From a virus (lineage: Duplodnaviria > Caudoviricetes), in the IMG/VR virus record IMGVR_UViG_3300020151_002484, positions 1 to 48,063 of that record: a DNA stretch of 48,063 bases; one strand, written 5' to 3'. Under the pieces are notes generated by a model. That model was not told the origin of the DNA. It did not search any database and worked only from the letters and a program-made list of their open reading frames with translations. This document shows, piece after piece, positions 1-48,063 of the stretch. Positions within the stretch are counted from its first letter, which is position 1, and the number at the start of each line of letters is the position of its first letter. Made by a program: the position numbers and the translations under genes.

Positions 1-87
1 GACATATTATTAGCTTTAGTTGATAATAACTATGATGATAATGAAGCTGTTGATTTTATGACCCAATATTTAAAAAACTTTTTATAA
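1..87 (+). CDS. 3' end of an upstream hypothetical protein (partial)
   Basis: Frame 1 is open from base 1 (DILLALVDNNYDDNEAVDFMTQYLKNFL) to TAA at 85-87, 4 nt before the next ATG. Confidence 0.6.
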   Translation, partial: DILLALVDNNYDDNEAVDFMTQYLKNFL

Positions 88-91
88 AATA

Positions 92-691
92 ATGAAAAAG
101 GCAGATAACTTTAACGCCAAACAGTGGTTAGTAGAAAATAAAATTACTTTCCAATCACGTTTAAATGAAAACAAAATTCCAGGAGTTAATATAGAGGTAG
201 ATGATGATATGATTACATTATCAGGTGACAGTGGTGATTATGATGGATTCATTGAAGATGATGGTACTGTAAGTTTTTCTATTACTTATGATGATATGGA
301 TGAAGAGTTTAATGAGAGTAACTGGAAAGATATTTTAAGTGATAATCATGTCTTTGTTAAAGTAGCTAACGCTATTGATAATAGAGTAGAAGCTTTAGAC
401 GATTATGTACAAATAACTGTTAAAGCAAGTGACTTAACAAGTATGAATGAAACTCGTTTAAACGAAGAAGCTAAAAAACCATCTATTAAGGTTTTAAAAG
501 ATATTTACTATTTTGATAAATTAAGTGGTTTAAGTACTAAAGATGATGTTGATGAAAAATATCATGACAAAGCTAAACTAGTATTTAAAAAAGGTAAAAC
601 AGTAAAAGATGATACCGAGTATGATGATTCAGAATATGAAATGATTACTTCATCAAAACGCCTTACAAAAGGAACAGATTATAGTATTTAA
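92..691 (+). CDS. Acidic hypothetical protein, possibly an internal head protein
   Basis: 199-aa Asp/Glu-rich ORF. N-terminal leader with WLVE and two RLNE motifs (L-x-E). Confidence 0.6.
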   Translation: MKKADNFNAKQWLVENKITFQSRLNENKIPGVNIEVDDDMITLSGDSGDYDGFIEDDGTVSFSITYDDMDEEFNESNWKDILSDNHVFVKVANAIDNRVEALDDYVQITVKASDLTSMNETRLNEEAKKPSIKVLKDIYYFDKLSGLSTKDDVDEKYHDKAKLVFKKGKTVKDDTEYDDSEYEMITSSKRLTKGTDYSI

Positions 692-703
692 AATAAAAAT
701 TAA

Positions 704-724
704 GGGCCCTTTAAAAGAGGGCCC
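704..724 (+). terminator. GC-rich stem-loop, probable terminator
   Basis: GGGCCCT(704-710)-7 nt-AGGGCCC(718-724) perfect inverted repeat just after the stop at 691. The U-tract is weak. Confidence 0.6.
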
Positions 725-731
725 ACCTTAA

Positions 732-761
732 CTAGGTTTTATAACACCTCGTTCATATATT
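732..761 (+). promoter_or_regulatory. Conserved promoter YTWGG-N19-TATATT upstream of SSB
   Basis: CTAGG(732-736), 19 nt, TATATT(756-761). One of seven equally spaced copies. Confidence 0.7.
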
Positions 762-789
762 TCCGATATTAAACTAATAAATAAAAATC

Positions 790-1626
790 ATGGATATTAA
801 TGCTATCAAACAACGACTAAATTCATTACAGTCGACGAACAACACAGGCAAGAAAGAAAAAATTGATTACTCAAAAGTTTACTGGAAACCAAAAGAAGAA
901 GGAAAGTACCAAATTCGTATTGTTCCTTCAAAATTGAATCCTAAAAACCCATTTCAAGAGGTTTTTGTTCACTATGGATTTTCAAAATTTCCTATCTACG
1001 CCTTAACTAACTGGGGAGAAAAAGACCCGATTGTAGAATTTGCTGCTCAATTAAGAAAAACTAATGACAAAGAAAATTGGTCATTGGCTAAAAAATTGGA
1101 CCCAAAAATGAGAGTTTTTGCTCCTGTAATTGTTAGGGGTGAAGAAGAAAAAGGAGTACGTCTTTGGGAATTTGGTAAAGAAATTTACATGCAACTTCTA
1201 GGTATTGCTGAAGATGAAGATTATGGAGACTACACAGACATCAATGAAGGTAGAGATTTTACAGTTGATGTAGTTAAAGGTGACATCGGTGGTCGTCAAG
1301 GTCTTAAATCATCAATTCGTATTAAGCCTAAAACAACTTCATTAAGTTCTGATGCCTCACTAATCCAGACATTCCTTAAAGAACAACCCGTATTGTTAGA
1401 AATTCAAAGAAAAATGGAATTTGATGCTTTGAAAGAAGTATTGCAAAATTGGTTGTCACCTGAAGATGCAGCTGGAGAAATTGATGAGGATGAAGAAGAA
1501 GTAGTAGAAGTAGCTCCAGTTAAAGCTTATGCTTTAAAAACACCTATGGCTCCTAAAGCCTCAAAAGCAGATCAATTTGATTCTTTATTTGAAGATGAAG
1601 AAGACAATAATGATTTGCCGTTCTAA
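790..1626 (+). CDS. Single-stranded DNA-binding protein (T4 gp32-like)
   Basis: YWKP...IRIVP, DPI, VIVRGEEEKGVRLWEFGK, GRDF motifs and acidic C-terminal tail ending DLPF. First gene of the replication block. Confidence 0.85.
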   Translation: MDINAIKQRLNSLQSTNNTGKKEKIDYSKVYWKPKEEGKYQIRIVPSKLNPKNPFQEVFVHYGFSKFPIYALTNWGEKDPIVEFAAQLRKTNDKENWSLAKKLDPKMRVFAPVIVRGEEEKGVRLWEFGKEIYMQLLGIAEDEDYGDYTDINEGRDFTVDVVKGDIGGRQGLKSSIRIKPKTTSLSSDASLIQTFLKEQPVLLEIQRKMEFDALKEVLQNWLSPEDAAGEIDEDEEEVVEVAPVKAYALKTPMAPKASKADQFDSLFEDEEDNNDLPF

Positions 1627-1644
1627 TTAAATTAAAGTTATTTT

Positions 1645-2739
1645 ATGCCAAGACCTAAAAAAAGCGAATCGCTAACGGAAGCAATCTCTACAGAGATTAA
1701 ATCAAACTTCAACCTTGAGAAATTCAAGGAGAAAAAATTATTGAATGGAACTGTTAAGTTTAAAGAACAAAAATGGATTCCATTCTCAAAAGCACTACAA
1801 GATTCAATTTCAGTAGCCGGTGCTCCAGTAGGTCACATTACATTATTAAGAGGACACAGTAATACAGGTAAGACTACAGCATTACTTGAGTTAGCAATTA
1901 GCGCTCAAAAAATGGGTATCTTACCTGTTTTTATTATTACTGAAATGAAATGGTCATGGGAACACGCTCGTACAATGGGTTTCCAACTTAATGATATAGT
2001 TGATCCTGAAACCGGTGAAGTAGTTGACCACGATGGATTCTTTATTTATAAAGATAGATCGTCGTTAAGTACAATTGAAGATGTAGCAGAATTTATTGCT
2101 GATTTGTTGGACGAACAGAAAAAAGGTAATTTACCTTATGACTTGTGTTTCTTCTGGGATTCAATTGGTTCAATACCATGTAAATTAAGTGTTGAAGCAA
2201 ATAAAAACAATCCTATGTGGAACGCAGGAGCTATGTCTCAACAATTTGGTAACTTTATTAATCAACGTTTCCCTCTATCTAGAAAAGAAAACGCACCATA
2301 TACTAATTCAATGGTAGCCATTAATAAGATCTGGGTTGCTCCAGCTGAAAACATTATGGCGCAACCTAAAATGAAGATGAAAAATGGTGAGACTATGTTT
2401 TTGGATGCTTCAATTGTATTGACTTTTGGTAACATTACTAATAGTGGTACAAGTAAGATTAAAGCAACTAAAGATGGTAAGGAAGTAGAATTTGCTGTAA
2501 GGACTAAAGTATCATGTGATAAGAACCATGTTACAGGACTACAAACAAAGAATGTTGTAATTGCTACTATTCACGGTTTTATTCAAGATGATAAAAAAGA
2601 AATTGATACTTACAAGAAATCACATTCTATGGAATGGAAAGACATTCTAGGAGATGGAAAGTTTGAAGTTATTGAAGATTCATCAGATTGGAATGAATCA
2701 ACCAGAGATATTCCTCTAGACTTAATGGATGGGGAATAA
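1645..2739 (+). CDS. RecA/UvsX-like recombinase
   Basis: Walker A GHSNTGKTT, Walker B FFWDSIGS, and RecA-like order of core elements. Confidence 0.85.
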   Translation: MPRPKKSESLTEAISTEIKSNFNLEKFKEKKLLNGTVKFKEQKWIPFSKALQDSISVAGAPVGHITLLRGHSNTGKTTALLELAISAQKMGILPVFIITEMKWSWEHARTMGFQLNDIVDPETGEVVDHDGFFIYKDRSSLSTIEDVAEFIADLLDEQKKGNLPYDLCFFWDSIGSIPCKLSVEANKNNPMWNAGAMSQQFGNFINQRFPLSRKENAPYTNSMVAINKIWVAPAENIMAQPKMKMKNGETMFLDASIVLTFGNITNSGTSKIKATKDGKEVEFAVRTKVSCDKNHVTGLQTKNVVIATIHGFIQDDKKEIDTYKKSHSMEWKDILGDGKFEVIEDSSDWNESTRDIPLDLMDGE

Positions 2740-2740
2740 G

Positions 2741-2770
2741 TTTGGCTTATCTGAAAAAATTTGTTATATT
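2741..2770 (+). promoter_or_regulatory. Conserved promoter YTWGG-N19-TATATT
   Basis: TTTGG(2741-2745), 19 nt, TATATT(2765-2770). ATG at 2779. Confidence 0.75.
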
Positions 2771-2778
2771 TAGATAAC

Positions 2779-3816
2779 ATGAAAAAGAGCGACTTGATAA
2801 ACCTTCTAGGCAAAGTAACCAAAGAAGATGAAGTACTAACAAACCCTCATGAGCGAGTATTGCTTATTGATGGATTGAATTTGTTTTTTAGAAATTTTGC
2901 AATGATGAAGATGGTTAACCAGGATGGAGCGCATGTTGGTGGCCTAGGAGGTTTTTTACGCTCATTAAATTATTTAACTAATCAATTACAACCAACTTCT
3001 GTCTATGTTGTATTTGATGGTGCTGGTTCTTCTATTAATAGAAAGAATCTACTACCCGAATACAAATCAGGTAGAAATTTAGTTCGAATCACTAATTGGG
3101 ATGTTTTTGATTCATTAGAAGAAGAACATGATTCTAAAGTTAATCAAACTGTTAGGTTAATTCATTATTTAAAATGTTTACCTGTTAAAACAGTTAGTAT
3201 GAATAAGGTGGAAGCCGATGATATTATCGCCTATTTAAGTAATATATTGTCTACTAAACATGGTTCTAAGGTATTCATTGTATCTAATGATCAAGATTTT
3301 ATTCAATTAGTAGACGATAAAATAACAGTATATAGACCAGCTGAAAAAGAATTCTACACTAAAGAAATGATTAAAAGCAATTATGGTGTATTAGCTGAGA
3401 ATTTTATTTTATATAAAACACTTTTAGGTGATAATTCAGATAAAGTAGAGGGTATTAAAGGTTTAGGTAAAAAAGGTGTTACTAAAAAGTTTCCTGAATT
3501 ACTTGAACGCCCTCTGTCTTTTGATGACTTAATGAGTATTGCTGAATCAAAATTAAAAGAGCATGTTATTTACGCTCGAGTACTTCAAGATGAGGAAAGA
3601 TTAAGAAATAATTATAAAATTATGGATTTAGGAAAACCACTAGTTGATGAAGTAGAAAAACAATATCTGGAAGAATTTTCAGAAGAATTACCCCCAGCTT
3701 TGAATACCAAAGCATTTATGTTACTTTATAATGAAGATGGATTAAATAAACTAATGAAAGATCCTGAACTAACGCTTACCAACACATTTAAAGTAATAAA
3801 CAGTTTTAAAAAATAA
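2779..3816 (+). CDS. 5'-3' exonuclease / flap endonuclease (PolA N-terminal, T4 RNase H family)
   Basis: LLIDGLNLFFR, VVFDG, YKSGR, EADDIIAY, SNDQDFIQL, LGDNSDKVEGIKGLG (HhH). Start moved to ATG 2779 because the upstream TTG lies inside the promoter. Confidence 0.92.
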   Translation: MKKSDLINLLGKVTKEDEVLTNPHERVLLIDGLNLFFRNFAMMKMVNQDGAHVGGLGGFLRSLNYLTNQLQPTSVYVVFDGAGSSINRKNLLPEYKSGRNLVRITNWDVFDSLEEEHDSKVNQTVRLIHYLKCLPVKTVSMNKVEADDIIAYLSNILSTKHGSKVFIVSNDQDFIQLVDDKITVYRPAEKEFYTKEMIKSNYGVLAENFILYKTLLGDNSDKVEGIKGLGKKGVTKKFPELLERPLSFDDLMSIAESKLKEHVIYARVLQDEERLRNNYKIMDLGKPLVDEVEKQYLEEFSEELPPALNTKAFMLLYNEDGLNKLMKDPELTLTNTFKVINSFKK

Positions 3817-3821
3817 GTTAT

Positions 3822-5183
3822 ATGACATTACAAAATCTTTCACAGTACGGAATAGGATTCCAGGTCAAGGTACTGTCTTCACTTTTAACACATAAAGAAT
3901 TTCTATTGAATATTCAAGATGTGTTAAGTGAAGAATACTTTGATAACACAGCGCATCGTTGGATTATTAAAGAAATCCTAAAATACTATCAAAAATATCA
4001 TACTTGTCCTAGTATGGACGTTTTAAAAGTAGAACTGAAAAAAATTGATAATGAGGTTCTACAAGTATCTATTAAAGAACAATTAAGAGAAGCATATAAA
4101 GCATCTGATGAAGATCTTAAGTATGTTGAAGAAGAATTTTCTAACTTTTGTAAAAACCAACAGCTTAAAAAAGCATTGTTAACAAGTGTAGATTTTCTTA
4201 ACGCTGGAGACTATGATTCAATTAGGTCAATGATTGATAATGCACTTAAAGCAGGTCAAGACAAAAATATGGGTCATGAATATAACAAAGACGTTGAGTC
4301 AAGATATAGAGAAGACCATAGAAAAATTGTTCCTACACCTTGGAATACATTTAATGAACTACTTCAAGGTGGTTTAGGCAATGGTGACTTTGGACTAATA
4401 TTTGGCAGTCCAGGTGGAGGTAAATCTTGGTCACTAGTTGCTTTAGGTGGTTATGCTGTTAAATTAGGTTATAATGTTTTACATTATACCTTAGAATTAG
4501 GAGCTGATTATGTAGGACGAAGGTATGACGCTTTCTTTACTAATATATCAGTCCAAGATATTACAAAACACAAACCAAAAATTGAAGAAACAGTAGCTCA
4601 ATTAAATGGTCAATTAATTATTAAAGAATATCCAACAGGTAAAGCATCTATTTCAACAATTGAATCGCATGTTAAAAAATGTATTGATTTAGACTTTAAA
4701 CCAGATTTGGTTATTATTGATTATGTAGATCTTCTTCGCTCAAAAAAGAATAATCGTGAGCGTAAGGATGAGATAGATGATATTTATATTAGTACTAAGG
4801 GTCTTGCTAGAGAATTGAATCTACCTATTTGGAGTGTGTCTCAAGTAAACCGAGCTGGTGCAAAAGATGATATTATTGAGGGTGATAAAGCGGCAGGTAG
4901 CTATGATAAAATGATGGTTACTGATGTTGCTATATCCTTATCAAGGAAACGTCAAGACAAAGTAAATGGGACAGGAAGATTTCACATCATGAAAAATCGA
5001 TACGGAATGGACGGTATGACCTATTCTGTCAAAGTAGATACCTCTACAGGGCATTTTGAGGTATCATCCTATTTAGAAGAAGACGATGAATCATCTTCAT
5101 CACAGCAATCTAATACTTTCGGAGGTATAGATTCATCAGACAAGGCACTTATTAAACAAAGATTTTTCGAACTAACCAACTAA
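3822..5183 (+). CDS. DnaB-like replicative helicase (SF4, gp41-like)
   Basis: Walker A GSPGGGKS, YTLEL, IIDYVDLL, SQVNR, KNRYG. Confidence 0.92.
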   Translation: MTLQNLSQYGIGFQVKVLSSLLTHKEFLLNIQDVLSEEYFDNTAHRWIIKEILKYYQKYHTCPSMDVLKVELKKIDNEVLQVSIKEQLREAYKASDEDLKYVEEEFSNFCKNQQLKKALLTSVDFLNAGDYDSIRSMIDNALKAGQDKNMGHEYNKDVESRYREDHRKIVPTPWNTFNELLQGGLGNGDFGLIFGSPGGGKSWSLVALGGYAVKLGYNVLHYTLELGADYVGRRYDAFFTNISVQDITKHKPKIEETVAQLNGQLIIKEYPTGKASISTIESHVKKCIDLDFKPDLVIIDYVDLLRSKKNNRERKDEIDDIYISTKGLARELNLPIWSVSQVNRAGAKDDIIEGDKAAGSYDKMMVTDVAISLSRKRQDKVNGTGRFHIMKNRYGMDGMTYSVKVDTSTGHFEVSSYLEEDDESSSSQQSNTFGGIDSSDKALIKQRFFELTN

Positions 5184-5200
5184 ATTATTTAAAAAAACAA

Positions 5201-7057
5201 ATGTTAACCACAGAATCACAAATTTTGTCTGAAATTACTACCCATCTCAAATACGCGAAATTCGTACCTGAAAAAAACAGGAGAGAAACATGGGACGAGC
5301 TAGTAACTCGAAACAAGGAAATGCACTTGAAGAAATTTCCTCAACTAGTTGAAGAAATTGAAGCCGCGTACAAGTATGTTTATGACAAGAAAGTACTACC
5401 ATCTATGCGTTCTATGCAGTTTGCTGGTAAGCCTATTGAAATAAACAACGCTCGTATTTTTAACTGTTCTTATTTACCAATTGATGATTACAGAGCATTC
5501 TCTGAAATTATGTTTTTGTTACTTTCAGGTTGTGGGGTTGGATATTCAGTTCAAACACATCACGTAGAAAATCTACCTGAAATTAGAAAACCTTTGAAAT
5601 CAAAGCGTTATTTGGTAGGTGATTCTATTGAAGGATGGGCTGATGCTGTTCGTATGTTGACTAAAGCTTATTTTGGTCAAACATCAACTGCTCCTCTATT
5701 TGACTTTAGAGACATTAGAGCTAAAGGAGCTTCATTAATTACAGTAGGTGGTAAAGCACCAGGTCCAGAACCATTAAAGATTGCTTTGATTCATATGCAA
5801 GCAATTTTGGACCGTAAAAATGATGGTGAAAAATTAACAACTGTTGAATGTCATGATATTATTTGTCATTTAGCTGATGCTGTATTGTCCGGAGGTATTC
5901 GTAGGGCTGCTTTAATTGCTTTATTTAATTTGCATGATGAAGATATGTTGACTTGTAAATTTGGCAACTGGTGGGAAAATAATCCACAACGTGGCCGCGC
6001 CAACAATTCTGCAGTATTACTTCGTAACATGATTGATAAAGATACATTTATGGGATTATGGAGTAAAATTGAAGCTTCTAATAGCGGTGAACCCGGTTTC
6101 TTATTTACAAATGATAAAGACGCTGGAACTAACCCATGCGCTGAAATTAACTTAAAAGCTAATCAATTCTGTAATTTATGTGAAATCAATGCTTCAGATA
6201 TTGAGACACAAGAAGAATATAATAACAGAGCTAAAGCGGCAGCATTTATTGGTACATTACAAGCTAGTTATACTGACTTCCATTACTTAAGAGATGTTTG
6301 GAGAAAAACAACTGAAAAAGAAGCATTGTTAGGTATTGGAATGACAGGTATTGCTTCAGGTGCTGTATTTAAATTAAATATGAAAGAAGCAGCTAAAATA
6401 GCTGTTGATGAAAATGCTAGAGTAGCGGCTGTTTTAGGTATTAATAAAGCAGCTCGTGTTACTACAGTTAAACCTTCAGGTACTACTTCATTAGTGTTAG
6501 GAACAAGTTCAGGTATTCATGCTTGGCATGATGATTTTTACTTACGTAGAATTCGTTTAGGTAAAAATGAGGCTTTGTATACTTATCTATCTATTAACCA
6601 CCCAGAGATGTTAGAAGATGATTTCTTTAAACCAACACTTCAATCAATTGTTTCTGTACCTCAACGTGCTCCAGAAGGTTCTATTACACGTAAAGAATCA
6701 GCTATGGATTTGTTAGAGCGTATTAAAACAATTAACAAAAACTGGATTAAACCAGGTCATAGAAAAGGTGCTAATATGCATAATGTATCAGCTACAGTAA
6801 CTATTAAACAAGATGAATGGCCAGCAGTTGGAGAGTGGTTATATGAAAATAAAGAATACTTTACTGCACTTTCATTCTTACCTGAAGATCTTGGTACTTA
6901 TAAACAAGCACCTTTTGAAACAATTACTGAAGAGCAATTTAATGAGGCAGTAAAATCATTAAACCAAGTAGATTTATCAAAAGTAATTGAAATGAGTGAT
7001 AATACAGCGTTAATGGACCAAGCAGCATGTGCTGGTGGTGCCTGTGAAATTGTGTAA
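5201..7057 (+). CDS. nrdJ: Class II (adenosylcobalamin-dependent) ribonucleotide reductase
   Basis: FNCSY, RRAA, TNPCAEI (thiyl-radical Cys), KPSGTTS and C-terminal redox tail CAGGACEIV. No NrdB beta subunit nearby. Confidence 0.9.
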   Translation: MLTTESQILSEITTHLKYAKFVPEKNRRETWDELVTRNKEMHLKKFPQLVEEIEAAYKYVYDKKVLPSMRSMQFAGKPIEINNARIFNCSYLPIDDYRAFSEIMFLLLSGCGVGYSVQTHHVENLPEIRKPLKSKRYLVGDSIEGWADAVRMLTKAYFGQTSTAPLFDFRDIRAKGASLITVGGKAPGPEPLKIALIHMQAILDRKNDGEKLTTVECHDIICHLADAVLSGGIRRAALIALFNLHDEDMLTCKFGNWWENNPQRGRANNSAVLLRNMIDKDTFMGLWSKIEASNSGEPGFLFTNDKDAGTNPCAEINLKANQFCNLCEINASDIETQEEYNNRAKAAAFIGTLQASYTDFHYLRDVWRKTTEKEALLGIGMTGIASGAVFKLNMKEAAKIAVDENARVAAVLGINKAARVTTVKPSGTTSLVLGTSSGIHAWHDDFYLRRIRLGKNEALYTYLSINHPEMLEDDFFKPTLQSIVSVPQRAPEGSITRKESAMDLLERIKTINKNWIKPGHRKGANMHNVSATVTIKQDEWPAVGEWLYENKEYFTALSFLPEDLGTYKQAPFETITEEQFNEAVKSLNQVDLSKVIEMSDNTALMDQAACAGGACEIV

Positions 7058-7068
7058 AAAATAAAACT

Positions 7069-7302
7069 ATGAATATAATCCAAAAACTCAGAAACTTGAT
7101 TTTCGGTAAAAGTAAAGCGGTTGTAGCTCCTGCTCCAGTAGTGGTTGAAGTTCCTGCTCCTGTAGTGGTTGAAGCTCCTGCACCCGTAGAAGTTAAACCT
7201 ACAGTTCAAGAAATGGTAGCTACTCAAGAAGCTCCAGCTCCAAAAACAAAACCGAAACGCAAGTATTACAAAAAGAAAAAAAGCACAGGTGAGAGCAAAT
7301 AA
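7069..7302 (+). CDS. Small Pro/Val/Ala-repeat protein with basic C-terminus
   Basis: 77-aa ORF with xPAPVVVE repeats and a KPKRKYYKKKK tail. Confidence 0.65.
   Translation: MNIIQKLRNLIFGKSKAVVAPAPVVVEVPAPVVVEAPAPVEVKPTVQEMVATQEAPAPKTKPKRKYYKKKKSTGESK
7126..7194 (+). repeat. ~3 copies of a 24-nt in-frame tandem repeat
   Basis: gctcctgctccagtagtggttgaa / gttcctgctcctgtagtggttgaa / gctcctgcacccgtagaagtt. Confidence 0.85.
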
Positions 7303-7311
7303 GCTCTCACC
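7288..7311 (+). terminator. Stem-loop over the stop codon, probable intrinsic terminator
   Basis: GGTGAGAGC-aaataa-GCTCTCACC perfect 9-bp stem, followed by agcttaattttt. Confidence 0.6.
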
Positions 7312-7329
7312 AGCTTAATTTTTAAAATT

Positions 7330-8508
7330 ATGTTTGAAAAAATTAAAGAAAGGATATTTCCTTTTATTATAGCATTATCAGCTCTATCAGTAAGTGCTTC
7401 AGCCGCTTTTTATTCAGTAAGCGGTTTAATGAAGTTATTTGCTGGAGCTGCTTTCGCTGTAGGGGTTATGGCAGCTTCTTTAGAAGTATCTAAATTAGTT
7501 ATTGTTTCTTTATTGTATCAGTATTGGTCGACATTAAATAGAGCATTAAAAGTTTATTTAATGATAGCCGTAAGTATTTTGATTTTAATTACATCAATGG
7601 GTATTTATGGTTTCCTTAGTAGTGCATATCAAGAAACAGCAAATAAAGATCAAGTTGTAACTCAACAAATTATTGCTTTAGAAACTAAAAAGAAACTATA
7701 TGAGGGTACTAGAGATAACTTACTTAAAGAAAAACAATCATTATCTGATTTAAGAGGTAGTTTATCTAAAAGTTCTACTACCCAATATACCGATAAAAAT
7801 GGTAATCTAGTAGTAAGATCAAACAATGCAAGTATAAAACAATTAGATAAAGCATCCCAATCAGATGATAAACTATCAGGTAAAGTAGATGTAGTGAATG
7901 ATTCTATATTTTCTATTGAAAATAAAATTCTAACTATTAAGACAAACTCAACATCTACCAGTGAATTAGGCCCACTTAAATACCTATCAGGATTAACTGG
8001 AGTAAGTATGGACCGCATCATTAATTATTTGTTATTAATTATTATATTTGTATTTGATCCATTAGCTATTGCTCTTGTTATCGCCGCTAACTTTGCTTTT
8101 GCTCGCCTTAATAAACGTGAAGAAATACCATTGGAAGAAAAAGTAGAAGACATAAGAAATGTAGTAGAGGCATATGATAATTTAGAAAAGGAAATGAAGG
8201 AATGGGAAGAAGCAAGTTTAACTGATTTACAAAATTGGGAAGAAGAAGAAAAACAATACGAAATCTATAAAGAACAAGATCAAAAAATCCAAGAATCAGA
8301 AAAACAAGAAGATGAAGATTGGGTTATTATAGATGAAGATGATGAAAGAGAAAAAGAAGTTGAAGCAGCTATCGATAAAATAGAAGCATTAACTAGTGAC
8401 ATTAGCTCTCCAGAACATTTTAAAAAAGAGGCAGCAATGGAAGAAATTCAAAAACTTAAAAAGTTTTTAAAAGCAAATAATAAGGACAATACTATCACTT
8501 ATTTTTAA
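7330..8508 (+). CDS. Membrane protein with coiled coil and acidic tail
   Basis: Three N-terminal hydrophobic segments, a helical middle region, a further TM segment (IIFVFDPLAIALVIAA) and a Glu-rich C-terminus. Confidence 0.75.
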   Translation: MFEKIKERIFPFIIALSALSVSASAAFYSVSGLMKLFAGAAFAVGVMAASLEVSKLVIVSLLYQYWSTLNRALKVYLMIAVSILILITSMGIYGFLSSAYQETANKDQVVTQQIIALETKKKLYEGTRDNLLKEKQSLSDLRGSLSKSSTTQYTDKNGNLVVRSNNASIKQLDKASQSDDKLSGKVDVVNDSIFSIENKILTIKTNSTSTSELGPLKYLSGLTGVSMDRIINYLLLIIIFVFDPLAIALVIAANFAFARLNKREEIPLEEKVEDIRNVVEAYDNLEKEMKEWEEASLTDLQNWEEEEKQYEIYKEQDQKIQESEKQEDEDWVIIDEDDEREKEVEAAIDKIEALTSDISSPEHFKKEAAMEEIQKLKKFLKANNKDNTITYF

Positions 8509-8516
8509 ACTTCTTG

Positions 8517-8546
8517 TTTGGCCTTGTAAAACAAGGATGTTATATT
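8517..8546 (+). promoter_or_regulatory. Conserved promoter YTWGG-N19-TATATT heading the operon that leads into the deazaguanine genes
   Basis: TTTGG(8517-8521), 19 nt, TATATT(8541-8546). ATG at 8565. Confidence 0.75.
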
Positions 8547-8564
8547 TATGTCATAATAAAGGTT

Positions 8565-8825
8565 ATGAATATCGAAGAAATTTATCAAGCAGAACAGGAA
8601 TTAGAACGTTACAATTCAATTATGTCGTTTAAAGAAATTCTTACTCAAGAAGATTATGATTTTTGTAAAGAATGGGATGCTGAAGAAGCTAAAAAATATT
8701 TAAATAATATTGGACCAGCTTGGAAAGATGGAGGTTTTACTGGAGAAAATCGTTACTTGAATATTAATGTATATTCTGAAGCTGATAAAGAGGAATTTGA
8801 TTTAAGAAGGGAAATAGGTTTCTAA
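8565..8825 (+). CDS. Hypothetical protein
   Basis: Start moved to ATG 8565 (MNIEEIYQ), downstream of the promoter. Confidence 0.7.
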   Translation: MNIEEIYQAEQELERYNSIMSFKEILTQEDYDFCKEWDAEEAKKYLNNIGPAWKDGGFTGENRYLNINVYSEADKEEFDLRREIGF

Positions 8826-8826
8826 T

Positions 8827-9315
8827 ATGCATTCAAGAGAAGTTATTCAAAAACATTTATCCAAATTACAAAAATTAAACTACAACCAGTTTAGATGGTG
8901 GAGAAATTATAGTGTATCTAAAACATTACCTAAATCTGCTCATATTGAGAAAAGAATAGATAATGGTGATTTTGATCCATCTCCTTATTTTTGGATGGCC
9001 CAATCAGCATTATGGGAAAAACATGACAGTGATAATTCAGGTTTAGAACCATTTGAAAGAGCTAAACGTGGAGGTTTATTGTTAGGTAAATATGAACGTT
9101 TAATGAATGATCACTATAGTGATGATGATTCTAAATTAGAGAATTTTATAGATGCTATTTATGATCATTTTGAAGTTGATAAACTTTTAGTAGAAGAAGA
9201 GATCAAATTGTTTGGCTCATCTGTAAAGGATTATTATCTTTATGCTAGTACAAAATACAATGTTAGGAGAGTAGCTCCTAAAAGAAGAGGTAGACCTAAA
9301 AAAGTAAGTATATGA
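8827..9315 (+). CDS. Hypothetical protein with C-terminal AT-hook
   Basis: Ends PKRRGRPKKVSI. ATGA overlap with the next gene. Confidence 0.7.
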   Translation: MHSREVIQKHLSKLQKLNYNQFRWWRNYSVSKTLPKSAHIEKRIDNGDFDPSPYFWMAQSALWEKHDSDNSGLEPFERAKRGGLLLGKYERLMNDHYSDDDSKLENFIDAIYDHFEVDKLLVEEEIKLFGSSVKDYYLYASTKYNVRRVAPKRRGRPKKVSI

Positions 9316-10088
9316 AAATAAGTCATGAAGTTCCATTATGTTTGTTAGAAGATAGTCTTGATTTTAATGACTATGATTATTGTTTAGTTCATCTTTTAGA
9401 TAAAGATAAAGACTATGTTGATTTCTTTATGAAGGCAAAACAACAAGGTCGTTATATTATTCTAGATAATTCACTTCATGAATTAGGAACAGCATACCAT
9501 GATTCAGGTCTACTACATTGGGTTGATAAATTAAGACCTAATGAATTTATTGTTCCTGATGTGTGGCAAGATACAAATGCCTCTATTGTTAATGCTAGAA
9601 AATGGTCTCAAATTCAACTACCTAAAGAAGTTACTAAAGTAGCAGTTGTTCAAGCTCAAAACTTTTTAGATGCTGTTTTGTGTTATCAAACATATAAAGA
9701 TTTAGGCTATAAAAAGATTGCGTTTTCTTATGGAGCTGAATATTATTTAAATCATTCTAGTCACCCAAATGAAAATATTGCAAAAGCATTAGGTAGGATT
9801 GAGGTAGTAAGTAGAATGTATAAAATAAATATAATTCAACCAAATGATAGAGTACATTTACTAGGCTGTCAGGTACCTCAAGAATTTAGTTGGTATAAAG
9901 ATATGCCGTTTATTGAAACAATTGATACATCAAATCCTATTATGGCTACTTTAGATGGTATGCAGTATGGTAGGAATGGTTTAACTGAAAAACCAAAATC
10001 AGATATGAACCATAATTTTTATACTACAGAAATTGATTATAACTTACTTGATTGGAATTTGAGAATGTTTAAAAAATTATTAAAATAA
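9312..10088 (+). CDS. Divergent TGT-fold protein, putative DNA 7-deazaguanine transglycosylase (DpdA-like)
   Basis: Ordered TGT-like motifs ILDNS (cf. DSGG), VPDV, AVVQ, RVHLLG, TIDTS. No CxCxxC zinc site of tRNA TGT. Lies upstream of queC/D/E/folE. Confidence 0.65.
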   Translation: MKISHEVPLCLLEDSLDFNDYDYCLVHLLDKDKDYVDFFMKAKQQGRYIILDNSLHELGTAYHDSGLLHWVDKLRPNEFIVPDVWQDTNASIVNARKWSQIQLPKEVTKVAVVQAQNFLDAVLCYQTYKDLGYKKIAFSYGAEYYLNHSSHPNENIAKALGRIEVVSRMYKINIIQPNDRVHLLGCQVPQEFSWYKDMPFIETIDTSNPIMATLDGMQYGRNGLTEKPKSDMNHNFYTTEIDYNLLDWNLRMFKKLLK

Positions 10089-10573
10089 TGCAAGTATTTT
10101 TACCATACCCAGACTTTAAAAAGTCACTTGAGTCTTTAGACAACAAACGTTTAGGCAAACAACGAGTAGAAACTTATCAATTAATTGCTGGTTTAGAAGG
10201 TAGACCAACATTAACTGGTAAAGCATATTCTAAAGGCCGCATTAACCACCCTATAAGCCAGATGTTTAGAAATAACATACCTGCATTAAAACAATACCTA
10301 AACGACTCTATAGACGTTTGGGTTGCTCGAGGTAAAAATAACACTATGAAAAAAGAGGTTATCACTGAAGAGATTGTTATGCCTGTTTGGTTTGGAGATG
10401 AAGAGTTTCATAAGTCTCATAGAGCAAATTTGTTAAGAAAAGATACTGTTTATTATGGAGAACATGGTTGGAATGATAATCCTGAATTACCTTACAGATG
10501 GTATGATATGAATAGAGAACAATGGTATGATCAAATAGCAGGAACTAAAGAAAAAATATATTTAAATAAATAA
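10088..10573 (+). CDS. Pyrimidine-dimer DNA glycosylase-like protein (DenV / MSMEG_6728-type)
   Basis: MQVFLPYPDF...LDNKRLGKQRVE...NHP...W.G...FHKSHRANLLRKD signature. Confidence 0.8.
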   Translation: MQVFLPYPDFKKSLESLDNKRLGKQRVETYQLIAGLEGRPTLTGKAYSKGRINHPISQMFRNNIPALKQYLNDSIDVWVARGKNNTMKKEVITEEIVMPVWFGDEEFHKSHRANLLRKDTVYYGEHGWNDNPELPYRWYDMNREQWYDQIAGTKEKIYLNK

Positions 10574-10577
10574 AGTT

Positions 10578-10805
10578 ATGAACATAGAAATCGAAATGGT
10601 ATCACTTTTTGACTACCTAAAAAAACCAGCAGGCCCAGAATTAGGTAAACAAGTATCACTTGCTGCTATGAATGAAAAGATTCATATTGAATCTAAACAA
10701 GTCTCCACTCCTAAATATAAAGGAAATATTTTAATGTATCCTAAAACATGGTTGGATGAATATTTTAATAAAACAAATAATGAATACCAAGAACTCTCCC
10801 TCTAA
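10578..10805 (+). CDS. Hypothetical protein
   Basis: 75-aa ORF with an AAAGTTATG start context, in the operon. Confidence 0.7.
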   Translation: MNIEIEMVSLFDYLKKPAGPELGKQVSLAAMNEKIHIESKQVSTPKYKGNILMYPKTWLDEYFNKTNNEYQELSL

Positions 10806-10941
10806 ACCGATGAAAGATATTAATCCGGCTTGGGAAGCAGAGATTAAAAAAACACTAGATGCTTTGTGGAAAAATAGATATCGCCTAAGTTTGGAAAATT
10901 TAGATCTTTTACGTAGATTAGCAAATAAAACAAAATTATGA
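10780..10941 (+). CDS. Small hypothetical protein (start uncertain: 10756, 10780 or 10810)
   Basis: Fills the gap before queC and overlaps its start (ATGA). Confidence 0.5.
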   Translation: MNTKNSPSKPMKDINPAWEAEIKKTLDALWKNRYRLSLENLDLLRRLANKTKL

Positions 10942-11807
10942 ATCAACAAGCAGTATTATCATTAAGTGGGGGAATGGATAGCTCCACATTGCTTCTTCAT
11001 CTGCTAGCTCAAGGAAATGAAGTAACAGCATTATCTTTTGATTATGGTCAAAAACATAATGTTGAATTAGAACGAGCTAAAGATTTAGTTAGTTATTTAA
11101 ATGCTCAACTTTATAAAGTTGGAGATAATTATGGAGTAATTAAACACCAAGTAATTAAACTTGATGGTTTAGCTCAATTACTTAATTCATCACTTGTAAC
11201 TGGTGGGGATGATGTTCCTGAAGGTCACTATGCTGAAGAAAATATGAAAGCAACAGTTGTTCCTAATCGTAATAAAATATTTAGTTCTATTATTCAAGCT
11301 GTAGCTTTGTCAATAGCTGAGTCTAAAAGAACAAATTGTAAAATTGCTATGGGTATTCATGCTGGTGATCATTCAATTTATCCTGATTGTAGACAAGAAT
11401 TTAGAGATGCTGATTTTGAGGCGTTTAAATTAGGTAACTGGAATGCAGAATATGTTAGACATTATACTCCGTATTTGCATACTGATAAATTTGGTATTTT
11501 AAAAGATGGTTTTAATTGTTGTAAACAATTAGGAATTGATTTTGATGAAGTTTATAAACGTACTAATACATCTTACAAACCAATGCAGCACACTGTTTAT
11601 TGGGAAGATACAAATGGTGATACTCAATCATCAACTGAATGGTTTTCAGATTACAAATCAGCATCATCTGTTGAACGTGTAGAAGCATTTATTAAACTAG
11701 ATATAAAAGATCCTGTACAATATGCTGACGAATTCGGACCAGTAACTTGGGAATTTGTAAAAAAATACGTATCTTCAGTATTAGATGATCACAAAAAGAC
11801 GATATAA
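10938..11807 (+). CDS. queC: 7-cyano-7-deazaguanine synthase
   Basis: PP-loop SGGMDS, FDYGQKH, TVVPNRN, YPDCR. The C-terminal zinc cysteines are absent. Confidence 0.93.
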   Translation: MNQQAVLSLSGGMDSSTLLLHLLAQGNEVTALSFDYGQKHNVELERAKDLVSYLNAQLYKVGDNYGVIKHQVIKLDGLAQLLNSSLVTGGDDVPEGHYAEENMKATVVPNRNKIFSSIIQAVALSIAESKRTNCKIAMGIHAGDHSIYPDCRQEFRDADFEAFKLGNWNAEYVRHYTPYLHTDKFGILKDGFNCCKQLGIDFDEVYKRTNTSYKPMQHTVYWEDTNGDTQSSTEWFSDYKSASSVERVEAFIKLDIKDPVQYADEFGPVTWEFVKKYVSSVLDDHKKTI

Positions 11808-12000
11808 AAAATCAGAACTGTACCCACAAATGTATGTTGTGGTTAATAAACATGGTGAAGTGTTTACTGGTCTACTTAAAGGATATACTCAATGGTCCTA
11901 TGATTGGTCTCAAGCTAAACCATTATTAAAAGAAAATACCTCTCGTCTCCTAGAGGAAAATTTTGGAGCAGAATTAATTAAAGAAGAAGAAATTATATGA
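11785..12000 (+). CDS. Hypothetical protein
   Basis: 71-aa ORF overlapping the queC end and coupled to the next ORF. Confidence 0.6.
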   Translation: MITKRRYKKSELYPQMYVVVNKHGEVFTGLLKGYTQWSYDWSQAKPLLKENTSRLLEENFGAELIKEEEII

Positions 12001-12152
12001 ACCACCCCGATCCAACACAACATCAATTAGTCAGCTTTTTAAAATCAGCTGTTAGAATTACAGGTTACGTTGCCTTACCCTTTGGTATTGGCCTTGGTGT
12101 AACTATTTTAGTTATTAGTGAACTTATAGGAATTATTGAAGAACTAGTATGA
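11997..12152 (+). CDS. Small membrane protein, 51 aa (not in ORF track)
   Basis: MNHPDPTQHQLVSFLKSAVRITGYVALPFGIGLGVTILVISELIGIIEELV. ATGA overlaps at both ends. Confidence 0.75.
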   Translation: MNHPDPTQHQLVSFLKSAVRITGYVALPFGIGLGVTILVISELIGIIEELV

Positions 12153-12394
12153 GAAAATTATTTTACTATAGTGCACCTTGGTGTCAACCATGTCAAACTT
12201 TAGGTCCTATTATGGATCAAGTAGCAAAAACAATTCCTGTTATTAAAGTTAATATAGACTATGAAGCTGATTTAGCTCAAAGAGCAAATGTAAGAGCTGT
12301 ACCAACAGTAATACTTGTAGAAGGTGAAACTGAGGTTCGTAGGTTTACAGGTGCAAGAAGTTTTAATGATGTAATACAATTTATCAATGGGTAG
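12149..12394 (+). CDS. Thioredoxin
   Basis: APWCQPC active site and cis-Pro VPT motif. Confidence 0.9.
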   Translation: MRKLFYYSAPWCQPCQTLGPIMDQVAKTIPVIKVNIDYEADLAQRANVRAVPTVILVEGETEVRRFTGARSFNDVIQFING

Positions 12395-12851
12395 TTTTAG
12401 ATCAACAAAAGTATTTGATGGTTACTCAACTTGTTTCCGTCAATGGAAAGCAGAAGGAACTCATTGTAAGTTTCTGCATGGTTATGGAGTAAGTTTTAAA
12501 GTATGGTTTGAAGGTGAACTTGATGAAAGAAATTGGGTATGGGATTTTGGAGGCATGAAACGCGCTAAAGGTACTATTGATGGTATGAATCCAAAAGCAT
12601 GGATGGATTATATGTTTGATCATACTGTTATTATATCAGTAAATGATCCTTATATTAATTTATTTAAACAAATGGAAATAGATGGTATAATCCAGTTGAG
12701 AATAATTAAAACAACTGGAGCAGAACAGTTTGCAAAATACATTTATGAAAAATTGAATACCTTTATTCAAGAAGAAACTAATGGACGTGTAAAAATAGTT
12801 CAAGTTGAATTTAGAGAACATGAAAAAAATACAGCATTTTATAAAGGATAA
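12387..12851 (+). CDS. queD: 6-carboxy-5,6,7,8-tetrahydropterin synthase
   Basis: HCKFLHGY, VWDFG, FDHT, GAEQFA, EHEKN T-fold motifs. Adjacent to queE. Confidence 0.88.
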   Translation: MGSFRSTKVFDGYSTCFRQWKAEGTHCKFLHGYGVSFKVWFEGELDERNWVWDFGGMKRAKGTIDGMNPKAWMDYMFDHTVIISVNDPYINLFKQMEIDGIIQLRIIKTTGAEQFAKYIYEKLNTFIQEETNGRVKIVQVEFREHEKNTAFYKG

Positions 12852-12853
12852 TT

Positions 12854-13645
12854 ATGACAACAGAAACTAAAAAACCAGGTCGTATTACTGACTACAATAA
12901 AAAATTACCTATTCTTGAAATCTATACTTGTATTCAAAGTGAAGGTTCAAGACAAGGACGCCCAACAGTAGCTATCAGAACAACAGGGTGTACTCATAGA
13001 TGTTGGTTTGGTGAAGGCGGGTGGTGTGATAGTTGGTATACAAGTATCCATCCAGAAAAAGGTATTTATACATTTAATGACATTATTAAGATCTACGATG
13101 AAAATCCTGAAATTAAAGAAATGATGTTGACTGGTGGTTCACCTACTATGCAGCCTGATCTTTGTAATGAATTAACTCACTTTGCTAACGAGCGTGGTAT
13201 ATGTATAACCATTGAAACAGAAGGTAGCCACTTTATTGAAACCGATTATCCGTTTGGGTTGGTATCTTTATCTCCAAAGTTTGCTAATTCTGTTCCTGCT
13301 CTTGACGTTACCACTCCAATGGGTAAGCTCGTGGATCAAAAAATGATTGACCAGCATAACAAACTTCGTTTGAATAAAGAGGCAATTCGTAAAACTTTAG
13401 ATTACCATACAGACTATCATTACAAACCAGTTTATGATGGACATAAAGGCACACTAGAAGAAATTGAAGCGTTTAGGGTTGAAATGAATATTCCTAAAAA
13501 CAAAACATGGTTAATGCCTGCTGGTGATACTAGAGAAGAACTAATTAAACAATACCCTATCAGTTTAGAAAAAGCATTTGAAATGGATTATAATTGGACA
13601 GGTAGAGATCATATCATAAGTTACGATACTAAGAGAGCTGTATAA
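12854..13645 (+). CDS. queE: 7-carboxy-7-deazaguanine synthase (radical SAM)
   Basis: IQSEG, RTTGCTHRC-x7-CDS, LTGGSP, TIETEG, SLSPK. Confidence 0.92.
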   Translation: MTTETKKPGRITDYNKKLPILEIYTCIQSEGSRQGRPTVAIRTTGCTHRCWFGEGGWCDSWYTSIHPEKGIYTFNDIIKIYDENPEIKEMMLTGGSPTMQPDLCNELTHFANERGICITIETEGSHFIETDYPFGLVSLSPKFANSVPALDVTTPMGKLVDQKMIDQHNKLRLNKEAIRKTLDYHTDYHYKPVYDGHKGTLEEIEAFRVEMNIPKNKTWLMPAGDTREELIKQYPISLEKAFEMDYNWTGRDHIISYDTKRAV

Positions 13646-14046
13646 TGGATTTATTATCTACCCACCCTGTTAAAAAATCAGATTTAGGCTTCCATGGTAA
13701 TCTATTTGGCGGTAAATTGCTTAGCTGGATAGATGCCGCGGTTGCTGCTTACGCAATGGAAAAATGCAGGAGTCAAAATATGATTACTATTGCTATGGAT
13801 AAGTGTGTTTTTCTAAAACCTGCTAAAGAAAAACAATTAGTTAAAATTTATGGTGAAATGATAAAAGTAGGAAATACATCTGCTACTTTTAATATTGAAG
13901 CAAGAGGATATAATGTGTTTAGAGGTGATGAAATTGTTTTATTAGCTACAAATATGACTTTTGTTAGAGTAGATGAAGAAGGAGTTCCAATTCCTATTTC
14001 AGAACAAGTTAGGAAAACATTTAATACCCCACCCTCAAAATTGTAA
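13645..14046 (+). CDS. Acyl-CoA thioesterase (HotDog fold, YciA-like)
   Basis: DLGFHGNLFGGKLLSWID, VGNTS, TFVRVD. Confidence 0.88.
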   Translation: MDLLSTHPVKKSDLGFHGNLFGGKLLSWIDAAVAAYAMEKCRSQNMITIAMDKCVFLKPAKEKQLVKIYGEMIKVGNTSATFNIEARGYNVFRGDEIVLLATNMTFVRVDEEGVPIPISEQVRKTFNTPPSKL

Positions 14047-14054
14047 TATTTATA
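14047..14054 (+). promoter_or_regulatory. TATTTATA motif before the start codon (candidate second promoter class)
   Basis: The same octamer sits in short intergenic gaps at 26074, 33921 and 46424. AT-richness makes chance hits likely. Confidence 0.4.
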
Positions 14055-14059
14055 ACAAT

Positions 14060-14635
14060 ATGAAAAAATTATTATTATTATTGTTTTTATTTCCTCTAGT
14101 TGCTTTTGCTCAAAGAGATTCAGTCTACATTAAAACAGATATTTTTACAGCAGTTTACTCAGAGATATTACAACAACCTAAATGGGTTACTTATACAGTA
14201 CAATGTCCTAATGGCAAAGCACCTCGTACAGGGATGGATTTTTATACTCAACCAGGACTAATTACTTCAGACAATGCTGATTATGCAGCTAATGTTTATG
14301 ATAAAGGCCACTGTGCTCCAGCGGCTGATTTTAATTGTACTAAAGAAATGTTATATAAAACATTCACTTATGTAAATTGTGTATTACAACATGAACGTTT
14401 AAATCGTGGTGTATGGCGTTTATTAGAATCATATGAACGTGACTTAGCCGCTGTTAATACAGTTAATGTAGAAATTAGAATGGTATATAGTAAAACATCT
14501 TTAAAATTACCTACAGGAGCTACAATACCTGATGGATTCTATAAAATAATTAAATTTGGAAATAAAGTTGAAAAATATTACTTTCCAAACACATCACCAA
14601 CTACAAGCGACTTTAAAAATTATTTAATAAAATGA
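14060..14635 (+). CDS. Secreted DNA/RNA non-specific endonuclease (NucA/Serratia family)
   Basis: Signal peptide MKKLLLLLFLFPLVAFA-Q from ATG 14060. DKGH active site and N..LQ..LNRGVW..LE. Confidence 0.9.
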   Translation: MKKLLLLLFLFPLVAFAQRDSVYIKTDIFTAVYSEILQQPKWVTYTVQCPNGKAPRTGMDFYTQPGLITSDNADYAANVYDKGHCAPAADFNCTKEMLYKTFTYVNCVLQHERLNRGVWRLLESYERDLAAVNTVNVEIRMVYSKTSLKLPTGATIPDGFYKIIKFGNKVEKYYFPNTSPTTSDFKNYLIK

Positions 14636-14877
14636 CCCCAAAATTAACTTTTTACTATCATGATGAATGCATGATGTGTGCTGATTTAAAACCTATTGTT
14701 CTTGAATTTAAAGATAACTTAGGAATTGAATTAATTAATACTTATGAAAATGAACTTTTAGTAGAAAATTTAGGTATTGCTTTTGTGCCTTGTTTAACTA
14801 TTGAAGATAAAAATGGACTTCATAAATTTGTTGGTCCACAAGAAATTAAAGAAGTTTTGAAAAAATTAGTTCTATGA
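14632..14877 (+). CDS. Thioredoxin/glutaredoxin-like protein
   Basis: CMMC CxxC motif and downstream VP. Confidence 0.7.
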   Translation: MTPKLTFYYHDECMMCADLKPIVLEFKDNLGIELINTYENELLVENLGIAFVPCLTIEDKNGLHKFVGPQEIKEVLKKLVL

Positions 14878-15377
14878 TAACTTTATTTACAGAAAGAGAA
14901 ATTAAAAACAAAGTAGGCGAAATTGCTTACAACATTAAAAAGAAACAACATAAACAACCTCCAGTATTCATTTGTGTTTTAAATGGAGCGTTTATGTTTT
15001 TTACAGACTTAGTAAAACAAGTAGGGGAGTGCCATATTGATTTTATTAGTGCTAAGTCATATGATGAAACCAAACAAGGTGAAATACGAATCCTAAAATC
15101 AATTACTATTAATATTGAAGGAAAAGATGTATACCTTGTAGATGACATCTATGATTCAGGTAACACTATGAATCGTCTAATTAAACACCTCCAATACCTT
15201 AATCCAAATTCAATTACTCCAGTAACATTATTTAAAAAACATTATTCAAACACAGATGGTTTGGTTTATGGTTTTGAATTAAAAGATGAACATTGGTTAG
15301 TAGGGTATGGTTTAGATGCTACTGATGGGACTAAAAGGAATCTTTCTCATATACTTGGCTACGTACCAGAAGATTAA
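14874..15377 (+). CDS. hpt: Hypoxanthine-guanine phosphoribosyltransferase-like protein
   Basis: CVLNGAFMFFTDL, SY loop, PRPP loop LVDDIYDSGNT, VGYGLD. Confidence 0.9.
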   Translation: MITLFTEREIKNKVGEIAYNIKKKQHKQPPVFICVLNGAFMFFTDLVKQVGECHIDFISAKSYDETKQGEIRILKSITINIEGKDVYLVDDIYDSGNTMNRLIKHLQYLNPNSITPVTLFKKHYSNTDGLVYGFELKDEHWLVGYGLDATDGTKRNLSHILGYVPED

Positions 15378-15383
15378 TATATT
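15354..15383 (+). promoter_or_regulatory. Conserved promoter YTWGG-N19-TATATT upstream of folE, overlapping the hpt 3' end
   Basis: CTTGG(15354-15358), 19 nt, TATATT(15378-15383). ATG at 15395. Confidence 0.7.
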
Positions 15384-15394
15384 AATAAAAAGTT

Positions 15395-16084
15395 ATGAAT
15401 AATAAAACATTTAAATTAGATTTAGAAGTAGTAAAAATGGGTTATGCTAATGGGGTTGCTCCTGGTTTTCCATTCACTGAAAAAGAAAAATGGGCAATGG
15501 TAGATGAAGCTGCTGAAGCATATGGTAAATTTTTAGATGCTTTAGGATGTGATTGGAAAAACGATCCTAATAGTTCAGATACACCTCGTCGTGTAGCTAA
15601 AGCCTATGTGTTTGATTTATGGAAAGGTCGTTATGATGCTATGTCTGAAATTACTTCATTCCCAAGTGATGGTTATGATGGTATTGTTATTGAACGTAAC
15701 ATTCCTCTTACATCAATGTGTTCACACCACCACCAAACAATTGGAGGTGTAGTTCATATTGGCTACATTGTAGGTGAAGGTGGTTCTGTAATTGGTTTAA
15801 GTAAATTAAATCGTATTGTAGAACATTTTGGACGTCGAGGAGCTATTCAAGAACAGCTTACATCAGCTATTCATCAAGCAGTAGAAAAGATTTGTGAAAA
15901 CAATAAAGGAGTTATTGTAACTATAGTTGCTACTCACAATTGTGTAAGCTGTAGAGGTGTAAAACATCAAGGTGCTTCAATGGTTACCACTAAAGCATCA
16001 GGAGTGTTTATAGATAATGCTAATCAAGCACGTAAAGAGTTTTTTGACTCAATTAAAATTAATAACGGAGGACATCAAATATAA
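15395..16084 (+). CDS. folE: GTP cyclohydrolase I
   Basis: DTPRRVAK, SMCSHH, GLSKLNR, IQEQLT, HNCVSCRG. Confidence 0.95.
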   Translation: MNNKTFKLDLEVVKMGYANGVAPGFPFTEKEKWAMVDEAAEAYGKFLDALGCDWKNDPNSSDTPRRVAKAYVFDLWKGRYDAMSEITSFPSDGYDGIVIERNIPLTSMCSHHHQTIGGVVHIGYIVGEGGSVIGLSKLNRIVEHFGRRGAIQEQLTSAIHQAVEKICENNKGVIVTIVATHNCVSCRGVKHQGASMVTTKASGVFIDNANQARKEFFDSIKINNGGHQI

Positions 16085-16254
16085 TGAAGTTAGGTAGTTT
16101 TGTTGAAACAGTAATTCGTATTATTACCTTTGGACAAGGCTACCGAATTACGTTATTTATAGCTAAAAAAATGGGCTATGATGATTGTGGTTGTAAAGCT
16201 AGAAAAGATAAATTAGATAAATTTTGGGACAAAGTTCTAAAAAAATTAAAATAG
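16084..16254 (+). CDS. Small protein with DCGC motif, 56 aa (not in ORF track)
   Basis: MKLGSFVETVIRIITFGQGYRITLFIAKKMGYDDCGCKARKDKLDKFWDKVLKKLK. TAATG overlap with folE and stop 1 nt before the next ATG. Confidence 0.7.
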   Translation: MKLGSFVETVIRIITFGQGYRITLFIAKKMGYDDCGCKARKDKLDKFWDKVLKKLK

Positions 16255-16255
16255 T

Positions 16256-16753
16256 ATGTTATTAAATTCAAACCAAATATCCAGTTACATTAAAGAATCA
16301 GAGTTTTCAAAACGCGCTCAAATAGGTATTGACTTATCAGCAGCTAAAATTGAACGTATTGATGTTGGTTCTGTTGTCTACAAAGACAAAACTCACATTG
16401 ATGCCTTAGGTTATGTTGAAATGCCTACAGTAAGTATTGATGGTAAAGAGTGTTGGCGCCTTGAAAAAGGTATTTACTCAATTACATTCAATGAAGGTAT
16501 TCATGTACCTAATGATTGCGCGGCTAAAATTACTCACCGTTCTTCTTTGTACCGTACAGGAACAATCATTGAATCACCATGGTGGGATCCAGGTTTTTAT
16601 TGTGACCAAATGAACACTACAATGATTGTTAACAGTGTTATTATTATTGAAAAGAATGCTAGGGTTGCTCAAATTGCTTTTTGGCGAGTTGAAGAAGTTG
16701 GAGAAACTTATGACGGTCAATGGCAAGGTTTAAACACTGCTTACAAACAATAA
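16256..16753 (+). CDS. Trimeric dUTPase / dCTP-deaminase-fold protein (more likely dUTPase)
   Basis: GIDL, RSSLYR, WDPGF, ARVAQ, YDGQWQ. No Glu is seen at the deaminase catalytic position after DPGF. Confidence 0.8.
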   Translation: MLLNSNQISSYIKESEFSKRAQIGIDLSAAKIERIDVGSVVYKDKTHIDALGYVEMPTVSIDGKECWRLEKGIYSITFNEGIHVPNDCAAKITHRSSLYRTGTIIESPWWDPGFYCDQMNTTMIVNSVIIIEKNARVAQIAFWRVEEVGETYDGQWQGLNTAYKQ

Positions 16754-16773
16754 TAAATTACTTTTGAAAGAAT

Positions 16774-16800
16774 AGGCTTGGTTTACCAGGCCTTTCTTGT
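16774..16800 (+). terminator. Hairpin plus T-rich run overlapping the polymerase promoter
   Basis: AGGCTTGG-ttta-CCAGGCCT (one G-U pair) followed by TTCTTGT. Confidence 0.55.
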
Positions 16801-16806
16801 TATATT
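16777..16806 (+). promoter_or_regulatory. Conserved promoter YTWGG-N19-TATATT upstream of DNA polymerase
   Basis: CTTGG(16777-16781), 19 nt, TATATT(16801-16806). ATG at 16813. Confidence 0.75.
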
Positions 16807-16812
16807 AACAGC

Positions 16813-19407
16813 ATGTATCAAGCTCTATATTTCGATAAAGATGAAAAACAATATTATTTAAGAGACGATAGGTGGACTGGATTTAAAACTGTTAAATACT
16901 GGCCTACTTTATACCAAGCTGATCCTGATGGTGAATTTGAAACATTAGAAGGTACTAAGGTAACACCAATCAAAAAGATGGATGATTGGAAAGATCCTAA
17001 GTATTATGAAAAAGATGTTGATAAATTAACTCGTTTTTTAGTAGACCACTATTATGAAACAGATGACACTCCTAAATCTCACAACATTGTTTATCTAGAT
17101 ATTGAGTGTGTTGTTGCTGGAGCACTAACTGAGGAAAACATTAAAGATCCTAAGGGTGAAATAACAGCTGTTGCTTTATATGATCATAACTCTAAAAAAT
17201 ACTACTGTATGATTTTAGATAAAGACAAAGCACTTAAGGATATTAAAGGAGAAAATAAAGAAGTTATACCTTATTCTACTGAAAAAGAATTATTACATGG
17301 GTTCTTAGATAAATGGTATGAACTTGATCCTACTATTATTACAGGTTGGAATAGTGGTTTCTTTGATATTCCTTATTTATATTATCGTATTAAGAAAGTA
17401 TTAGGTGAAACAATAGCTGCTACTTTATCTCCTATTAATAAAATTAAATTTACACCTCAATTTGCAGACCAACCAGTTAATTTAGGAGGTATTAATCATC
17501 TTGACTATATGCTTTTATTTAAAAAGTATATTATGAAACAAGAACCATCCTATCGTTTAGGTGATATAGGTAAAAAATATGCTAAATTAGAAAAGATAGA
17601 ATATCAAGGTTCACTTGATAAATTATTTAAAGAAGATCCTAATACATTTATTGAGTATAATTTACGAGATGTAGAGATTATTGTTGAACTTGAAAACAGA
17701 ATGAAGTTTATTGAGTTAACAGTTACAATTGGTCATCTATGTCATACAGAATATGAAGCTATCTATTATTCAACTATGTTGAATGAAGGTGCTATTTTAA
17801 CTTATCTAAAACGTAAAGGTATTATTTCACCTAATAAACCTACTACTTATAATCCAGCATTAAGAACATTAGAGGAAGAATATGCTGGTGGTTATCTAAA
17901 AGATCCTGTACCTGGTTTATATGAGTGGGTTATTGATTTAGATTTTACATCACTGTATCCTTCTATTATTAGATCACTTAATATGGGTATTGAAACATTG
18001 GTAGGTAGAATTGTAAATAAAGATAAATATGACAACCAATGGTCACTTCAGGAACTTAAATCAATGAATCCTGATAAAATTATCTATATTGAAAAAGTTA
18101 GAAAAGATAGAACATTAGCTCGTTCTGAAATAACTGTAAGTGAAATTATCAATATTATTGAAAAAAACAATTTAATTGTATCTGCTCCTGGTGTGTTGTT
18201 TAGGAAAGATAAATCAAGTGTGGTTTGTGAAATCTTAGCTGACTGGTTTGCTAAACGACAGGAATATAAAAAACTAATGAAAAAAGCATATAAGGTAGAT
18301 AATGATCCTGTTATGGGTGCCTTTTATGATAGACGCCAACACGCCTATAAAATTAAATTAAATGATGTTTATGGTGTGTTTGCTCAAAATGGTTGGAGAT
18401 ACACAGATGGAAATAAATTCATTAGTAAAGCCATCACTTTATCAGGTCAAAGACTATTACAAGAAAGTATTAGGAATATGAATGAATACCTAAATAAAGA
18501 ATTAGGTAATGAAATTCCTAAAGACTATATTGTCACTAGTGATACTGACTCACTATTCATTCAATGTAAAGATTTGCTTATAGCAAGACATCCAGATATT
18601 GATTTTAATGATAGAGAAGATGTTATTAATAAGATATTAGTTATAGCTAATGAGTTGCAAAAAATGGCTAATGATTTTATTGGTAACTTTGCTAAAACTG
18701 CTTTTAATTTAGGAGATAAAGCAACTCACTATTTTGAGTTAAAACAAGAAGTTGTACTAGATAGAGGTTATTTTGCAGGTAAGAGGAGATACGCCCAACA
18801 TATTGTTAACAAGGAAGGTGTACCTGTAGATGAGTTGGATGTTAAAGGTTTGGATCTAATGAAATCTAATTTCCCACCATTATTTAGAAAGTTTGGGGAA
18901 AACATTATTAATGAAATTATGTTTGGTAAACCTAAAACTGATATTGATAAACAAATATTAGATTTTAGAACTGAACTAAGAACTATTGATTGGAGGAAAA
19001 TTCTTAAACCTACTGGTTTAAAGAAAATGAGTGAGTATTTAGCTTCTCCTCCACGTGCTGGTGAGGTATTTTCTAAATTAGGATCAAAATGTCCTATTAA
19101 TACTAAAGCAGCTATATTTTATAATGACATTCTGAAATTTAAAAATTTAGATAAAAAATATCCAACATTTCAAATAGGTGATAAAATGTATATTGCTTAT
19201 TTAAAAGATAATCCATATCGAATTGATGTTGTTGGTTTTAATGGGTTTAATGACCCACCTGAACTAATGGAGTTTATAGAAAAATATATTGATAGAGATG
19301 GTTTGTTTGATTCAGTTTTGAAAAACAAATTAGAATCATTATATTCAGATTTAGGATGGGGTGCAGTAGTACTTAATCACAATATTAATAAATTTTTTAA
19401 ATTTTAA
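16813..19407 (+). CDS. Family B DNA polymerase with 3'-5' exonuclease
   Basis: ExoI LDIE, ExoII GWNSGFFD, ExoIII YNLRD. Polymerase motifs DFTSLYPSII, KIKLNDVYG, SDTDS, KRRY. Confidence 0.97.
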   Translation: MYQALYFDKDEKQYYLRDDRWTGFKTVKYWPTLYQADPDGEFETLEGTKVTPIKKMDDWKDPKYYEKDVDKLTRFLVDHYYETDDTPKSHNIVYLDIECVVAGALTEENIKDPKGEITAVALYDHNSKKYYCMILDKDKALKDIKGENKEVIPYSTEKELLHGFLDKWYELDPTIITGWNSGFFDIPYLYYRIKKVLGETIAATLSPINKIKFTPQFADQPVNLGGINHLDYMLLFKKYIMKQEPSYRLGDIGKKYAKLEKIEYQGSLDKLFKEDPNTFIEYNLRDVEIIVELENRMKFIELTVTIGHLCHTEYEAIYYSTMLNEGAILTYLKRKGIISPNKPTTYNPALRTLEEEYAGGYLKDPVPGLYEWVIDLDFTSLYPSIIRSLNMGIETLVGRIVNKDKYDNQWSLQELKSMNPDKIIYIEKVRKDRTLARSEITVSEIINIIEKNNLIVSAPGVLFRKDKSSVVCEILADWFAKRQEYKKLMKKAYKVDNDPVMGAFYDRRQHAYKIKLNDVYGVFAQNGWRYTDGNKFISKAITLSGQRLLQESIRNMNEYLNKELGNEIPKDYIVTSDTDSLFIQCKDLLIARHPDIDFNDREDVINKILVIANELQKMANDFIGNFAKTAFNLGDKATHYFELKQEVVLDRGYFAGKRRYAQHIVNKEGVPVDELDVKGLDLMKSNFPPLFRKFGENIINEIMFGKPKTDIDKQILDFRTELRTIDWRKILKPTGLKKMSEYLASPPRAGEVFSKLGSKCPINTKAAIFYNDILKFKNLDKKYPTFQIGDKMYIAYLKDNPYRIDVVGFNGFNDPPELMEFIEKYIDRDGLFDSVLKNKLESLYSDLGWGAVVLNHNINKFFKF

Positions 19408-19427
19408 ATATATATAATAAATAAGTT

Positions 19428-20168
19428 ATGATTAATAAAGCAGATTTAGTTTCGATTATTTCCAAGTATTACTTGAATGGAATGAATGAACGAGTTAAAT
19501 GGGACATTCAAGATAACAAATTAACCATTAAATTCAATTCTCCAGACAATTCAATGATTGGAACAGTAACATGTGATAACTTTGAATTAGAAGATTCACA
19601 AGTAGCTATTAGTAATACATCTCAATTACTTAAATTATTAGCTATTACAAATGGTTATTTAGAATTAAGTTATATAAAACAACATAAACTAATTACTAAA
19701 CTTATTGTAGCAGATAATCAATTTACTCTAAACTATGCTTTAGCTGATAATATGATTATTCCTAAAGCAGGAGAATATATTGGTGATGGTGTATATAATA
19801 TTGAAGCTACGTTAGATAACGAGAGTATAAACGCTATAATCAAGGCCAAATCTGCACTCGCCGATACTGATACTGTTGTATTTAAACCGTTTATAAACGC
19901 TGATAGTGATTTGCAATTAGAAATGTTGTTTGGAGGAAATATTGAATACTCAAATAAAGTATCTTTTTACCTACCTGACATTACTACTAACAATTTACCT
20001 AATGAATTCAAAGCTCATTATAATTCTAACTTGATTAAAGAAATCATGTATTGTAATAAAGATGTAGCTAATTGTGTTATGGGAATTAATTTAGAAGGAA
20101 TTATGAGACTTGCTTTTGATAACGGAAGTATTAAAAGTGAATACTATGTGATTGCTAAAGAGTTATAA
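19428..20168 (+). CDS. Sliding clamp (gp45/PCNA-like), putative
   Basis: 246 aa, directly after polB, beta-rich two-domain pattern, C-terminal SEYYVIA. A clamp loader is encoded nearby. Confidence 0.65.
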   Translation: MINKADLVSIISKYYLNGMNERVKWDIQDNKLTIKFNSPDNSMIGTVTCDNFELEDSQVAISNTSQLLKLLAITNGYLELSYIKQHKLITKLIVADNQFTLNYALADNMIIPKAGEYIGDGVYNIEATLDNESINAIIKAKSALADTDTVVFKPFINADSDLQLEMLFGGNIEYSNKVSFYLPDITTNNLPNEFKAHYNSNLIKEIMYCNKDVANCVMGINLEGIMRLAFDNGSIKSEYYVIAKEL

Positions 20169-20169
20169 T

Positions 20170-20385
20170 ATGAGTATTCCATTAATTACTATTAAAGATG
20201 ATTTATATCATGTTATTAGAGTAATTCCTGAACATACAGGAATTGATACTAATTTATTTAGAGGTTATACAAATACAACAAATGTATTTAGAAAAGACGG
20301 AATGTTTTGGTTTGTTCGTTTAATAGAGGAGGCTCAAATTATTGAAGATGAACAACCACTTATTGAAGAAAGTTTGGAATCTTAA
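20170..20385 (+). CDS. Hypothetical protein
   Basis: ATG 20170 (MSIPLITIKDD), 1 nt after the clamp stop. Confidence 0.65.
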   Translation: MSIPLITIKDDLYHVIRVIPEHTGIDTNLFRGYTNTTNVFRKDGMFWFVRLIEEAQIIEDEQPLIEESLES

Positions 20386-20402
20386 AAGAAAAATGTTATA
20401 TT
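20373..20402 (+). promoter_or_regulatory. Conserved promoter YTWGG-N19-TATATT heading the groES-groEL unit
   Basis: TTTGG(20373-20377), 19 nt, TATATT(20397-20402). ATG at 20411. Confidence 0.75.
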
Positions 20403-20410
20403 AACATTAT

Positions 20411-20704
20411 ATGACTACCGAAAAAGAATATACCCGTTTTATTAATGATCCTATTATGGAACCTTATTTCATTTCAATGGACGACAATTGTATGACTGTA
20501 AATATTAAAATTACTCCTGACACTCGCTATAGTGATTCAGGTAAAGATTATAACAAAATTGTAGGCCATTACAGCAATTTAGGAAGTGCCTTAAAATCAA
20601 TTGCTAAGGACAAAACAAATAGTAAATCATATGATTCATTACAAGAGTATATTACTGAATATACTAGTATAGTTGAGTCATTCAATCAAAAATTTAATTT
20701 TTAA
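20411..20704 (+). CDS. Hypothetical protein
   Basis: 97-aa ORF between the promoter and groES. Confidence 0.7.
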   Translation: MTTEKEYTRFINDPIMEPYFISMDDNCMTVNIKITPDTRYSDSGKDYNKIVGHYSNLGSALKSIAKDKTNSKSYDSLQEYITEYTSIVESFNQKFNF

Positions 20705-20707
20705 ATT

Positions 20708-21001
20708 ATGAAATTAGAAGCATTATATAACGCAGTTATTGTAAAACCTATGGAGGCTGAAGAAACTTCATATGGTGGTATTATTGTTCCCGATTTGGGA
20801 AATGAAAAAAACAAACTTGGAAAAGTAGTAACAGTAGGTAAAGGATACTATTCAGTGACCGGAACTTGGATTGATACTGTTATTCAAGAAGGAGATATTG
20901 TAGTGTTACCTACAATGGGTTTTTCTAAATTAGAACATGAAGGTGAAGAATACTGGATTGGTCCTGAGAATCAAGTTTTAGCAAAAGTAAATAAAGATTA
21001 A
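20708..21001 (+). CDS. groES: Co-chaperonin GroES
   Basis: Mobile loop EETSYGGIIVPD, GKVVTVGKG, GDIV. Directly upstream of groEL. Confidence 0.93.
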   Translation: MKLEALYNAVIVKPMEAEETSYGGIIVPDLGNEKNKLGKVVTVGKGYYSVTGTWIDTVIQEGDIVVLPTMGFSKLEHEGEEYWIGPENQVLAKVNKD

Positions 21002-21002
21002 T

Positions 21003-22616
21003 ATGAGCAAAATTATAGAATTCGGCCCTGAGGCAAGGAAAAAAATGATCGATGGTATCGATAAATTAGCAAATGCTGTAACAGCAACACTTGGTCCTAA
21101 TGGACGTAATGTGGTTATTGCAAATGGAGGTATTCCTCAATCAACTAAAGATGGTGTCACAGTAGCTAAGTCAATTACATTAGAAGATCCAATTGAAGAA
21201 TTAGGTGTTCAATTAGTTAAACAAGCTGCTATTAAAACCGCTGAAAATGCTGGTGATGGTACTACAACATCAACTTTGTTAGCTCGTGAGATGGCTAAAC
21301 AAGGTCTTAAGTATCTTAACAATGGTGAGAATGCAGTTGAAATTAAACGCAGTATTGATAAAGCAGTAAAAGAAGTAGTTAATTATCTTCATGATAATAT
21401 TAAAGAAGATATTTCATCTGAAGCTCAACTTAAACAAATTGCCACTATCTCAGCTAATAATGATCCTGAAGTAGGTGAATTAATTGCTACAGCGATGGAA
21501 AAAGTAGGTCGTGAGGGTGTTGTGTTTATTGAAGAATCTAAAAATGGAGAAACATATCTTGAAACAGTAGAAGGTATGCAGTTTGATAGAGGTTATAAAT
21601 CACCTTATTTTGTAACTGATAATAACACTATGAGTACTACTATCAATGATCCTTATATTTTGATTGCTGATAAGAAGTTTACTACTGTAAAAGAATTGTT
21701 ACCTATTTTAGAAGCTGTATCTAACCAAAATAAACCATTGGTTATTATTGCTGAAGATGTAGATGGTGAAGCATTAGCTACTTTAATTGTAAACAAAGCA
21801 AGAGGTATTTTGAAAACAGTTGCTATTAAAGCTCCTGATTTTGGAGATCGTCGTAAATTGTTGCTTGAAGACATTGCTATCATGACAGGTGGACAAGTAT
21901 TCAGTACTGAAAAAGGTATGAAACTTGATAAATTTAGTTGGGATTGGTTTGGTCAAGCACGTGTAATTACAGTAAATAAAGATCAAACAACTATTGTTGA
22001 TGGTAATGGTGATTCAGATAAAATCACAAACCGTATTGAAGAATTGCAATCCCAAATTGATAAAGCACAATCTCCTTATGAACGTGAAAAATTACAAGAA
22101 CGTTTAGCTAAATTTATTGGTGGTGTAGCAATTGTGCATGTAGGTGGATTTACTGAATCAGAAATGAAGGAAAAGAAAGACCGTGTTGATGATGCTTTAC
22201 AAGCTACTAAAGCTGCTTTAGAAGAAGGAATTGTACCTGGTGGTGGAATGGCTTTGCTACATGCTAGAAATGGAATTACTGATGTTAACAGCATTGGTGG
22301 TAGGATTGTTTATAATGCCTGTGCTGAACCATTTAAGAAAATTTTATCTAATGCTGGCTATGAATTAGAAGATATCTATAATGCCTTGTCTGGAGCAACG
22401 GGAGGTGATTATTGGTATGGATTTAATTTAATGGAAGAAGATTTTGATGATATGAGAGAATTAGGTATCATTGATCCATCTAAAGTAACTCGTACTGCAC
22501 TTGAAAATGCTGCTTCAGTAGCAGGTACTATTTTATTAACAGAAGCTGTTGTAGTTGACAAGCCCGAAGAAAACAAGAATGATGATGGGCTTGGAGGTAT
22601 GATGGGAATGATGTAA
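21003..22616 (+). CDS. groEL: Chaperonin GroEL
   Basis: [40 protein letters not shown] tail. Confidence 0.98.
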
Positions 22617-22626
22617 ATTTAACAAC

Positions 22627-22830
22627 ATGCAAGACGCAGTAGACTTAATAGGAAAAACCATTTATATAGGTGCTATAGAGTATACAATTGTAAAAGTATA
22701 TTTTGTACCTGATGCTGTTAGTGATGATCATAATCTATATTTTGGATTATCTAAACACAACGAAACTACAACAGTAAATTATCCTTATTATAGTCTACTG
22801 CCTTACATGAAAAAATCAATTAAGTTATGA
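22627..22830 (+). CDS. Hypothetical protein
   Basis: 67-aa ORF coupled to the next gene. Confidence 0.55.
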   Translation: MQDAVDLIGKTIYIGAIEYTIVKVYFVPDAVSDDHNLYFGLSKHNETTTVNYPYYSLLPYMKKSIKL

Positions 22831-23087
22831 GCAAAACAGAAATACAAGAAAAATTAATTGAAATCGCTTATCGTGTACCACCAGGTGATAACTGGAAGGT
22901 AAGTAATGTTAATGAGGTTCAAAAATCTATAACAGATGCCTTAGAAGCTTGGTATCAAATAGCTACAATTAAACCTAAAGCCTTCAGACTAGATTTGGAA
23001 AAGGGTAAATTATATGCTATATTAAATACAGAAGTGGAAATTAAAGAACCAGAACCTAAACGTTACAATATATATGGCGACTACTAA
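22827..23087 (+). CDS. Hypothetical protein
   Basis: 86-aa ORF with an AAGTTATG start context. Confidence 0.65.
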   Translation: MSKTEIQEKLIEIAYRVPPGDNWKVSNVNEVQKSITDALEAWYQIATIKPKAFRLDLEKGKLYAILNTEVEIKEPEPKRYNIYGDY

Positions 23088-24012
23088 ACAACATACATTA
23101 TGGGTTGAGAAATATCGTTCTCAAAATCTTTCTACATATGTAGGAAATGAACAAATTAAAGGTACTATCTCAAAGTACCTCGAACAGAATGATATTCAAA
23201 ATTTTATTTTCTACGGTCCTGCTGGTACCGGCAAAACTACTCTTGCTAAACTTATTGTTAATAATCTTAATTGCGATTATCTCTATATTAACGCTTCCGA
23301 TGAACGTGGTATTGATACTATTAGGGATAAGGTCCAGGGCTTCTCGTCTGTGGCATCATTTAAGCCTCTTAAAGTTGTTATCTTGGATGAAGCAGATTTT
23401 CTTACAATCCAAGCACAAGCATCATTAAGAAACATTATTGAGACATTTGCTCGTACTACAAGGTTTATCTTGACTTGTAATTACATTGAGCGTATTATTG
23501 ATCCTCTCCAATCACGCTGCCAGGTACTTAAAATTGTACCTCCATCTAAACAAGATATTGCTTACCATATCATAGACATTCTTAAAAAAGAAGATGTTGG
23601 AATGGGAGCTGATGATTTAAAGTTAGTTATTAATCAATTTTATCCTGACCTACGTAAAATGCTTAACACACTACAGATGGGTGTAACAGGCGATGAAGTA
23701 GTTATTGATAAAAACATATTAGTGTCTAGTAACTACAAAAATCAAATACTCATGGAATTATGCAAACCAACATCTAAATCGTTTAATAACATTAGACAGA
23801 TTATAGCTGATTCTGGTGCTAATGATTTTGAGGATCTATTTAGATTTTTATTTGATAATGTAGATAAATATGCTCCTACTAGCATAGGTGAAGTAATTAT
23901 TTATATTGAAGAATACCAATACCATTCCAACTTCAGGATTGATAAAGAAATAAACGCAATGGCTTTGCTTTCTAGAATTTTATCATTAATTTTAAGTAAA
24001 AGAGTAATATGA
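23074..24012 (+). CDS. Clamp loader AAA+ subunit (gp44 / RFC-small-like)
   Basis: LWVEKYR, GPAGTGKT, NASDERG, LDEAD, SRC motif. Confidence 0.95.
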   Translation: MATTKQHTLWVEKYRSQNLSTYVGNEQIKGTISKYLEQNDIQNFIFYGPAGTGKTTLAKLIVNNLNCDYLYINASDERGIDTIRDKVQGFSSVASFKPLKVVILDEADFLTIQAQASLRNIIETFARTTRFILTCNYIERIIDPLQSRCQVLKIVPPSKQDIAYHIIDILKKEDVGMGADDLKLVINQFYPDLRKMLNTLQMGVTGDEVVIDKNILVSSNYKNQILMELCKPTSKSFNNIRQIIADSGANDFEDLFRFLFDNVDKYAPTSIGEVIIYIEEYQYHSNFRIDKEINAMALLSRILSLILSKRVI

Positions 24013-24206
24013 AAAAATTCATCCACTTTTTTATACTTTGGGTAGCAAGTAACTTATCTATACCTTTTTGGATGGTAGGTCATGTTCACCTAACTATGAA
24101 TGTGTATGAAGATATAAAAGAAATAGCGGCATCATTAAGTATGAATTTATTAGTTGGTGTTGGATTTTATTTAGAATGGAAAAAACATAAAGAAAATGAA
24201 AAATAA
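24009..24206 (+). CDS. Small membrane protein
   Basis: Two hydrophobic segments. ATGA overlap with the preceding gene. Confidence 0.6.
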   Translation: MKKFIHFFILWVASNLSIPFWMVGHVHLTMNVYEDIKEIAASLSMNLLVGVGFYLEWKKHKENEK

Positions 24207-24438
24207 TCAAATGAACATTAATCTTGATTTGTCAAAGACAACATCAGTAGAGACTCCAACCGGTGGTAAAATTTGGAGTCAAGGAGTTATCATTCGTAAA
24301 GTATCTCGTTTTGTAGTAGGTGCTGATGAAGATGCTCTTATTCCAATCCCTGTATTTTATGATCGTGAAACCGGAGAAATTCTACTTGAAACATTGCCTA
24401 AAGAACTAAGAAAAGAATACGGCGGTGACGATATTTGA
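24196..24438 (+). CDS. Hypothetical protein
   Basis: 80-aa ORF between the clamp-loader genes. Confidence 0.7.
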   Translation: MKNNQMNINLDLSKTTSVETPTGGKIWSQGVIIRKVSRFVVGADEDALIPIPVFYDRETGEILLETLPKELRKEYGGDDI

Positions 24439-24844
24439 TTGGTTAAAAGAAATTACTACTAACAAAACGTCCTGGGTTTCTTTTACAGAGGATCAGCGAG
24501 AATCATTCAATTCTTACATGGTTCATAGATTTGTAAGTATGTATGAAGGATACACTGAGGTTGCAAATTTGGGCCAAAGAATCCCTTATCCTGATAAAGA
24601 AAAAACTTATAAATACTATTGCTCTATGTTACCTAAAAAGAATGTTTTCCTCAAGTACATTAAATCTTCTAAAAAGAAGCCTAGTAATTCATTGCTACAG
24701 TATGTAGCTAATTTTTATACAATATCATTAGGCGAGGCTGAAGATTATTTGTATATTCTTAAAAAAGAAGGAATAGAACATATTCTAGAAAAATCAGGAG
24801 TTGATGATAAGGAAATTAAAAAGTTATTAAAAGAAATCAAATGA
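24425..24844 (+). CDS. Clamp loader small subunit (gp62-like), putative
   Basis: GTG start. IFDWLKEI...FNSYMVHRFVSM...N...YY..LPKK..F.KYIK pattern, near the gp44-like gene. Confidence 0.65.
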   Translation: MTIFDWLKEITTNKTSWVSFTEDQRESFNSYMVHRFVSMYEGYTEVANLGQRIPYPDKEKTYKYYCSMLPKKNVFLKYIKSSKKKPSNSLLQYVANFYTISLGEAEDYLYILKKEGIEHILEKSGVDDKEIKKLLKEIK

Positions 24845-25104
24845 CAAAAAATAGTGATGTTTATGGAGTCACATTTGACACTCCAAACTTAAATACAAGA
24901 ACCATTCCTAAAACAGACTTAATTGTAGACTCAGTTATTGATGAGCATATTAAAAGAGCAGAAATGGGTAAAAACAAATATAATAATACTTTAGATAGAA
25001 CTGATTTATCTGTATTAGAATATTTACAACACGCCAAAGAAGAAGCAATGGATTTAGCTCTCTACTTAGAGAAAACAATTCAGATGCTGAACGGTAAAAA
25101 ATAA
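24841..25104 (+). CDS. MazG-like all-alpha nucleotide pyrophosphohydrolase, putative
   Basis: G..KY..TL.R.DL...LQHAKEEAMDLALYL containing an EExxD metal-binding helix. Confidence 0.5.
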   Translation: MTKNSDVYGVTFDTPNLNTRTIPKTDLIVDSVIDEHIKRAEMGKNKYNNTLDRTDLSVLEYLQHAKEEAMDLALYLEKTIQMLNGKK

Positions 25105-25107
25105 GTT

Positions 25108-26061
25108 TTGAGTAGAAAGAAAAAAATACCTGCAATTGTAAAACAAATCAAAAAACATACTCTAAAGGAAATTAATTACGCTACTGAAAAAGCAATTTCC
25201 TATAGTCAAATGTCTATGTTTTTGTCTTGCCCACGTAAATGGTCGTTACAATATAGAGACGGTTATTATACATCTGAACAGTCTATTCATATGACATTCG
25301 GAACTGCATTACATGAGGTTATACAACACTATATAACAACTATATATGATGTTAGTGGCGCTGAAGCGGACCGAATTAATATAGAAGAATATTTTGAAGA
25401 TCGATTTAGAGAAACATATTTAAAAGATTACAAATCTAATAAAAATGTTCATTTTTCTGATCCTGTTGAAATGAGAGAGTTTTATGAAGATGGATTAGCT
25501 ATTTTAGATTTTGTAAAGAAAAAACGAAGTGGGTATTTTGGTAAACGAGGATGGTTTTTAGTAGGCTGTGAAGTACCTCTATTACTTAATCCTCATCCTG
25601 AATTTAGAACTATTTTATATAAAGGATACTTGGATGTTGTTTTGTATCATGAACCAACAAATACTTTTAAAATTATAGATATTAAAACATCTAGAAGCGG
25701 TTGGGATGAAAAAACTAAAAAAGATGAAACCAAACAACTTCAATTAGTCCTTTATAAAAAGTTTTATAGTCAACAATTTGGGGTACCTGAAGACAATATT
25801 GAAATAGAATTTTTTATCGTTAAAAGAAAAATATGGGAAGAATCACCATTTCCTATATCTAGAATACAAGAATACACTCCAGCTAGTGGTAAAATCAAGA
25901 TGGGTAAAGCAACTAACACTATTAATTCATTTATAGAAGAAGTATTTAATCATGATGGTTCACATAAAAATAAAGTGTTTGAACCTAATCCTAGTAAATA
26001 TAGTTGTATGTATTGTCCTTTTAAAAATAAAAAGGAACTTTGTAACGCTAGTATATCTTAA
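25108..26061 (+). CDS. PD-(D/E)XK exonuclease, Cas4/AddB-like with probable Fe-S cluster
   Basis: ISYSQ...CP, GTALH, E...GYLD, IIDIKT, QLVLY and C-terminal CxxC-x8-C. TTG start. Confidence 0.88.
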   Translation: MSRKKKIPAIVKQIKKHTLKEINYATEKAISYSQMSMFLSCPRKWSLQYRDGYYTSEQSIHMTFGTALHEVIQHYITTIYDVSGAEADRINIEEYFEDRFRETYLKDYKSNKNVHFSDPVEMREFYEDGLAILDFVKKKRSGYFGKRGWFLVGCEVPLLLNPHPEFRTILYKGYLDVVLYHEPTNTFKIIDIKTSRSGWDEKTKKDETKQLQLVLYKKFYSQQFGVPEDNIEIEFFIVKRKIWEESPFPISRIQEYTPASGKIKMGKATNTINSFIEEVFNHDGSHKNKVFEPNPSKYSCMYCPFKNKKELCNASIS

Positions 26062-26081
26062 AGAATCCTAATATATTTATA
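26048..26081 (+). promoter_or_regulatory. Near-consensus promoter (CTAGT-N19-TATATT) overlapping a TATTTATA motif, heading the glycosylation island
   Basis: CTAGT 26048-26052, TATATT 26072-26077, TATTTATA 26074-26081. Confidence 0.5.
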
Positions 26082-26103
26082 TACGATATTAAAAATAAAA
26101 GCT

Positions 26104-26298
26104 ATGACAAATAAAAAGGATATGACTCTAACATCTGTAAAAGTACAGAGCGAGTTATTTGAAAGTTTTAAAATTGCTTGTGTTAAGTACAAATTTTCTC
26201 TACAAAAGCTTGCTGATCGCACTATTCATTTGTATCTTACTGATGAAGATTTTAGAAAAAAAGTACATTCACATAACAATTTAGAAGTTAAAGATTAA
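26104..26298 (+). CDS. Small putative ribbon-helix-helix DNA-binding protein
   Basis: Alternating strand LTSVKV followed by two short helices (ELFESFKIAC; SLQKLADRTIHLYL). Confidence 0.55.
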   Translation: MTNKKDMTLTSVKVQSELFESFKIACVKYKFSLQKLADRTIHLYLTDEDFRKKVHSHNNLEVKD

Positions 26299-26310
26299 AA
26301 TTAAAGTTAC

Positions 26311-27759
26311 ATGAAAGATAAATTTGGTTATTTGCCTCCTGAAAAGAGGAAGAAGATTATGCTTATCTGTGATGACATCAGAGTCCACTCAGGTATTGCA
26401 ACTGTCGCTAGAGAAATTGTGTTACACACAGCACAACATTTTAATTGGGTTAACATCGCTGGAGCCGTTACACATCCTGAAAAAGGTAAAAAGTTAGATC
26501 TTTCTGAAGATACTAATAAAAATTCAGGACTTACGGATTCCTCAGTAGTATGTTATCCTGTAGATGGATATGGTGATCCATCTCTTATTAGACAACTTAT
26601 TCAACTCGAGAATCCAGATGCAATTATGTTGATTACTGATCCTCGTTATTTTGTTTTCTTATTTTCTATTGAAAATGAAATTCGTAGACAAATCCCAATC
26701 ACCTATTTAAATATTTGGGATGATTATCCAGCTCCATTATATAATAAACCATATTATGAGGCCTGTGATTTATTAATGGGTATTTCTAAGCAAACAGTAA
26801 ATATTAATAAAATTGTTTTAGGGGAGGTTGCTAAAAAACGAATAGTAAAATACATTCCTCATGGTTTGAATGATAAAATTTTCCGACCAATTAAAGAATC
26901 AGATAAAGAATATGCTGATGTTGTTTCGTTAAAAAAACAATTATTTGGAAAATCCCAACCCGAGTTTATTATTTTCTTTAACTCAAGGAATATTAGACGT
27001 AAACAAATTCCTGATGCATTAATGGCTTTTAGATTATTTTTAGATAAATTACCTAAGGAACAAGCTAAAAAATGTAAAATGCTATTACATACAGAACAAG
27101 TAAGTGAACATGGTACTGATTTAAATGCTGTTATTGATTTATTTTTCCATGAAGAATATCCAAATAATATAGTATTTACAAATATGAGAGCTAGTGTACA
27201 TGAAATGAGTTTATTGTATAATATGTGTGATGCTCAAATCTTATTAACATCTAATGAAGGTTGGGGATTAAGTTTAACAGAAGCTATGTTATGTGGTTTA
27301 CCTATTATTGCTAACGTAACTGGTGGTATGCAAGATCAAATGCGTTTTGAATTTGAAGATGGTACTTGGATTGATTTTGATGAAAATTTCCCATCAAACC
27401 ACAGAGGTACAATTAAAAAGCATGGTGAGTGGGCATTTCCAGTATACCCAACTTCACGTTCAATTGTAGGTTCACCTCCAACACCTTATATCTTTGATGA
27501 TAGATGTGAACCAGAAGATGCTACAGAACGTATTCTTGAAATCTACAACATGAGTAAAGAAGAACGTAAAGCTAGAGGCTTAAAAGGTAGAGAATGGGCT
27601 ATAAGTGATGAAGCCGGATTTACCTCAGAACATCAAGCAAAACGTGTTATTGAATCCTTTGATGAATTATTTTCAACTTGGAAACCAAGAGAAAAATTTG
27701 AATTTATTAAAGCTACAGATTATCCAAAAAGAACATTAAAACATAAATTAATATATTAA
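26311..27759 (+). CDS. GT-B (GT4-like) glycosyltransferase
   Basis: SGIATV, IPHG, RNIRRK, EGWGLSLTEA (E-x7-E), GG. Confidence 0.9.
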   Translation: MKDKFGYLPPEKRKKIMLICDDIRVHSGIATVAREIVLHTAQHFNWVNIAGAVTHPEKGKKLDLSEDTNKNSGLTDSSVVCYPVDGYGDPSLIRQLIQLENPDAIMLITDPRYFVFLFSIENEIRRQIPITYLNIWDDYPAPLYNKPYYEACDLLMGISKQTVNINKIVLGEVAKKRIVKYIPHGLNDKIFRPIKESDKEYADVVSLKKQLFGKSQPEFIIFFNSRNIRRKQIPDALMAFRLFLDKLPKEQAKKCKMLLHTEQVSEHGTDLNAVIDLFFHEEYPNNIVFTNMRASVHEMSLLYNMCDAQILLTSNEGWGLSLTEAMLCGLPIIANVTGGMQDQMRFEFEDGTWIDFDENFPSNHRGTIKKHGEWAFPVYPTSRSIVGSPPTPYIFDDRCEPEDATERILEIYNMSKEERKARGLKGREWAISDEAGFTSEHQAKRVIESFDELFSTWKPREKFEFIKATDYPKRTLKHKLIY

Positions 27760-29075
27760 TGAAACCGTTATTCGTAATAAGTTGCCCTATTGACACTTAC
27801 AGTGGTTATGGAGCTCGCTCTCGTGATTTAGTCAAGTCAATTATTGAACTTGATAAATATGATGTAAAAATTATGGCCCAACGTTGGGGTGAATGCCCTT
27901 GGGGATTTATTAAAGAAAATCCTGAATGGTCATTTTTAGAAAAACATATTTTAAATACACCACAATTACCTAAACAGCCTGAAATTTGGGCCCAAGTAAC
28001 TGTACCTAATGAATTCCACCCAGTAGGAAAATATAACATTGGGTTTACAGCAGGTATTGAAACTACAACAGCTATTCCTGAATGGATTGAAGGATGTAAT
28101 AGAATGGATTTAAATATTGTTTCATCTAAACATTCTCTTGATGTATTTAAGAATAGTCAGTTTGAAAAAATAAATGAACAAACAAAACAAAAAGAAGGTG
28201 TTCTAAAATTAGAGAAACCTATGGAAGTATTGTTTGAAGGAGCTGATTTAACTAAATATTTTGAAATGGCCGATGATGATATTCCTGAAAATGATTTAGT
28301 AACAGCTTTAGATGATATACCTGAATCGTTTGCTTATTTATTTGTAGGTCATTGGATGCAGGGTGATTTGGGTGAAGACCGAAAAAATGTAGGTTTATTA
28401 ATTAAAGCATTTTTTGAAATATTTAAAAACAAATCCAAAAAACCAACATTAATTCTTAAAACATCAGGAGCAGGTTCATCATATTTAGATAGAGAAATGA
28501 TTTTGCAAAAAATTATCCAAATCCAAGATTCAGTTGAATCAACAAACTTACCTAATATCTATTTATTGCATGGTGAATTTACAGATGAGGAAATGAATTA
28601 TTTGTATAATCACCCAAAAGTAAAATCAATGATTAATTTAACTAAGGGTGAAGGCTTTGGACGTCCATTACTTGAATTTAGTTTAGCCAAAAAACCAATT
28701 ATTGTATCAAATTGGTCAGGACATATGGACTTTTTAAATCCTGAGTTTGTGGTTGCTTTAGAAGGTAAATTAACCAATGTACATCCAAGCGCAGCCAATC
28801 AATTCCTTATTCAGGACAGTCAGTGGTTTTCACCTGAACATAATCATATTGGAAATTACTTAAAAGATGTATATGAAAATTATAAAAAGTATACTGATGG
28901 AGCTAAACGTCAAGCGTATAGAAGTAAATCAATGTTTAATTTTGACGAAATGAAAAAATTAATAGGCAACTATCTTGAACAGTACATTCCAGAATTCCCT
29001 AAACAAGTTCAAATTAAACTCCCTACCATGAATAAAATTACATTACCTAAAAAACCAGTATTAACTAATGGATAA
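27759..29075 (+). CDS. GT-B (GT4-like) glycosyltransferase
   Basis: SGYG, DRKN, EGFGRPLLE (E-x7-E), SGHMDF. Confidence 0.88.
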   Translation: MKPLFVISCPIDTYSGYGARSRDLVKSIIELDKYDVKIMAQRWGECPWGFIKENPEWSFLEKHILNTPQLPKQPEIWAQVTVPNEFHPVGKYNIGFTAGIETTTAIPEWIEGCNRMDLNIVSSKHSLDVFKNSQFEKINEQTKQKEGVLKLEKPMEVLFEGADLTKYFEMADDDIPENDLVTALDDIPESFAYLFVGHWMQGDLGEDRKNVGLLIKAFFEIFKNKSKKPTLILKTSGAGSSYLDREMILQKIIQIQDSVESTNLPNIYLLHGEFTDEEMNYLYNHPKVKSMINLTKGEGFGRPLLEFSLAKKPIIVSNWSGHMDFLNPEFVVALEGKLTNVHPSAANQFLIQDSQWFSPEHNHIGNYLKDVYENYKKYTDGAKRQAYRSKSMFNFDEMKKLIGNYLEQYIPEFPKQVQIKLPTMNKITLPKKPVLTNG

Positions 29076-29556
29076 TTTAATTGTTTGTGATCGTTGTAAT
29101 TCTGATGCTTGTTATGTAGACGAGGTGAACCAAGATATTAAAACATATTTTTGTTATGGATGTGGTTTTCAAACCAATTCATTAATGAAATCAGGTAGTG
29201 ACTTCCTAAATGAACAAATGGAAGTCCTACCCGAAATTTATAAAGATTTAATGGTGACTGATGATAATGGAAAAGTATGGATGCCATCAGCTATTAATTT
29301 ACCTCAACAAGGTATGATTTTTGTAAACGGACCATCTTCAGATGAATGGAAGTGGAGTGCTGTAAAAGCTGTTTCTGTACTAGAAAAAGAAAAAACAAAA
29401 TACCCAATCCCAGGAAAACCAGGAAAATATTATGATTGGAGAATGGATATGTCTACAATGAAAAATTATCCTGAACGTGATTTTATGGGAGCTTTAACGT
29501 ATATTGGCGTTTTACCTGAAGACGAAGATGATCAGCATAGCGATAACAGTTTGTAA
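29068..29556 (+). CDS. Hypothetical protein with N-terminal zinc ribbon
   Basis: CDRC...CYGCGF. Confidence 0.7.
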   Translation: MDNLIVCDRCNSDACYVDEVNQDIKTYFCYGCGFQTNSLMKSGSDFLNEQMEVLPEIYKDLMVTDDNGKVWMPSAINLPQQGMIFVNGPSSDEWKWSAVKAVSVLEKEKTKYPIPGKPGKYYDWRMDMSTMKNYPERDFMGALTYIGVLPEDEDDQHSDNSL

Positions 29557-30136
29557 TGAACATAAAGAGTTAGAAACTCTACTTGATTATCTTCAAGAAC
29601 GAGCTTTATCTCCTGATTATGAAATTATTATTCAAATTGATGAACAAAATCATACGCCTGAAGTACTTCATATTATTATAGATAGAGGTATTAAACATCA
29701 TTTTTTCCCATTAAACAAAAATTTTGCGGCTTACAAAAATGAATTAATTAAACACTGTTCTGGAGAATATATCTTCCAAGTCGATGCTGATGAAATACCA
29801 AGTCTTGAGTTACTTGCTATGTTACCTGATATTTTAGAAAGCAACCCTGATGTGGATGTATACTTAGTTCCTCGGATTAATACCGTAAGTGGTCTCACCG
29901 AGGAACACATTCAGAAATGGAGATGGAATATTGAAGGTGATAGAATTAATTTCCCTGACTATCAATGGAGAATTTATCGTAACAACGATTCAATAAAATG
30001 GATAAATAAAGTACATGAGCGTTTAGATGGGTTTAAGCAATATACTGCTTTACCTGCTGAAGATGAGTTTTGCTTATTACACCCAAAAACAATAGAAAAA
30101 CAAGAAAAACAAAATAATTTTTATAATACAATATGA
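29528..30136 (+). CDS. GT-A (GT2-like) glycosyltransferase
   Basis: Start MISIAITVCNE (29528). DADE DxD motif, PDYQWR, VHE. Confidence 0.88.
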   Translation: MISIAITVCNEHKELETLLDYLQERALSPDYEIIIQIDEQNHTPEVLHIIIDRGIKHHFFPLNKNFAAYKNELIKHCSGEYIFQVDADEIPSLELLAMLPDILESNPDVDVYLVPRINTVSGLTEEHIQKWRWNIEGDRINFPDYQWRIYRNNDSIKWINKVHERLDGFKQYTALPAEDEFCLLHPKTIEKQEKQNNFYNTI

Positions 30137-31086
30137 AAGTAGTTTATATTACAGGTTGTTTAGGATTTATAGGATCCTATGTAACCCGCAAATGCCTTGA
30201 AAAAGGTTGGTATGTAAGAGGTATTGATAAAATAACTTATGCTGCTAATATTGATTTATTAGATGAGTTTTTAGATTATCATAATTTTATTTTTGAAGAA
30301 AAAGACATAAACCAACTTGATTTTTTATATGATTGTGATTATGTAATTAATACAGCAGCTGAAACCCATGTTGGAAATAGTATAGTCCAATCAGATGAAT
30401 TTATACATTCTAACATAAATGGTGTACATCACCTTTTAGAGCTAATTAAAAACTTTAGACAAGAAGGTAAAACCAAACCAACCTTAATTCACTTTAGTAC
30501 AGATGAAGTTTATGGTGATATTGAAGATGGAACTCACACCGAAACTGATTTATTAAAACCATCAAACCCATATTCAGCAACAAAAGCCGCAGCTGATCAA
30601 TTAGTATTAGCTTGGGCTCGTACTTATAATTTACCTTATATTATTGTTAGACCAACTAATAATTATGGAATGGGACAATATGTTGAAAAATTAATTCCAA
30701 AAACATTAAAATATCTTAAATTAGATCGTAAAATACCTTTGCACAATAGTGGTTCTCCTATTCGTACTTGGTTACATGCTGATGACACAGCAGAAGCTAT
30801 TATGTCAATCATCGAATCAGGCAAAACAAACGAAATATATAATATCTCAGGTGGATTTGAACAATCTAATTTAATGACTGTATCTCAAATTATTAGTTTA
30901 TATTATCCTAATACAGATAAAGCTTTAGAATATTATTGTAATTTTGAATTTAATAGAGATGGTCAAGATGTTAGATATTCTTTAGATGATTCTAAATTAA
31001 GAGCATTAGGTTGGAAACCGAAGCGTGTATTTCAAAATGAATTACCTTATATTGTAGATTATTATAAAGATAAATTTATATGGTAA
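30133..31086 (+). CDS. rmlB: dTDP-glucose 4,6-dehydratase-like protein
   Basis: GCLGFIG, DKITYA, AAETHV, STDEVYG, PYSATK, NNYG, EKLIP. Confidence 0.9.
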   Translation: MKVVYITGCLGFIGSYVTRKCLEKGWYVRGIDKITYAANIDLLDEFLDYHNFIFEEKDINQLDFLYDCDYVINTAAETHVGNSIVQSDEFIHSNINGVHHLLELIKNFRQEGKTKPTLIHFSTDEVYGDIEDGTHTETDLLKPSNPYSATKAAADQLVLAWARTYNLPYIIVRPTNNYGMGQYVEKLIPKTLKYLKLDRKIPLHNSGSPIRTWLHADDTAEAIMSIIESGKTNEIYNISGGFEQSNLMTVSQIISLYYPNTDKALEYYCNFEFNRDGQDVRYSLDDSKLRALGWKPKRVFQNELPYIVDYYKDKFIW

Positions 31087-31622
31087 TAAACACTCACCCT
31101 CACCTCAACGATATATTAATCTTCACACCTGAAGTTTACTATGATTATAGAGGTTTTTTTATGGAATCTTATAATGATGAAATATATAATATTTTAAATA
31201 TAAATTTTGTTCAAGATAATCATTCAAAATCATTTAAAAATGTTTTAAGAGGACTTCATTATCAATGGAATAAACCTGTATCTAAACTATTTAAAGTAAT
31301 ATATGGAGGTGGTGCTATTATATTTTTAGATATTAAACAAAATTCCCCAACTTATGGACAACATGGAACTTTACCACTTATATCTGAGGGTGATGTTGTT
31401 TTTATACCTTATGGATATGCTGTTGGTTTTGTTTCTTATCAAGATGAAAGCCATCTATATTATAAGTGTTCAAATAAAAGAAATGCTAAGCAGGAAGGTT
31501 CAATTTATCCTCTTAATTTAGGATTAAATTTGGAAGTTGACAAAGAGAATATTATATTGTCTGATAAAGATAAATACGCTTTAACATTTGAAGAATATAA
31601 AACCAACCCCAAATTTGTATGA
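31080..31622 (+). CDS. rmlC: dTDP-4-keto-6-deoxyhexose 3,5-epimerase (RmlC-like), copy 1
   Basis: DYRGFFME, QDNHS, VLRGLHYQ, LSDKD. Confidence 0.88.
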   Translation: MVINTHPHLNDILIFTPEVYYDYRGFFMESYNDEIYNILNINFVQDNHSKSFKNVLRGLHYQWNKPVSKLFKVIYGGGAIIFLDIKQNSPTYGQHGTLPLISEGDVVFIPYGYAVGFVSYQDESHLYYKCSNKRNAKQEGSIYPLNLGLNLEVDKENIILSDKDKYALTFEEYKTNPKFV

Positions 31623-32140
31623 TAAAATTAACTAACGGTAGAGGACAATTAGGTGAAAAACTTACCTCTCATTTTGAAAACACATCCATAGAAGAAGATA
31701 TAACAATATACCATACTTGGAAGGTACCCTACTTGCATAACCCCCAACCAGGAGAAGAAAAAGCTATACAAAAAGAAGAATTAAATAAACTAGTTAATTT
31801 TTCTATAGCTAATCCTAAAACAAAAATAATATTTATATCAACTAACTCAGCAAAAGGTACTTGGTATACTTATCATAAAGAATTAGCTGAAGCTTATCTT
31901 TTATTAAATCATCCAAATTGTATTATTTTAAAATTCCCTTTATTTATTGGTAATGGAGTTATAAAAAAATTAAAAACAGGTGAATTAAAACCTTATGGGA
32001 TATCTGAGGTTATTACTTTAGATAAAGTAGTAAATACTATAGAACAATTTTTAATATATGAAGGGTTAAAAAGAGTTTTTTATATTGAGGGTGAAAAAAT
32101 AGAAGCATTAACTATTTTAGAAATTTTAAAAGTACAATGA
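31619..32140 (+). CDS. Shortened RmlD-like NAD(P)-dependent reductase
   Basis: GRGQLG, FIST and YTYHK (YxxxK), but only 173 aa. Confidence 0.6.
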   Translation: MIKLTNGRGQLGEKLTSHFENTSIEEDITIYHTWKVPYLHNPQPGEEKAIQKEELNKLVNFSIANPKTKIIFISTNSAKGTWYTYHKELAEAYLLLNHPNCIILKFPLFIGNGVIKKLKTGELKPYGISEVITLDKVVNTIEQFLIYEGLKRVFYIEGEKIEALTILEILKVQ

Positions 32141-33054
32141 TTACAAAAATAACTTATCATATAATGCCTTGGGAAATTGATTATGCCTTAATGTCATTTA
32201 CCCAATTTAAAAAATCTAAATATTATTTAGACCCTAATGATAGAGTTAAAATAGATACGTTTCTTAACTTATCTAATTACATAATTGATTGGGATAATAG
32301 CAAATTACCAAAAAAGTTCTTTATTCAAAAATATAAGGACTTACAAAATTTACTTTGTGATTATGAACATACACCTTTTATTTATGAAGGTGATGAGTGT
32401 TGGGGTATCTTAGATAAGCAAAGAATGGCTTATGATAAAGAAGTAGATTATTATATGGAACTATGCCCTGATATGTACTTCCAGGAAACATTAATAGCAT
32501 CTTTAATTGAGGCTGCTAAATCAGTTCCTAATAAATATTTTGTTATCACACCACAACTATATAAAATGTGGGATCACACCTGGGATGTGTTAGTTGATAA
32601 TCAATATTTAGCAATACCTTATGACCAATGGGATAAAGCTGATCTATTTGATATTAGATGGGATTTAAAATCTCAACAGCCTGATATGTCTTTAAGACCA
32701 ATTAATGTTAGTAAATGGGCTAATTGGTTTGACTTATATAATAAAGCATTTTATGAAGAAATGGTTCCAGTTCATGATGATTGGCATGGTTATGGTCCAG
32801 GTGATACTTACGGGATGATAGTTTCAGAGTATGCTAAATCAAAAGGAGTTGATTTTCAACAGTATGTTTTAGAAGGACAAACAATATTTGAATACCCCAT
32901 TGGACCTTTAAAACAAAGAAATTTTACAAGTGCTTATAGAGATCTAATTGTTACTCGAGATGTGCCTAATCAAAGACAAGTGTTTGAAGCTAAATTTAAT
33001 GAGTATGTAAACAAAGGTGTTCAAATGTTGATTGATAAAAAAATTATATGTTAA
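32137..33054 (+). CDS. Hypothetical protein, possibly a divergent GT-A glycosyltransferase
   Basis: Sits in the sugar island. CPD after a hydrophobic strand and a WHGYGPGD motif resembling the GT2 W-G-x-E-D motif. Confidence 0.5.
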   Translation: MITKITYHIMPWEIDYALMSFTQFKKSKYYLDPNDRVKIDTFLNLSNYIIDWDNSKLPKKFFIQKYKDLQNLLCDYEHTPFIYEGDECWGILDKQRMAYDKEVDYYMELCPDMYFQETLIASLIEAAKSVPNKYFVITPQLYKMWDHTWDVLVDNQYLAIPYDQWDKADLFDIRWDLKSQQPDMSLRPINVSKWANWFDLYNKAFYEEMVPVHDDWHGYGPGDTYGMIVSEYAKSKGVDFQQYVLEGQTIFEYPIGPLKQRNFTSAYRDLIVTRDVPNQRQVFEAKFNEYVNKGVQMLIDKKIIC

Positions 33055-33908
33055 AAATATTCTCCAACTTCAGATCTTTAGAAGATCCATTATATAATAG
33101 ATTTAAAGCTAGATGTGCTGATAAACCTATAACTTTGTTTTATGATTATATTCCTAAGTCTATACAAGATTTAGAACATAATCCTTATAATTTTTTATTG
33201 TTGCATGAACCAAATGAATTTTTTGGAATGCATACTTGGGCTAAAAATAACCATCATTATTTTACAGCTATATTAACTTGGAATGAAGAATTATTAAATA
33301 AAGTACCAAACGCTATTTTATTCAATCACAACGCTAGGAATACTAGCGATGAATATGTTGAATCATTCCAAAACATACTAGATAAAAAGTTTGAAGTTAG
33401 TTTTCTAGCAGGAGCTAAAACATTAGTAGAAGGTCATATCTTAAGACAAGAAATATTTAAATTAGGAGACCAAATAACAATTCCTAAAAAATGGTATCAT
33501 ACACTTCCTGATTTTAATCAAGATGATTTTAATAAAGGAGGAATTGGTAGACCTGCTACTGCTTGGGAAGGCAAAACAATCTGTTATAATGAACCTATGT
33601 TTCATGTGGCTGTTGAAAATGTCAAAGCAAATAATTGGTATACAGAAAAAATAGGAGAAGCATTTTCAACTAAAACATTACCTATCTATTGGGGTTGTCC
33701 TAATATAGGAGATTTTTATGATTCAAGAGGAATTATTACCTTTGAATCAAAAGATGAATTAGTTGACATTGTTAATAATTTAACTCCAGAATTATATTAT
33801 GAAATGAAACCATACATAGATCATAATTATGAGGTAGCGTTTCATGATAATTTTGAATATAAACTTGATAATTTCTTTAAAGAATTAATAGAACTTAATA
33901 ACCTTTAG
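33048..33908 (+). CDS. GT10 (alpha-1,3-fucosyltransferase-like) glycosyltransferase
   Basis: FHVAVEN...WYTEKI..AF....PIYWG signature. Confidence 0.82.
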   Translation: MLKIFSNFRSLEDPLYNRFKARCADKPITLFYDYIPKSIQDLEHNPYNFLLLHEPNEFFGMHTWAKNNHHYFTAILTWNEELLNKVPNAILFNHNARNTSDEYVESFQNILDKKFEVSFLAGAKTLVEGHILRQEIFKLGDQITIPKKWYHTLPDFNQDDFNKGGIGRPATAWEGKTICYNEPMFHVAVENVKANNWYTEKIGEAFSTKTLPIYWGCPNIGDFYDSRGIITFESKDELVDIVNNLTPELYYEMKPYIDHNYEVAFHDNFEYKLDNFFKELIELNNL

Positions 33909-33920
33909 GGAATAATTATA

Positions 33921-33928
33921 TATTTATA
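33921..33928 (+). promoter_or_regulatory. TATTTATA motif upstream of the second sugar-biosynthesis unit
   Basis: Lies in the only sizeable intergenic gap within the island (33909-33952). Confidence 0.4.
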
Positions 33929-33952
33929 TCAAATAATTAGTTTTAATAGAAT

Positions 33953-34891
33953 ATGAAAAAAGTTTTAATAACAGGAGGAGCTGGTTACCTTGGTTCCGTT
34001 TTAACAGAAGTATTATTAGGTAAAGATTACCAAGTAACTATTTTAGACAACTTAATTTACAAACAAACATCTGTAGCACCTTTTGCACATCACCCCAATT
34101 TTGATTTTGTTTTTGGTGATGTTACTAATGAATCTTTACTTAAATCATTAGTAGAAAAACACGATGTTATTATTCCTTTAGCAGCAATTGTAGGTATGCC
34201 TGCTTGTAAATCGCAACCTGAGTTAACTGTAAAAGTAAATTATGAACAAGTAAAAAATATTACTAAATGGATTACTAAAGATCAAAAAGTAATCATTCCA
34301 AACACAAACAGTCAGTATGGTTCATCAACTGAAATTATTACTGAAGATTCTCCATTTAAACCATTATCACTTTATGCTGAAACTAAATGTAACGCTGAAA
34401 AAGCAGTACTAGATTCAGGTAATGGAATAACATTAAGATTAGCTACTGTATTTGGTATGTCATACCGCATGAGAATGGATTTATTAGTGCAGGACTTCGT
34501 TTATAAAGCAGTTACAGATGGTTATTTAGTATTGTTCGAGTCTCATTTTATCCGTAATTATATACACATTAGGGATATAGCTAATGCTTTTTTATTCATG
34601 ATTGAAAATTATGAAAAATGCAACAACAATGCTTTTAATGTTGGTTTAACATCAGCAAATTGTACTAAATTAGAATTAGCTCAAACAATTCAAAAGTTTG
34701 TTCCTGATTTAGTAATTGTAGAAAATAACTTTAAACAAGATTTTGATCAAAGAAATTACATGGTTTCTAACTCTAAATTGGAGTCCCAAGGATGGATACC
34801 TACATTTACACTTGAAGATGGGATCCAAGAACTAATCAAAGGATACCAATTAATCAAAAAGTTTAAAGATAAAGATTTTACTAACCTTTAA
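33953..34891 (+). CDS. NAD-dependent nucleotide-sugar epimerase/reductase (extended SDR)
   Basis: GGAGYLG, LAAIVG, YAETK (YxxxK), RLATVFG. Confidence 0.9.
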   Translation: MKKVLITGGAGYLGSVLTEVLLGKDYQVTILDNLIYKQTSVAPFAHHPNFDFVFGDVTNESLLKSLVEKHDVIIPLAAIVGMPACKSQPELTVKVNYEQVKNITKWITKDQKVIIPNTNSQYGSSTEIITEDSPFKPLSLYAETKCNAEKAVLDSGNGITLRLATVFGMSYRMRMDLLVQDFVYKAVTDGYLVLFESHFIRNYIHIRDIANAFLFMIENYEKCNNNAFNVGLTSANCTKLELAQTIQKFVPDLVIVENNFKQDFDQRNYMVSNSKLESQGWIPTFTLEDGIQELIKGYQLIKKFKDKDFTNL

Positions 34892-34902
34892 TATAAAAAA
34901 TA

Positions 34903-35676
34903 ATGACTAATACAGAATTAGAAAAAATTGCTAAATCGGTTAGGAAAGAGGTTTTCAAGTTTAAAACACAAACAGGAAACGGTCACCTAGCTAGTTGTTT
35001 GAGCACAGTAGATGTTGTTGTATCTCTTTATTATGATGAAAGTACTCCTTTCAATCATGAAAAAGATATCCTCATCTTCAGTAAAGCTCATGGTTCACCT
35101 GTTGTTTATCCTATCTTAGCTGATTTAGGATACTATCCAAAAGACGAGTTAGACAAGTACTGCACACCTGAAGGTATCTTAAGACTACACTCTGACCAAT
35201 CAATTCCAGGTTGCCATTTTGTAGGTGGTAGTTTAGGTAACGGTATTGGTTATGCAGCTGGAGTTGCTATGGCTAATCCAGACAAACAAGTATATGTTGT
35301 TTTGGGTGATGCTGAGTTGTATGAAGGTGCTGTTTGGGAAACTATGATGTTTATTACTCATCATAATCTAACTAATGTAACTTTGATTGTTGATAGAAAC
35401 CAATTAGGTATTTTAGGAGCAACTGAAGAGTTACTTAAATTAGAACCATTAGCTGATAAATTTAGAGCATTTGGTTATGACACTCAAGTATGTGGTGGTC
35501 ATGATTTTAACCAAATTCAAGTAGCATTTAAGTATGTTGCAACTAAACCTAAAGCAATTATCTTTAATACTATTAAAGGTAAAGGTGTAAGTTATATGGA
35601 AGGTAAGTATGAGTATCATACTATTATTCCTAAAAGTGAACAAGACATTAACACAGGACTAAACGAGTTATCATGA
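34903..35676 (+). CDS. Transketolase-like protein, N-terminal (ThDP-binding) subunit
   Basis: GHLAS, SKAH, GSLGNG, GDAELYEG..WE...N, TIKGKG. Confidence 0.92.
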   Translation: MTNTELEKIAKSVRKEVFKFKTQTGNGHLASCLSTVDVVVSLYYDESTPFNHEKDILIFSKAHGSPVVYPILADLGYYPKDELDKYCTPEGILRLHSDQSIPGCHFVGGSLGNGIGYAAGVAMANPDKQVYVVLGDAELYEGAVWETMMFITHHNLTNVTLIVDRNQLGILGATEELLKLEPLADKFRAFGYDTQVCGGHDFNQIQVAFKYVATKPKAIIFNTIKGKGVSYMEGKYEYHTIIPKSEQDINTGLNELS

Positions 35677-36614
35677 AAGCACAAAGAGATACTTTTATAA
35701 GCGAGTTATTTGAACTCGCCAAAACAGACAAAGACATTATTTTAATGTCAGTAGATATGGGAGCTCCATCTCTTGATATTTGGAGAGAAACATTACCAAA
35801 CCAATTTATTGCAGCTGGTATTTCAGAACAAAATGCTATTAACGTAGCAGCCGGTTTAGCTAATTCAGGTAAAAAAGTATATGTTTACTTTATGGCTGCT
35901 TGGGTTGCTCGTTGTTTTGAACAAATTAGATATTCATGTGCAATGGCAAAAAATCCAATTACTGTTTTAGGTAATGGTGTTGCTTTAGGATATGCACCAG
36001 CGGGTCCTGCTCATGAACCAAATGAAGATATTGGTTATATGAGAACTATTAATGGTATTGAGATTTGGTCACCTGCTAATACATCAGCAACCAAATCATT
36101 AGTTCAATTAACTATTGAAAAACCAGCATTACGTTATATTCGTTTAGAAAGAAACCATGCTAAAGAAGTTGAATCATTTGACTTTAATACAAACAATACA
36201 ATTAACTTAATCCGCTCAGGTTTAAAAGAACCAGTTGATGGTGAGCCTCGTATTGCTATTTTGAGTAGTGGTTATATGTTAGGTAGAGCAGATAATGTTT
36301 GGTCTACATTAATTAATAAGCATCAAATTTCACTTTATGATGTTTGGAGAATTAAACCATTGAATGCTTCTCAATTAGGTAATATTTTAAGTAATTACAC
36401 TCATGTGGTTACTATTGAGGAACAAACACTTGATGGTGGATTTGGTTCTGCTATTTGTGAAGCTATTTGTGACTTAGGTTTAAATAAAAAAGTACTTCGT
36501 TTAGGTTTACCTGAAAGGTTTATTTTTGAAAACGGATCTAGAGATCATTTGATTAATACAAACGGTTTGTCTGTACAAAACATTGTAGAAAAAATTGAAA
36601 CATTTATAAAATGA
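35673..36614 (+). CDS. Transketolase-like protein, C-terminal subunit
   Basis: GISEQ, RCFEQIR, GPAH, YIRL, TIEEQ...GGFGS. Confidence 0.92.
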   Translation: MKAQRDTFISELFELAKTDKDIILMSVDMGAPSLDIWRETLPNQFIAAGISEQNAINVAAGLANSGKKVYVYFMAAWVARCFEQIRYSCAMAKNPITVLGNGVALGYAPAGPAHEPNEDIGYMRTINGIEIWSPANTSATKSLVQLTIEKPALRYIRLERNHAKEVESFDFNTNNTINLIRSGLKEPVDGEPRIAILSSGYMLGRADNVWSTLINKHQISLYDVWRIKPLNASQLGNILSNYTHVVTIEEQTLDGGFGSAICEAICDLGLNKKVLRLGLPERFIFENGSRDHLINTNGLSVQNIVEKIETFIK

Positions 36615-37114
36615 AAAAAGGAATATTAAAAGATATCCAAGAATACACTCCCTCCTCCTATGAAGATTTTAGGGGGGAGTTATTCACTACTTGGAAAAAA
36701 GATGAATTCAAAAACATTTTTGGAATTGATTTAGAATTTGTTCATGACAAAACCTCAATATCAAAGAAAAATGTATTAAGAGGTATTCATGGAGATTCTA
36801 AATCATGGAAGTTAATGATTTGTAATTATGGTGAGCTTTATTATGTTGTTGTAGATAACAGACCTGACTCACCAACATATAAACAATGGGATTGGGATGT
36901 ACTAACAGCAGCTAACAGAAAAATGTTATTAATTCCTCCTGGATTTGGTAGTAGTTTTTATGTAATGAGTGATTTAGCCGTTGTAAATTACAAATGGGCC
37001 TATCCAGGAGCTTATCCAGATGTTGAAGATCAATTTACTTTAAGTTGGAATTCACCAGAACTTAACATACATTGGCCAACAAAAACACCAATTTTATCAG
37101 AAAGAGATGCATAA
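36611..37114 (+). CDS. RmlC-like epimerase, copy 2
   Basis: DFRG, VLRGIH, DNRPDSPTY, IPPGF, LSERD. Confidence 0.88.
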   Translation: MKKGILKDIQEYTPSSYEDFRGELFTTWKKDEFKNIFGIDLEFVHDKTSISKKNVLRGIHGDSKSWKLMICNYGELYYVVVDNRPDSPTYKQWDWDVLTAANRKMLLIPPGFGSSFYVMSDLAVVNYKWAYPGAYPDVEDQFTLSWNSPELNIHWPTKTPILSERDA

Positions 37115-38645
37115 TTTAGACGTATTATTTATTAGCCCCGGTAACGCTTCAGAAATTTACCAAGACTTAGCTAAAGATTATGCTTCAATAGAGACTCCAA
37201 CATGGGCTTTATTGTTAGCAGAATCTTGTAGATCAATTGGTCATAAAGTAGCTATTTTAGACATTAATGCTGAACGTATTAAAAACAGTGAATCAATTGA
37301 ACGTATTAAAGCCTACAATCCTAAATTTATTTGTTTTGTTGTTTATGGACAGAATGTAAATGCGGGTACAGTTAGTATGAGTGGAGCTGTTAAACTCTCT
37401 ACTGATATTAAAGAAGCAGGAATTAGTACTCCAATTGGTTTTATTGGTTCATATGTTCAAGCATTACCTAAAAAGACATTACTTGATGAACCATCAATTG
37501 ATATTGTGTTTATGAATGAGGGTGTATATTCATTAAGAAATGTATTATCGCAAGATATTATTGATCTTAATAATCTCAATCATATAAACGGTATAGCATG
37601 GCGTAAAAATGGTGAAATTACATTTAATGCCCCTGAAAAAGTAGTACCAACTGAAAGAATGGATATTGACTTACCAGGTTACGCTTGGGATTTATTACCA
37701 TTTAAAGAACGACCATTAGATTTATATAGAGCTCCTATGTGGCATGCCGAATATGATCTTGAAAAACGTTCTCCATATGCTGCGCTACAAACTTCATTAG
37801 GTTGTCAGTTTGGTTGTACATTTTGTATGATTAACATCTTAAACAGAGATGATAATGATGAAATCGGAGTTGCAGGTAATTACAGTAAAATGAGATTTTG
37901 GTCACCTGAGTTTATTATCAAAGAATTTGATAAGTTAATTGAAATGGGTATTGAAACAATTCGTATTGTAGATGAAATGTTCTTATTGAATAAAAAATAC
38001 TATGTTCCACTTTGTGAAATGTTAAAAGAAAGAGGATATGGTGATAAAGTAAGAATGTGGGCTTATTCAAGAGTAGATACAGTTACTGATCCTGAACGTT
38101 TAAAATTAGTACGTGAAGCAGGTATTAAGTGGTTATGTTTAGGTATTGAAAGCGCAGACCGAAATGTACGTTTAGAAGTATCTAAAGGTAAATTCCAAGA
38201 TGTTGATATTACTAAAGTAATTAAACAAGTACATGATGCAGGTATTGAGGTAATGGCTAATTATATTGTAGGCCTACCAGGTGATACGATGGAAACAATG
38301 CAAAAAACCCTTGACTTGTCTTTAGAATTAAATACAGCAGGTTGGAATACATATGCTGCAATGGCTCTACCTGGTAGTCAATTATATAAAACAGCATTAA
38401 TTAACGGATATGAATTACCAACAACTTATACAGGTTATTCATTCCATGCTTATGATACTGTACCAATGCCTACTGATACATTAACACCAGCACAAGTTCT
38501 TAAATTTAGAGATGATGCTTTTACAATTTATCATAATGATCCTAAATTTTTAGCTCGTATTGAAAGATTGTTTGGTAAACCAGCAGCGGACAATATTAAA
38601 GAAATGTCTAAAGTAAAACTAAAACGTAAACTTTTAGGCGATTAA
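37107..38645 (+). CDS. Cobalamin-binding radical SAM protein (class B methyltransferase-like)
   Basis: N-terminal B12-binding-like domain, CQFGCTFC (CxxxCxxC), DEMF, GIES, GLPGDT. Confidence 0.88.
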   Translation: MHNLDVLFISPGNASEIYQDLAKDYASIETPTWALLLAESCRSIGHKVAILDINAERIKNSESIERIKAYNPKFICFVVYGQNVNAGTVSMSGAVKLSTDIKEAGISTPIGFIGSYVQALPKKTLLDEPSIDIVFMNEGVYSLRNVLSQDIIDLNNLNHINGIAWRKNGEITFNAPEKVVPTERMDIDLPGYAWDLLPFKERPLDLYRAPMWHAEYDLEKRSPYAALQTSLGCQFGCTFCMINILNRDDNDEIGVAGNYSKMRFWSPEFIIKEFDKLIEMGIETIRIVDEMFLLNKKYYVPLCEMLKERGYGDKVRMWAYSRVDTVTDPERLKLVREAGIKWLCLGIESADRNVRLEVSKGKFQDVDITKVIKQVHDAGIEVMANYIVGLPGDTMETMQKTLDLSLELNTAGWNTYAAMALPGSQLYKTALINGYELPTTYTGYSFHAYDTVPMPTDTLTPAQVLKFRDDAFTIYHNDPKFLARIERLFGKPAADNIKEMSKVKLKRKLLGD

Positions 38646-38646
38646 T

Positions 38647-39384
38647 ATGAATCCAAACGAAGAAAAACTTAAAGTTACAAGCATGCCTATTAAAGGGTTC
38701 TTAGGGTTAATTGAAAATAACTACAAAGAAAACATGGTTGTTGCTGAAATAGGAACTTATGTAGGGGCTACAACTTCAGTAGCCGCTACATTAGTTAAAA
38801 AAATGAATGGTAAGTATTTAGCTATTGATTGGTTTAAAGGAAGTGAAGAAACAACCGGTGCTCATAAAGATGATACTTTAGATAATGAGTCTGTTTTAGA
38901 TATTTTTAAAAATAATATTAAAAAAGCTCAAGTAGATGATATTGTTGAAATATATAATATGACATCTTTAGAAGCTGCTAAAGTAATTCCTGATAAATCA
39001 ATTGATATTTGTTTTATAGATGCTGATCATAGATATGAAAATGTAAAAGCAGATATTTTAGCTTATTTGCCTAAAATCAAACCAGGAGGAATTATTTGTG
39101 GACATGATTTTGAAAAAGTAGGAGCATTTATTTACAATGATATCACAGAAGAAGAATTAAAACGTGATTTTGTTCACAAATATTCCCATAGTGAAAACAT
39201 AATAGTTGAAAAATATAATGAAACAGTTATCGATCAAAGAAAAACACACGATTATTTTAGTTTATTTTGGTTTCATCCTGGAGTTATAAAGTCTGTAGGT
39301 GAAATATTTAACTTTGATTTTGTTTATTTACATGATGATAATGTTTGGGCAGTAACAGACATAAAAAAAGCACTTAAAAAATAA
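38647..39384 (+). CDS. Class I SAM-dependent methyltransferase
   Basis: EIGTYVGAT, FIDADHRYE, GGIICGHD. Confidence 0.88.
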   Translation: MNPNEEKLKVTSMPIKGFLGLIENNYKENMVVAEIGTYVGATTSVAATLVKKMNGKYLAIDWFKGSEETTGAHKDDTLDNESVLDIFKNNIKKAQVDDIVEIYNMTSLEAAKVIPDKSIDICFIDADHRYENVKADILAYLPKIKPGGIICGHDFEKVGAFIYNDITEEELKRDFVHKYSHSENIIVEKYNETVIDQRKTHDYFSLFWFHPGVIKSVGEIFNFDFVYLHDDNVWAVTDIKKALKK

Positions 39385-40559
39385 TGAATAATTTTTATTT
39401 ACCTTTAATGAGTGATAACATTGATAAGGAAGATGTTAACGCATTAATTGACTTCTTAAGTCAAGACCAAATTCCTAAATTAACTAACGGACCTAAAGTT
39501 ATTGAGTTTGAAAATGCTTGGGGTGAATGGTTAGGTACTAAATATAACCTTATGATTAATTCAGGAGCATCAGCAAATGAATTAACTATGCTAGCCTTGA
39601 ATTATATTCATGGTGAAGGTGAAATTATTGTACCACCACTTACTTGGATTTCAGATATTTCATCTGTTGTCTTTAGTGGTATGAAACCTGTATTTTGTGA
39701 TATCAATTTAAAGAATTTTTCATTTGATATTGAGAAATTAAAACAAGTTATCACTCCAAATACAAGAGCAATATTTTTAACTCACGTACTTGGTGTTAAT
39801 GGATTAACAGACGAACTAATTCAATTATGTAATGAAAATAACATTTTGTTGATTGAGGACGTTTGTGAATCTCATGGTACAACATTTAAAGGACAAAAAG
39901 TAGGTACTTATGGTTTTGCAAGTAATTTTAGTTTCTATTTTGCACATCATATGTCTACTATTGAAGGTGGAATGATTTGTACTAATGATGAAAAATTCTA
40001 TCAAGTATGTAGAGCATTACGTTCTCATGGTATGATGAGGGAAATGACTAATAATGAAATGAAACAAGAAATTATTGATGCTAATCCTGATTTAAATCCT
40101 GACTTTATTTTTATTCGTCCAGCTCATAACTTCAGAAGTACTGAATTAAATGCTGTTATTGGTTTGTCTCAAATTAAAAAATTAGATTCAAATAATTTAC
40201 ATCGTGTTGATAACTTTAAGTACTTTATGGAACGTTTAGATTCAACTAAATATCATACTGATATTGAAATGGATGGACAGTGTAATTATGCTTTTATAGT
40301 TGTACTAAAAGATGGTGATTTTGAATTTAGAAATAAAGTAGAATCAACACTACGTGAAAACGGAATTGAATTTAGACGTGGCTTATCAGGGGGAGGTAAT
40401 CAATTAAGACAACCTTGGTTTAAGAAACACTACAACATTGATCATTCCCAATTCCCTAATATGGATCATGTTCATCATTTTGGTTGGTATGTTGGAAATT
40501 ATCCTTCATTAGAAAGAGAAAAAATTAATACCCTAATTACCGTATTAAATGGACTTTAA
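39384..40559 (+). CDS. PLP-dependent DegT-family enzyme, ColD/DdhC-type NDP-4-keto-6-deoxyhexose 3-dehydratase
   Basis: NSGASAN, EDVCESHG, SFYFAHHMSTIEGG (His in place of the Schiff-base Lys), RSHG. Confidence 0.85.
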   Translation: MNNFYLPLMSDNIDKEDVNALIDFLSQDQIPKLTNGPKVIEFENAWGEWLGTKYNLMINSGASANELTMLALNYIHGEGEIIVPPLTWISDISSVVFSGMKPVFCDINLKNFSFDIEKLKQVITPNTRAIFLTHVLGVNGLTDELIQLCNENNILLIEDVCESHGTTFKGQKVGTYGFASNFSFYFAHHMSTIEGGMICTNDEKFYQVCRALRSHGMMREMTNNEMKQEIIDANPDLNPDFIFIRPAHNFRSTELNAVIGLSQIKKLDSNNLHRVDNFKYFMERLDSTKYHTDIEMDGQCNYAFIVVLKDGDFEFRNKVESTLRENGIEFRRGLSGGGNQLRQPWFKKHYNIDHSQFPNMDHVHHFGWYVGNYPSLEREKINTLITVLNGL

Positions 40560-41028
40560 AAAATATATTACAGAGACCCCTGACTTTCCAAAACCAGGGG
40601 TTTCTTTTAAAGATATTTCCCCATTACTAAAATCAACTTGGCTACCTTATGCCATTCATAATATGAAGGGGTTAGTTGAACATCCTGATTATTGGGTAGG
40701 AATTGATTCAAGAGGATTTATATTCGCTTCAGCAATTGCTGCCTCTAATGGTGGAGGGTTTATAATGTGTAGGAAAAAAGGTAAATTACCACCTCCTGTA
40801 GTTAGTCAAACATATTCTTTAGAGTATGGGGAAGATACTTTAGAAATGCAACCTGGAACAGGTAAAGTAGTAATTGTAGATGATGTTTATGCTACTGGTG
40901 GTACAATGAATGCTGTAGAACAGCTGTGTATTAAAGCAGGTTATGAAGTAATTGATAAATTAGTATTAATTGATTTGAAATACCTTCATGAATCTAATAA
41001 TGTTAAAAGTCTAATTCAATATGAGTAA
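40549..41028 (+). CDS. apt: Adenine phosphoribosyltransferase
   Basis: PDFPKPGVSFKDISPLL, SRGF, RKKGKLP, YSLEYG, VDDVYATGGT. Confidence 0.95.
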   Translation: MDFKKYITETPDFPKPGVSFKDISPLLKSTWLPYAIHNMKGLVEHPDYWVGIDSRGFIFASAIAASNGGGFIMCRKKGKLPPPVVSQTYSLEYGEDTLEMQPGTGKVVIVDDVYATGGTMNAVEQLCIKAGYEVIDKLVLIDLKYLHESNNVKSLIQYE

Positions 41029-41572
41029 AAAAGTAATTATTGTTGCTTCACCTTTAGAAACAGGTTTAGCAAATGATGTAAATGGATACCCTATAATTTA
41101 TAGTGGTGTTGGTAAAATTAATGCTACAATAGCTGCTTATAAAGCATTTACTGAAGGGTATGATGAAATAATTAATATTGGATCATGCGGTTCATTAAAA
41201 CTTGAACGTGGGGATATAATTAATGTTGGATTAGTTTATCAAGATATTGATGCTACTCCATTAAGTAATTATGGTCATACACCTTTTGAATCAAATTCTT
41301 ATCAAATTATTGCAAACCGTCTTTCTGATTTAACTTGTTTTACCACAGATTATTTCGTAGATTTACAACAATTAGAAAAATATTCACCATCTTATATTAG
41401 TATGATACATAGGTGTGACTGTTTTGATATGGAGTGTTTTGCTATTGCTAAAGTAGCTAAACGTTTTAATATCAAATTCAAAGCATACAAATGGGTTTCA
41501 GACAATGGAGGTGATGTGAGTTGGGAAGAAAATTGTAAAATTGGTTTTGATAAAGTAAAAGAATTAGTATGA
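41021..41572 (+). CDS. MTA/SAH/5'-deoxyadenosine nucleosidase-like protein (PNP/UDP superfamily)
   Basis: SGVGKINA, INIGSCG, DME, VSD. Confidence 0.82.
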   Translation: MSKKVIIVASPLETGLANDVNGYPIIYSGVGKINATIAAYKAFTEGYDEIINIGSCGSLKLERGDIINVGLVYQDIDATPLSNYGHTPFESNSYQIIANRLSDLTCFTTDYFVDLQQLEKYSPSYISMIHRCDCFDMECFAIAKVAKRFNIKFKAYKWVSDNGGDVSWEENCKIGFDKVKELV

Positions 41573-41757
41573 CCTATACAGAGCTATTTAAATATAAACA
41601 TAAAACATATGGTTGGATTGCTCGCAACAACGGAATGATGGGAACAGATGTATTTCAATATTTTAATACAGTAACAAATTTATACGAATTCACTAAAGAA
41701 GAAGTATTAGCCCATAGTCAAGATTGGATTCAGTTAAAGTATAATGATCAAGAATAA
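41569..41757 (+). CDS. Hypothetical protein
   Basis: 62-aa ORF translationally coupled at both ends. Confidence 0.6.
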   Translation: MTYTELFKYKHKTYGWIARNNGMMGTDVFQYFNTVTNLYEFTKEEVLAHSQDWIQLKYNDQE

Positions 41758-42491
41758 TGCCAACCGCTAAGTTATATCATATTTTAGACGAAACACCTAC
41801 AACTAAACGTTTCTTTTTTGAAGCTATTGATTTGGAAAAATTAAATTTTATTCCTGGTCAATTTATTTCATTTGAATTTCCTATACATGAAAAACCATCA
41901 AAACGAGTAAGACATTTTTCAATTGCTAGTTGCCCAAATGATAATAATTTATTTGAAGTAGTAATTGTTAAAAAAGAAGGTGGGGCAGGTACTGAATGGT
42001 TATGGAAACAAGAAATTGGAGTTGAAATACCATTTACAGGACCATCAGGTATTATGGTTATGGATGAAAATAAAGTAAAAAACCACATATTCATTTGTAC
42101 TGGTACTGGAGTAGGACCATTTAGAAGTATGCTTTGGGACATTCATAACAACAACATTCCTACAGGTGATTTAATTATGGTGTTTGGTACTCGTGATAAA
42201 CAAAGTATGCTTTATGTTGATGATATGTTGAAATTGGAAGAAAGTTTACCTCAAATGAAATATTTACCTATTTTATCTCGTGAAGAAATAAATGGTAAAC
42301 AAGGATATGTTCATAAAGTATACACTGAAGTAGTAAATGATTATTTTAAACAAATGGAAGAAGGTAAATACAATGATTTAGATTGTGTGTTCTACATTTG
42401 TGGATGGAAGGATATGGTTAAGGAAGCTAGAACCAATTTAATGGCTATGGGTTTTGATAAAAAACAAATTAAACAAGAAATTTATGAGTAA
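41757..42491 (+). CDS. FAD/NAD(P)-binding oxidoreductase (ferredoxin-NADP reductase family)
   Basis: PGQF, RHFSIAS, GPSG, TGTGVGPF, YICG, terminal EIYE. No 2Fe-2S domain. Confidence 0.9.
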   Translation: MPTAKLYHILDETPTTKRFFFEAIDLEKLNFIPGQFISFEFPIHEKPSKRVRHFSIASCPNDNNLFEVVIVKKEGGAGTEWLWKQEIGVEIPFTGPSGIMVMDENKVKNHIFICTGTGVGPFRSMLWDIHNNNIPTGDLIMVFGTRDKQSMLYVDDMLKLEESLPQMKYLPILSREEINGKQGYVHKVYTEVVNDYFKQMEEGKYNDLDCVFYICGWKDMVKEARTNLMAMGFDKKQIKQEIYE

Positions 42492-43266
42492 TCTCAAAAA
42501 AGAAGAATTTAAACAATTTAACGTTTTAGTTATAGGAGATACTTGCATCGATGAATTTGTATATGGTTCAGCATTTCGTTTGGCACCTGAAGCACCGGTT
42601 CCAGTATTTAATCCTGTTTATGAGGAAACAAATAAGGGAATGGCAGGTAATGTAGTTGCTAATTTACAAGCATTAGGTATTAATACTATTTTTGTTAGTA
42701 ATAATGAAGATGTAGTAAAAACTAGATATGTTGATGATAGATCAGGTCAAATACTACTCCGCGTAGATAAAAATGATAAAGTCAATAGAATATCAGAACA
42801 AACACTCAAAGGAATTAAAGGAAATGAGTACATGTTTCTAAAAATAGATGCTATTATTATAAGTGATTATGATAAAGGATTTTTAGATGAAGAAGATATT
42901 CAATGGATTTGTGAAAATAACACTAATGTGTTTATTGATACTAAAAAAATACTAGATACTTGGTGTACTAAGGCCTCATTTATTAAAATCAATCACGTTG
43001 AATATGAGCACACAGAATACAGTTTAAAAGATTTAAACATTGAAGATAAATTAGTAGTCACATTATCTAATAAAGGATGCCAATATAAAGGTAAATTATT
43101 TCCTGTTGAAAAAGTCCAAATTAAAGACGTTTCAGGAGCAGGAGATACATTCCTATCAGGTTTAGTAGCAGAGTATACTTTAACTCAAAATATAGAAAAA
43201 GCAATTTTATTTGCACAACAATGTGCAACAGTAGTAGTACAAAAACAAGGAGTAGCAACAATATGA
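42484..43266 (+). CDS. PfkB-family sugar kinase, HldE/RfaE kinase domain (heptose-7-phosphate kinase-like)
   Basis: VIGD..IDEF.YG...RLAPEAPVPV, GMAGNV, KTR, SDYDKG, DVSGAGDTF. ATG 42484 preferred as start. Confidence 0.88.
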   Translation: MSNLKKEEFKQFNVLVIGDTCIDEFVYGSAFRLAPEAPVPVFNPVYEETNKGMAGNVVANLQALGINTIFVSNNEDVVKTRYVDDRSGQILLRVDKNDKVNRISEQTLKGIKGNEYMFLKIDAIIISDYDKGFLDEEDIQWICENNTNVFIDTKKILDTWCTKASFIKINHVEYEHTEYSLKDLNIEDKLVVTLSNKGCQYKGKLFPVEKVQIKDVSGAGDTFLSGLVAEYTLTQNIEKAILFAQQCATVVVQKQGVATI

Positions 43267-44942
43267 TAACACATAAAATAGAATCAATCGGTGATGTATC
43301 ATTTCATGAGGATTTTAATCCAGATACATTCAAATTTAGACATGAAAAATTTTCAGAAATTATTCCTGAAGGTTCGGTAGCATTGGATATTGGAGCACAC
43401 GTAGGTACATTTGGTTTAGTATTTGCAAGTTGTGTTGGTAAAGAAGGTAAAGTAATTGCTTTTGAACCTAATCCAAAAACATATAATGTTATGTTAGAAA
43501 ATATTAAAAACAATCCTAATTTTAATATTGACGCTCATAATTTAGCATGTACTAGTGAAACCAAAAAATATACTTTTAATTATTCAGACCCAACCATTTA
43601 TAATAATGGAATGAATGGAGGTTATTTTGATGAATTAAAACATGGTAATCAAATAAAACAATTCCATTCATATAAAGTTGAAGTTGATGGTGTTAATACA
43701 ACTGATTTTTTAAATGAAAAATATGGAGAGTTAGTTGATAAAATTAAATTTATTAAAACAGACACTGAAGGATTAGACAAAGAAGTACTTAAAACATTAG
43801 CCCCTATTATTAAAGCAAACAAACCAGTATTAATGGTAGAAGCGTTTGTTAGTTTAACTGATGAGGAAGTAGAAGATTATTATAATGTTTTAAAATCATT
43901 TGATTATGAAATTTATGATGTATCACCTTTAGATAATAAAACAGATTGTACAGGCCCCTTAACTAAAGAAGAATTTGGTCATTACATTCATAAAGTAGTT
44001 GATAATGGTAATTTCTTTTGTTTCCATAAAGATGAAGTACATAAGTATAATTTACCAATTACAGTACCTGGTAAAACAGCTGTAGTTATTTTTGGTAGAA
44101 ATGATGGATATAAAGAAAAAGAACGATTTGCTATTCATTTAACTACAATGTTGGAGGCATTTGATGAAGTAATTTATGTTGACTGGAATTCACCAAACTA
44201 TAGTTTCTTATATGAAGTTATGGATATGATTCCTCATACTGGTAGATTAAAACATTATGCTATTCCTCCTGAGTATGCTACTATGATGGCTATGAATGAT
44301 GAAAAAGCACAAGTATGTAATACTGTATTAGCGTTTAATTTAGGTATGAGACGTACTGATGCTGAATGGATTGTATTAGCTACTACTGATATTATTCCTC
44401 CTACTAAAGAAGCATTAAATGAGTTTATATCTAAATCAAATAAAAATGCAATGTATACATTTAGTAGACGAGACATTGAGTATGATGATGTAATTGCTAA
44501 TTTAGATAATTTAGATGAATACAGAAAACATTTAGACCAAACTACTGAACCTCGTATATTCCCAGCTCAAGTAACTCCTAATGATCGCTGGAGTATATTT
44601 AACTGTTGTGGGGATTTTCAATTAGCAACTAAAAATCTTTGGTATAAAATTAGAGGATATGAGGAACCCATGTTGTATGCTTGTTTTGTAGATACTAATG
44701 CTCAGAAGAAAGCTACATTATATGGGTTTGAATTAATTCCTATTTATGATGTTCCTTTATATCATATGTCTCATAAAGGTATGTCTAATGATGGTTCATC
44801 ACCTTCAAAACAATTTTATAATGATGCTTGGGATTGGGTAGAAACATTTGATAAGTATTTAGATCATGACCATATAATGTATTCACGTAATGCTGATACT
44901 TGGGGATTTTCAAATATTGAAATTGAACATGAAACTATTTAA
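43263..44942 (+). CDS. FkbM-family methyltransferase fused to a putative glycosyltransferase domain
   Basis: N-half has LDIGAHVG, AFEPNP, IKTDTEG. C-half has GRNDGY, VDWNS, FNLGMRR, TTDII, GDFQL, GYEE, H. ATG 43263 preferred as start. Confidence 0.8.
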   Translation: MITHKIESIGDVSFHEDFNPDTFKFRHEKFSEIIPEGSVALDIGAHVGTFGLVFASCVGKEGKVIAFEPNPKTYNVMLENIKNNPNFNIDAHNLACTSETKKYTFNYSDPTIYNNGMNGGYFDELKHGNQIKQFHSYKVEVDGVNTTDFLNEKYGELVDKIKFIKTDTEGLDKEVLKTLAPIIKANKPVLMVEAFVSLTDEEVEDYYNVLKSFDYEIYDVSPLDNKTDCTGPLTKEEFGHYIHKVVDNGNFFCFHKDEVHKYNLPITVPGKTAVVIFGRNDGYKEKERFAIHLTTMLEAFDEVIYVDWNSPNYSFLYEVMDMIPHTGRLKHYAIPPEYATMMAMNDEKAQVCNTVLAFNLGMRRTDAEWIVLATTDIIPPTKEALNEFISKSNKNAMYTFSRRDIEYDDVIANLDNLDEYRKHLDQTTEPRIFPAQVTPNDRWSIFNCCGDFQLATKNLWYKIRGYEEPMLYACFVDTNAQKKATLYGFELIPIYDVPLYHMSHKGMSNDGSSPSKQFYNDAWDWVETFDKYLDHDHIMYSRNADTWGFSNIEIEHETI

Positions 44943-44953
44943 TACTTATTATT

Positions 44954-45112
44954 ATGATATTTAAGTTTTATAATCGAAACAACAAAGATAAAGAAACAAT
45001 CGGTCGTGTAGTTACTACTTCAAGGTTACAAGCAGCTAAAATGTTTGCTGAACGTAAACAATTACCCCTAAAAGAATTTTTAAAAATATTTGGTGTAACA
45101 ACTATCCTATGA
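44954..45112 (+). CDS. Small hypothetical protein, 52 aa (not in ORF track)
   Basis: MIFKFYNRNNKDKETIGRVVTTSRLQAAKMFAERKQLPLKEFLKIFGVTTIL. ATGA overlap with the next gene. Confidence 0.7.
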   Translation: MIFKFYNRNNKDKETIGRVVTTSRLQAAKMFAERKQLPLKEFLKIFGVTTIL

Positions 45113-45489
45113 AAAACTTTGGTAAAAATTTAAAAATAGAACCTAAGAAAAAAGGTATAAGTGAAAAAGAATTATTTATAGATATTATAAATGTTTTTGA
45201 TGAATGTAATCAGCGTACTGAGGATTTAGAGGAAACGTATATGATGGGCATTTCTAATTACGATGAGGCCTTCTATTTAATGATTGAGAACTTGCTTTAT
45301 ATACACTATGGTGAGTGGAAAACCGATATTATACTATGGTGGGTGTATGATAGATTTGGACCTGAAGGTGAAATTATGCCTATTGAATTAAACGATCATG
45401 ATACTAATTCCAAAGAATCAGTTGTTGTTGAAACAGCAGAACAATTATGGTCATTTTTAAAACAAATTGATAAATTAGAAAGTAAATAA
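45109..45489 (+). CDS. Hypothetical protein
   Basis: 126-aa acidic ORF. Confidence 0.7.
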   Translation: MKNFGKNLKIEPKKKGISEKELFIDIINVFDECNQRTEDLEETYMMGISNYDEAFYLMIENLLYIHYGEWKTDIILWWVYDRFGPEGEIMPIELNDHDTNSKESVVVETAEQLWSFLKQIDKLESK

Positions 45490-45492
45490 GTT

Positions 45493-45789
45493 ATGAGAAA
45501 TTGTACAGGATGTGGTGAACCAATTCACCCAAAACGACTAGAAATTATGCCTAACACAACTCGTTGTGTTGCATGTTCAACAGTACAGAAAAAAGGAGCA
45601 GTAACCATTATGAAGGGTGAAGGTGACCATACTTGGATTGAAACAATTCATTTGGAACATGATGATTTTGTAAAATATATGGAAGCAGAAAAGAAAATTA
45701 AACATATTTCTGAATTAGATGCCCCTGCAGATTCAGATGTACCGTTTGGGTTTAGTGAAACTAAATTAGATAAAGACATAGATGCCTAA
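45493..45789 (+). CDS. DksA/TraR C4-type zinc-finger protein
   Basis: CTGCGEPIHPKRLEIMPNTTRCVAC. Confidence 0.85.
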   Translation: MRNCTGCGEPIHPKRLEIMPNTTRCVACSTVQKKGAVTIMKGEGDHTWIETIHLEHDDFVKYMEAEKKIKHISELDAPADSDVPFGFSETKLDKDIDA

Positions 45790-46423
45790 AGCTAAACCAC
45801 TATCTAAAGAAATGATAGTGGCGGCAATGAATAAAACTAAGTCAAATAAAGCCGCCGCTCGTTACTTAAATGTATCTTATATTCACTATAAGAAATGGGC
45901 TAAACTTTATCAAGATGCTGTAACAGGTGAAGTATTATTTGATAAACATAAAAACCAATCAGGTAAAGGTATTCCTAAATTCTTAAGTAATGGTAATCCT
46001 AGAAAAGATTTCGCATTATTAGATTTAATTGAAGGTAGAATCGATCCATCATCATTCAATCCAGCTAAAATTAAATATAGACTTATACAAGAAGGGTATT
46101 TAAAGGAGGAATGTACTTCGTGTGGTTTCCATGAACGTAGAGTATTAGATTATAAAATGCCATTAATAATGAACTTTAGAGATGGCAACAAACAACACTA
46201 TAGATTAGATAATATTCAATTACTATGTTACAATTGCTACTACCTCCAGATTGGAGATTTATTTACAGGTAAACAAATTGAAGGGATGGAAGACCATATA
46301 TCTAAAAATGAATCTAAAGTGGATTGGGAAGTAGATGATTACACTCAACAACGACTTAAAGAATTAGGTTTATATGATTCTAAACCTGTTGATGATGGTT
46401 CTGAATTTATTTCTCGTCTTTAA
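45782..46423 (+). CDS. HTH plus degenerate HNH/zinc-finger protein
   Basis: N-terminal helix-turn-helix (SNKAAARYLNVSYIHYKKWA), then CTSC...LIMNFRDGN...NIQLLCYNC. Confidence 0.7.
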   Translation: MPKAKPLSKEMIVAAMNKTKSNKAAARYLNVSYIHYKKWAKLYQDAVTGEVLFDKHKNQSGKGIPKFLSNGNPRKDFALLDLIEGRIDPSSFNPAKIKYRLIQEGYLKEECTSCGFHERRVLDYKMPLIMNFRDGNKQHYRLDNIQLLCYNCYYLQIGDLFTGKQIEGMEDHISKNESKVDWEVDDYTQQRLKELGLYDSKPVDDGSEFISRL

Positions 46424-46431
46424 TATTTATA
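46424..46431 (+). promoter_or_regulatory. TATTTATA motif before the start codon
   Basis: Fills most of the 11-nt gap before ATG 46435. Confidence 0.4.
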
Positions 46432-46434
46432 ACC

Positions 46435-46620
46435 ATGGTTAAAAAAATACCATTGCTTAAAAAAAGTAAGCATAAAAAACATGATGCTATTGTTAATGAC
46501 TTTGAAAGTCAAAAGAACAAACAACTTGAAAAATTAGCAACAAAAAGCTTGGCTGAGCAAGAAAAACTTAGTAGATTAAAGGAAAAGAACATCAAAACAG
46601 ATTTTTTTAAATTATTTTAA
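46435..46620 (+). CDS. Small basic hypothetical protein
   Basis: 61-aa Lys-rich ORF. Confidence 0.6.
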   Translation: MVKKIPLLKKSKHKKHDAIVNDFESQKNKQLEKLATKSLAEQEKLSRLKEKNIKTDFFKLF

Positions 46621-46622
46621 CT

Positions 46623-46955
46623 ATGGTAGCAGAAATTACAGTAAACAATTCAGATGAATTTCAAGAATTGGTAGACCAAAAAGATTTTAGAATATCTAAA
46701 GCAATTGTAGAAGGTATTTTAGATAATGTTAAGTCAAAGAAAAAACATGTTCATGTTTTATCTATTACTTGTCTTGAGGAAGGAGAGATATATGATATTA
46801 CTGTTGAACGTAAACACTTTGCTGAAACATTAGAAGAAAATTTACCTTATTATATTAGGGAAGAACAATATGAGGATTGTAGTCGTATTGTAAGAACAAT
46901 TGATGAGTTAAAAAATCCTGTTGTTAAGCAAAGAGGTAGACCAAAGAAATCTTAA
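46623..46955 (+). CDS. Hypothetical protein with UVR-like helix and C-terminal AT-hook
   Basis: EEQYEDCSRIVRTI, ending KQRGRPKKS. Confidence 0.7.
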   Translation: MVAEITVNNSDEFQELVDQKDFRISKAIVEGILDNVKSKKKHVHVLSITCLEEGEIYDITVERKHFAETLEENLPYYIREEQYEDCSRIVRTIDELKNPVVKQRGRPKKS

Positions 46956-46960
46956 TTTAG

Positions 46961-46990
46961 TTAGGCTATTTAAAGCCTTATTATTATATT
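46961..46990 (+). promoter_or_regulatory. Conserved promoter YTWGG-N19-TATATT
   Basis: TTAGG(46961-46965), 19 nt, TATATT(46985-46990). ATG at 47010. Confidence 0.7.
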
Positions 46991-47009
46991 TAAAACAAAA
47001 ATAAATGTT

Positions 47010-47321
47010 ATGAAAAATTTAATCACAGAAGAGTTCAAAGAAAAATTCAAAGCAGCATTTGCTCGCTTTATGAACATTACTATTGTAGCATCAACTTTGA
47101 TTGCTGGTTTTGGTCTAGGTTATTACTTTAATGAGTTAAAGATGAAACCTAAATCAGTTAATGAAACTATTCTTAACAAAGAAGTTAGAATCGCTATTGA
47201 TTCAGAAAACAAATTGATTATGATGGACCGTAAAACTGGAGGCTATACTATCTATAGTGATTCAATAGGTCAAATCATTTTTAAAATGTATGCTTCTAAA
47301 ATTGTTAATCCTATTAACTAA
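47010..47321 (+). CDS. Single-TM membrane protein
   Basis: Hydrophobic segment ITIVASTLIAGFGLGYYF. Confidence 0.7.
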   Translation: MKNLITEEFKEKFKAAFARFMNITIVASTLIAGFGLGYYFNELKMKPKSVNETILNKEVRIAIDSENKLIMMDRKTGGYTIYSDSIGQIIFKMYASKIVNPIN

Positions 47322-47328
47322 TTAAAAT

Positions 47329-47862
47329 ATGTTTGCTAAATTGAAAAGTTGGTATTTGATTATTATTCTAGGTATTATTATAGCTATGTTCTATAATATT
47401 AATAGAAGAATGGATGATTTTGAAGACAAATTAGATTTAGCTGCTGGAACAACATCACTCCAGATGTATGAATCAATTGAACACTGGAGTGATAGTTTCA
47501 ATATTCCTAAACATATTGCTTACAATGTTGCCTATTTAGAAACACGTTACCAAGGTCCATTTGATTTTGATTATGAACATCGTAAAACATCATCTGCTGG
47601 TGCTGTAGGGCCTATGCAAATTATTACAAGATGGGCTCAACCATATGCTAAGAAACGTGTTACTACAAAAGAATTACGTAACAATATTGATTTGAATGTT
47701 ATGATTAGTATGAAAATGCTTCACAAATGGTATTCAATTCATCATGATTGGACATTAGCTTGTGGCGCATATAATTCAGGACGGCCCATTAGAAATGATT
47801 ATGCTGTTTATGCTACTACTAATAAGGATTATAAAGAAAAGTGGGATCGAATTTATGAATAA
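47329..47862 (+). CDS. Membrane-anchored lytic transglycosylase (SLT domain)
   Basis: N-terminal TM, catalytic LET, SSAGAVGPMQI, AYNSG. Confidence 0.88.
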   Translation: MFAKLKSWYLIIILGIIIAMFYNINRRMDDFEDKLDLAAGTTSLQMYESIEHWSDSFNIPKHIAYNVAYLETRYQGPFDFDYEHRKTSSAGAVGPMQIITRWAQPYAKKRVTTKELRNNIDLNVMISMKMLHKWYSIHHDWTLACGAYNSGRPIRNDYAVYATTNKDYKEKWDRIYE

Positions 47863-47880
47863 GTTGCCGTATGTATTAGC

Positions 47881-48036
47881 ATGGCAGCAGCAAAATCTAA
47901 AAAAACGACCCTAAGTGCATCTTCACTTTACAAAACAAAACCTAAAAAATCAAGAAAAGGTATTGTAGCTAAAACAAAAACAAGTAAAACAAAAACATCT
48001 AAGTTATATAAAAAATTATCAGTAGGACAAGGTTAA
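47881..48036 (+). CDS. Small very basic protein, 51 aa (not in ORF track)
   Basis: MAAAKSKKTTLSASSLYKTKPKKSRKGIVAKTKTSKTKTSKLYKKLSVGQG. Confidence 0.7.
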   Translation: MAAAKSKKTTLSASSLYKTKPKKSRKGIVAKTKTSKTKTSKLYKKLSVGQG

Positions 48037-48043
48037 AACATTT

Positions 48044-48063
48044 ATGAGCAAAACAAGTAACAA
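48044..48063 (+). CDS. 5' start of a downstream gene (partial)
   Basis: ATG at 48044 (MSKTSN...) is open to the window end. Confidence 0.4.

Follow-up and report, generated by a model that had tools for sequence, protein, structure and literature searches.

The phage DNA analysed here (48,063 nucleotides, referred to as the window) encodes a hypoxanthine/guanine phosphoribosyltransferase (HPRT), the product of hpt, that on present sequence evidence probably recycles the guanine displaced by the transglycosylase DpdA3 to GMP/GTP for use by FolE. This reading follows from the linkage of hpt to the 7-deazaguanine cluster and from the canonical N7-reading pocket of the enzyme, and also from the occurrence of HPRT and Gpt-like families in the same role, the existence of Gpt-FolE fusions and the dispensability of the gene.

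Gene content of the window and the predicted modification

As the original prediction had it, hpt stands directly before folE (gap of 17 nt), with a dUTPase-like gene and polB further along, all on the + strand (Table 1). The class II ribonucleotide reductase (RNR) that it also named is present, whereas the MazG-like protein, taken to be the product of 24841–25104, was not confirmed by Pfam, NCBIfam or Atlas. The queC/queD/queE genes (10938–13645) lie upstream of hpt, with thioesterase, nuclease and thioredoxin genes in between, and the 56-aa ORF at 16084–16254 gave no match in family searches. The gene set is of a known type, predicted to replace DNA guanine by a 7-deazaguanine; as QueF, DpdN and DpdL were not found in the window, and QueF in none of five complete relatives, the modified base is predicted to be dPreQ0 or dADG.

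Table 1. Positions of hpt, the deazaguanine genes and neighbouring replication genes in the window
Feature	Position	Strand	Evidence
class II ribonucleotide reductase (RNR), context gene	5201..7057	+	TIGR02505 E 4e-80
dpdA3, guanine transglycosylase, DpdA3 subfamily, 258 aa	9312..10088	+	similarity to CP220 gp056, immuto_2-6A gp206
queC, preQ0 synthase	10938..11807	+	PF06508 E 6e-39; 63% identity with immuto_2-6A QueC
queD, CPH4 synthase	12387..12851	+	PF01242 E 2e-14; phrog_2389 E 1e-38
queE, CDG synthase	12854..13645	+	phrog_2076 E 1e-42; TIGR03365 E 6e-15
hpt, hypoxanthine/guanine phosphoribosyltransferase, 167 aa, full canonical active-site motifs	14874..15377	+	PF00156 E 6e-23; TIGR01203 E 1e-36
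folE, GTP cyclohydrolase I	15395..16084	+	PF01227 E 6e-43; 63% identity with immuto_2-6A and phiST FolE
conserved hypothetical ORF, 56 aa, between folE and dUTPase-like gene	16084..16254	+	recurs in close relatives
archaeal-type trimeric dUTPase-like protein	16256..16753	+	PRK02253 E 1.5e-25; PDB 9w59 E 1e-13
polB, family B DNA polymerase, T4-like	16813..19407	+	phrog_262 E 3e-160

The transglycosylase is 33–40% identical, over 88–98%, to CP220 gp056 and immuto_2-6A gp206, both classed as DpdA3 (Cui 2023, supplement DS1). Its Asp52, Asp83 and Asp205 are invariant in 41 sequences and align with DpdA1. A profile search returned no solved relative by sequence; the alignment-based model (pLDDT 94.8), which was used in place of a single-sequence model with a pLDDT of only 31.6, displays alternating strands and helices. 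DpdA3 is ~45–65 residues shorter than DpdA1, the C-terminal part being missing. Net charge, considered as an indicator that DNA binding had been lost, was rejected, as it did not separate DpdA3 from DpdA1. Complete G replacement has been measured in DpdA3 phages (PMC10516641), and the presence of a gene of this subfamily backs the earlier guess of high or complete replacement. Palindrome counts, a site-avoidance proxy for full modification, point in opposite directions: observed/expected ratios are 0.84 (AT-only) and 0.96 (G-containing) for 6-mers, but 0.95 and 0.77, respectively, for 4-mers.

The described DpdA3 phages (2023, PMC10516641) have FolE, QueD, QueE and QueC in common with the window, FolE and QueC being 63% identical to those of immuto_2-6A, in which a Gpt-like phosphoribosyltransferase (PRTase) gene directly precedes folE and a MazG-fold gene follows two genes after it, a layout similar to the one here. 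The window differs in that its PRTase is HPRT-class rather than Gpt-class, in having polB rather than polA, and in that the kinase is not beside dpdA3. The PRTase goes unmentioned in that paper.

Linkage of hpt to the deazaguanine genes

The co-occurrence of hpt and que genes across relatives, proposed earlier as a check, is borne out: que or folE genes are present in 78 of 79 related hpt loci, and in 52 of the 79 (42 of 65 distinct proteins) hpt and folE are direct neighbours. Conversely, hpt is found in 40 of the 43 dpdA3 loci that reach folE, and in loci picked by their sliding clamp instead of hpt, where 37 of 75 offered enough upstream DNA, it is present in 34 of 35 showing folE. Gene order is inherited within the clade, such that these counts are not independent events; the linkage itself is real. 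In one relative (L348), hpt and folE are missing together at the cluster position. A lineage with polA (L052, L056, L057, L058 and L060) has hpt with queC/D/E, folE and dpdA3 being absent from the fetched loci, which are fragment contigs; searches turned up no longer contigs of this lineage.

Elsewhere, a tblastn search of 50,697 phage records with hpt yielded 18 matches, mostly in short or unannotated records; no phage among them also matched dpdA3. Some other deazaguanine phages harbor Gpt-like enzymes instead. In VpKK5, MMDA13 and ply2008005c, FolE carries a fused Gpt-like domain, and Gpt-like matches also occur within the FolE genes of NP1 and Quinobequin-P09. As in the window, the PRTase of these DpdA1 siphoviruses (including the NP1 group) lies just N-terminal to FolE and keeps the Asp at the human Asp137 position (7 of 7 phage Gpt-like PRTases); by sequence comparison, they differ in being fused, Gpt-class and shortened, in having a DpdA1 partner, and in being annotated merely as GTP cyclohydrolase. 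VpKK5 DpdA is 47% identical to the 9g enzyme, for which modification of plasmid DNA in E. coli has been shown (PMC6884629). HPRT here and the Gpt-like PRTase of immuto_2-6A, which belong to two unrelated families of 6-oxopurine salvage enzymes, appear to fill the same role. Two of the three phages measured at complete replacement have a PRTase and CP220 does not; since PF00156 matches are absent from CP220, MA9V-3, BSP7, Youna2 and one 93%-complete relative, HPRT is a useful but dispensable accessory. The QueC region of G001 contained no PRTase. A literature search found no account of a guanine-salvage accessory, although Crippen 2019 and Hutinet 2021 may treat these genes.

The HPRT active site and the deazapurine PRTases

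By its best family and structure matches, the hpt product is an intact HPRT-family enzyme. Its best NCBIfam match is TIGR01203 (HGPRTase), at 125.9 bits below the cut-off of 150 but far above other PRT models, and its best PDB match is an HGXPRT (E 8e-27). With bacterial HGPRTs (TIGR01203; PDB 4qri, 3o7m, 3acb) it has in common loop I (LNG), loop II (SY), the PRPP loop DDIYDSGNT with the catalytic Asp, and the GYGLD and RN motifs. It differs from them in having DD for ED, Trp at the stacking Phe, and Lys-Lys/Lys-Arg at the O6-binding site, and the phage clade is tied to folE.

In human HPRT, Asp137 and Lys165 touch purine N7 (PMC2228302, Table 2). All 85 phage HPRTs retain the corresponding residue, Asp94; the PRPP loop containing it, the loop II Ser-Tyr and the equivalents of human Asp193 and Arg199 are all present, with Arg155 conserved in 85/85 and Asp148 in 84/85, and Gly96 and Thr98 also form part of the canonical site. 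Among 135 wider relatives, 127 have Asp at the Asp137 position and none has Gly. For Lys165, the alignment leaves two adjacent candidate positions: the window enzyme has Lys121-Lys122, position 121 is basic in 76/85 phage HPRTs and position 122 is Arg in 53/85, with Lys at one or the other in 77/85 and at neither in 8/85. The phage enzyme itself most likely performs ordinary chemistry. HGPRT accepts allopurinol, whose position 7 is a carbon (PMC2228302), so that in principle nothing bars 7-deaza bases; two papers on 7-deazaguanine or HGPRT contained nothing on 7-substituted bases as substrates.

TubE of the tubercidin pathway, by contrast, is a proven CDG PRTase (PMC6112128). A search for tubE by its published primer gave 43 matches, with no tubE in the two Streptomyces loci inspected, and gene-context orthologues were therefore used instead. 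Sampling 40 Streptomyces QueD regions revealed 12 PRTases near QueD, three of them in clusters verified as toyocamycin- or tubercidin-type. In all 12, the positions of Asp137 and of the Lys are occupied by Gly and Asn, respectively. This Asp/Gly marker describes gene-context orthologues of TubE/ToyH rather than the assayed proteins, and as these are Gpt-like, lineage may add to the difference. TubE/ToyH and the phage HPRT are both type I PRTases clustered with folE, queD and queE; however, the phage enzyme is neither Gpt-like nor does it have the Asp-to-Gly and Lys-to-Asn changes in the N7/O6 pocket, it aligns with a TubE-type protein over 25 residues only, and it is not accompanied by the GMP reductase and UbiD or PurA/PurB genes found with the Streptomyces orthologues.

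Probable guanine recycling and alternative routes

The favoured reading, offered in the original prediction as the simpler alternative of a closed guanine loop, now fits the evidence best. FolE, QueD, QueE and QueC, all encoded here, would convert GTP to preQ0, as established for these families, and DpdA3, by homology, would swap guanine for preQ0 or ADG. By the stoichiometry of transglycosylation, each exchange would spend one GTP and free one guanine, which HPRT, given its canonical active site, would join to PRPP to refill GTP. Removal of guanine in this way may also pull the reversible exchange towards completion. A phage guanylate kinase was found in none of five complete relatives, so the loop needs host enzymes. 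Against this reading, hosts normally carry salvage enzymes of their own, and PF00156 gives matches in 14 of 14 control genomes.

HPRT could instead be a general purine-salvage auxiliary for nucleotide supply, present in the cluster only as a member of a nucleotide-metabolism and replication operon. The same region does contain thioredoxins, RNR and dUTPase (and thyA in relatives), an APRT and an MTA/SAH nucleosidase, unlinked to hpt, suggest that general purine salvage is a habit of this phage, and the inherited gene order weakens the linkage counts. Nevertheless, the independent recruitment of HPRT and Gpt beside folE, the Gpt-FolE fusion in unrelated siphoviruses, the rarity of hpt among phage records (with no dpdA3 match in any of the 18) and the joint absence of hpt and folE in L348 all argue against this explanation, which we consider improbable. 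Far less probable still is the route for which the original prediction had invoked HPRT, in which it would join preQ0, CDG or ADG to PRPP in the manner of TubE/ToyH, with subsequent phosphorylation, reduction by RNR and polymerization by polB. TubE proves that a 7-substituted deazaguanine can serve as substrate for a type I PRTase (PMC6112128), a PRTase is present in two of the three completely replaced phages, and the basic residue at position 121 has a counterpart in the Arg of the Streptomyces enzymes. Against this stand the invariant N7-contacting Asp, the short alignment with TubE-type proteins and CP220, whose replacement is complete without a PRTase; DpdA3 would, moreover, be left without a task. 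In addition, deaza-GTP from such a pool would find its way into RNA. Nor do the replication genes support such a route, as their types swap among relatives: the 80 dpdA3 loci include 28 with a class II and 25 with a class I RNR, hpt loci contain polB in 98 cases and polA in 4, and either a canonical dUTPase or a MazG-fold protein can occupy the dUTPase slot. RNR, polB and the dUTPase-like gene are likely to be ordinary replication genes; a role of the dUTPase-fold protein as a dGTPase was considered and found no support, the slot holding a canonical dUTPase in some relatives.

Any pre-replicative step would, if it exists, go via DpdA3 and a kinase and not via HPRT, a proposal that we advance only tentatively. 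DpdA3 would then act on free deoxyguanosine or dGMP, a phage kinase would phosphorylate the product and the polymerase would incorporate it, with HPRT as a guanine sink; this is compatible with salvage, though we think it rather unlikely. A P-loop kinase-like gene lies at most one gene from dpdA3 in six of six cultured short-DpdA3 lineages examined, namely CP220, immuto_2-6A, phiST and MA9V-3 (Pfam AAA_28 or AAA_18, E 1e-6 or better), BSP7 (weak; dNK E 0.013) and Youna2 (by eye only). The nearest solved structure to the CP220/immuto kinase is a deoxyguanosine kinase (E 0.0035), and homologues occur in five of five complete relatives of the window phage. The shortness of DpdA3, complete replacement, the failure of DpdA3 in an E. 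coli DNA assay and the detection of ADG nucleoside in infected cytoplasm (PMC10516641) would also fit. However, the kinase gene of this clade is found close to the terminase, at a distance from dpdA3, and is absent from the window, and the same family is present in 89 Streptomyces phage records, none with a dpdA3 match. Net charge does not distinguish DpdA3 from DpdA1, and the published view is that 7-deazaguanine DNA modification is post-replicative (PMC10516641). Neither a dedicated polymerase nor a clear dGTPase is evident, and polA and polB both occur. Pre-replicative systems of the Z-genome type comprise a dedicated synthase, a kinase, a canonical dNTP hydrolase and a selective polymerase; of such parts, the kinase is present here in relatives only and is not exclusive to them, and the dUTPase slot and polymerase are interchangeable.

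Should DpdA3 swap preQ0 onto dG/dGMP, with the deoxyguanosine-kinase-like protein phosphorylating the product on its way to the triphosphate while HPRT returns the guanine to GTP, the result would be a closed pre-replicative loop in which every G is replaced, a scheme we regard as speculative. For guanine, such a loop would mirror the Z-genome pathway, and the published claim that 7-deazaguanines are always introduced into DNA after replication would no longer stand. A guanine sink, possibly together with the kinase, is a suggested missing ingredient for reconstitution of DpdA3 after the failed E. coli assay. The part for which no earlier description was found is a guanine-salvage accessory, apparently taken up independently from the HPRT and the Gpt families and in some phages joined to FolE in one protein, and the Asp-versus-Gly marker offers a simple sequence test to distinguish guanine-salvage from deazapurine PRTases.

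Gene order around hpt

The window comprises the entire 48,063-base virus record, with a T4-like replication module and almost every long open reading frame on the plus strand. The predicted order of hpt, folE, a dUTPase-like gene and polB is borne out, with queC, queD and queE upstream of hpt and a further short reading frame intervening after folE. A profile match confirms the class II RNR; the MazG-like label could not be upheld, the 87-aa protein having no MazG support in any library searched (it has a MazG-like EEAMD stretch).

Features of the window
Feature	Position	Strand	Remarks
dpdA3	9312-10088		
Pyrimidine-dimer glycosylase-like gene (PF03013)	10088-10573		overlaps dpdA3 stop; in only some close relatives
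queC	10938-11807		product contains SDYKSASSVER
hpt	14874-15377	+	present as predicted
folE	15395-16084	+	17-nt gap after hpt
56-aa ORF	between folE and dUTPase-like gene	+	
dUTPase-like gene	16256-16753	+	
dUTPase-like gene/polB interval	16754-16812		GC-rich inverted repeat, then T-rich sequence; possible terminator
polB	16813-19407	+	
GroES and GroEL	20708-22616		both also in immuto_2-6A
Conserved phage protein	24841-25104		87 aa
Block of ~18 kb	26311-44942		glycosyltransferases, nucleotide-sugar epimerases, split transketolase, aminotransferase, PfkB kinase, methyltransferases
APRT, then directly MTA/SAH nucleosidase	40549-41572		APRT: PRK02304, above cut-off

The dpdA3 product is 33-40% identical to CP220 gp056 and immuto_2-6A gp206, both of which the supplement of Cui et al. 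2023 (PMC10516641) classes as DpdA3. That study reports full replacement of G in CP220, phiST and immuto_2-6A, proposes a post-replicative origin for every such modification and could not demonstrate DpdA3 activity in E. coli. DpdA3 keeps three aspartates aligned with those of DpdA1 and lacks the C-terminal part of the latter; its structure model is confident, and net charge does not differ between the two. The modified base is predicted to be dPreQ0 or dADG, because the window QueC is 63% identical to that of immuto_2-6A and a QueF search, run without a positive control, found no match in 5/5 complete relatives. Both QueC proteins lack the C-terminal cysteines that serve as zinc ligands; immuto_2-6A makes a preQ1 derivative.

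Linkage of purine PRTases to deazaguanine genes

The original prediction tied hpt to the que genes, and the two are linked in relatives. Since the hpt, dpdA3 and clamp loci share ancestry, the following counts are not independent events: among 79 IMG/VR loci, from the best 80 of 100 matches to the window hpt, que or folE genes occur in 78, folE in 68 and folE as the neighbour of hpt in 52 (42 of 65 distinct proteins), with dpdA3 visible in 37 of the 45 that have at least 9 kb upstream; among 80 dpdA3 loci, the best 80 of 402 matches, hpt is present in 40 of the 43 extending to folE; and among 75 loci selected by the sliding clamp, 37 with sufficient upstream DNA, it is present in 34 of 35 with folE. 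One of the three dpdA3 and folE exceptions has hpt elsewhere in the genome, and one 93%-complete record has none. A polA lineage (L052, L056, L057, L058, L060) carries queC/D/E, hpt and dUTPase, with no folE or dpdA3 within the fetched loci.

Independent evidence for the linkage comes from other lineages. In a distant one (L080:13521-15891; L512, L514, L516-L519), downstream of folE-hpt-polB come a glycosyltransferase-like gene and one for a protein of 416 aa that shares 26% identity with a 540-aa protein encoded near queE in PA5oct; this putative PA5oct-type DpdA possibly marks another deazaguanine variant. A Gpt-like PRTase lies immediately 5' of folE in immuto_2-6A and immediately 3' in Brevundimonas phage MaInes, and in VpKK5, MMDA13 and ply2008005c the FolE N terminus is itself a Gpt-like domain. 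Three DpdA1-siphovirus loci show this domain unannotated, with its PRPP loop intact (L165:6998-7900, L166:6989-7876, L167:5754-6647). Matches to the VpKK5 domain occur in 39 phage records; the partly modified phages 9g, CAjan and iggy are absent from these and thus have no such fusion. As VpKK5 DpdA is 47% identical to 9g DpdA, an enzyme shown by expression in E. coli to modify plasmid DNA (PMC6884629), a DNA-level transglycosylase family is also accompanied by a purine PRTase. The PRTase is dispensable to the system: PF00156 matches were found in immuto_2-6A, PA5oct and phiST (in the last, remote from the cluster), and none in CP220, MA9V-3, BSP7 or Youna2.

Cui et al. is the only literature found on 'DpdA3'; 'phosphoribosyl' appears nowhere in its main text and twice in its supplement (an unrelated Pfam name), and 'kinase' nowhere in the supplement, as far as these were accessible. 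No paper was found linking DpdA with a phage phosphoribosyltransferase or guanine salvage, though Crippen 2019 and Hutinet 2021 might mention these genes. A PRTase accessory of the deazaguanine system thus appears unpublished, the modification system itself being already known.

The purine pocket and the role of HPRT

In human HGPRT, Asp137 and Lys165 touch purine N7 (PMC2228302, Table 2), and allopurinol indicates that a carbon at position 7 is accepted when unsubstituted (PMC2228302). The Asp137 equivalent is Asp in 85/85 distinct phage HPRTs, including that of the window, and, of the 135 relatives that could be aligned from a wider set of 150, in 127 (otherwise Glu 5, Ala 2, Asn 1, no Gly). 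The register of the Lys165 column is uncertain by one residue: 53/85 have Arg at 122, and 8/85 have Lys at neither place. TubE uses CDG, not 7-deazaguanine (PMC6112128). Because a primer scan did not retrieve tubE, the comparison drew on 40 QueD-gene neighbourhoods in 401 genomes from the genus of one Streptomyces isolate; 12 of the neighbourhoods held a PRTase. In all 12 enzymes, which are gene-context orthologues rather than the assayed proteins, Gly takes the place of the Asp, and Arg-Asn that of the Lys. No more than 25 residues of the phage HPRT can be aligned with the TubE-type protein. Five clusters were Pfam-checked (2 toyocamycin-type, 1 tubercidin-type, 2 other kinds). Solved Gpt-like relatives of these PRTases have Asp and Lys, and phage Gpt-like proteins keep Asp in 7/7 and Lys in 6/7. 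Streptomyces QueD clusters of other kinds (L296:3281-9140, L271:4915-12007) combine a Gly-type PRTase with FGE-sulfatase-like, DUF6884 and glycosyltransferase genes; L296 also has a reverse-transcriptase-domain match.

That HPRT converts preQ0 or ADG to a ribonucleotide, as originally favoured, now seems very improbable. The invariant N7-contact Asp, set against Gly in the Streptomyces enzymes, speaks against it, and its predictions fail: CP220 is fully G-replaced with no PF00156 match; among the 80 best-matching dpdA3 loci of 402, 28 have a class II RNR and 25 a class I enzyme; and among 121 hpt-bearing loci, redundancy included, 98 carry polB and 4 polA, and folE is followed by a window-type dUTPase in 60, a MazG-fold gene in 37 and neither in 24, some of which carry a canonical dUTPase there. 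Nothing marks these genes as specialised. A pre-replicative route is an old idea, given the ADG nucleoside noted in infected cytoplasm by Cui et al. (PMC10516641) and a modified-dGTP route once proposed for Campylobacter phages (per Hutinet et al. 2019); here it would run through DpdA3 and a kinase, and we hold it possible but doubtful. A P-loop kinase-like gene lies beside dpdA3 in 6/6 cultured short-DpdA3 lineages examined, two on weak evidence. A homologue of the CP220/immuto kinase occurs in 5/5 complete relatives, but there it sits near terminase; among solved structures, a deoxyguanosine kinase comes closest to it (E 0.0035). Members of the family also turn up in 89 records of Streptomyces phages lacking a dpdA3 match. 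Under either route, pre- or post-replicative, HPRT would be a guanine sink.

The simpler alternative in the original prediction, a closed guanine loop, is preferred, given the intact N7-reading pocket and the que/folE linkage. By established chemistry, each G replaced would cost one GTP via FolE and free one guanine; HPRT probably returns this guanine to GMP, host kinases would complete the loop to GTP (no guanylate kinase was found in 5/5 complete relatives), and guanine removal may drive the reversible exchange to completion. HPRT is a real and conserved accessory to a DNA-modification system already known, and its most likely task is ordinary guanine salvage. The main rival, a plain auxiliary purine-salvage gene, is unlikely; it gains from the unlinked APRT and MTA/SAH nucleosidase of the window. 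These two genes, whose surroundings include several methyltransferase genes and one for a B12 radical SAM protein, likely form a pair that recycles adenine, as a counterpart to guanine recycling.
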